From: Bugula neritina
Taxonomy: Eukaryota; Animalia; Bryozoa
DNA: 64,000 bases
NCBI GenBank assembly: GCA_964035545.1
Contig: OZ037771.1
Coordinates: 631,628 to 695,627, forward strand
Reading direction: 5' to 3'
The notes below the pieces were generated by a model. That model was not told the origin of the DNA. It did not search any database and saw only the letters and a program-made list of their open reading frames with translations. Positions 1 to 64,000 of this stretch are shown here, one piece after another. How positions within the stretch are numbered: the stretch's first letter is position 1; the number at the start of each line of letters is the position of its first letter. The position numbers and the translations under genes are program-made.

Positions 1-1526
1 AGGCAGTATGTAGTGTGATGTAGCAGAGGCAGTATGTAGTGCGATGTAATAGAGGCAGTATGTAGTGTGATGTAATAGAGGCAGTATATAGTGTGATGTA
101 ACAGAGGCAGTATGTAGTGTGATGTAGCAGAGGCAGTATGTAGTGTGATGTAACAGAGGCAGTATGTAGTGTGATGTAACAGAGGCAGTATGTAGTGTGA
201 TGTAACAGAGGCAGTATGTAGTGTGATGTAACAGAGGCAGTATGTAGTGTGATGTAATAGAGGCAGTGTGTAGTGTGATGTAACAGAGGCAGTATGTAGT
301 GTGATGTAATAGAGGCAGTATGTAGTGTGATGTAGCAGAGGCAGTATGTAGTGTGATGTAACAGAGGCAGTATGTAGTGTGATGTAGCAGAGGCAGTATG
401 TAGTGTGATGCAATAGAAGCAGTATATAGTGTGATGTAACAGAGGCAGTATGTAGTGTGATGTAATAGAGGCAGTATATAGTGTGATGTAATAAAGGCAG
501 TATGTAGTGTGATGTAGCAGAGGCAGTATGTAGTGTGATGTAACAGAGGCAGTATGTAGTGTGATGTAGCAGAGACAGTATTTAGTGTGATGTAGCAGAG
601 GCAGTATGTAGTGTGATGTAACAGAGGCAGTGTGTAGTGTGATGTAACAGAGGCAGTATTTAGTGTGATGTAACAGAGGCAGTATGTAGTGTGATGTAGC
701 AGAGGCAGTATGTAGTGTGATGTAACAGAGGCAGTATGTAGTGTGATGTAATAGAAGCAGTATGTAGTGTGATGTAATAGAGGCAGTATTTAGTGTGATG
801 TAATAGAGGCAGTATGTAGTGTGATGTAACAGAGGCAGTGTGTAGTGTGATGTAATAGAGGCAGTGTGTAGTGTGATGTAGCAGAGGCAGTATGTAGTGT
901 GATGTAATAGAGGCAGTATGTAGTGTGATGTAACAGAGGCAGTGTGTAGTGTGATGTAATAAAGGCAGTATGTACTGTGATGTAGCAGAGGCAGTATGTA
1001 GTGTGATGTAACAGAGGCAGTATGTAGTGTGATGTAGCAGAGGCAGTATGTAGTGTGATGTAATAGAGGCAGTGTGTAGTGTGATGTAACAGAGGCAGTG
1101 TGTAGTGTGATGTAACAGAGGCAGTATTTAGTGTGATGTAACAGAGGCAGTGTGTAGTGTGATGTAGCAGAGGCAGTATTTAGTGTGATGTAGCAGAGGC
1201 AGTGTGTAGTGTGATGTAATAGAGGCAGTATGTAGTGTGATGTAATAGAGGCAGTATGTAGTGTGATGTAGCAGAGGCAGTATTTAGTGTGATGTAACAG
1301 AGGCAGTATGTAGTGTGATGTAGCAGAGGCAGTATGTAGTGTGATGTAGCAGAGGCAGTATGTAGTGTGATGTAGCAGAGGCAGTATGTAGTGTGATGTA
1401 GCAGAGGCAGTATGTACTGTGATGTAATAGAGGCAGTATTCAGTGTGATGTAATAGAGGCAGTATTTAGTGTGATGTAATAGAGGCAGTATGTAGTGTGA
1501 TGTAATAGAGGCAGTATGTAGTGTGA
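1..1526. repeat. 26-bp minisatellite (AGAGGCAGTATGTAGTGTGATGTAAC), about 58 copies, in a VPS33A intron
   Basis: Direct tandem array that ends about 15 nt from the exon donor at 1541. Confidence 0.97.
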
Positions 1527-1541
1527 CGTCAACAAACTCAC

Positions 1542-2510
1542 CTGCTAACTAGAGACGCTATTGTCTCCATGACACTCAGTTCAGGTCTGACTAGGAAGAT
1601 GATATGATTGTAGGTATTGTTTGCAGTGTTAGCAGGTAAATCTTGTATAGATAGAGAGAACATACGGACCACATCTCTAGCCTACAATAAGTAGTTATTT
1701 TAGTAGCCAGTAGCCAGCATGCTCACCTGCAGTATCGTATAACATGGTGCTTATTTACCTGCAGTATAGTATAACACGGTGTTTATTTACCTGCAGCATA
1801 GCATCACATGTTGTTTATAATTGTTTACCTGCAACTCTGAATGCTCACAAAGAAGAGCTACCGGATTAGTGAGACTGTCATCCCAGATCAAAGCCTAAGC
1901 AAAAGAAATGTAGTTTAATAAAACTAAACAAGCATTGATTACCAAACACAATTTAAGTTGAGTAATACAAAGTACATTGCTTGCTGCAAATTGCATAACA
2001 GATAACGACTTCTTTTGAAACTTTTCAAGTTTATTTTAAACAATTGTAGTAACACTAACAGTAAATGTAGTGCAATTTCAATTGAATAATCGTAATCACG
2101 GTAATGAGATATAAAACGAACAGCCTAGCATTAACACTAACAGTAACAGCTAACAGGCTAACAAATTGAAAGCAAAATGACAGACTGAAACAAATAATAA
2201 AATTATATTAATATTTAATTTCATATTAATGATGATACTGATCACCATCATGATGGTCAGAATGACTGATTGAATGAGACTCAGTATGAGTATGAGTGTG
2301 AGTACGAATATAATAATTATATTATATTATATAATTATATAATTATAAATTATCGTTAGAGAAATCGTTATGATTATATATACTAGGAGTATCGTCAAAC
2401 TAGTCTATACATACCTTGTTTCCTTCACGATTTTCAAGAAAAGAGAACAGCTTATATCTGTATGAGTCTTTTAAATCAGAAAGCCTAACACGGTTTGAAT
2501 CAGAATTCAT
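1542..2510 (-). CDS. VPS33A: Vacuolar protein sorting 33A (Sec1/Munc18 family), 5' exons only; the gene continues left of the window
   Basis: GT-AG exons 2510-2415, 1894-1829 and 1681-1542 splice to MNSDSNRVRLSDLKDSYRYKLFSFLENREGNK/ALIWDDSLTNPVALLCEHSELQ/ARDVVRMFSL...HIIFLVRPELSVMETIA. This matches the VPS33A N-terminus as recalled (GSKAIVWD...IIFFVRPRLELMDIIA). Confidence 0.85.
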
Positions 2511-2859
2511 ATTGAGTTTCCGCCTACAACACTAGAAGCTACCATAAGAAATGATCACATTATATATCACGTGGTGTAAATACAGACTTAGACTAAAAAA
2601 ACCGTTTTATGTATAGTTTAGTATGATTTGAATAGCCTAGAAAATAAAGGTTAACAATTATGAAACACAAGCTAAAACTTCATCGTGTAAAACAGAAAAA
2701 TAAATTAATATTTAAAGACGCTCAAAATTGCTAAACTAAAAGTTGAGAGCTTATATTTGTTGCACGGGACGAAATAGTACCGTCTCATAAAATTATTACG
2801 ACAATTGCTCAATAAAGCTACGTGTAGGCCAAGGTTAAACCGGACTTTTTCTTATTTTA

Positions 2860-3110
2860 AATCTCCTAATCCGACCATCATGATTATTATAATATTTTTT
2901 TAATAGAAATATAATTTTAAATATTGTTGTAGCCGTTGGTGTATGATCACCATGCAATTATGGTGATCATACAGTTGCACCAACAGCTACTACAATATTT
3001 AAACTTATATTTTTATTAAATAAGTGTAATAATAATCATTTAATTTTATAATCATAATGATAATGATAATGATAATGCTAATGAGTAATGGGATTAGCCT
3101 TAGGAGATTG
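2860..3110. repeat. Imperfect inverted repeat (MITE-like hairpin) between divergent genes
   Basis: Core GTATGATCACCAT-gcaatt-ATGGTGATCATAC. Outer arms AATATTGTTGTAGCCGTTGGTG / CACCAACAGCTACTACAATATT and ATCTCCTAA / TTAGGAGAT. Confidence 0.7.
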
Positions 3111-4086
3111 TAAATATTAAGATACTAAAAGTAAAAGTAGAACTAAAAGTAAATGTATACCTTCAGTTGTTTTTAAGTTTTTCTAGTTGTATGTTTAAAT
3201 GTTTCAAGATTTAATTCTAATTGTGTAGTGTAATTGAAAATAACTGTCAGACTAAGTGTAGAATGTAGTCACTGTGCAATAGTGATACTGTACTTGTAAG
3301 TTGACGTTGTACACTAATCTCAGTATTCTGATTCGACATCACAGACAGTGGCACATGTCATAGACTCATGCTGATGAGTGTCGGTGATGCTCATACTGAG
3401 TCTAATACTCATTTGGTCATTAGCTCATTGTGAATGTCACAATCGCAATTGCAATTTACAATCAGAATGATGATCACACGATTGGAATAAGAGTTACAAA
3501 GTGACAATGAGTGTGAATTAACACGACATCGTTATCTACTCAATTTGTAGTTAAACAAATTTCACACTGTAAACCAAACTAAGCACTCGTAATCTTGTAA
3601 CCATAAATATTCCTGAGTGTGCGATATCTTCAAATTTTAAAGATATTCAAAATCAATGGCTGTCACTTATCAGTATTACTATGACTATCATCTTAAAGTA
3701 GTAGTATGAGTATGATATCAGTATCAACTATGGTAATCAGTGACTTTCACTATCAGTGATGAGTATGTGTAGTCTACATCTACAGTGAGTAGAGGTATCA
3801 GTATTAGTATGAATATCAATATTGCTATTAGTAATGAGTATTAGTACGGGTATTATATAAGTATTACTAGTAATATCCGTATAACAATTACTATAAGCCA
3901 CACTGTATGTGTATCAGTATGACTATCATAAATTTTTAAGTGATTCCATTTCAGATTGATAGATAATAATTGATGTTATCCATCAATTGATTTGATTTGA
4001 TGTTGATGATGAGTTTCCTTAAAGAATAAAATTTAGAAGTTTGAAACTATCTAGTTTTATTTTCAGTGAATTCTCTAGCTGTTGTT

Positions 4087-7000
4087 ATGGAGCTGGTGAA
4101 AGCAGACCTTAAGAATAAAATCAGCCGATTCACAGAAAGACGGAAAGCTTTTAAAGGTGAATATAAACTCTTGACCTGTTAATTAAATCTTCCTTAGATG
4201 CTGTACCTTTTAGTTTACTTTGACATCTACTTTGCAAATTGTAGCTAAATCCCACCCATATACTTCCAAACGCAACAGAGTGACATCATCTACGAAGACA
4301 TGTGGAGTGCTCCCTTCAAGTCTAAATGGCAACGATGGGGAACTTAGTCTATTTCCTAGACCTGATGCTCAGCTAGATGGCATTAAGCTCCAGTGTAACC
4401 GGCCGTTCACAGGGATTGATATATCAAACAGTATCACCACGCCACAGACTTCTACTGCTGGTTAGTGCATATTTAACTAGCATAGTATTATATAACATAT
4501 TTAATCCACATAGTATTGTGATATAGTCAACTGGTAATATACTCAGCTGGTATAAGTTGTATAGCTTATTCAATTATTATATATATTAGGAAAATCGGAT
4601 TTACCTTCGTTGGAGTCAGATTCACAAGTTGGTAGCATTAGTAGTGTATCACCACTGCCTTGTTCTTCCAAATCATCGGATGTGAAAGATTCAACTACTC
4701 CGGATGTGTCAGCCAATCAACATGAAGGTACTATTCCTTTTTTGTATTTGACTAAACAATCTAAGTATCAGTATAGCACAATCCTCAACTCAGCTTACTA
4801 AACTTAACTAAACTAAACTGTATGTCTAATCCTGTTAGAGAGCTTGTTGACGGGAACCTTAAAGAGAGTAATCTCACTCAGGTCTTCTACTAGAAAGTTG
4901 AAAAAAGATAAGGGAGGTCAGGATCCCACCCCGTCTCTGCATTTGAAAAGGTCAGTTTGAAGCTATCGTTGACTTTCCTAATAGACCTCTCTGCTTTTTG
5001 CAACTTTGAAATTGCTTGCTATGAATTCAATATTTTATCATATATAAGTATTTGTGTGTGTTGTGGGGACTAACTAGTGGAGCAAGTAGTTGCCAGTGAA
5101 CTAGCTACCATATGCTGCAATGTACCCTGAGGAACCTTACGTTGTGTGTTGAAGGGCAAGCTCACTTCGGGATTCCCGAGACTACACTCCCTTCAAGAGA
5201 CGAGCTGCCCTATCCTCTAAGAAATCCGATACAGATTTGTTGAATAAACATACTGAGAGCTGTAGAGAGGTTAGTTGTATATCTCTACATCTGCTGTTAC
5301 ACTCAATATTGTATAAACTTGTTTCTATATGCTGCTGTTTTAAAGGGAGATAACTCCTACACCCAAATAATTATACTCAATAGCTACATTGGCGTCTCTT
5401 GCAAGATGAATTAAACAATTTTATTCAGTAGCCCAGAGTGAAGGTAAATATTTCAAGTATTTAGGTAAAATAAAATGATGTAATACTCAGCTTATACAGG
5501 TCTCTGAAGTTACGGGACACAACACTGTGATTGCATGTTTTGAAGTTGTCTTAAAACTCTTGTGTAAACTTTTTAAGGGTTATCCCGTCTTGGTTAAATT
5601 ATCAGTTGCCTTTCCTTTGCTGTCTATACAGCTTTTCTCTCAAAATATTGAAGTAGTGTAGGTCACACCTGCTCTGTTATGTCACATCTCACCTACTCTG
5701 TTATGTCACGCCTCACCTGCTCTGTTATGTCACACCTCACCTGCTCTGTTATGTCACACCTCACCTTGCTGCAGCTCTCCATGTTGTGTATAATACTAGC
5801 ATCTAAAGAGTTTCACTATTAGACATCATAACTAGTAATATTGTAGAGGTTGCAGTATAATTATGTATTATAATATATATTGTATGCTACAATATTTATT
5901 AGGTATTTGCTACATATGTATATGTTGCCATTCAGTAAAAGATATATTTTATTTTATTTCGTAAGACTAAAGTAGTATATATGACAACATATTATATTAC
6001 AGCATATATGACACACATACACACATATATATGATGATATAGCCATAGTATGCATGTGTCATCAGCATGCAATAATAGGCTATAAAGAGGATGCTGGTTG
6101 TATACACTTGGCAGAATAAACACGTGCACTGTTTACAATACTTAGGTGTTACTATAGACAAGTTTATTATCTCTTTGAGCTCCTCGCATACCTGTTCACA
6201 CCTGACTAGTACTTGTACCTTGAGATCTACACTGTGACACCTTGCCTTACTGGTACTTGTACATTGAGATCTACACTGTGACACCTTGCCTTACTATTGT
6301 TTTTACTTTGAGGTCTACACTTTAATACCTTGCCTTACCTGTACTTGTACCTTGATATCTGCACTTTAATACCTCTTAAATAGTACTGATCATTAATTAA
6401 CAGCACTGGATTTAGATACCCACACACCATACCTAGTAGTGGTAAGTCTAGCACTATTACTATACCTTCAGATAACTGTAGTTGATCTAAACCTCACTGA
6501 TTATTCATGCAGAAGCCAGCTGGGATAAAAATAACCATTGCTTTCCATGTGTTCAAAGCGGTTATAGTGGAAAGTGAAATCAATAACACAGCCTTCATAT
6601 CAAAATATGTCATTTGTTAACTTTTGAAGGTAGGAATTTAACATTCACTGTTAGCATAGAGTGTGTTAGTCTACAGAATATTAGCATAGTGTGTGTTAGT
6701 ATATATACATAGGGTACTAGGGTGTAGTCTACTGGGTCATATGATAGATCTGTATCTGTGTGTCTCGGGTAACATGGCCACTATACGTTAGTATACGCTA
6801 TACGTTAGTGTATATTGTACGCTATACGTTAGTGTATATTATACACTGGGTGTGCATACTACCCCCTGACTGCAGGGCTACAGGAAACATGTGCCTTATA
6901 TGCTGGAATCAGTGCTTTGTAAGTATATATAGGTTACAGTAAGTGTATGTAGGTTACACTAGGTATGTATAGGTTACAGTAAGTGTATGACAGTTACTGT

Positions 7001-10000
7001 AAGTAGCTATATATAGGCTACAGTTTCTACTGCATAAAACGTGATCTCTAAGTATGTCTAAAATACATTCTTATCATGGATTATGGTAAAGCCTTTGCAA
7101 AAACCTGTGCCAGGATGTGTGGCTTATTTTATATGATTTCTGTGGTTTCCAGAGAGTACAGTTTCCATAACCTACCAGTAGTATAGTGTTATTTCAAAAG
7201 AATAATATAAGTAATACATAATAATATATAATGATAATACTAATGTTATAGTATCAGTATATTTATTGTTGCAATTATTATATAACTATGCTAATAAACC
7301 TGAAGGACTGAAGCTGTTTGGTGATAGGTCTACTGGCCCTGTCCACCGGCCTGGCTCATTGGCCCTGTCCACTGGCCTGGCTCATTGGCCTGGCCTATTA
7401 GCCTGGCTCATTGGCCTGGCTCACTGACTTGGTCCACTGGCCTGGCTCATTGGCCTGGCTCATTGGCCTGGCTCACTGACTTGGTCCACTGGCCTGGTTA
7501 CAGTAACTTACTGAGTATGGAGTACAAGACTAAGTAGGAAGTTAATACAGTTTGGTCACACTTGAAGCTCCCCATTGACGGAGGCTGTAGTTGATTGCCA
7601 TTCACATGTTTCAGTGAAGATTTACTGACATAATATTACTTTTTACTTACTTCTTCAATACAAGAATAACTACAAGATGTATTGTTACTATTCTCCTGCC
7701 TATAATTCTTTTCAATAGTAGAATAACTCAGAGTTAATTCTTTGTATAATGGAATATGTTATACATGTGTGTGCATTGTATATTTCTAACCACTCCTATT
7801 TACCTAGTTCATTCACATTTACTCTATCACACTTACTAACTCCTCAATCTATTCACATTCAACACATTTTCAACAGATTTTCAACACATCTTCAACAACT
7901 AGCTCCTTTACACACAAGTGAATGCTCTATGCTAGATATACAAGTACTATGTCTCTAGACGGAGTTTTCTTCTCTGTGCTGAAATATGAAGTCCTTGTTG
8001 GGAAATGTTTCAACTTCCCTAACTGTAACTCAAACTGATTGCAGCTCCACTGATTTCATCTGCATTACTGCTGATAACGCTACCATTACTGCTGATAAGC
8101 TACCATTGCATCATATTGTTTATTATTTGGACTGGCTGACTTATCACTTATTTATTTCTACTGCTGCCACTTCCTGGTATCATACACACCCCCCTCTCCC
8201 CATCTTATGAAATTTATTTCTCCAAATTCCTACCATTTTATATCTCAAGTTTTAATGATTTCTTTATTGATTTCATCTTTTCACTGTTTTATAGTTTTTA
8301 CTATGGGGCTGGCTATCTTTTGTTTGACTAAAAGAAACAGTAGCCTAGTTTTATGACAATCATGCTGACCTATGGTAAGCAGATCTCCTGTTTAATTACT
8401 TGCTAGTGAGTCATCACTCTGGAATGTTACATTTACAGTTCACTTCCTCCTGTCAGCTGATTAAAAAACTCCTTCAATTTCCTGAAATTCCTGTTAGTGA
8501 TGCAATCTGTTAATTCATAAGTTAACTGTCACTAACACTCTAGTGTAACTCTCACTCACACTCTAGTGTAGCTCACTCACACTCTAGTGTAACTCTCACT
8601 CACACTCTAGTGTAGCTCACTCACACTCTAGTGTAACTCTCACTCACACTCTAGTGTAGCTCACTCACACTCTAGTGTAACTCTCACCCACACTCTAGCG
8701 TAATTCACTCTCACACTCTAGTGTAACTCTCACTCACACTCTGGTGTAACTCTCACTCACACTCTAGCGTAACTCTCACCCACACTCTAGCGTAATTCAC
8801 TCTCACACTCTAGTGTAACTCTCACTCACACTCTGGTGTAACTCTCACCCACACTTTAGCGTAACTCTCACTCACACTCTAGCGTAATTCACTCTCACAC
8901 TCTAGTGTAACTCTCACTCACACTCTAGCGTAATTCACTCTCACACTCTAGTGTAACTCTCACTCACACTCTGGTGTAACTCTCACTCACACTCTAGTGT
9001 AACTCTCACTCACACTCTAGCGTAACTCTCACTCACACTCTAGTGTAACTCACTCACACTCTGGTGTAACTCTCACTCACACTCTAGCGTAGCTACCACT
9101 CACCCTGCTATAGTTCTCATGAATATTTGTAATGTAGGAAGTTGTCTGCCTCTGAAATCTATTGGCCAAATTACCAAACAAAATATTAGAAGTTGAAACG
9201 GATTTAAAGTTACATGAAATGAGTTTTATAAAAGTCTAGGTAGTGGGCACTGGTTGGTGTAGCTTGCTGGTAGGCTTATTGATGATGTCAGGAAGGCTTA
9301 TTGATGTCATGAAGGCTTATTGATGATGTCATGAAGGCTTATTGGTGATGCCAGGAAGGCCTCTTGATGATGTCATGAAGGCTTATTGATCGTGTTGGTT
9401 AGAGCAAGACTTATGATACATAGAAATAGCTTGACTATTGTAACACTCTCCCAAACAGCTTTATCAATGGCAACTTACTTGCTTGACTTGGTTTACTCAA
9501 TTTATCTCGCAATACTTTGACTGAGGAAGCTGCTTTGCCTTTCATTCCCCCACTTACTCTTGCTTACCAGCATACTATGCTTGCACATACCATACCGTAG
9601 TTGTGAAATCTATAAGACTGGTATATACATTGTCTGGTTAGAGGAAATAAATAGATGCTGGGTATATCTCTATATTCTGTTTACACATCCATTACCCTCA
9701 CCTGCTGGCCAGTTCTTTCAGTTGTTTATTAGTCAGAAGTAAACAGCAAATAAACAGGTAAGTCATCTGCTAGCTGATTCCAGGTGTAACATCTAGCATC
9801 TCAACTATTCATGTATCCTTTGAAGTCATCTTCCCTCTATGTCTACTCTATAGTGTATAGTAAGGGAACACAACTCCACAAAGTATTGAGATACTGCTGA
9901 CCGTTTACACTCAACATGCATAGTTGAACTGTGAAATATTTCCTTCAATCTTGGAGCTGTTTATCTAGTAGCTGACTTCTACACTACGTCATAACTCACA

Positions 10001-13000
10001 TGTTTGAAACATGAACCTTTTCAACTGTGGGATTGACAGTTAGGCTGTTGGGTACATCACTGTAGCACGCTATCTGTGTACCAGTAACGTGATGTACTTG
10101 TAACCTACGCTATGCTGTATATATTGTATAATAAACCACAGCACCTGGATACCACTTAGATATAGATACCACCTATACATCTAGCAACTGTTGCTCTACA
10201 TCAAACTATTACTCAATACCCACTTCATGCTCAGTGCAGTTGTTCCTAGACCAGCACATAGTCAGTAGCTCTCTAAGTTCATCTCATCTCGCACGGATTT
10301 ATAGATGGTTCAGTGTAGCTCAGACTTTCACTATCTAGAAATATGAATAAACCAGTGTGTTGTTTCAATTGCAGCATGGTAGGTGAAGAGTTCACGTAAT
10401 CTTTGCTCTTCTTTCTCTCTTTGTTTCATGTTCATATGATTTCCTTATTTGTTTCACTGTTAGAAAATGTCTGCTAAAAGCATTTTATAAACTTTTAGTT
10501 CTTTTATATATTAAGTGCGAATTAAAAGGTTTGGTAACACCCATTTAATAAAACATTACAAAATGGTTTTTCATTGCAACAATTTGATTTTTCTAGCTCA
10601 TTAGAAACATATACATTTCTTCTGGTAATCATTTTTGTTGAACTGTTGTAACATTTCATAGTATAGATGTAGTGTAGTATTACAACGTGTCCTGCCGAAT
10701 TGTATTACATTGTATTACGTGGTATTGTATTGTGCTATATGACATATTATATTATTTGCAGAATGCTACGTCGAATGGATTGTTCCAGAAATTTAGACGA
10801 AGAGGTAAGCATTTTTGTATAATATGCAGATATATTTATATAGTAATATGCAGATATGTTTATATAATAATATGCAGATATGTTTATATAATAATATGCA
10901 GATATGTTTATATAATAATATGCAGATATATTTATATAATAATATGCAGATATGTTTATATAATAATATGCAGATATGTTTATATAGTAATATGCAGATA
11001 TGTTTATATAATAATAATATGCAGATATGTTTATATAATAATATGCAGATATGTTTATATAGTAATATGCAGATATGTTTATATAATAATAATATGCAGA
11101 TATGTTTATATAATAATATGCAGATATGTTTATACACGTACTAGACCATGTGGAGGAATGTTGGACCACAGCACCGTGTTCTTATCTAGATCTCAGGCTA
11201 TATATGGCTACAGTGAGGGGGGTCTGATTCCCGGCCTCTCTCACTGCCGTTTTTAGCTGCTATGTATATGTTTTGGTTATCATTTCTTTTATCTTGGGTG
11301 TGTGTAAATATCGTTATCTGAATCATTCTACTACTTCACCCTGCTTGAGCACTTACTCTCACTCATCTACTTACACTGTACTTACTCTGTCTACTCTGTA
11401 CTTACCCTGTCTACTCTGTACTTACTCTATACTTACACTGTACTTACCCTGTCTATTCTGTACTTACACTGTCTACTCTATACTTACACTCACGCTCTGT
11501 TTATCTCCTTCAGCTGGAAAGTCGAAACTCTTCTCCTCTTTCAAGGGACGGAACGATCAGCCAGTGAGTTCTCTGCAGATCGTCAGTGAGACAGCTTCAC
11601 CGACCAATCAACACTCAGGTAAGAACAGTACAGCTTCACCGACCAATCAACACTTAGGTAAGAACAGTACAGCTTCACCAACCAATCAACACTCAGGTAA
11701 GAACAGCACAGCTTCACCGACCAATCAACACTCAGGTAAGAACAGTACAGCTTCACCAACCAATCAACATTCAGGTAAGAACAGTACAGCTTCACCGGCC
11801 AATCAACACTTAGGTAAGAACAGTACAGCTTCACCAACCAATCAACACTCAGGTAAGAACAGTACAGCTTCACCAACCAATCAACACTCAGGTAAGAACA
11901 GCACAGCTTCACTAACCAATCAACACTCAGGTTAGGGCTACAGCTTTGTAAGTTTTAACGATACGTTCTACCATTTAAATTCAAGTACGGAGAATAAACT
12001 TGATGTAAATTCTATACACTGCTGGCAGCAATGAGAGTTTCTAAATATAGCTCAGAGGCAGCAGCTGCAACAGCTCCTAGAATCATACAGGTAGATGCTT
12101 TAGCTATGAATAGCAGTTATACTGACCAGTTGCTATGTGTAGATGACTCCTAACAACCAATAGCTCTCTATTTAATATAGATACATTGATAAGTATCATA
12201 TCTATATAATAGGTTTCCGTTGACAAAAAGAAATGTTATTTTAGTACACACTGCATTCAATCTCAAGTATTGTACTATTTGTTTATCTTTTTGCATAATC
12301 TTAAATAAATGTGGAGTAATTACTTTGGCAATTGTTTGCATTTGAAAGGTAGTGATACTGATTAGATTGCAGCTGGAATACCTGAATTACTACTAGTAGG
12401 TTAGCAGATATAGTGTATAGTGTAAGTATAGAGTATAATATAGTGTAAGTATAGAGTGTAAGTATAGAGTATATAGTGTAAGTATACAGTGTAAGTATAG
12501 AATATAATATAGTGTATAGTGTAAGTATAGAGTATACAGTGTAAGTATATAGTATATAGTGTAAGTATACAGTGTATAGTGTAAGTATATAGTATATAGT
12601 GTAAGTATACAGTGTATAGTGTAAGTATATAGTATATACTGTAAGTATAGAATATAATATAGTGTATAGTGTAAGTATAGAATATAATATAGTGTATAGT
12701 GTAAGTATAGAATATAATATAGTGTATAGTGTAAGTATAGAGTATATAGTGTAAGTATACAGTGTAAGTATAGAATATAATATAGTGTAAGTATAGAGTA
12801 TATAGTGTAAGTATAGAATATAATATAGTGTATAGTGTAAGTATAGAATATAATATAGTGTATAGTGTAAGTATAGAATATAATATAGTGTATAGTGTAA
12901 GTATAGAATATAATATAGTGTATAGTGTAAGTATAGAGTATAATATAGTGTAAGTATATAGTATATAGTGTAAGTATAGAGTGCATAGTGTAAGTATAGA

Positions 13001-16000
13001 GTGTATAGTGTAAGTATAGAGTGTGTAGTGTAAGTATAGAGTATAATATAGTGTACAGTGTAAGTATATAGTGTAAGTATAGAGTGTATAGTGTAAGTAT
13101 AGAGTATATAGTGTAAGTATAGAATATATAGTGTAAGTATAGAATATACAGTGTAAGTATAGAGTGTACAGTGTAAGTATGGGTATATAGTGTAAGTATA
13201 GAGTATATAGTGTAAGTATATAGTGTAAGTATAGAGTATATAGTGTAAGTATATAGTATATAGTGTAAGTATAGAGTATATAGTGTAAGTATACAGCGTA
13301 AGTATAGAATATACAGTGTAAGTATAGAGTATAGAGTGTAAGTATAGAGTGTATAGTGTAAGTATAGAGTATATAGTGTAAGTATAGAGTATACAGTGTA
13401 ACTGTAGAGTGTGTATTGTAAGTACTACTAGCTAGTGTTATAGATTATCTATAAATAAGTCCACATAAATTAAATTACAAGCTCCCAGCTCCAATAAAAT
13501 CTGCACATTATTTCATATCAATATGTCATGATATGCCGTGATATGTTGTGATATAATATGTTATGCAATGCTAACTAACTGTATATTATTGGAATTTACT
13601 TGGACCAAGTAACACAGCTAGCTTCACCACCATACTGCTGACTCTACAGTTATTACTGCTGACTCTACAGTTATTACCGCTGACTCTACAGTTATTACTT
13701 CTGACTCTACAGTTGTTACTGCTGACTCTACAGTTATTACTGCTGACTCTACAGCTATTACTGCTGATTCTACAGTTATTACCGCTGACTCTACAGTTAT
13801 TACTTCTGACTCTACAGTTATTACTGCTGACTCTACAGTTATTACTGCTGACTCTACAGCTATTACTGCTGATTCTACAGCTATACATATCAGTTATGCA
13901 CTTGCAGATGCTACGCCGGACGTGGAGGTGATGGCAGTAGTCAACACTAACCACGACTCTACACACACCAACTCTCTACAAGCTAAGGGCTTCCTAGATG
14001 CTATGAATATACAGACTCCCAAACCGTCCAATCACCATTCAGACGTCTGCAATACTGGATTTATAGTTCCTCCTACTCCGTTCAGAGTGTTGGTCACGCC
14101 CTCTGAGACTGAAGACGACACAGAAGATGTACCGGGAAATACTCGCACCATATCGAAGGACTTGAGAAGGGAGATTGAGAAATCTCTCTTACATTGGCCG
14201 ACGTCCACCACAGACAGGGGAGAGTACTCCATGAAATCCCTCACCAGGTCTAACAGGAGTAGTAGAGTAATTCAGGATAGTCGTAGTCCTACTTCTCAGT
14301 CTCTCACTCTACCTAATCGGTGAGGTTAATATAGTAATATAGTAATACAGTAGTATAGTAATACTGTAATATAGTAATATAGTAATACTGTAATATAGTA
14401 ATACAGTAATATAGTAATACAGTAGTATAGTAATACTGTAATGTAATACTGTAATCTAGTAATACAGTAATATAGTAATACAGTAGTATAGTAATACTGT
14501 AATACTGTAATGTAATACTGTAATCTAGTAATACAGTAATATAGTAATACTGTAATGTAGTGATATAGTATTATAGTAATACTGTAATACATAGAGTGTA
14601 TAAACTATAATATATAGTGATACAAGAAGTTGGTAGTTTACACTCAGTACATATGCTGCTGCATGCATATGTATCAGAAGTACTGTATGAACTTATTCTC
14701 TCTATGCTTCAGTACGAGTCGTCCACTCAGCTGGTCATGTGACACGTTGGACTCACGTGAAGATACTCAGGCTAAAGTCAGCTATTCCAACTACTCAGTC
14801 AGTGACTACCAGACGACTCTCGCAACAACCAGCGTCAGCGTGTCCAACTACAGTCCTACGCCGGCTAGCAGCTGTAGCACGCTGACTTCCGACAGCGTAT
14901 TGATGGACATAAATGCCAGCTACGACACTCTAGCCGTGAGTACACAACTTGGATACTTCCATTGCTTTCTTTGTCTCATGAGGTGTAAGTTTAGTCCACC
15001 ATCTGTAATGGACCAGTATAGAAGTGCTATCAGAGTGAATTACTCTTTTCAAATGGTAAAGGTGGTCATAGGGAGTGGGTTACTCCAAATAGGAAAAGTA
15101 ATTTCAGCAGGTAAATAAATCCAGATTTAAATGGTAATAGCTATGTAATATATACATATAGATTAGTATAGTAATAGCTATGTAATATATACATATAGAC
15201 CAGTATAGTAATAGCTATGTAATATATACATATAGACTATTATAGTAATAGCTATGTAATATATACATATAGACCAGTATAGTAATAGCTATGTAATATA
15301 TACATATAGACCAGTATAGTAATAGCTATGTAATATGTACATATAGATTAGTATAGTAATAGCTGTGTAATATATACATATAGATTAGTATAGTAATAGC
15401 TATGTAATATATACATATAGATTAGTATAGTAATAGCTATGTAATATATACATATAGATTAGTATAGTAATAGCTATGTAATATATAGATATAGACTAGT
15501 ATAGTAATAGCTATGTAATATATACATATAGACTAGTATAGTAATAGCTGTGTAATATATACATATAGACTAGTATAGTAATAGCTATGTAATATATAGA
15601 TATAGACTAGTATAGTAATAGCTGTGTAATATATACATATAGACTATTATAGTAATAGCTATGTAATATATACATATAGACCAGTATAGTAATAGCTATG
15701 TAATATATACATATAGACCAGTATAGTAATAGCTATGTAATATGTACATATAGATTAGTATAGTAATAGCTGTGTAATATATACATATAGATTAGTATAG
15801 TAATAGCTATGTAATATATACATATAGATTAGTATAGTAATAGCTATGTAATATATACATATAGATTAGTATAGTAATAGCTATGTAATATATAGATATA
15901 GACTAGTATAGTAATAGCTATGTAATATATACATATAGACTAGTATAGTAATAGCTGTGTAATATATACATATAGACTAGTATAGTAATAGCTATGTAAT

Positions 16001-19000
16001 ATATAGATATAGACTAGTATAGTAATAGCTGTGTAATATATACATATATACTAGTATAGTAATAGCTGTGTAATATATACATATAGATTAGTATAGTAAT
16101 AGCTATGTAATATATAGATATAGACTAGTATAGTAATAGCTATGTAATATATACATATAAACTAGTATAGTAATAGCTGTGTAATATATACAGAGTGAAG
16201 AGTTTGGCGATGCTGTAACTGCACTCCGGACGTTTGAGGTTAAGTGTACCTCCTACAAAAGAGATACTAGAAGGGTAAGTACGACGTATTTCTATGAGTC
16301 ATACATTGTACTTGCTGTCTTAGAGTTATCACCACATTGCGGCAGAACTGAGGCAAGTTTCTCTTTCAACTCGTAGATGTCTCAGCCACACCTGATAAAG
16401 CTGAGGTCAAGGTTACCATCCGAAGACTCGGTGCAGTCTCTACAGTTGCCCCCGGTTACAAGGTCACGCAGGGGTCGCAGTCGCAGTGAACCACCGAGGC
16501 TTGTTCACGATGATATAAGGAGAAGTTTTCACAAGGATTTAAGTAGTGAGTTGCTACATCATCTGTAATATATATTATACAGCTTGTAATATATATTATG
16601 TAGCTTGTAATATATATTATGTAGCTTGTAATGTATATTATACAGCTTGTAATATATATTATACAGCTTGTAATATATATTATACATCTTATAATATATA
16701 TTATACAGCTTGTAATATATATTATACAGCTTGTAATATATATTATACAGCTTGTAATATATATTATACAGCTTGTAATATATATTATACAGCTTGTAAT
16801 ATATATTATGTAGCTTGTAATATATATTATACAGCTTGTAATATATATTATACAGCTTGTAATATATATTATACATCTTGTAATATATATTATACAGCTT
16901 GTAATATACATTATACATCTTGTAATATATATTATACAGCTTGTAATATATATTATACAGCTTGTAATATATATTATACAGCTTGTAATATATATTATAC
17001 AGCTTGTAATATATATTATACAGCTTGTAATATATATTATACAGCTTGTAATATATATTATACAGCTTGTAATATATATTATACAGCTTGTAATATATAT
17101 TATACAGCTTGTAATATATATTATACAGCTTGTAATATATATTATACAGCTTGTAATACAATATATTTTAGAGTTGTGTCCTGGTGTGGGTGACATTGCT
17201 TACCCCTCAGATGCTAGGATGAATAAACAGCTGACTCACGGCAATATCAGAGTAGCTGATCCACTTTGGCACCATGTTACTAATGAACCCGATGAGTTGT
17301 CTTTCCATGTTGGAGACGTGATTATGGTGAGCCGAAACCCCCCTATACATCGTGACGTTGCAGTAAATACTCAGTCTATATGTGTTGGCACTCAGTCTAT
17401 GTGTCTATTGCAGGTCTTGGATATCAGCGACAAGGATTGGTGGTGGGGGCGTAAGACGGGCTCCCCCTCTTCCACAAGCCTCGCTGAAGCAGAAGCTATG
17501 GAGCAGCTCTCTGGCTGGTTCCCTTCTACCTTTGTCAGGGTGAGTCCAGACAAGTCTTTCTTACTTCTGGCAGAATACTCTGATAATTTGGATTTATCCT
17601 CTCCTTGGTGCCACAAGTTGCACATGTGCCTAAACTGTCCAATGAGAACGCAGCACTTGTAAGAACAGCCATTGGCTGCTAGGAGAAGCCAAGTCTGCTA
17701 ATACAATGTAGTCTAGAGTAGCACACAGGGCTTAGTCTAGAGTAGTGCACAGGGCTTAGTCTATAGTAGTGCACAGGGCTTAGTCTAGAGTAGTACACAG
17801 GGCTTAGTCTAGAGTATAGCACACAGGGCTTAGTCTAGAGTAGTACACAGGGCTTAGTCTAGAGTATAGCACACAGGGCTTAGTCTAGAGTATAGCACAC
17901 AGGGCTGTAAAGGGTTGATACTGTTTCGTTACTCCACTGGTGAGATGCACTTGAGTGATAAAGTAGCAGCTGGAGATATTACATCAACAACTACACTAAC
18001 CTCTTGTGCTGATAGCAATGCTACTTCTCTCTAGTATACAACTCACCTGCTGAGGGGCTGCCAGCATGTGGTTGCTAGCTGTCACAGGCTTTGCTGTCGC
18101 TGGATATTATATATTTATATGGATATACGAGGCATTCCAAGTGGTATATTGTTACTATTACTATTACTTGTTACTATTCTGCACCATCCTATTATATATA
18201 CACTATGCATCTTACTAATATACTATTACCACTATATTACTGTACTATTACCACTATATTACTGTACTACTACCACTATATTACTGTACTATTACTATTA
18301 TATTATTGTACTATTACTATTATATTACTGTACTATTACTATACTATTACTATTATATTACTGTACTAACAATATACTATTATGTTATTAGATTATACTG
18401 TATCTGAATATACAATATGGAATATCATACAATAATACGGCCAGTACCAAGCAGTACAATCAGACTTGCTTATAGTTTCATTAGAAAATATTCTGTGAAT
18501 TTAGGGGCAGCTTTAAGCACTGAGTTTTCAATTCAGAATTGCTCACAACAAAGACCTGGTGATTGTGTACTGTTTGTGGCAGCTGTGTGCTGTCTTACAT
18601 ATGAGACACAGCATCTGTTTGCTCAGTGAACAGGTGTCCTGCTATAGATCAGACACGTTCAGCAGGTGTCCTCTTCAATCTCACTCAATAATATCAATAT
18701 TTGTTGCTACTGTCCATTGATTGTTGATTAAGTGATGTAGACTGAGCTACAAGGTCTATGCTAGTAGTACTATACTATACTACACCACACCACACCACAC
18801 CACACCACACTACACTGTGTAGATATACTCTGTTTTATTATTGGTCAGAAATTCTCTTCATTTCGGCCATTTCTTTCCAATTGAGGTGTTGAATTTGGAG
18901 AGTATATTCCACTAGCATTCCACAGGGAATTCCGTGACCTAGTTATGTAAAACAGTAGTCAGCTGTAAGGATTCAAACCAGTAATATATGTAGCAGGTTC

Positions 19001-22000
19001 TTAATCTAGTGTATAGTTTATATGTTACAGTGTATAGTTTATATGATATAGTGTATAGTTTATATTATACAGTGTATAGTTTATATTAGTGTATAGTTTA
19101 TATTATAGTGTATAGTTTATATTACAGTGTATAGTTTATATGATACAGTGTATAGTTTATATGATAGTGTATAGTTTATATGATATAGTGTATAGTTTAT
19201 ATGATACAGTGTATAGTTTATATTATAGTGTATAGTTTATATTATAGTGTATAGTTTATATGATAGTAATAGAGTGATGCTGTGTTATCAGCTGCTATAG
19301 TCTGTAGTTGGCTAGCTGCTGTCTTCTAGTTAAAGGAAACCCTAAGTTGTTTGCTGACATTAATTGCCTCATTGCTGACTGCGTGTTTACAATATTGTAT
19401 ACTCCTCTCTGAACAGAGTAGATACTATAACAGAGTAGATAGTATAACAGAGTAGATACTACAACAGAGTAGATACTACAACAGAGTAGATACTATTACA
19501 GAGTAGATACTACAACAGAGTAGATAGTATAACAGAGTAGATGCTATAACAGAGTAGATACTATAACAGAGTAGATACTATAACAGAGTAGATACTATAA
19601 CAGAGTAGATACTACAACAGAGTAGATACTATAACAGAGTAGATGCTATAACAGAGTAGATACTATAACAGAGTAGATACTGTAACAGAGTAGATGCTAT
19701 AACAGAGTAGATAGTATAACAGAGTAGATACTACAACAGTTTACTGTTAGAAGTTGTTTTTGGCCTCAGGAGAACAAGTGTCTGCTACTAACTATGAATA
19801 TTTATATATATACTCTAACTACAATGCCTACTTCACACATTCTAGTGTATTGTATTGTTGCACTGTATTACTGTATTGTATCATTGTATTGTGTAGCAAT
19901 ATGATTATACTGTAATGTGTTTTACTCACTATTATTATAAGTTACAGACTGTTAAACAATGAACTCCTTTATGTGGAGGTAACTTGTTGCGGTCTCATTG
20001 TAGATGTTAAATAATGCAGAATAGGTTAACTGGATATGCAAATTTTCATATAGTTGTTTGGACAAAATAGCTGATAGATGTAAACATATGCGAGCACTCT
20101 GTTATCTAAACCCACTAGTTTATATAGCAGTGTGTGGATAAGACCGTGCTATATAACTGTATCAAATATGCATCCATTCTAAAAAATCAATGAAAATTCA
20201 ATTTGCCGAGCAACTAAAATGTGTCAGAGTATTTGAAAGTTGAGTTGTGATTGGCTGATATTGCAGCTGAGAGCCAATCAGGACATTACTACTGATGAGT
20301 TACTTGAAGACATGAAGCAAGGAACTCTAGACACGGCCAGTGTGGTACAGCATTACCAGAATACCCTGCTGAGTAGAGATCAAGCCAGGTGTAATGTCGT
20401 GAATGAGATTATCACAGCAGAGAGAGACTATGTCAGACACCTCAAGGATATAGTAGAGGTCAGTGTGTGTATTTACTGTAGAGGTTGTTGTGTGTGTAGT
20501 GTGACAGTGTAGTGTGACTGTGTAGTGTGACAGTATAGTGTGACAGTGTGATCTCTACATGCCAAGCTATATATGACTGACAGGGGTTCATAGACAAGTG
20601 CAAGGAGAGGGAAGACATGTTCACTGAGCTACAGATACAAGTTATATTTGGTAACGTAGCGGAGATCTACGACATGGCACGGGCCTTCCTAGACAAACTC
20701 GAGCTCTGCGTGTCTCAGTGCGAGTCTGTACATCTGGCGACTATTGGCAGGTGCTTTCTGGAATACGTAAGTACAACTACTACTACACCTGCCTGCATCT
20801 CTACACCTGCCTGCATCTCTATATACCTACCTACATCTACCTCTACTTACCTGCCTCTACTTACCTGCCTCTACTTACCTAATCACATTGCAGAGTATTT
20901 ACAGCATGAGTATTATAAGATATATAGCTGATGACCCTTAATTGCATTCTGATTTGCTCTTCTGTGTAGTCTATATACACATTATCATGTGTAATCTACG
21001 TTATACTACTCTGTACTCTACAGTATAATAGTATGTAATGCACTTCTTATTACCTCATCAACCTCCCCCAGCTGTCTAGCAATTAACTATCTCATTACTC
21101 TCCCTACTGCAGTTATCAACATTACTATCTGATAAACTCTCCCACTCTAGTATATAACCATTATTCACCTCCTGTTGCAACTTTGGTCGAAATAATGCAT
21201 GGCCCCACTGTTCTGTTAACACTAAAAGGTTCAAACACACTTCTGCTGCCCTAAAATGCAACTCAACTGTCTACCCCACATCCTGTTGTACGTTATACTT
21301 GCCGTATAAAGTAACTGCTTGTATCTTTCACCAGAAACAAGACTTTGAGATATACTCTGCGTACTGCAACAACCACCCTAGAGGCCTGAGACAGCTCCAA
21401 CAGTTGAAGAACGACTCCAAATATATTCATTTCTTTGAGGTGAGACAATTCCCTAAACCACCTGCTATCAGCTGACACTGTGTGTGTTTGCCTGTGCTGG
21501 GTAATTAGCAAGTATCGGGTATTCTCCCAGTAGTCATATTTATATAGTCGACATACAATCACTTGTTTCTTTTTGTTGTTTGTTTGTGTGAAAAACTTGT
21601 AGAGATTGCTGTTTCACCTGCTATGAAGTTGTATCTACATGAAGTTGTATCTACATGTAGTTGTGTTTATACTGAATTTACTTATTCACGTTGTGTACCG
21701 ACAGGCATGCAGACTGCTGCAGAACATGATAGAGTTACCACTTGACGGATTCCTTCTCACTCCGATACAGAAGATCTGTAAATATCCCCTGCAGCTGGCC
21801 GAGTTACTCAAATATACTCACACTACGCATGGCGACCATGACTCACTACAGGTATTTATAGTGATAGTTAGTAGTACTGGTAGTGATAGTTACTAGTACT
21901 GGTAGTGATAGTTGCTAGTACTGGTAGTGATAGTTACTAGTACTGGTAGTGATAGTTCCTAGTACTGGTAGTGATGGTTACTAGTACTGGTAGTGATGGT

Positions 22001-23949
22001 TACTAGTACTCATAGTGATAGTCACAAAGATGCGTCTGTAATAGAGAATTATATAATGTATTATAGTAGAAAGTAATATAATATAATGAAGAGTAATATA
22101 ATGTGGTATAACATAAGATAGATAGATACTGTATAAGTTAGAGCTCCCTGTTAGTCTGAGTTCTCACTGTTAGTCTGGGTTCTCACTGTTAGTCTGAGTT
22201 CTTACTGTTAGTCTGTGTTCTCACTGTTAGTCTGAGTTCTCCCTGTTAGTCTGAGTTCTCACTGTTAGTTTGGGTTCTCACTACAGCAAGCCTTGTATTC
22301 CATGAAAGACATGGCGATGTTAATCAATGAGAGAAAGAGAAAGTTGGAGAGTATACAGAAAGTGATGGAGTGGCAAGGCACAGTTGATGACTGGCAGGTG
22401 AATTGTATACTTACTAAATGATGTACAGTGTGCCCTGGCAGTAGTGTTTCTACTAGGTCTATTGTATATTTAGCCTACTATATGATGTACAGTGTGTGCC
22501 CTGGAAGTAGTGTGCCTATTAGGTCTATTATACACTGCACTAATATATATTGTTGTAAACTCAGGGTGAGGATATGTTAACTCACAGCTCAGAACTCATA
22601 CATTCCGGTGAACTATCGAAGCTGTCGTCTGCTGGTAGACTAACTGACAGACATTTCTTCCTCTTTGATCATCAGCTGATTCAGTGTAAGAAGGAGCTGC
22701 TCAAAAAGTGTCTGATATACAAGTCTAGGATCAACCTGGACACCCACTCAGTAGTGTCAGTCAAAGATGGCAAAGGTTAGTCACTTGCGGGTACTGCTTC
22801 TACGTGTCACAGAAAAGTTTTCATGTATCAGCTGTAACCATGGGACTCCCTGATTTACTGCAGTGACTCAAATTTCAATATTTACAGCTTTTCTCTTACT
22901 ATTTTCATTAAAAAGTTCTTTAATTTTATGGATAGCTCTCCCAATTGATTTTACAAAAATTTTGCCCATTTTTCACTACCCAAATGATGACAGTTATTAC
23001 TGAAGTTTAGTTCATGTTTTGTTGCTGCAACACGAGTCGGTTGCGAACTCATTCAGATTAACAGTTTTTCTAAACGTTTGATTTTTCAGCTTTACTGATT
23101 CTCAATCTGATCAAAATGTCTATTTAGCAAATTACTAATCGCTATATTAAATAATATGGAGTTGTCTGCTTAAATATGCATCTTGTAAGGAGTGGACAAC
23201 TCTAACTTATCACTCTGCTGAATATATATTTTACAGCCCATACCTCCAGCATTAATGTGAAGAATGCATTCGAGGTCAGGAACGAAAATGGAGTTGCAGT
23301 TTTGTCACTTTGTGCAAAGACATCTAGTGAAAAAGAAAAATGGCTGAAATGCTTTGGAAAAGAGAGACAAATAGTACAAAAGGATAGAGAAAGTGGTAAG
23401 TTCAACTCTTGACAGTTTTAAATAGTGTGTCTAATAATAATGACAACATTTCCAGAATTCAAGTTTATGCAGCAAAGATAACTACTATACCTTGTTGTAA
23501 ATTGTTACATTTGTTTATATTCTGTCATTTGTTCCACCACTACTGTTGAAGCTAAATGGTGTAGATTTAGTAACATGTTCCACCAACTGTGTAGCAGTGT
23601 TACACATTTCAAAATTATTATCTACCTTGTAATAGACTTGCGCATTCATTATTCTCAATCATGTCATTATTTTGTGGATTTATTAAATATATTCTGATGT
23701 AAGGAATTAGACATTTTGTTGTATTGTTTTTCAGGTTTCGTAGTGACTGAAGCACTAAAAGGATTAGCTGAGTTATCAATTAACCAAAAATCATCTAAGC
23801 CTCATAAACTTAACTCAAGTAAATATAATGGGGGCAGTAAGCACATGCCCTTTGTGTACGACAGCAAGGATAGAACCAACAATAACAAGCCAATGAGCAA
23901 ACAGAAATCAATTATTAACAAATTAAAAAGAGCTAGAGTAGTAACTTGA
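4087..23949 (+). CDS. SPATA13: SH3-DH-PH Rho guanine nucleotide exchange factor (SPATA13/ARHGEF4/ARHGEF9 family) with a long low-complexity N-terminus
   Basis: Phase-consistent exons: 4087-4156, 4245-4460, 4590-4727, 4839-4950, 5155-5269, 10762-10804, 11514-(11617 to 11929), 13908-14319, 14713-14935, 16194-16274, 16377-16545, 17172-17326, 17414-17539, 20267-20458, 20584-20766, 21335-21439, 21706-21851, 22287-22397, 22565-22775, 23238-23395, 23735-23949. SH3: ADPLWHHVT...DKDWWWG...[13 protein letters not shown]: [45 protein letters not shown]: [10 protein letters not shown]...[13 protein letters not shown]. The paralog label is uncertain and joining of the first five exons is inferred. Confidence 0.88.
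8535..9095. repeat. About 22-24-bp minisatellite (CACTCTAGTGTAACTCTCACTCA)
   Basis: Tandem array in the long GEF intron. Confidence 0.95.
10817..11135. repeat. 21-bp minisatellite (ATAATATGCAGATATGTTTAT)
   Basis: Tandem array; it explains several spurious ORFs. Confidence 0.95.
11590..11933 (+). repeat. 39-bp in-frame tandem repeat ([13 protein letters not shown], about 9 copies), each unit containing a 5' splice site
   Basis: Unit ACAGCTTCACCAACCAATCAACACTCAG|GTAAGAACAGT. Confidence 0.93.
12408..13420. repeat. Compound TAGTGTAAGTATA-based minisatellite
   Basis: Tandem variant units. Confidence 0.95.
13634..13883. repeat. 21-bp minisatellite (CTGCTGACTCTACAGTTATTA)
   Basis: Tandem array just upstream of the acceptor at 13907. 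Confidence 0.93.
14326..14590. repeat. TAGTAATA/CAGTAATA low-complexity repeat
   Basis: Tandem units of about 8 bp after the donor at 14320. Confidence 0.9.
15133..16193. repeat. 37-bp minisatellite (AGTAATAGCTATGTAATATATACATATAGACTAGTAT)
   Basis: About 28 copies; the last unit supplies the acceptor AG of the next exon. Confidence 0.96.
16560..17165. repeat. 21-bp minisatellite (TTGTAATATATATTATACAGC)
   Basis: Fills almost the whole intron. Confidence 0.96.
17708..17906. repeat. About 24-bp minisatellite (TAGTCTAGAGTAGTACACAGGGCT)
   Basis: Tandem array. Confidence 0.9.
19008..19740. repeat. Two adjacent minisatellites (AGTGTATAGTTTATAT at 19008-19265; AACAGAGTAGATACTAT at 19412-19740)
   Basis: Tandem arrays. 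Confidence 0.92.
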
Positions 23950-24514
23950 CAGACAGTTCCTTTCTAATTATATGCCGCACATTACTTGTATTACTGCTTC
24001 AAAAGTGGTGAATCAGATTTGAAATATTTTATGACGCATTTAGTTTTGAAAACTGTATTTATATGTATATAATTTTATTTATAGTAACCACTTATTTTTT
24101 GCTATTGATTTTTTATTAAACTGTACAGGTGAAATGAATCAACGAAGTTATTAGTGAAATACCACAATAAAAACTAATTCACTACAGATGGGTCTTTATT
24201 TATATTATTTGTGTGTTTATTATGAACTAAAATTATTAGAATTACAATACAGCAAAACACTTTTACACATGGGATATAGGAGTACAGAATAGGGTAATTT
24301 ACACATATACATGGTTAGTTTGTTACAGGGTATTCCAAGTGTGTTTCGGAGACCAGAAATTTGTTGAAAACTGTTGAGATGGATCCAACTTCACCTAAAC
24401 GACGAGAAAAGAAACATAGTTAACCAGTACCAGAGAGAAGCTCAATTATGCAGCAGAACGATGAAGCAGAAGGGTACATAGTAATGCAATGCTGAAAGTA
24501 ACTTACGAGACATG

Positions 24515-25906
24515 TTAGTATCGACCTCTGCTGCGGCTTCTACTTCTGCTGTCCCGGTGACCTCTTGACCTACTTCTGCTCCTTGAGCGCCCTCTATATC
24601 TATCACGGCTACGACTCCTCGAACGTCTACAAGTATACAACTCTGTGACAGACTGCACTCTGCTAACTATTGCTAGGACACAAGACATTTCAGCTTCCAA
24701 TTAACTGGGCTGGTCTACTTGAACCTGATTGGACAAACACTTTCTTACTAGTATTTACAAGTATGTCAGGTAAAACAGGAAGAGGTTACCTAATGTGATG
24801 ACACTTTGTTGTGGGAAGATTATCAGACCTGTTGAATTATTCAATACTCGGGTGAGCAGTGTTGTTTGTTGAGGCATACTTAAAATAATAACTGCTGATT
24901 CAGTGAGTGTAAAACAATCTAAGAGGTGAGAGAGCGAGCGTTGAGTAGTTATCATGTGTGTGCATGTCAATTTTGAACAAAACTAGCCAACATTCTGCGA
25001 CTGGTGTTGGTTGATTAAATGACTGCTGACTGACAGACATATTGTTTCTCTATCCACCACTGATGAAAGGGGTGTGAGCATGTGGGGGGTTTCACAAGAG
25101 TTGCAGCAGTGTAAGCAGTCAGCCATGTTGAAGGGTAGTTGAAGAATGATGTAATGTTGATCATTCAGTCAACTGAAAGACGAAGGAAGACAATTAAATA
25201 AATATATATAAACTGTAATCTAACTTTTCTAGAGAACATAAAGTGCAAAGAAACAATTTTGTACAACTGAACACCTGAAGGACAAATTAGCAGGCATTAC
25301 CTTCTTCCCATGCTGCCACCTCCATTTCTACAGTCGTAGGCATAATGTCCTCTCTCCCCACACTTGTAGCACTCGTCATTAGGGTCAAAAGGTCGTCCAC
25401 CACCAGGTCTACCTCTATCATATCTGGGGGGTGGACCCCTGCCTCTTCCTCCATATCCATAACCGTCATCCCAAGGTTTAGTTCTCTTCTTACCAGAGGA
25501 CGGCTCTACTCTCACTCTACTACCACAGATGGTTCTGCAATGAGCCATGACAAGCATCAGAGCGAGACAACTCCCTAGAGCCGGTAAGTACTACACCAGA
25601 GGCTGACTACTCACTTGCCATCCAGCCCGGCGATTGCATCATCAGCGTCTCGAGAATCTTCAAACTCCACAAAAGCAAAGCCCGGTGGATTTCTAGCAAC
25701 CCAAACACTCTTCAGTCTAAAAGTAAAAAGAACATAGACCATGCTATTCATACCCGAAAAAATGACCCAATAATTGACATAATAAATATATATCGATATG
25801 CACACCGGCCATAGTAGCTGAATTCTCTTTCGATCTCTTTTTCAGTGGCATCAGTTGCTAGGTCTCCAATGTATACTTTACAAGATAGGTCAGCACCTCT
25901 GGACAT
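24515..25906 (-). CDS. SRSF7: Serine/arginine-rich splicing factor 7 (9G8)/SRSF3-like: RRM, CCHC zinc knuckle and RS domain
   Basis: Exons 25906-25806, 25716-25615, 25534-25301 and 24626-24515 give [16 protein letters not shown]...[25 protein letters not shown]...ICGSRVRVE...[16 protein letters not shown]...RSRSRS. The zinc knuckle favours SRSF7. Confidence 0.95.
24790..25172 (-). other. Candidate poison (NMD-inducing) cassette exon of SRSF7
   Basis: Strong acceptor TCTTCCTTCGTCTTTCAG|TTGA, donor CATTAG|GTAACC, and an immediate in-frame TGA. Same intron position as the known SRSF3/SRSF7 poison exons. Confidence 0.65.
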
Positions 25907-27602
25907 CTTGCATGCCTTTTGTTCAATTACCAATACTAGTTATTAGTAGATCTGAAAAATTGTTTCAAACAAGTCATGTGTGAAAAAATATTACAACCTG
26001 AAAGAGTATTAAATTAAACAGAAAATCAACTTCTAATGACTTTTCAATTCTTGGTATAGTTTATAAATGAGCATTACGTGGTAGGCTACTCTAGATTTAC
26101 TGATTAAAACAAAAGCACAAATATGAAATATCAAAATGGTTTCCATAAAAATGATAAAACCTAATTCATTGACATTGATTCAGGCAAATAAATTGCAAAA
26201 TTCTATGACGATGAAATTGAAAAAATATTGGAAAATAAAAGCTCAAGTGAATTTCAAAAATTTCAGAACAGTGTCATTGTGATTGTCATTATCACTAATT
26301 AGTATTACTATTAGTATCACTACTATTAGTATTATCATCCCAGCCACTGACTCTGAGTAATACTAATACTAATAGACTTAGTTTATACTTTATAGCCAAT
26401 AACTTATAGTTATAACTATAAATCATGGTCACTTACTCTTACTCTTACTGATGGCTTAACTCTATAATTATAATACTAATGTCTAATAGTAATAATAGTA
26501 GGAACATTCAACCTTATACTTACTCTTATAGTTATTGGTCAGTCTGATTCAACTGTGAAGTTTAAGGCCAACCCGCCAAGGGCTTAGATTAATAAATTTA
26601 GTTAGTTATTGGTAGTAAACTTAAAGCAAAAATATTATTATTTTATATTTATGAAACTGGAGTTATATTGTTTATTCGTTATTTGTAATTATTTGTTAAA
26701 CTACAACTCTAAAAGTAAAAGTTTAGTTAAAATAACAATTATAGTGATAACAACCTCAACCTGAATCAGTTTGATTTTATTTACATTATGGCGCAGCATA
26801 AGACTCAATAAAATCATTTTTAAAGCAAAATAATATCGATATGAATCGGTTCATAAAATTCAATATAACTATACAGTACAATAATGAACAGTTTTTTTTA
26901 TACATTCAATAAGGAAAACATTAACAATAAAACTCTACCTACCCACCTTGGGCTTGGCCTGCGCCAAAAGTATATCGGCTTGAAAAGATGGAAAAAAGAA
27001 CTTCCGGCTTGTTACTAGCATAGCTTTTTTTTTAAAAAAATTGATGAATTTTTACTTATTTAAAATTACCAATTTACTAAAATAATTTTTAAAATTTTTC
27101 AAAAATAATATTACTAAATCTAATTCTTACAAAATTTCAATCACAAAGTACGAAACTAAAGTACTCTAAGTTAAACTCACAACTGGTGGTAAGAACAAAG
27201 GGCTTTTGTATTGCAATGAAGAAAAATAGGGAAGTTACTTCCTACAATTACAACAGCCATAAATGAAAGCCTAAATGTTGAATTTTGCTATATAGATCTA
27301 CATCTGTTTCATTGCATTATTTTTCTCCAAGTTTTTGTTTGTAAATGAAGGTAAGAATTTTCATTAACTTAAAGTTAAACATTCTGGTTCACATTCACAT
27401 TGTGATTGTGACACTGATTGTCATTGTGATTGTGATTGCCATTGCGATTGTCGTTTACTTTTAGTTTTAATACTAAACTAAAAGTGAAAGTTTTAGTGCT
27501 GAAGATTTGTTATATAACATTTGTTCCTCTTTTAACTTTGAAAAGGTTTTCAATTTATTTAAGTGGCTGTCATTTATAACACTAATACTAATACTTATAC
27601 TA

Positions 27603-29675
27603 GGGGAAGGTGGGGTAAGTTGGGTCAAGGGGCAAGTTGGGTCAGGCTATTTTCTCAAAATCTGTAATGCTAGGAAACTGAATAGTTAGGTCAAGAAGTA
27701 AAGGCTAAACTAAAATAACTTCCTACTACTACTACAACACTATCAAAAAAGAGGTGAGTGAAATATTAGCTAATATCAATATTTTTGCTTCATTTGACAT
27801 TCTGTTCACCAAAACAGTAGACCAAAACTTTGTCATTAAGCATGATGATAGAGTGCTGATGTTTTGTGTCATGAATGCTTAAGTAGTTAGCTTATATTTG
27901 GTGGATTATAAAACTTTCTAAATTAATTTGTTCATGCAAAAATTACATGTTTTACAAAATTGCTGCCAATGGGGCAAGTTGGGTCAAAATTTTGGGGCTA
28001 GTTGGGTCAGTGGTCAGTCACTAAACATAGTGTTAATGTAAATTTATTGTTGCAGATCGTGATACTGGATAATCACTGCTCACATATATCCTTAGAGTCT
28101 GTAACTCTTGCTAAAGAATCAGGAGTTGTTTAACCCACCTTGCCACCACATACTTCACACCGATTACAGTCTCTAGATAGAACTGTTTTCGGTCCAATGA
28201 AAACATACTTCAACAAGGCAATGGATAACTTAATGATAACCTATCCGAACAGGAGCATAAAAGTGCAAGACATTGGCGCCCTAACAAAGCGAGCATTTGG
28301 GCAAAACATGACTGTTGCTAATATAACATCGGGCTTTCGTTCATCTGGCATATTCCTATCAAAAGCAGGCATATTTACCGACGCCGACTATGTTCCAATC
28401 GATGTTACGGATAAACCTCAAAGAGTGATCAATGAGCAAGATGATCTAATTCAACTTAGCCAAGCTCATCTCGGCCATCTTTATTCCAGATTCCAATCTA
28501 CAATCCAAGCACGCCTAGTACTTCTGGTTTATTGGCAGGGGGCTACCTCTCAGGATACTTCTACTTCACTGGTGGTGGCTACCTCTAAGCAGCCTATTAC
28601 CCCGCATGATATTCTTCCCTTACCCAAAGCTGCTCTGCACAAAGATGGAGCACCCGGAAGAAAGCGGGTAAAGACCGTTATACTGATGGACACACCAGAG
28701 AAAGAAAGAATCGAACACGAATGAGCAGATAAGTTGAATAAAGTAAAGGAACGACCTAAGCGTAGGCCTATGGCTATACAGAAAGAGCCAGAATCCTGCA
28801 GTGAAGAAGATGAGCAGAACCATATAGTTCCACTAGAGACAGACAGTGATTCACCATCCGAGGCGAAAGCAGAAGAACAGGATGTGACAGATGTAGAAGA
28901 AGGGGTGTTTGTAGTGGCAAAATACAAAGGAAAACGTTCAACCATAGGCTTTGTTGGAATGGTGGTTGGCAAGGATGAAGGAGATTGGAGATTGGACTTT
29001 TACAAAAAGACTCCACAGGGCACATTCTCTAAGCCATCATAGCCAAACATTTATGCAGTGGAGGCTGAGCAAATTGTTAGAGTGCTGGGGGCACCTGTCT
29101 CAACTGGAACAACTGTTCTAACTATAGGCTGTGTTAGTTTGGGCAACAAACTAGATGGCATGGGCATTGAGTCGAGTTAGTTTTCTTGATGCCTTTATTA
29201 AATAAAAATAATAGCCCCAAGCAGATTTGGTTTACTTCTTCGTCCATTCCCAGAGTCTAAACTCAAATAATCTCACTAACTTAAATGATGACTGGGGGCC
29301 TATGTTACAAACTTTGTATGTTTTTCTCAAACTAATATGCCGTTAATCATTACTCAGACCTAATGAACATTAATAAACTGAATTTATTTCAGTGATATGT
29401 TAGATGCCATAGTAATGAAATAGCGACCCAACTTGCCCCATTTGTTTTTGGTGGTGACCCAACTTACCCCTCATGCGGGGTAAGTTGGGTCAGAAGAAAG
29501 GTTTTACGGTATTATCTGTAGCTGACTAAATGTTGGTGTTGCCTCAAAATAAAATTGGGCTATTGTAGGTAACATGTTAATCTATCTTTATGACAAACAG
29601 TTTGATATTTACATGCTTAGATTGGCCACAATATTAAAAAAACCAATTTTTGACCCAACTTACCCCGCCTTCCCC
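27603..29675 (+). mobile_element. pogo/Tigger-type (Tc1/mariner superfamily) DNA transposon, internally deleted
   Basis: 26-bp TIRs GGGGAAGGYGGGGTAAGTTGGGTCAA (1 mismatch), TA on both sides, subterminal GGGGCAAGTTGGGTCA repeats and a DDE_1-type transposase remnant. Confidence 0.92.
28056..29180 (+). pseudogene. Disrupted pogo-family DDE transposase (C-terminal half)
   Basis: IVILDNHCSHIS...LPPHTSHRLQSLDRTVFGPMK...NITSGFRSSGIF, with in-frame stops near 28131, 28722 and 29040. The N-terminal HTH region is missing. Confidence 0.85.
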
Positions 29676-29881
29676 TAATAGTAATAGTAATACTAATACT
29701 AATAGTAATAGTAATAGCATGTGTAAAACTTAATTGATTTTAATTTCAGATCATTCAACTTTCTCACAAACCTAAAATTTCTCTGTCTTCACTAAGAAAT
29801 CTCACTACGCAACTCAACCTACACTCACCCTGGTTTCCGAAAAAGCCTTGCATTGCCAAACCAGATTGTTCAGCAAGTTTT

Positions 29882-32629
29882 ATGTCTGCTGCACATTTGG
29901 AAGGAAGATCTCGCACTGTCTGTGCATTGGGCAAGCAACCTGCTCTTAGCAAGTGTAGCACTGCTCAGGGGCAGAGTATGAGTTTAATAGAGGAGGGGAA
30001 GAGAGCTGCTGCTCATGCTGCTGTTGACAGCGTTGTCAAGGTTGGAAACTTGAGTATAACAGAGTAGAACACAGTGAAATATGTCACAGAGTTAACGTAA
30101 GATCATTAGTGTAGTACACAGCAGGAATTACATGTAGAATTATTGTTGTGAGGTGGTGTGTTGTAGGATAACCAGAGAATTGGCGTCGGATCTGGCTCAA
30201 CCATTGTTTATGCTGTTCAGCGGATTTGTGAGTCACCATTTCACTGTTAGTATGATTGTTTTCTAGTTGATGCTGTGATCCTACAACACACTGCATTGTA
30301 GTATTTCATGTGTTGTTATAGCTGAGCGAGTCAAGGAAGAAAATCTGAAGTTAGTCTGTGTTCCAACTTCTTTCCAAGCAACTCAGCTAATTCAACAACA
30401 CAACCTGGTTTTAAGTGATCTCAACACTACTCCGCAGGTAAATAGTCTGGGTATTCTATACTCCGCAGGTAAATAGTCTGAGTAGTACTTATCCTTGTAG
30501 TTGGACATTGCTATAGATTAGTACAAATATTTTATTACACTTGAAGTTAGGCATTGCTATAGATTATTACATATTTTCTATCATCCTTGTAGTTAGACAT
30601 TGCTATAGACGGGGCTGATGAAGTTGATTCTAACCTAGATGCTATTAAAGGTGGAGGTGGCTGTCAGACACAAGAAAAGGCTGTTGCTGCCGCTGCTGAT
30701 AGTCTCTATCTAATAGCAGACTTTAGGTACATAATCTAGTTTCCTGTACCACATATCCCAACACTGTACTACTGAGTCTTAGGTTATGTTGTATTCATTC
30801 AGCTCAACACAAGATGTGATATTTGAATTTATATGAATTTTGCAGTCGATCTTTTTATATTATCGATTTTATTATAGTCAAGGTGTTGGTATAAATAATA
30901 TAGTTAATTTAGAACTTATTACTCTAGAATTTTAATGCTGGTATAATTGCTAGGAAAGACTCCAAGAAACTGGGAGAGAAATGGAAGAGAGGCGTGCCCA
31001 TAGAGGTGCTGCCGTTCACATATAGGACGGTGCAGAGCAAGATTGAGACGCTGCTGGGTGGGTCAGCTCAGCTCAGAATGGCAAAGCATAAAGCAGTAGG
31101 TGGAATATTGTTAGCTGCGGCTTTTCCTGTTGCTATGCTATAGTATAGTACCTGCTAGCATACTATAGTATAGTATGCTAGCATACTATAGTATAGTACC
31201 TGCTAGTATGCTATAGTATAGTACGTGCTAGCATGCCATAGTATAGTACCTGCTAGCATACTATAGTATAGTACGTGCTAGCATGCTATAGTATAGTACC
31301 TGCTAGCATACTATAGTATAGTACCTGCTAGCATGCTATAGTATAGTACGTGCTAGCATGCTATAGTATAGTACCTGCTAGCATGCCATAGTATAGTACG
31401 TGCTAGCATACTATAGTATAGTATGCTAGCATACTATAGTATAGTACCTGCTAGTATGCTATAGTATAGTACGTGCTAGCATGCCATAGTATAGTACCTG
31501 CTAGCATACTATAGTATAGTACGTGCTAGCATGCTATAGTATAGTACCTGCTAGCATACTATAGTATAGTACCTGCTAGCATGCTATAGTATAGTACGTG
31601 CTAGCATGCTATAGTATAGTACCTGCTAGCATGCTATAGTATAGTACCTGCTAGCATGCTATAGTATAGTACCTGTTATTATACTATATTATAGTAACAG
31701 GTGCTATATTTGACTACTTATATACATGTCGCTTGTATTTTAGTATAACCGTTATATAATTTGTTAAGCTACCGCACTGCTAAAATACACGCTCTGTTAA
31801 TGTATATCTATATAGTGTGCGAGAGTATCACTGTGTAGTGTGCTAGAGTATCACTGTGTAGTGTGCTAGAGTATCACTGTGTAGTGTGCTAGAGTATAAC
31901 TATATAGTGTGCTAGAGTATCACTGTGTAGTGTGCTAGAGTATAACTATATAGTGTGCTAGAGTATCACTGTATAGTGTGCTAGAGTATCACTGTATAGT
32001 GTGCTAGAGTATCACTGTGTAGTGTGCTAGAGTATCACTGTGTAGTGTGCTAGAGTATCACTGTGTAGTGTGCTAGAGTATACCTATGTAGTGTGCTAGA
32101 GTATCACTATGTAGTGTGCTAGAGTATACCTATATAGTGTGCTAGAGTATCACTGTGTAGTGTGCTAGAGTATCACTATGTAGTGTGCTAGAGTATCACT
32201 GTGTAGTGTGCTAGAGTATCACTGTGTAGTGTGCTAGAGTATGGGTTACAGCTGTGTCGTACTACTTAATACAGGGCCCTGTTATCACTGACAATGGCAA
32301 CTTCATACTTGACTGGATATTTGATGTGGACGCTGACGATTGGAATGCTGTCAATACTCAGCTCAAGTTGATCCCTGGTAAGTAAATGTCTCCACTACCT
32401 TTGCTCTGATACACACTGTCTAGATCACCTGATACACACTGTCTAGATCACCTGGTACTCTGTCTAGATCACCTGGTACACTGTCTAGATCACCTGGTAC
32501 ACTGTCTAGATCACCTGATACAATTATTATTTAGGTGTGGTAGAGACGGGGCTATTCTGTGGTATGGCCCGTACAGTCTACTTTGGACTTGAAGACGGAT
32601 CTGTAAAGGTGGTGGAGAGAGATGACTAG
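29882..32629 (+). CDS. RPIA: Ribose-5-phosphate isomerase A
   Basis: Exons 29882-30040, 30167-30227, 30322-30437, 30593-30726, 30954-31095, 32275-32377 and 32535-32629. Motifs [46 protein letters not shown]. The true start may lie upstream (27345). Confidence 0.96.
31135..31675. repeat. 25-bp minisatellite with palindromic cores (ATAGTATAGTACCTGCTAGCATGCT)
   Basis: Tandem array in an RPIA intron. Confidence 0.95.
31812..32241. repeat. About 23-bp minisatellite (TAGTGTGCTAGAGTATCACTGTG)
   Basis: Tandem array in an RPIA intron. Confidence 0.95.
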
Positions 32630-33193
32630 ATACATTCCGCAATGTGGTTCCTAGGCAACAGATTCCCTTGTTCAATGAACAGACAACTCTGTATATCAAC
32701 TAAGACGGGCAGCTAATTATTCTATGGTAGGTATATCAGTTGGGTAATGCACTGTGTTGGTATAATATAGTCATAGTATTTGTTGCATTTACTATTACAT
32801 CAACTTACACTGTTTACAATATTGTCTCAATGGTGCATATTAATGTTATATATTTTTAGACTTGTTTTTGCTATTCTTCTAGAAACATGCAATAAAACGT
32901 GGCATATATTCTCAGTTCACAGATGCCTTGGTTTCACAGTAGTGCATTGTTCATTCCACGTAGTAATTCTAGTGTTATAGCTCCATAATAAATTTTAATA
33001 AATCTGGTACAAAATTTACAGTAAAATATACAAGTTTTGGAATCTATTGATATGTCCGATTTACATACCTTTGGCAACTGTAATTGTAAAAAGTTAAAAA
33101 ATATAATACTTGATATAATTGTAGAAGTGCAGGCAACTGTGAGTTTAAAGTACAACTACTAATGAGCTTTGTCTGTATCAGCATGAACTAGTA

Positions 33194-33359
33194 TCACATG
33201 AATATATTACTTAGATTTGTGTCATCTAGCGTAGAATCTGTGTTGGTTGAATGCAGTGTGCCACCACCTCCCCCTAAAATGTAGAATATATGTAATGTAC
33301 CAAAGACTATGTACATGATATATAATGTACCACAGACTATATATATTATATAATATACC

Positions 33360-33417
<58 letters not shown>

Positions 33418-33533
33418 TATATATATATATATACATATATATATATGTTATATAACATACCAGAGACTATATATATATATATGTTATATAATATACCAGA
33501 GACTATATATATATATATATTATATAATATACC

Positions 33534-33622
<89 letters not shown>

Positions 33623-36600
33623 ACATACCAGAGACTATATATATATTATATAACATACCAGAGACTATATATATATATATGTTATATAACATACCAGAGA
33701 CTATATTTAACTGGTCCATCAACTGATTCAACTCTTGATGCTGCAGGTCAAGAGTTGCTTTGAGTGTTTTGTACTTGGCTAATAGCTGTGAGTGTAGCTT
33801 CTGTTGTACCGGGTTGAGTTGGGGCGGTGGAGATGGCCTCCCCGTTCTTATTAACTGATTAGCAGCCACCTTTGACTTCTACAAACACAGAGTAATGGTT
33901 ACAGGAGCAGATAACTTCTAACATGAGTGTACAGAGTTGATGCAATGTACAAGATCTCTCTTTCCCTCACAGCTACCCACTGCTCCAGATAATAGTCTGG
34001 TAGAGAAGTCTACCATAGAGTAGCTAATAGACTGAGTGCTAGAGATTTACTCACCTGTCTGCCATAATTCTTTTCTCTGAGGCTATTATTACTCTGTACT
34101 AAATTATCAAAAAATAAATCTGTTGTTGATCCAGAGAATGGAATGTCAGTAGAAGGAGCTGCAATACAGGATATGACATCAGCATAGTGTACCGCATACA
34201 GGATATGACATCAGCATAGTGTACCGTATACAGGATATATCAGCATCGTGTACTGTATACAGGATATGACATCAGCATAGTGTACCATATACAAGATATA
34301 TCAGCATCGTGTACCATATACAGGATATGACATGTGGCTGTAGAGCTCTATGTAATATAATATAATATAACAAGCAAACCTGTGCTGATAGATGAGAAGT
34401 TTGTACGTCTTTGTTTCATTGCGGGAGGCTCATGCAACTGCTCTGGGTACCGCCCCTCCTGTTTATATAATTCTATAGATTGCTTGCTACAATTTAAATA
34501 CACAAACATTTACTTGATTTCTGCCAATAACCAAGCCAGCTGTTACAACAATCATAAAATGGTGAAGACAAATCCAAGTAATAAACAAATGCCAAGACAC
34601 TGAATATACACTGTGCAAGGTATATATATTGCAAATTAACCGATTTTACCTGTAGGCTATATATACACTGTATATATACACTCAATGAGTTCTACACTAA
34701 CCTTGGCACTGTATATATACACCCAATGAGTTCTACACTAACCTTGGCACTGTATATATACACTCAATGAGCTCTGGTTTGCCATTCCAATGGTTGTAAC
34801 ACAAATATAGGTCAGCCTGAAGCCACACCCACCCCTGACCTTTGGTATACATTCGGTGTAAAGGGGTCTTGCAGCAACCACTGCGTAATACTAAAACAAA
34901 GGAGAAAGATTGCCACATCTGAGTTGAGAACACATATAGTTGTCTTTCCTTTGATCTACATTATGTTTCTAGTCAGCTTGACTATTGAGTGTGAGTCAGT
35001 AAGATTATTACACATTATTTCTAGATTCAATGACAAGATAACTCCAAACTGCGAGATAGTTAATAGGAAAGATTCACAGTCTAGCATACAGAGGGGAATT
35101 AAAACGAATCAGTGTAGTTGGACCCCAAGGGTTCACCAGGGACCCCAAGGGTTCACTAGGGACCCCAAGGGTTCACCAGGGACCCCAAGGGTTCACCAGG
35201 GACCCCAGGGGTTCACCAGGGTTAGCTGTTCAAATAAAAAGTGAAGCTGCACTAAGAGTTTTTATATTTTTAAAACTGACAGCTCTATCATCAGATGAAC
35301 TGCAAAAAAATGTGACAGATAGTGTGTGACAGATAGATTGTGACAGATGGAGAGTGACAGTGTGACAGATAGATTATGACAGATGGGGAGTGATAGATTG
35401 TGTGTGAGAGACAGAGAAACTGTTTTGAAATACAAAGAACAAAACTCTTAATACATCTTCACTTATTTCAAATATTCTTCCCAACCACCAAATAGAGAGA
35501 GTACGTATTGATTAGATGCGATACTGACACTTTCTGTGAGCTGAGGCTATATTCTCAAGGTCGTCTGGGTGGTAGTAGTCATAGCCACTGGTACCAAGAA
35601 TCTCAAACGGCTGGTGACCCAACACGGGCGCAGATCTACAAACAATAGAACTTTATCCACACCTCAAATGGACAACTGATGAGCGTAGTGTGGTGCTGGT
35701 TAATAAATTTAATGTTCTGTGCAGATGAAAAGCAACTGTTACAAAATCTTGGGAGCTCATAGCTATTGCAGTGAGGCTAGCCTTTCTGTTGACATATTAG
35801 ATACTCCCATGGGCTATTTCATAACATATTATACTATTTGTACATGCAAGTGGATTATATAATCTGTCATTAGGTTATTTAACAGATGGAACTAAAGTAA
35901 TTAGCATAACATTACATGAAATGTTGAGAAGATACAATCTATTACAAGTCACAAGTTATGTTATTAGATATTACAGTATAGTGTGATACTTTACTCAACT
36001 CACTTATTATCTATATGCAGGATTTTCCACTCCAGACTATATTTAGCTTTAAAGGAGTATCCGGGAGGGGCTAGACATTCGTCTGTCAGGGAGGGGTACT
36101 TCAACTGAAATGTGACAATACAACATTCAAGTATACCTGCTGACTTTATACCTGCTGCCTATATACACTCACCTGTATTATATAGTTATATACTCACCTG
36201 TATTATGAAGTTGTAGAGGGAAGATGATGACTCATCGTCAACGCTGTCGGGAACACACAGAATATCTACTGCCTGAAACTTGCTGCCCGTTTCACTGATT
36301 GGGTCATTAGATATGAGAGCCTCAACTAAACAGAGAAATGAGACATACAGACAGACAGACATACAGACAGACATATTGGGAGAAAACACTGAACACTGAT
36401 TAACTTATCATAACTTCACCAGCCAGTAGCTTGTCCGAGTCAGTCTTGGAGGCAGAGAGTAGTTTAGATACTGTGGACTGATCCGTCAAATAATTGCCTA
36501 GTTTAGTTTTCTTCTCCGTGTCCTGTGAGTATAGCAAGCAGTACGTACAGTGTAAGTACACTGCACTTACACTATACTGTATCTACACTCTACTCACACT

Positions 36601-39600
36601 GCATGTACACTATACTTACACTGTATACACACTCTAAATATACACTCTATACATGTAAGTGAAACAGTTATACGATTACATGGTATATATACGATACACA
36701 TAGTATATTATACAATTACATGGTATATATAAGATACACATAGTATATTATACGATTACATGTGTACTACATGAACTATAGATAGTACATTACTCACCAC
36801 TATAAACCCCAGTTTCCTCTCAATATTGTCCGACACACTTTCTATTACACCAGATGGGTTAGTAGTGACTGTAGAGCAGTCCATTGCCTGTCAACCATAA
36901 TACTATATTATACATAGTACACAGTATACACTACACGGTATACACTACACAGTATACACTACACAGTACACACTACCCAGTATACACTACACAGTACACA
37001 CTACCCAGTATACACTACACACTACACAGTATACACTACACAGTATACACTACACAGCATAAACTACACAGTATACACTACACAGTACACACTACACAGT
37101 ACACACTACACAGTATACACTACACAGTATACACTACACAGTACACACTACACAGTACACACTACACAGTATACACTACACAGTATACACTACACAGTAT
37201 ACACTACACAGTATACACTACACAGTACACACTACACAGTACACACTACACAGTATACACTACACAGTATACACTACACAGTATACACTACAGAGTACAC
37301 ACTACACAGTATACACTACACAGTATACACTACACAGTATAAACTACACAGTATACACTACAGAGTACACACTACACAGTATACACTGTACAGTATACAC
37401 TACACAGTATACACTACACAGTATACACTACACAGTATACACTACAGAGTACACACTACACAGTACACACTACACAGTATACACTACACAGTATACACTA
37501 CACAGTATACACTACACAGTATACACTACACAGTATACACTACAGAGTACACACTACACAGTATACACTACACAGTATACACTACACAGTATACACTATA
37601 CAGTATACACTACAGAGTATACACTATACAGTATACACTACAGAGTATACATTACACAGTATACACTACACAGTATACACTACAGAGTACACACTACACA
37701 GTATACACTACACAGTATACACTACACAGTACACACTACACAGTATACAATATACAGTATACACTACACAGTACACACTACAGAGTACACACTGATCTCT
37801 AACCAAATATTGAAACACACTGACCTCTAAGAGAAGATAAGTAAACTCGTCTGCAGAGAGAAATGAAGGCTTCCAGCTGTATGATATGTTTTCTTTGAGA
37901 GCAGATTCTGTCTCTGTAATGTAAGAGACTATCAACTAATATACTCTGTGTTATACATAACTATACATGTATACATCATATACTATACTTCTCATCATAT
38001 ACTATACATGTATACTCTGTACATATACTATACAGGTGTGTAGCTATACACGTATACTCTGTACACAGAAGTAACAAGTTTCAAAAATCCATAAACATAG
38101 AAAGTAAGATCGAAAGTGTTGAGCTGCTAGAAGTAGAGCCCATCTGAGTCTGTACACTTGACGGAACTAGACCCCATCCAGCAGACGAGAGAGGAGATTC
38201 GCCAGCAACTCTCTCCCGGATATTGCAGCTTATTGAATGCCATCGTGTCAAAGGAGATGTCAAATTCCACACAGACTAATCACAAACAACACGGCTCTCC
38301 CTTCATGGTGAATGAAACAATTTCATAATTTGCTGATAGAGAATTAATGCAACATAATTATAGGATATACAAACTAAGTCATCCTTGTATTATAGTTATA
38401 CAAATATAAAACCATAGCCATTGCTGAGTAGAAGAAGCTGTGTGTATAGCAATTCTAGAACATGAGAAGAAAACTGCTTATATCAACTATTTACTACCGA
38501 GTAAATATGGAGTGAGGCTTCAATATGCAGAATTGCGTATAAAATGTTGGCAGTTTGTTGAGTCATTTGCTAAATAATATCTAAATTTCATCGCCAGTAT
38601 ATCTGCTGTATTTCAAGACTTACTTTTATACACCTAATGAAAGTACAATAGGGTAAAAATCTTTTCCTCCGCTATTCAGTTCAGTTTGACATACAAAGTT
38701 TGCACCTCTATTTTATTATTGGGAGATGACTTTAAAACTAGTAAAAACTAACCCTTTGAAAATTCAAAATATTAAACTCGAAGTCTTTATTAGGGTTGAA
38801 ATAAAAATAAAATATGATTTCCCTGGTGCAAATTACCATACTTCCCACAGTGGTTGCTAGACTTTACTTTTATAATTTTCAAGGAAAGATACGAAACTAC
38901 GCCATGAAACATGTAACATTTTATTTATCTTCAAAGATCTCAGGGTATAACATGTTCACATCTGACTAGTAAAGACTAGATTGTACTTGGAGACAGACAG
39001 AAGAGTTCTACTATTATTAGAAAACAGGCGAGTCGTGCAGTTCATAGCTAGGAATTCGTGAGAGCTTCATGAATTGTCACGCTTCTGTAATTCACAGTTT
39101 GGTATTTTTTTCACTTGCAGTCGTGCAACAATAGAAGGTAATATGGAAATGCAGTGTAATGACAAGCAGTGATTTATTGTTTTCACTATACTGGAACTTG
39201 CCAATTGGATATTTACACGCGCGCACGAGCTGCAGTGGAAAGATGTATTGATTCGCGAAGAACATTCACCAGTGGCGTATTGCTCAACGTGTATAATTTG
39301 AGTTAACTTTTATTCACACTGACCTTTCTAGATCTACAAAGTTGACTTCATAAGTAAATTTGCATATTAATTATCAATTTTAGAAATGATACTTTTTTCC
39401 AATGCTGCGCGGATGATGCAGGTGCTGAGGTTTCATTAAACCCATTTGCATAGAGTCGAAGAGATCTGTTTTCACTCTGTATAATTATAGCATTGCAGCT
39501 TTTCTATTCACAGTTAGACCATAAAATACTGAAGTTGCGACATAAATACAGCTTACTAAATTTAACCGATGACGTCTTCGGGGAAGGATTGACGACAGTG

Positions 39601-40877
39601 AGCCGTGAATGCAGGTGTCAAGTCCACGTGCTAACCGCTAACGAGATTGAGGTGATTTCACCTTCACCACTCTCTTCGCGTGCTGCTCGGCAAAACAAAC
39701 AACGCTCAATCAGACTTGGTACCACCATCAACAATATTCTGTGTTACTACTTACTACGCAGTAAATACACACAAGGCGAATGGTGTTTACCCCAAAGTAG
39801 TAGAATATTTCTCGCATCTCTGCACTACATCACCCGGTATAGACAATTTATTTTATGCTATGGGAGTGAAAAGACTGGCCCTAAAGTGGAAGATGCATTT
39901 GTAAATATAACATTTCGTATAAAGTACTCCCTCTCTCAGTGATCAGCTTCTACTCTAGCACATAGTATATACATTAGTTTATGATTTAGAGAGTGACTAT
40001 ATCATACAGAATATACATTATATATATCAGTGTAAGACTGTATAATACATACCACTTACAGTACTTACCTCTGTGATTGCGAAGGAATCTGTTACTTACC
40101 TCTGTGATTGTGGAGGAACAGATACTTACCTCTGTGATTGTGAAGGAAGCGTATAGCTTGCTCTAACACAGTAGTTTTGTCAGCTTTCTTGCTACTCTCT
40201 GATGGATTATATACAATGGCGGAGAGTTGAGTGATGAGCTGATTGAATAAGTCTCTTCTCTTCTTCTCATTCTGATTCCTAAACTGTCTACAAGTACATC
40301 TCAACGTCATACAATACAGCATAACATAGTATAATATAGTATAACATAGTATAACATAGTATGATATACAATACAACAATGCCATTGCGTATAATACAGT
40401 GTAATATAACATAATTTAATACGATATAGTATAACACAATATAGTGTAATATAATGCATAACACAACATAATATAAATTTATACCATTATGTTTAATACA
40501 GTGAAAGATACTGAACAGAAAGAAAGTGCAGAAGTGAAGAGACAGCTGTGTATATTACATAGAGTGTGTTGTATCTGAGTAATCAACACAGTGAATAGTA
40601 TCTGCATACTTGGAGACAGAAATAGCTTGGACTTATACAACTTGTAAACACACATCTATGAGGTATGTACACTGGAATGTAATGCTGGGTAGAGCCACAC
40701 TCCACTCTAACAGTAAGTATCTTATACACACTTACTGTTTATTAATAACATGTATGAAGTAAGTATACTGCATACTAGTAACTTACAGTAGAGTACTTAC
40801 CTTTTGACAACCTCGTCTCTAACCCCCTCAGTAGATGAACCAACCTCAGACTCGGCACCTCTGCAAATACCATCACA
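33194..40877 (-). CDS. CLOCK: Circadian bHLH-PAS transcription factor CLOCK (start exon not resolved)
   Basis: b[22 protein letters not shown]...DKTTVL (40287-40129). [17 protein letters not shown] (about 37825-37900). [32 protein letters not shown] and [11 protein letters not shown]...YNHWNGKPE. Exon-19-like coiled coil (33693-33877). Last exon 33273-33194. Confidence 0.92.
33300..33705. repeat. (AT)n interspersed with repeated copies of the CLOCK exon donor (ATAGTCTCTG|GTAT)
   Basis: ACCAGAGACTATAT recurs about 7 times. Confidence 0.9.
36915..37795. repeat. 14-bp minisatellite (ACACTACACAGTAT)
   Basis: Fills a CLOCK intron. Confidence 0.96.
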
Positions 40878-43800
40878 CTGCTTTGTATCCACCAATCAGC
40901 ACACTGCTTAGTCAGTATCCACCAATCAGCACACTGCTTAGTCAGTATCCACCAATCAGCACACTGCTCAGTATCACCAATCAACACGCTACGTGCAGCG
41001 ATGGTTTTAAAAAGTTGGAATTAACAGATTGGAACTATTTTTATATTGATAGATTATTGATAGATTATTAGTTGTTGTTTGCCGATAAAATTATTGAGAT
41101 ATGAGTCACACATAGGATATGATGGAGATGGAGAGTAGGAACTGTAGGCTATATTATCCTTAGGGAGGGGTACTGGATACACACATACATGTATAGGAAC
41201 TGTAGGCTATATACTGTCCTTAGGGAGGGGTACTGGATATACACATACATCAAATATCTGGTGAAACAAGAAACTTAATTAATTAAAGATGTCATCTTGC
41301 CTAGGTCAGTGCTACCTGTGCTGTTAGATATATTATATAGTATATTACATAATTTAACATATATACAGTATAATATATTGTTGTCTATTGGTACAGGTAT
41401 CAGGTGCAAAGCTCACCACAAGGTGACTGTACTGTCCAATAATGACTAGTGAAATGTCATGATATTTCCCAAATTCGAAGAAAATGGTTAGCTGAAAGAC
41501 TTGCTCTTTACAGAACAAGTGAGCGATCTGATGGTTAGACTAAAATTGCCAACCACCAGCTTGATCCATCTCTCCCAAGGCAGTGTCGCCTCATGTTATG
41601 CTACAGTCACACACCTGCACACACCTGCACACACCTGCACACACCTGTACACTAGCATAATTTGAAACAGAAACTTGAAAAGCTAAAACCTAGAAACCTG
41701 GGAATATCGAAAGCATCTGACAACTACTAAAATGCAGTTTGATCAAGGAACTGTCAACAACAATGATTAACATTTATTCACCACAAAGACAGTAATAACT
41801 CATTTTCCCAAGTAAATTATTAGTCAGGTAAAGGAAGCCAGCTGCAGTTGTATTTGTACTCATGTTTACATAGCAGAAACAAAATCCCAAAATGTCCTGC
41901 AGTTTTCACAAGAGTGAACTCCATAAAATATGTAATAATTTCAACTTTAGAGGTTGCCTTCTGCAACTCACCGAACTGACGGAGCTGGGGTGGGGGGTAG
42001 CTTTCTCTTCCCATAGTTCATACCTAAACATAAGAGTGGAACACAGTCAACTAGTCATGTGACTCAAACTGAGAAACATAAATTAATTATAATATATTTT
42101 AGGGTTTGAAAAAAATATATATATCTAAGGCTTGAAAATAACTTTGAATAGATAAACTCTTGCGATGAGCTGAAAGTGGGTGAAAAGCAATGGTAAAGGT
42201 TTTGGCAGCAAATTTGGCAGGTATTCAAATCTTAGTGCAAATACAGAGCTGAATGAGATATTTTCTTTCAAGATTAGCTGTTTTTATATAATCTACCAGC
42301 ATTTCCCCAACTACATACTGTATATTTATATCAGTAGACAACTCTGACCAACACACTCTAATATAATGCTGGGAACAAGTATTTGCACCGGATAGGTAAA
42401 CATGACACACCATACCAGATGGTATTTAAATGTACATTTATTTTAAGCTGGACAATCAGTCATAAATAACTGGATCTATCTGGAGGCGAATAAACACACT
42501 AATGCTGGTCAAACTCATCTACTTTCAGCCATTTTGATAGTTGGAATCAATAAACAGAAAAATGTCAACTTGATAATATCCACTTACACTTTTCACATAC
42601 ATACTGAATTATTTATTGAATTAAATTGAGATTAACACAACTGATATTATACAGCACCATTTTATGATGAGGAAACAATATTTTATTAACAATGGAATAT
42701 ATAATAAAAATGCTTTATATTGCATTGTTCCTGATTAAGCATAAAGTCCTGGTGACATAGAAAGTATTTTTATAAATAATTACAAGCTATGTGAGAAAAC
42801 ATTATGTAATAAACTTTGCAGCATTGCTATGAGTACAGAGTATCAGTGCAGATGTATTACACTAAACAAGAGCATTCTGAGAAGTCGTGAAAATTAGCAA
42901 TTTTACTTAAAACAGATGAGCCGGTTTGGTTTCTTTTTATTATATGAAATGATAGGAAAACTTTACATACAAGTTTACTATAGTGTCTAGTAGTAATAGC
43001 CATGTCACCACATCGTAACCACAATATTGGACTTTAAAAACTAATTAATGTTTACCAACTACATATATAATATCACAACAAGATAAATTAACTAATAAAA
43101 CCATTCACCTAAAACCAAATCAGAAAGCTGCTTTTATAATCATTAGGATTACTAAGAGCTCAATTTAAATTACTAGCCAATCTCCACCATGTATTTTCAG
43201 CAGTAGTTAGTTCACAGTTGAAAGCAGTGTCATTCATTTAAAATAGCTAACTTTCTTAAAATGAATCATATTCCTTTTTTTAATTTATGCTTTTATAAAC
43301 AAAACTTATTGAACAGTTTGCTTTCTTCAGCTTGACCAATAAGAAATTAATGGTGGTCAGATTACAACAAATAAATTTTTTTCCATTTGGGTATCACAAC
43401 TAAAGCTGATAATTTAAACCTTGAAAAAATTGATTTGCCTAAAGCGAAAGCCAGTGAGTGCAATTAGAGCAGTCACTGTGAGTTTTAATATGAGTATTCT
43501 GACAAAATCTCAAACTTTAAAATATAATCTATGTAAACCTCTTGTTCTACTTTGACATTTAATTTATAACATTGTGAGTCTGCTGAAATACATTTATGAA
43601 AACACAAATAAAACAGATCAAACAGTAAATTGAAACTAATAAACATAACATATTAAACAATTAACACAAATTGATAGTTACCACATAGTGAGATCTGTTT
43701 AGAAATAAATTTATTCACTATAAACATTAAATGGTCATATCCATATTAATGCTATTACTTTCCAAATATCGAACATATACTGACAATATTATTGTAATAA

Positions 43801-44657
43801 TTATAACTACATGAGTAGTACTATGGAATTTGAGTAACATTAAAGTAATGGTTTAGTACTACTACTAGCAGCGCTAGCAAATACTGCTTACACTACAGTG
43901 GTTAGCTTTGTTTAACACTAACAGTGAAAATTTAGGTGTTTTATTTAATTTAATAAATGACTTATAAATAGGCAACTTGATGACCTAAAGTTGATACAAT
44001 CAAAATATATCTTCAAGTTATTATGCATACCGATACTTATAATACTAACATGGTGACAGTGACAAAAATCATTATTACCATCATAATTGATATGAATATA
44101 ATTCTATCCTAATAATTGTGATACTGATTATCATTATATAACTTTCATTAGGTGATTTATGATGATATTAAATACTAGCAGTAGTTACAGAGTATCATAG
44201 TGATATTCCTATTGGCAATAACATTAACTGTATGTAATATTAATAATGATAATTCTAGTTAATATATCATCATTACCAACATCAAATCCAAAATGAATCA
44301 TTTCATAAACCAATTATCATTATGAATAAATTGAAATCAAAAGTAAAACAATGAATTTTTTTCTTATTTCAATACTTGAGTCTTGAATTTGAAGATGAAC
44401 ATAATACTCAACAGTCATAGTCATAGTGTAGAGTTTAACATTAACACTTACACTAACTGCATGAAGCTGCGTATCAAATATCAATATAATTAGGATTATC
44501 ATAATCATCACTGATCACTGATTATATTTAATTTTATATTTATATTGTACACTCAAATACTTAGATATATATTATTATATAATATCAATTATATAGTATA
44601 ACTGTTAGTGTTATAGTTATGCTAAATCTAATGTTTCATTGTGAAGCATTGATAAAG

Positions 44658-44710
44658 CACTATGAACTCATTATGATTATGAAGTTCATAATCATAATGA
44701 GTTTATAGTG
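44658..44710. repeat. Near-perfect 53-bp palindrome
   Basis: CACTATGAACTCATTATGATTATGAA-G-TTCATAATCATAATGAGTTTATAGTG. Confidence 0.85.
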
Positions 44711-45674
44711 ATACTGATACAGCATGAGGGTGACCCTGACTATGAGTGACACTGACATAATCATGACTAATTAGCATACTGCATAGCCAATCACCAATGC
44801 CCATACTGATAGTAATGATAGTGATACTCATAGCTCATAAGTCATAGGCATAGTGATACTGATAGGCGATAGCCGATAGGCATAGCCATTATCAACATCA
44901 TTATGATTATCATTACCTTTATGATTAGTATTACCATATAAAAGTCTAAGACTAATGACAATGTGAATGTCAAACTCGCACTCAACCAGTCAAACTCAAT
45001 CAGTCATGCTCATGGCTCATAAGTCACACGATTAGGTGAGAGCCCGCTGGTGGGTCAGACTGAATTTGCAACTATAGCACTAAAGCACCAATATCAATAT
45101 CAATTAAAATGACCCACTAATTATATCACTATCAGAATATTGCTAATATCACATTTATTTTTACTATGAGTATAACATTAATCGTGTACCTGAACTTGAA
45201 GTCAGCCTAGTATTGGCAAACTTGCAAAGTAGTAAATAAGTGAGGAGATAACTTTAATCTTCTAATTTATGTTTAGTTTTAGTACTTTCTGTTCTTTCGG
45301 TCACCACCCGCACTCGATTGTTAATAAGCTGCAAGAAGATTTGTCTATCCACTGTTACATTCTTCGATTTCCGTAATACACTATAGTTTCATGCAGTGTG
45401 GTATATTTAAGAGTGTTGACTTTAAACCATGAAAAATCATTATGTCGCTAATGGTACCGCAAGTTTATATAAGTTATAAAGGAAAAATTTTGCCACTTTT
45501 GTGATTTTATTTTTTTTTTATATTATGTGTCCATTTTTTTTAGTTTTGTTTATTGGTAAAGTTTTTAAACATATTTTCAATACATATAAAATTTTAAAAA
45601 AAATTAAAACTTAATCGTGCACGTAAATACAAAGCTATAAAGTTTAAGCTTCGCTGTGATTACAATGTGAATAT

Positions 45675-45979
45675 TGTGGTGGCTCGTGGAGCTACCAGCA
45701 ACACAATACGCAAGGTTGCGTATTGACCCGGAACAATGTATTAGCCAATTAGCTAAGCTGTTTTATAAGTAATAGTAGCCGCTTCGCGCTACTAGCTCAG
45801 TTGAGGATAGTGCTGTAAACTAAATAGACGTGCGTATCATTACTGTTGTACATTGGACTTTTATTATGTATTCTTGTATTAAATATAACGATATCTACTC
45901 GACTTAACTGGTGAAGTTTCTCTAGTGATAAATAGACTCTCTTGGTGGCACATCAACCCTAAATCTGAAAATTATAACA
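45675..45979 (+). repeat. 5' LTR (305 bp)
   Basis: TGTGGTGGCTC...ATTATAACA; no difference from the 3' LTR seen by eye. Confidence 0.97.
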
Positions 45980-45980
45980 G

Positions 45981-45998
45981 TGGTGGCAGCGGTGGGAT
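45981..45998 (+). promoter_or_regulatory. Primer-binding site complementary to the 3' end of tRNA-Leu
   Basis: TGGTGGCAGCGGTGGGAT is the reverse complement of ATCCCACCGCTGCCACCA, the animal tRNA-Leu(AAG/UAG) end as recalled; it lies 1 nt after the LTR. Confidence 0.85.
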
Positions 45999-46012
45999 AG
46001 TGTATATCAAAG

Positions 46013-46879
46013 ATGGAGACTGAAAACGCTAGAATGCAACCACCCCCAGTAGAAGGTGAGCGTAGAAATGCTGTTAATCCTGTGAATCGTGAAGGAGAAG
46101 AAGCTTATAGACATTGCTTGAAAGCTCCCACCTTTACTGGGTCGGAAGATGTCGAACAATTTATACAAGAATTTAGAGAGGTAATGGAAGTTGCTCAATG
46201 GCCGCATAGAGTGGCCCTCATTCAATTGCGGAGAGCGGTGACGGAGCAAGCCAAGCCGTACGGAGTGGGAACGGACGTAGACGGCATACTGGCTGCGCTG
46301 CGGGCCCGTTTTGGCACCTCCGTCATAGACGCTAGGACCAAGCTGGAGAGATTGTGCCGCACCCCGCGGACCTCGCTGCAAGAACATGCCGCGACGGTGA
46401 AGAAGCTGGCGCAGATTGCATATAGCGATCTGCCAGCACAACACCAAGAGCGTTACACCTATGACGCCTTTGTCCAGTCCCTAAACGACCTGGGCCTAGA
46501 CCATCACCTACGAGCTAAAGGGATAACCAGAATAGAGGATGCCCTGAAGGCTGGAGAAGCTTACCTGTTGGCTACCCAAATGCATCGAGCACAAAGGAAC
46601 CCCCCAGTAGTTGGAGTCAGCGCTGCCAGGGCTACGACAGGCTCCGAAGCCCTCCCGCTGGAAGCCGAAGTGGACCGCATGGTAGAGATGCTGGGATAAT
46701 TGGTAACCATTCTGGCCGGTGCTGGCCCCGGTCAGGCCTTACGGATGCCCCCAACATCTGTGGGGCAGGGCTGGAGTAGCGCTGATCAGGACCAGGGACA
46801 GAAAGGACGACCCCAATACCAGGGGGCGTTAAACTGTCACGGCCCGCGGACACACTTCCTCCCCGCGGGCCGCAACTAA
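46013..46879 (+). CDS. gag: Gag (capsid-like), with an in-frame TAA at 46697-46699 and a second stop at 46877-46879
   Basis: KAPTFTGSEDVEQFIQEF...ALRARFG capsid motifs. The frame stays open for 59 codons after the TAA. Confidence 0.85.
46828..46872 (+). promoter_or_regulatory. Putative -1 ribosomal frameshift cassette
   Basis: G TTA AAC slippery-like site, short spacer, then the 10-bp stem CGGCCCGCGG...CCGCGGGCCG. Pol is in the -1 frame. Confidence 0.75.
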
Positions 46880-49800
46880 AGGAGTATGGTGGAACGCGCC
46901 GTCGTTTGTCCGTACGGACACGGCGGAACATTCCACCCGAGTGGCAGGTACCCCGCAAGACTAGTAGGCCCGCACAACGGCCCAGTACCTTCTCCCTGCC
47001 ACTCGCTAACCGGTTTCACCGGTTACCTCGGGAAGAGGAGCCCGCCACTGAAATGGAGCCGGAAGGCCCAGTGGAGAGGCCCAAACCCCGCCGGCACCAA
47101 CCTCGCCGCCGGAAGCCCCGTAAACCACGGGTGAAACCCCCGCCGTCCTGTCAAACCAGGACAGCACATGCGGGGGGGGTGAAAGTACAACCACATGGAG
47201 AGAGCTATTTCCTACCCGGAAAGGTGGCCGGCAACGCCGTCACTTTCCTGCTCGACTCCGGTTGTACTACCAACCTTCTCAGTCGTAGAGTCTTTGAGGC
47301 ACTGCCCCGCCGGGACAGGGATAGAGTACGACCGTATACTGGGGAACATGGCACCCTGGCAGACGGGTCATGTATCCCCTTTTATGGTATTATCGAGCTC
47401 CCTGGGCGTGTCCGAGATCAGGCTGTACAGGAGACCTTTGTCATAGGTCAACTGGAAGAAGATGCTATCCTCGGAATGCCCTTCTTGAAGCAACACCAGT
47501 GCCGAATAGATTTCAGTAAGTCGGTGGTGCTAATGGGCGGGCGAGAACTCGCCTGTGTGGATAAGTTTGGGCGTCCCCTGGTGGGCGGTGTTCAGGTAGT
47601 TCGGAACTGCACCGTACCCGGACGCTCCAGAGCTACTATCCACTGCCGAGTGAACAGCAACCAGATAGCCAGGCTCGGGGTCGTTGAAAGCGCGCACGAA
47701 AAGATCCAACTCGCCAGTAGTTTAAACCGACTAACTGAGCGAGGGGAGGTCTTAGTGCAGTGCGTCAACCCCTTTACCGAGCCCATTGAGCTCCCAGCTG
47801 GGTCAATGCTGGGCCGGTTCCATTCCGTCCAGGAAGAGGACGTGGGCCCGTCGCTGGGTGACGCGACGGAGGCACCCCCTCGACACCCTATTCAGGGACG
47901 AGGGGCAGTCCCAACACATCTCCGGGAGTTATACGAAACAGCCAGTGGCGGCTGCGCGAGTAACAGAGAACGCCAAGCTATGGCCAAGTTACTACGCGAC
48001 TACGGTGATGTGTTCAGCAGCGGAGAGCATGACGTGGGACTGACTGGAATTGTCAGACACGAAATACCGCTGACTGCAGGGACAGCCCCTGTCCGGCAGC
48101 CCACGCGCAGGCTGGGGCCGGAGAAAGAGAAGGAGGTTAGCCGACAAGTACGGGATCTTCTGGACCGGGGACTGATAGAGCCCGCCCATAGTGCGTGGAG
48201 CTCGCCAGTCGTACTGGTCCGGAAGAAAGACGGCAGTTGGCGGTTCTGTGTGGACTACCGCAAACTCAATAGCGTAACCATACAGGACGCCTACCCTCTA
48301 CCTCGTATTGACGAGTCATTGGACGCCTTAGCCGGCAGCAAGTACTTCAGTACGTTAGACTTGCTAAGCGGCTATTGGCAGGTTCCTCTGAGTCCCGACG
48401 CCCAAGAGAAAGCGGCGTTTATCACACGGGACGGTTTGTGGAAGTGGAAGGTGCTGCCCTTCGGGTTAACCTCCGCCCCAGCCACCTTCCAGAGGCTGAT
48501 GGAACAAGTCCTTAGCGGACTCCATTGGAAGACACTGCTGGTCTACCTCGATGATGTCATCGTAATCTCTCCAGACTTCGAGACACATGTCAGTCGTCTG
48601 CAGGAGGTTTTCGAGAGACTCCGAGGTGCCGGTCTTAAGCTCAAACCTTCCAAGTGCGCTCTGTTGCAGCCGGAGGTCAAGTACCTGGGGCACGTTGTCG
48701 GTCGAAACGGCGTGGCAACGGATCCCGAAAAGGTACGGGCAGTAGAAGACTGGGTCACCCCCCAAGACTTGACCGGACTCCGGGCTTTCTTGGGGCTGGT
48801 AGGGTATTACAGGCAATACATACCAGACTTTGCGGGCATAGCCCAGCCTTTAAACCGGCTTACCGCAAAGGGAGTGACGTGGCAGTGGACCCCAGTCGAA
48901 CAAGAAGCGTTCGACCGCCTCAAGGGCTGCCTCCTAACGGCGCCCATCTTGGCCTACCCAGACCCCACTCTGGAGTACATCCTAGACACGGACGCCAGTG
49001 ACCAGAATGTTGGCGCTGTGCTGTCACAAGTGCAGGAAGGCCGAGAAGTAGTAGTAGCCTACTACAGCAAGTCTCTCTCTCCCGCTGAACGAAATTACTG
49101 CACTACCCGCAAGGAACTGCTGGCAGTAATCAAGTCAGTGAAGCACTTCAGACCATACCTATATGGCAGGAAGTTCCGGCTGCGTACGGATCATGCCTCG
49201 CTGATCTGGTTGTGCAGGAGAGCAGAGCCCTCTAGTCAGGTCGCCCGGTGGCTCGAAATCCTAGCTGAATTCTCGTACCGGATCGAACATCGACCGGGCA
49301 AGAGACACAGCAATGCGGATGGGTTGAGTCGCCGACCTGAAGGAGGTTGCAAACAGTGTCTCAACATCGAGAGGAGGGATGGAGGTCCCCCACGATGCGA
49401 GTTGGAGACGCTGGCTCATCACGGAGCACCGTTTGACTGGGATCAAGGTCAACTCAAGCAGAGAGTTGATGAGTCCCCGGAGGATGTGCAAAACCTCCGC
49501 GCCAACCCTGTACTGGCCGGTAATGTTCGAGAGCTGAAGAAGCTCCAAGAAGAACTGCCTGGAGTCGTGGCAGACATATACCGGGCCAAACGGGAAGGGC
49601 GACGACCCAGCGAGGAACGCATAAGACAGGGATGCGCCGAGTTCCGGCTATACTGTCAGCGTTGGGACTCGCTGCGGATCGGGCAGGATGGGTTGCTAAC
49701 CATCTCTCTAACTGCCAGCGGCAGACACCCGGAAAGGAAGAGGGTAGTCTGCCCCACAGCCATCCGCCGTGAGTTGATTTGGGATACTCACAAGCAGGCC

Positions 49801-51453
49801 CACGCAGGGGTCAAGCGAGTGATATCAAAATTACGACTCCGGTGGTATTGGCCGCAGATGGAGCGTGACGTCCGGCTCAGAGTCAAACAGTGTGAGATCT
49901 GCCAGGCCAGTAAACATAGCCGCCCCCCTGGTGAGGCAGGACGGCGGAGGCTATATGCTGGTAGGCCCTGGCAAGTAGTCGCTGTAGACCTGGTCGGACC
50001 CATGCCCCTGACCCCCAGAGGCAATAATTGGATCCTAGTACTAACCGACCACTTTACTAGGTGGGCGGATGCTCTGGCCATCCCAGATGCATCAGCCCCA
50101 ACAGTGGCCAGGGCGCTAGACCAACATGTATTCTGTTATTTTGGGCTTCCCGAACAGATACACTCTGATCAAGGCGCTCAATTCCAGTCTCAACTGATGA
50201 GCGACCTTTGCCACCTCTGGGGAGTAAATCAGAGCAGGACCACCCCCTACCACCCTCAAGGTAACGGGGTGGTGGAGCGCAACAACCGGATGCTAGGTGA
50301 TGCGCTCCGGAGTCTCCTCCTTGGACGAGGTCAAGAGGAATGGGATACGGTGTTGCCGCAGGTCATGCGTGCATACCGTAGCACCCCACACACCAGTACT
50401 GGTGAGACCCCAAACCTCTTGATGCTCGGGAGAGAGACTCGTGTCCCTGACCATCTCACCTATCACGTTCCAGAGCAAGACAACTCGGTTCACGAGTATG
50501 CCAGTGAACTAGTGGAACGGATGAAGGCCGCACACGATATACTGCGTCAACAGCAGTGGAAGGTGCGGCACGAAGATTCCGATGAACCCCCTCTCTATCA
50601 AAGGGGAGATAAGGTGTGGATGGTCAATTACCGTAGGCGCCGCGGACAGGCTGATAAGCTGAAGCCTAAGTTCGTAGGCCCCTACGTGGTCGTCGAGGCT
50701 ATGCCCAATCATACGTACAAGATTGAGCGCTCAGGACAGGTGTCTATCCAGAATGAGTCTCGCTTGAAACCGTATTGGGCTAGCCCTGACGGAGTGGGAG
50801 AAGCCCCCCCGTTGTTAGAGCCCAGGAGGCAGACAACGACGCGCGGGCGACGGCGGCATGGGCCTGAATACGAAGTGGTCATACCGCGGGAGGAAAACTT
50901 GGTGAGAGAGGAGCGGCAGCTTTTGTCAACAGAAGCGTGTCCGCCGCCGCCAAGTCTAATTCCATCACTTCCAGAAACCGAGCCGGTTCCGGAAGTGCAA
51001 ACCCCCACGGAGGGAGGGGCTCCATCCGGAGAACAAGAAGAGGTGACCACTAACGGTGAAGTAGAGACGCCATTAGAGGCCCCTACTAACGAACCGGCAA
51101 GCGTGTCACCCCCCCTAGAAAGGGGACAGCGTACGAGGAAGCCCCCACCATATTTAAAAGACTTCATATGTGACTGCATTAGAAGCGGCGCACATGAAAG
51201 TCTAGGGGAAAACCGTACGACAAAATGTTGGAGTTGTGAACCCCACGCAAATATCAACTTTTGCGAGGGCGGAATAGTGGGAGGAATTAATGCGCGTAAA
51301 GCAAATAGTTCCGACCTCGTGCCTCAGAAACGCTGCTCAGCCTTTTCTTATGCTGACATCGCTAAAGGCAGACGTATCCCACAACCAGCTCCAACCTTAC
51401 CAAGAACGTTGAGTATGGACATTAATACCGAGTTCCCAGGTAAGCCAGTATAA
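46828..51453 (+). CDS. pol: Pol polyprotein (aspartic protease, RT, RNase H, integrase with GPY/F module)
   Basis: LLDSGC; WRFCVDYRKLN, LPFGL, YLDD; LDTDAS, CTTRKELLA, RTDH; HHCC (HKQAH...CEIC), VAVDL, IHSDQG, GNGVVER; KFVGPY. The ORF is uninterrupted. Confidence 0.97.
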   Translation, partial: VKLSRPADTLPPRGPQLKEYGGTRRRLSVRTRRNIPPEWQVPRKTSRPAQRPSTFSLPLANRFHRLPREEEPATEMEPEGPVERPKPRRHQPRRRKPRKPRVKPPPSCQTRTAHAGGVKVQPHGESYFLPGKVAGNAVTFLLDSGCTTNLLSRRVFEALPRRDRDRVRPYTGEHGTLADGSCIPFYGIIELPGRVRDQAVQETFVIGQLEEDAILGMPFLKQHQCRIDFSKSVVLMGGRELACVDKFGRPLVGGVQVVRNCTVPGRSRATIHCRVNSNQIARLGVVESAHEKIQLASSLNRLTERGEVLVQCVNPFTEPIELPAGSMLGRFHSVQEEDVGPSLGDATEAPPRHPIQGRGAVPTHLRELYETASGGCASNRERQAMAKLLRDYGDVFSSGEHDVGLTGIVRHEIPLTAGTAPVRQPTRRLGPEKEKEVSRQVRDLLDRGLIEPAHSAWSSPVVLVRKKDGSWRFCVDYRKLNSVTIQDAYPLPRIDESLDALAGSKYFSTLDLLSGYWQVPLSPDAQEKAAFITRDGLWKWKVLPFGLTSAPATFQRLMEQVLSGLHWKTLLVYLDDVIVISPDFETHVSRLQEVFERLRGAGLKLKPSKCALLQPEVKYLGHVVGRNGVATDPEKVRAVEDWVTPQDLTGLRAFLGLVGYYRQYIPDFAGIAQPLNRLTAKGVTWQWTPVEQEAFDRLKGCLLTAPILAYPDPTLEYILDTDASDQNVGAVLSQVQEGREVVVAYYSKSLSPAERNYCTTRKELLAVIKSVKHFRPYLYGRKFRLRTDHASLIWLCRRAEPSSQVARWLEILAEFSYRIEHRPGKRHSNADGLSRRPEGGCKQCLNIERRDGGPPRCELETLAHHGAPFDWDQGQLKQRVDESPEDVQNLRANPVLAGNVRELKKLQEELPGVVADIYRAKREGRRPSEERIRQGCAEFRLYCQRWDSLRIGQDGLLTISLTASGRHPERKRVVCPTAIRRELIWDTHKQAHAGVKRVISKLRLRWYWPQMERDVRLRVKQCEICQASKHSRPPGEAGRRRLYAGRPWQVVAVDLVGPMPLTPRGNNWILVLTDHFTRWADALAIPDASAPTVARALDQHVFCYFGLPEQIHSDQGAQFQSQLMSDLCHLWGVNQSRTTPYHPQGNGVVERNNRMLGDALRSLLLGRGQEEWDTVLPQVMRAYRSTPHTSTGETPNLLMLGRETRVPDHLTYHVPEQDNSVHEYASELVERMKAAHDILRQQQWKVRHEDSDEPPLYQRGDKVWMVNYRRRRGQADKLKPKFVGPYVVVEAMPNHTYKIERSGQVSIQNESRLKPYWASPDGVGEAPPLLEPRRQTTTRGRRRHGPEYEVVIPREENLVREERQLLSTEACPPPPSLIPSLPETEPVPEVQTPTEGGAPSGEQEEVTTNGEVETPLEAPTNEPASVSPPLERGQRTRKPPPYLKDFICDCIRSGAHESLGENRTTKCWSCEPHANINFCEGGIVGGINARKANSSDLVPQKRCSAFSYADIAKGRRIPQPAPTLPRTLSMDINTEFPGKPV

Positions 51454-51470
51454 GTCTTGTATTCCTATTC

Positions 51471-52544
51471 ATGGAAACGGGCTCGATGCCAGTAAATTCT
51501 GAACTAATTCAGCAGATTGAATCAGAATTACTGGGAACCACGTTTCATGTGAATGACGATGAAGACACTGTAATGGCCGACGGTCTGTTAGACCTGGAGC
51601 TAGACACTGTTCTTGGTCAGTCCACACATGATTCATCAGTTCCTCGAGTGCATTCCAAAAGCTGTGACTCTCAGGCTAGCAACGGTCGACAGTCACTAGA
51701 ATTATGTTGTAAAGATCCACCGCGATCTAACAATAATTCTACTTTTGTAGACACACTCGCACCCGTCTCTACGGACATGCCTTCTCTAGAGATGGCATGG
51801 GACTCAGAGCCGGCCCCAACAACTCCTACCACCAGGCAATTACCACCCCAGTTGGAAGCAACCTCCAACTGGATTACCCCTGCCACAGAGAGGGAAATCA
51901 GGACCCATCAAGGAGGTGAGAGTAATCGTGAATGCAACCTCTGCCAGCAGCGATTCACAACCCACCGCAGACTAAAGGTGCACTTGCCGCAGCACTACAT
52001 CACCACTTTCTGCCCTTGCGGAGAATATAGCTATAACCGTGATTACCTACTGCGGCACCAACGTACTATGCAGTGCTATCAAGGACGTGTCTATGAAGTA
52101 GACGAATCATCCTATCCTGCCGTTCTCAACGCCATCAAACCACTCATCACTGACTCAGCTCGGCTATCTCGCCTGGAGCAAGGCTTCCCTTCCCCGCGAC
52201 CTATCATCTCTGGAGCCACAGATAAACCTACACAGTCTGCTAACTCTCCACCTCACAGTCCTATACGCATGCCGCATACCTTTCCTCGTGTCGTACTACA
52301 GCGAGTAGACACAAATGCGTATACACTCCCTCCTCCTATTCCATCCTCAGAGCGGAAACGACACAGGCAACCAACTTCCTCTCGCTCGTCCCCCTGGGCC
52401 CGTAACCTACGTGAGGTAGAAGCTAGGGCGCATGACTTGGAGCAAGAAGTCTACAGGCTGGCCCCACGAATACAGGCAGCCTCCAGTGAACTCAAATACT
52501 TACAGGAGTCGATTAAACGCATGAAGCGTGCGGCCCGCAATTAA
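51471..52544 (+). CDS. Retrotransposon ORF3: non-env accessory protein with zinc-finger-like motifs and a C-terminal coiled coil
   Basis: 357-aa intact ORF inside the LTRs. Contains CNLCQQRFTTHRRLKVHLPQH, CPCGEYSYNRDYLLRHQRTMQC and the heptad LREVEARAHDLEQEVYRLAPRIQAASSELKYLQESI. Confidence 0.85.
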   Translation: METGSMPVNSELIQQIESELLGTTFHVNDDEDTVMADGLLDLELDTVLGQSTHDSSVPRVHSKSCDSQASNGRQSLELCCKDPPRSNNNSTFVDTLAPVSTDMPSLEMAWDSEPAPTTPTTRQLPPQLEATSNWITPATEREIRTHQGGESNRECNLCQQRFTTHRRLKVHLPQHYITTFCPCGEYSYNRDYLLRHQRTMQCYQGRVYEVDESSYPAVLNAIKPLITDSARLSRLEQGFPSPRPIISGATDKPTQSANSPPHSPIRMPHTFPRVVLQRVDTNAYTLPPPIPSSERKRHRQPTSSRSSPWARNLREVEARAHDLEQEVYRLAPRIQAASSELKYLQESIKRMKRAARN

Positions 52545-52797
52545 CTCGAGTCTACCTACCACTCCCTACTACTCATTCCCCTACCTCTCTGTGGCATTCC
52601 CTACCGTAATGGTGGCACGTACTCTATATGTAGATAGTACCTTCTCTTGCTTATACTTAGTGCACGATATATATACCTGTATATTTTTTTTACCAGTTGT
52701 TGTTTTTTATATATACTCTTATGCTGTTCTCTTATCCCCCAACGAAGTATACGTTTTTTTTGTGAATCTTATTTTATCAGAAAGTGGGCTTTCTGCT

Positions 52798-52808
52798 GGA
52801 GGGGGCAG
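52798..52808 (+). promoter_or_regulatory. Polypurine tract
   Basis: GGAGGGGGCAG abutting the 3' LTR. Confidence 0.8.
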
Positions 52809-53113
52809 TGTGGTGGCTCGTGGAGCTACCAGCAACACAATACGCAAGGTTGCGTATTGACCCGGAACAATGTATTAGCCAATTAGCTAAGCTGTTTTAT
52901 AAGTAATAGTAGCCGCTTCGCGCTACTAGCTCAGTTGAGGATAGTGCTGTAAACTAAATAGACGTGCGTATCATTACTGTTGTACATTGGACTTTTATTA
53001 TGTATTCTTGTATTAAATATAACGATATCTACTCGACTTAACTGGTGAAGTTTCTCTAGTGATAAATAGACTCTCTTGGTGGCACATCAACCCTAAATCT
53101 GAAAATTATAACA
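52809..53113 (+). repeat. 3' LTR (305 bp)
   Basis: Same sequence as the 5' LTR. Confidence 0.97.
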
Positions 53114-53264
53114 ATATGAATTGAATAATGCTTGCAATAACCATTTTACACAAAATACGTTACAATTGCAATAAATGTAAGACTAGTAAATTGGATGCAA
53201 ATAGGCACGGTAATACTATTTAATTTATGCTATTTTTGAAATTTGTAGTAAATATTCGGCATGT

Positions 53265-54232
<968 letters not shown>

Positions 54233-55799
54233 GCCAAATATTTACTACAAAATTCAAAAATAGCATAAATTAAGTAGTATTACCGTGCCTATTTGCATCC
54301 AATTAACTAGTCTCACATTTATAGCAACTGTAACGTATTTTGTGTATAATGGTTATTGCAAGCATTATTCAATTCATATTCACATTAAAATCACAGCGAA
54401 GCTTTAACTTTATAGCTTTGTATTTATGTGCATGATTGAGTTTTAATTTTTCTTTTAATTTTATGTGCATTAAAAATGTGTTTAAAAACTTTACCAATAA
54501 AAAAAATTAAAAAAAATGTACACATAAAATAGAAAAAAAATAAAATAACAAAAGTGGCAAAATTTTTCCTTTATAACTTATATAAACTCGCGGTACCAAT
54601 CTCGGCATAATGGCGCCCATATGATTCCGTAAGATTTGCTAATGGCAACACTCTTAAATATACCACACTGGTTTCATGGAAGTTGATATCTAGAGGCAAA
54701 GGCATCAATGATCTCTTCACACACTTTCAACAAAATGATGGGGGCTGGGTTCACAGTGAATCTTGTTTAAAGTAGGAAGCCTGTAAAACTGTATCAAATT
54801 CAATACTGAACATATCAAAAAGTGAACATGTAGGTTTTGAATTTTTTACAATTTTATTCACTGTTATGATTGCTATCTGCATTTTCATACCAACATTTAT
54901 TTATTACAATTTCCGTATAGGAAATCTTAGTTTTTTTGTATTAATTTACTCCTTTATAATTATTTTTTGTTCCCATTATCATAAACTGTAAAGTGATCAT
55001 CATAATCATTATCATTATGATATTGATAACAGTGATTATTATATAATTATGGTCATCTATAATTTCAATATGAATATCATTATGATTATGATAGTGATTA
55101 TATTTAATTAAAATTAAATAATTATTATAATTCAGATATGGTTATAGTTATTAAGTTTAACACTGAGACGAAGAGTAAGACTAAGAGTAACTCACTAACT
55201 GTAAGACTGAGACTATCTACTTTTAGCATTAAGTTAATGTTCAAGAATCGAGAGTGTGTTGTTATTTTCATCTTAACCTTAACTTTAAGCTTTCAACCTC
55301 ATGAATTTGTAGTTGACAAACCTACTTTTAGAAATAATTATAATTTGAAGAATAATTACTAATTAGTATTACTGATAGTGATGAATAGGTTTTAACACCT
55401 TTGCCGGATTTTTAAAAAAAATTAAATTGCTTTGAAGCTCATTATATAAATATATGGCATAGTCATTATCATCTATTTAGGCCTAATTACTAATTATATT
55501 ATTAGTGATAACTGATATGTGTTATCATCATGAGACTGAGTTATCATGAAAATATTTTAAAAAATATATATCACTTCAACTTATGCTGTATTAGTTGTAG
55601 TACATGTCTTCATTGTTTATTAACAGGTTATTATTTAATTGCTACTAAGACTACCTTGACATTTTAGACTAAGACTAACAGTAGTATTTGTAGGAATAGT
55701 TATAGTCATAGTTGAGGTGTTGACAAGTCGCAGCAGGTGTTGGTAGATTCAATCATTGTTATTTTCTAGAGTCTGCTGGTTAGCATTATTTCTGCCAGC

Positions 55800-64000
<8,201 letters not shown>

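What the first reader, a model, noticed from the sequence alone, without database searches (positions are those of the whole stretch)
51471..52544. Gypsy element carries a transcription-factor-like third gene in place of env
Seen: an intact 357-aa sense ORF starting 17 nt after the pol stop, inside identical LTRs. It has no signal peptide, transmembrane helix or other envelope hallmark. It does have an acidic/hydrophobic N-terminus (DDEDTVMADGLLDLELDTVL), a classical C2H2 finger (C-x2-C-x12-H-x3-H, near 51933) followed by an atypical CxC...H...C finger, a Ser/Pro-rich linker with a basic NLS-like patch (ERKRHR), and a terminal coiled coil/leucine zipper. Known: ORF3 of three-ORF Ty3/Gypsy elements is usually env, although some lineages carry non-env extra ORFs. 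Inference: this is an element-encoded dimeric nucleic-acid-binding regulator (an LTR trans-activator or anti-silencing factor), analogous to the accessory genes of complex retroviruses.
Basis: partly seen in the sequence, partly recalled or inferred. Interest (0 to 1): 0.9.

Follow-up and report, generated by a model that had tools for sequence, protein, structure and literature searches.

The report
Retrotransposon carries a zinc-finger accessory gene
A young Gypsy-type jumping gene in what is most likely a bryozoan genome carries, where an envelope gene would sit, an intact and selectively maintained gene for a zinc-finger, coiled-coil protein that also has cellular relatives in bryozoans; its role is not shown, but it looks like a nucleic-acid-binding helper.

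Summary
ORF3 (51471-52544, 357 aa) is intact and starts 17 nt after the pol stop. It lies inside a 7.4-kb Ty3/Gypsy element with identical 305-nt LTRs, a 4-bp target duplication, and primer-binding and polypurine sites.

It is not an envelope gene: it has no hydrophobic segment and no fusion-protein fold. It has a confidently predicted 125-residue two-zinc domain (one C2H2 finger, one C-x-C...H...C finger), a conserved basic patch and a C-terminal heptad helix.

Relatives occur in Bugula neritina-associated samples. In every informative locus they lie between pol and the 3' LTR. dN/dS is 0.16 overall and about 0.04 in the zinc core and the helix. Two decayed copies still keep ORF3 open.

New here: the zinc core is shared with intron-bearing cellular genes of Bugula and with Watersipora proteins, so host and element exchanged this gene long ago. 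An invariant CAGGTAAGC block at the pol/ORF3 junction suggests a splice or re-initiation signal.

The trans-activator reading is plausible but untested. An RNA-export role like CERV of Cer1, or a host-factor decoy, fit about as well.

Verdict: a real accessory gene and a new variant of the known "additional ORF" kind. Two slips and one left-out step are declared in the report.

The parts
45671..45674 (+). target-site duplication, left copy (ATAT)
   Evidence: The same 4 nt lie at 53114-53117.
45675..45979 (+). 5' LTR (305 nt, TG...CA), with CCAAT-like and TATA-like blocks
   Evidence: 100% identical to the 3' LTR. The blocks are shared with the LTRs of L001 and L002.
45981..45998 (+). primer-binding-site-like stretch starting TGG, one base after the LTR
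   Evidence: Read. Nearly the same stretch follows the 5' LTR of the distant relative in L002.
46013..46699 (+). gag-like ORF (228 aa)
   Evidence: It is the first ORF after the 5' LTR. It is 40-47% identical to the matching region of the L002 element. It has no Pfam hit and no CCHC knuckle.
46786..51453 (+). pol reading frame. It is open from 46786, and the listed ORF is 46906-51453 (1515 aa). Domains: protease about 47215-47493, reverse transcriptase 48217-48696, RNase H 48886-49272, integrase 49753-50727.
   Evidence: Pfam hits: RVT_1 at 5e-37, RT_RNaseH_2 at 5e-36, rve at 1e-15, Integrase_H2C2 at 2e-14, and weak aspartyl protease and SH3_Tf2-1 hits.
51429..51470 (+). pol/ORF3 junction: an invariant AGTTCnCAGGTAAGC block, the pol stop, and a 17-nt spacer. 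Possible splice or re-initiation signal.
   Evidence: The block, the place of the stop and the spacer length are the same in the window, L001, L006 and L008, although their ORF3 proteins are only 50-72% identical.
51471..52544 (+). ORF3, 357 aa plus stop: the accessory gene
51555..51614 (+). acidic, leucine-rich N-terminal block (residues 29-48)
   Evidence: Position. The M-A-D-x-L-L-D-L block is present in 32 of 57 close relatives, many of the rest being N-terminally cut. dN/dS is 0.20 against L001.
51831..52205 (+). two-zinc core domain (residues 121-245). Finger 1 (C2H2) is 51933-51995; finger 2 (C-x-C...H...C) is 52011-52076.
   Evidence: AlphaFold pLDDT is above 90 in the full-length model. 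Modelled alone it gives pLDDT 94.5 and pTM 0.85. W134, H171, H175, C181 and C183 are invariant; C155, C158 and H196 are at least 90% conserved. dN/dS is about 0.04.
52350..52367 (+). basic patch ERKRHR (residues 294-299), NLS-like
   Evidence: Position. A basic cluster sits at this place across the alignment, distant members included.
52392..52538 (+). C-terminal heptad helix (residues 308-356), probable coiled coil
   Evidence: Predicted as one helix with pLDDT 83-96. a/d positions are hydrophobic in 14 of 14 cases. dN/dS is about 0.04.
52798..52808 (+). polypurine-tract-like GGAGGGGGCAG abutting the 3' LTR
   Evidence: The last 38 nt before the LTR are 89% identical in L001.
52809..53113 (+). 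3' LTR
53114..53117 (+). target-site duplication, right copy (ATAT)

Best explanation
Shown:
- ORF3 is a real accessory gene of a lineage of Ty3/Gypsy LTR retrotransposons, most likely of bryozoans.
- It is kept by selection, and its place between pol and the 3' LTR is fixed.
- It is not an envelope gene.
- Its core is a compact domain with two zinc sites.
- The same core is found in cellular, intron-bearing bryozoan genes.

Inferred:
- The gene was exchanged between host and element long ago. The direction is open.
- The protein enters the nucleus by its conserved basic patch and oligomerises through its C-terminal coiled coil.
- It binds nucleic acid with the zinc core. The most likely target is the element's own DNA or transcript, and the effect is to raise or secure the element's expression.
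- It is probably made from a subgenomic message that uses the invariant CAG|G signal at the pol/ORF3 junction. The alternative is re-initiation after the pol stop 17 nt upstream.

The 0.45 confidence below is for this functional reading. That ORF3 is a selected, non-env element gene I hold at about 0.9.
For: The element is young and complete:
- Identical LTRs, target duplication, PBS, PPT, and PR-RT-RH-IN in one open 1515-codon frame.

The gene order is conserved:
- It is the same in L001, L002-L005 and L006/L007, and the junction is conserved in L008.

Selection:
- dN/dS of ORF3, window against L001, is 0.157 overall.
- It is about 0.04 in the zinc core and in the C-terminal helix.
- The zinc ligands are invariant or at least 90% conserved over 36 sequences down to about 20% identity.

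Structure:
- The core is predicted with confidence (pLDDT 94.5, pTM 0.85).
- The C-terminal helix has a perfect a/d pattern.

Nearest sequence and fold neighbours:
- All are DNA-bound tandem C2H2 fingers: ZBTB7A at E 6e-6 by sequence, then SALL, CTCF and Kaiso.

Other support:
- A basic cluster is conserved before the helix.
- The ORF3 protein has no membrane feature.
- ORF3 stays open in two copies whose pol is shattered.
- Cellular paralogues exist in B. neritina. They are multi-exon, arranged in tandem, and have no gag or pol nearby.
- Published precedent: Cer1 of C. elegans encodes CERV, a nuclear non-env protein made from a spliced message (PMC10309623). ORF3s of rotifer LTR elements are usually expressed from spliced messages (PMC5408684).
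Against: - No binding, localisation or expression data exist.
- Pfam zinc-finger scores are below threshold (15.6 against 25.2 bits).
- No fold match reaches E 0.1.
- There are only two fingers, the second is atypical, and both are locked into one domain. That arrangement can equally serve protein or RNA binding.
- The finger-1 helix is conserved across lineages whose LTRs are 77% identical or hardly alignable. This argues for a conserved target that need not be the LTR.
- The splice reading of the junction block is untested. The same block also encodes the conserved end of pol.
- The ORF3 of L006/L007 is truncated.
Confidence: 0.45

Rival explanations
1. Post-transcriptional helper of the Rev/CERV type. 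ORF3 protein binds the unspliced genomic RNA in the nucleus, multimerises on it through the C-terminal helix, and couples it to export or protects it, so that gag and pol can be made.
For: - If ORF3 comes from a spliced message (junction signal), the element has to export an intron-containing RNA.
- CERV of Cer1 does exactly this. It has a dimerisation motif and a basic NLS and lies 3' of pol (PMC10309623).
- ORF3 has a basic patch, an oligomerisation helix and a leucine-rich acidic N-terminal block that fits a loose export-signal pattern.
Against: - No sequence or fold likeness to CERV or to any viral protein came back.
- The last hydrophobic position of the export-like pattern is not conserved in the close relatives.
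- Zinc fingers of this type are more often DNA readers.
Confidence: 0.2
2. Host-factor decoy. ORF3 is an element-borne copy of a cellular bryozoan regulator. It competes with the cellular paralogue, or pairs with it through the coiled coil, and so blunts a host control pathway.
For: - Cellular paralogues share the same core, and P0206 also has a C-terminal heptad-like helix.
- The finger helix is conserved between element and host versions.
- Element and host versions form separate clades.
Against: - Similarity to the cellular genes is limited to the core (34% over 106 residues).
- The function of the host genes is unknown.
- There is no evidence of interaction.
Confidence: 0.12
3. Co-opted gene. 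Some ORF3 copies now serve the host and are kept open after their element has died. The ORF in active elements is merely the source.
For: - The L002 locus has LTRs only 87% identical. Its gag-pol carries 27 in-frame stops and 9 frame changes, yet ORF3 is intact at 330 aa. Poisson P is 0.0003, or about 0.1 on the most cautious count.
- The same protein is seen in four samples.
- L001: pol has 8 stops, 4 frame changes and one inverted piece, yet ORF3 is intact (P 0.075).
Against: - There are only two loci, and the counts from low-identity alignments are rough.
- This does not explain the strong constraint on ORF3 in young, complete elements such as the one in the window.
- It is not exclusive of the other readings.
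Confidence: 0.1
4. Passenger. A host gene fragment was picked up recently and has no role for the element.
For: The core is shared with cellular genes.
Against: - ORF3 is in the same place in element lineages whose ORF3 proteins are 72%, about 50% and 34% identical.
- dN/dS is 0.04-0.16.
- The junction signal is invariant.
- There are no introns and no host flanks.
Confidence: 0.04
5. A divergent envelope or fusogen.
For: Only its position 3' of pol.
Against: - No signal peptide and no hydrophobic segment (highest 19-residue hydropathy mean 0.56).
- Only two adjacent sequons.
- No fusion-protein fold in the PDB or in the viral structure library.
- Bryozoan env-carrying Gypsy elements described so far have a herpesvirus gB-type env placed between gag and pol (PMC13524379).
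Confidence: 0.01

Closest known systems
CERV of the Cer1 Ty3/Gypsy element of Caenorhabditis elegans (PMC10309623)
   Same: Both are non-env proteins encoded largely 3' of pol in an animal Gypsy-type element. Both have a dimerisation-type helix and a short basic nuclear-localisation-type patch. CERV is nuclear and is needed for the element's own expression. Its coding region was also first taken for env.
   Different: No sequence or fold similarity was found. CERV is 517 aa, comes from five exons that share frames with gag and pol, and has no zinc fingers. ORF3 here is one free-standing frame with a two-zinc core.
Additional ORFs of LTR retrotransposons: rotifer ORF3 types GDSL, DEDDy, coiled-coil and TM (PMC5408684); plant aORFs (PMC7264820, PMC11963269); orchid demethylase domain (PMC9289625)
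   Same: The principle is the same: the slot between pol and the 3' LTR is modular and takes up non-env genes, some of them from cellular sources.
   Different: None of the described types is a C2H2-type zinc-finger protein. A literature search for one found none. Here cellular paralogues exist in the same phylum.
Tandem C2H2 zinc-finger DNA-binding proteins (ZBTB7A, SALL4, CTCF, Kaiso)
   Same: Finger 1 has the C-x2-C-x12-H-x3-H spacing with the usual hydrophobic positions. Residues 140-199 align to two ZBTB7A fingers at E 6e-6. These proteins are also the best, though weak, fold matches.
   Different: There are only two fingers and no TGEKP-type linker. Finger 2 is C-x-C...H-x5-C. Both fingers are embedded with four extra helices and a strand in one rigid domain. 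The match is below the Pfam threshold, with TM-scores of 0.3-0.4 and rmsd of 7 A or more.
   Same: A small nuclear-type regulator encoded 3' of pol in addition to gag and pol. The likeness is in genome logic only.
   Different: No relative of any of them came back from the protein, PDB or viral-structure searches.
Cellular bryozoan genes KAF6040922.1 and KAF6040923.1 (Bugula neritina) and XP_067944745.1 (Watersipora subatra), all unnamed
   Same: They share the whole zinc core: W...T...I, the C2H2 finger, the C-x-C finger and the Y-E-V-D strand. Similarity is 34% over 106 residues at E 3e-16, with domain E-values to 6e-33. P0206 also ends in a heptad-like helix.
   Different: They are multi-exon genes in AT-rich host DNA with no gag or pol nearby. 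They have their own N-terminal motif, shared between the two genera. They lack the N-terminal block, the V-V-L-Q-R block and the junction of ORF3.

Membership tests
Ty3/Gypsy (Metaviridae-type) LTR retrotransposon | Direct LTRs ending TG...CA, a short target duplication, a PBS after the 5' LTR and a PPT before the 3' LTR | tested here: met
Ty3/Gypsy (Metaviridae-type) LTR retrotransposon | pol domain order protease - reverse transcriptase - RNase H - integrase, with Gypsy-type domains | tested here: met
   RVT_1, RT_RNaseH_2, Integrase_H2C2, rve and SH3_Tf2-1 occur in that order. No Bel/Pao or Copia models were hit.
Ty3/Gypsy (Metaviridae-type) LTR retrotransposon | A recognisable gag with capsid and nucleocapsid domains, joined to pol by overlap or read-through | tested here: inconclusive
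   The first ORF is gag-like by position and is conserved in L002. It has no Pfam hit and no CCHC knuckle, and it does not overlap the pol frame.
Envelope glycoprotein of errantiviruses and retroviruses | Signal peptide, transmembrane anchor and fusion peptide | tested here: not met
   The highest 19-residue hydropathy mean is 0.56, and the N-terminus is hydrophilic.
Envelope glycoprotein of errantiviruses and retroviruses | Class I, II or III fusion-protein fold | tested here: not met
   No such match in the PDB or BFVD. The model is a small zinc domain plus one long helix, and the rest is disordered.
Classical C2H2 zinc-finger transcription factors | C-x2-4-C-x12-H-x3-5-H finger | tested here: met
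   Finger 1 is C155, C158, H171, H175, and the ligands are conserved.
Classical C2H2 zinc-finger transcription factors | Score above the curated family threshold | tested here: not met
   zf-C2H2 scores 15.6 bits against a cut-off of 25.2. Only 4-5 of 36 relatives reach E 0.01.
Classical C2H2 zinc-finger transcription factors | An array of independent fingers joined by conserved linkers | tested here: not met
   Two fingers, the second being C-x-C...H...C. The linker is Y-I-T-T-F. Both are fixed in one domain with pTM 0.85.
Classical C2H2 zinc-finger transcription factors | Sequence-specific DNA binding | not testable with these tools
   This needs binding or occupancy data.
bZIP / leucine-zipper factors | Heptad repeat of hydrophobic residues in a long helix | tested here: met
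   14 of 14 a/d positions are hydrophobic in residues 308-356.
bZIP / leucine-zipper factors | A basic DNA-binding region continuous with the zipper, and a family model hit | tested here: not met
   No bZIP model is hit. The basic patch (residues 294-299) lies before the helix, in a segment predicted as disordered.
Accessory regulators of retroelements (CERV; retroviral trans-activators and export factors) | Homology in sequence or fold | tested here: not met
   No named hit.
Accessory regulators of retroelements (CERV; retroviral trans-activators and export factors) | Made from a spliced subgenomic message | not testable with these tools
   There is only a conserved splice-like block at the junction and a donor-like site early in gag. 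No RNA data were available.
Accessory regulators of retroelements (CERV; retroviral trans-activators and export factors) | Needed for expression of the element | not testable with these tools
   A functional test, outside this report.
Bryozoan cellular two-zinc-core gene family (unnamed) | The approximately 125-residue core with W, C2H2, C-x-C...H and the Y-x-V-D strand | tested here: met
Bryozoan cellular two-zinc-core gene family (unnamed) | Multi-exon cellular gene with the family's own N-terminal motif | tested here: not met
   ORF3 is one uninterrupted frame inside an element and lacks that motif.

The most novel reading that the evidence does not exclude
A retrotransposon lineage carries its own version of a host zinc-finger regulator and uses it against the host's control of the element, as a decoy or as a dominant partner of the cellular paralogues. 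The host in turn keeps some element-borne copies alive after the element has decayed. That would be a two-way traffic of one regulator family between genome and parasite, in a phylum where almost nothing is known about transposon control.
Probability: 0.1. Interest if true: 0.85.

Novelty: new variant of a known kind. Interest (0 to 1): 0.55.

Why it matters
Extra genes in LTR retrotransposons are the raw material from which retroviruses gained envelope and regulatory genes, and few animal cases other than env have been described.

This case offers three things:
- a well-conserved, strongly constrained zinc-finger/coiled-coil ORF3;
- a confident structural model of a domain with no solved counterpart;
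- clear cellular paralogues in the same phylum.

It therefore gives a concrete system for asking two questions. How do retroelements acquire regulators from their hosts, or donate them? What does such a regulator do?

It also adds a second kind of three-ORF Gypsy element in bryozoans, beside the gag-env-pol errantiviruses reported for that phylum. It flags an uncharacterised bryozoan gene family as well.

Tried and rejected
Searches that gave no useful answer:
- Pfam on ORF3 and on 36 relatives found nothing above threshold. Only weak zf-C2H2 hits appeared.
- Sequence and profile searches of the PDB matched only the fingers.
- Foldseek of the full model and of the core alone against the PDB, and of the full model against viral predicted structures, gave nothing below E 0.1.
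- Rfam and tRNA scans of the window found nothing.
- A profile search of the 5.8-billion-protein set returned the same group and did not widen the taxonomic range.

False leads:
- Long ORFs elsewhere in the window looked like host genes. They are mostly read through minisatellite arrays and did not identify the host.
- The second 330-aa gene next to the ORF3 homologue in L002 looked like a tandem duplicate. It is unrelated and lies outside the 3' LTR.
- P0183 (809 aa), a weak hit, is an ordinary array of paired C2H2 fingers and not a family member.
- A first dN/dS run on pol pieces was wrong because the aligner dropped stop symbols. It was redone with X at the stops.

Comparisons that settled nothing:
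- GC and GC3 of the host genes against ORF3 did not decide the direction of transfer.
- The LTR alignment showed only generic promoter-like blocks.

Readings considered and rejected:
- env or fusogen;
- recent passenger fragment;
- BED-type finger (no model hit);
- bZIP.
Full report
**1. The observation**

The window holds one complete LTR retrotransposon at 45675-53113.

- Its LTRs (45675-45979 and 52809-53113) are 305 nt, begin TG, end CA and are identical.
- ATAT flanks both ends.
- A TGG-initiated primer-binding-like stretch follows the 5' LTR, and a purine run abuts the 3' LTR.
- Inside lie three ORFs:
  - a gag-like ORF at 46013-46699 (228 aa, no Pfam hit);
  - a pol frame open from 46786, listed as ORF 46906-51453 (1515 aa, with protease, RT, RNase H and integrase in Gypsy order);
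  - ORF3 at 51471-52544.
- The element has 51-57% G+C in host DNA of about 30-35%.
- It is the only copy in the window.

**2. Whose genome is this?**

- ORF3 has 57 relatives in the large protein set. The best is 72% identical, and a dozen full-length ones are near 50%.
- There are 202 representative clusters in the exhaustive search.
- The relatives that I looked up come from two JGI samples and two sequencing runs. The JGI records carry the prefix AY690838, which is the accession of the Bugula neritina mitochondrial genome (PMC2678162).
- The named distant members are proteins of B. neritina and of Watersipora subatra.

The family is therefore bryozoan as far as the names go, and the window is most likely from a bryozoan related to Bugula. 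The window's own protein is not in the collection.

**3. ORF3 belongs to the element**

ORF3 follows pol wherever the upstream side is present:

- L001 has pol about 90% identical to the window's, and a 3' LTR 77% identical.
- L002-L005 are one locus: a distant element with gag, pol, ORF3 and LTRs 87% identical to each other.
- L006/L007 show the C-terminus of pol followed by ORF3.

The junction itself is conserved at the nucleotide level in the window, L001, L006 and L008:

- an invariant AGTTCnCAGGTAAGC block;
- the pol stop at the same position;
- a 17-nt spacer, then the ATG.

This holds although the proteins on both sides are only about 50-70% identical. I read the block as a signal for making ORF3, either a splice acceptor or a re-initiation context. 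A donor-like AAG|GTGAGC lies in codons 14-15 of the gag-like ORF. I built and searched no joined exon model, and without RNA data the splice reading is inference.

**4. Selection**

- Window against L001: ORF3 has dN 0.149, dS 0.945 and dN/dS 0.157.
- Single-frame pieces of pol, each treated on its own, give dS 0.27-0.41 and dN/dS 0.09-0.19.
- By region:
  - the first 120 codons of ORF3 have dS about 0.3, like pol;
  - the zinc core and the C-terminal helix are saturated at silent sites yet 71-75% identical in protein, with dN/dS about 0.04.

The two elements are therefore mosaics whose 3' parts, including the LTRs, come from more distant lineages. The core and the helix are under strong constraint.

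In a 36-sequence alignment, W134, H171, H175, C181 and C183 are invariant, and C155, C158 and H196 are at least 90% conserved.

**5. ORF3 outlives pol**

| Locus | gag-pol region | ORF3 | Poisson P of no break in ORF3 |
|---|---|---|---|
| L002 | 27 in-frame stops, 9 frame changes | open, 330 aa | 0.0003; about 0.1 if one only counts that no pol ORF exceeds about 140 codons |
| L001 | 8 stops, 4 frame changes, one inverted piece | open, 355 aa | 0.075 |

- The ORF3 of L008 is open over 365 codons.
- The ORF3 of L006/L007 is truncated at 232 aa.

This is suggestive and no more.

**6. The protein**

- AlphaFold with the family alignment gives a compact domain at residues 121-245 (pLDDT above 90), one long helix at 308-356 and disorder elsewhere.
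- The core alone gives pLDDT 94.5 and pTM 0.85.
- The core holds a short N-terminal helix pair around the invariant Trp, a C2H2 finger, a C-x-C...H-x5-C finger, a strand (Y-E-V-D) and two more helices.
- Residues 140-199 resemble two ZBTB7A fingers by sequence (E 6e-6).
- By fold nothing reaches E 0.1. The top of the list is DNA-bound C2H2 arrays at TM 0.3-0.4.
- The viral structure library gives nothing, and Pfam has no family for it.
- The C-terminal helix has hydrophobic residues at all 14 a/d positions.
- A basic cluster precedes the helix throughout the family.

**7. Cellular relatives**

- B. neritina KAF6040922.1 and KAF6040923.1 are neighbours on a 418-kb contig. Both are multi-exon, and no gag or pol similarity lies within 22 kb.
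- They share only the core with ORF3 (34% over 106 residues, E 3e-16).
- They carry an N-terminal motif also present in Watersipora XP_067944745.1.
- Watersipora XP_067940964.1 has two cores (42-44% identical to the window's) and a terminal helix.
- In a neighbour-joining tree of 112 core domains, the element ORF3s form one clade and the host-type genes lie elsewhere. The tree has no support values, and the root is not secure.
- The direction of transfer is open.

**8. Mechanism**

I commit to a nuclear, oligomeric, nucleic-acid-binding helper of the element's expression (0.45). The rivals are:

- an RNA-export helper of the CERV type (0.2);
- a decoy of the cellular paralogues (0.12);
- a co-opted host gene (0.1, not exclusive of the others);
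- a passenger fragment (0.04);
- env (0.01).

I would put that specific claim alone at about 0.2. The finger helix is conserved while the LTRs diverge fast.

**9. Comparison and novelty**

Non-env extra ORFs are known in several places:

- rotifer LTR elements (PMC5408684);
- plants (PMC7264820);
- Cer1 of C. elegans, whose CERV protein is the closest functional analogue (PMC10309623).

Bryozoan Gypsy elements described so far carry a gB-type env between gag and pol (PMC13524379). A search for a C2H2-type ORF3 in LTR retrotransposons found none. I therefore file this as a new variant of a known kind.

Noticed in passing
window 46013-46905: The gag-like ORF is short (228 aa) and has no Pfam hit and no CCHC knuckle. 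It does not overlap the pol frame, which opens 86 nt after the gag stop. How pol is translated is therefore not evident from the sequence.
   Followed up: partly
window 51471-52544 against L001 6601-7668: The divergence is mosaic. The first 120 codons of ORF3 and pol have dS of about 0.3. The rest of ORF3 is saturated at silent sites, and the LTRs are only 77% identical. This points to recombination between element lineages within ORF3.
   Followed up: partly
L002 4182-11557: This is an old element (LTRs 87% identical) whose gag-pol region is shattered. Its 330-aa ORF3 homologue is intact, and the same protein is seen in four samples.
   Followed up: partly
L009 362-14169 (Bugula neritina contig VXIV02000093.1): Two neighbouring multi-exon cellular genes carry the same two-zinc core, one of them twice. 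Their N-terminal motif is shared with a Watersipora protein. This is an uncharacterised bryozoan gene family.
   Followed up: partly
window 1-1534, 8523-9103, 12408-13424, 15134-17158, 31135-32242, 36918-37793, 61221-62686 and others: The window is crowded with unrelated minisatellite arrays (periods 14-44, up to 63 copies). They explain the strong local GC skews and most long 'ORFs' outside the element.
   Followed up: partly
window 53269-54229: A degenerate (TA)n tract of about 1 kb starts 150 nt downstream of the 3' LTR. The element sits in very AT-rich DNA and has duplicated an ATAT target.
   Followed up: no
window 28140-28724 and 17174-17662: There is a weak DDE_1 (pogo-type transposase) fragment and an SH3-domain exon-like ORF. 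These are the only protein-domain traces outside the element.
   Followed up: no
window 45981-45998 and L002 about 4583-4602: The same primer-binding-like sequence occurs in two elements whose pol proteins are only 50-60% identical. The lineage appears to keep one primer tRNA, which I did not identify.
   Followed up: no
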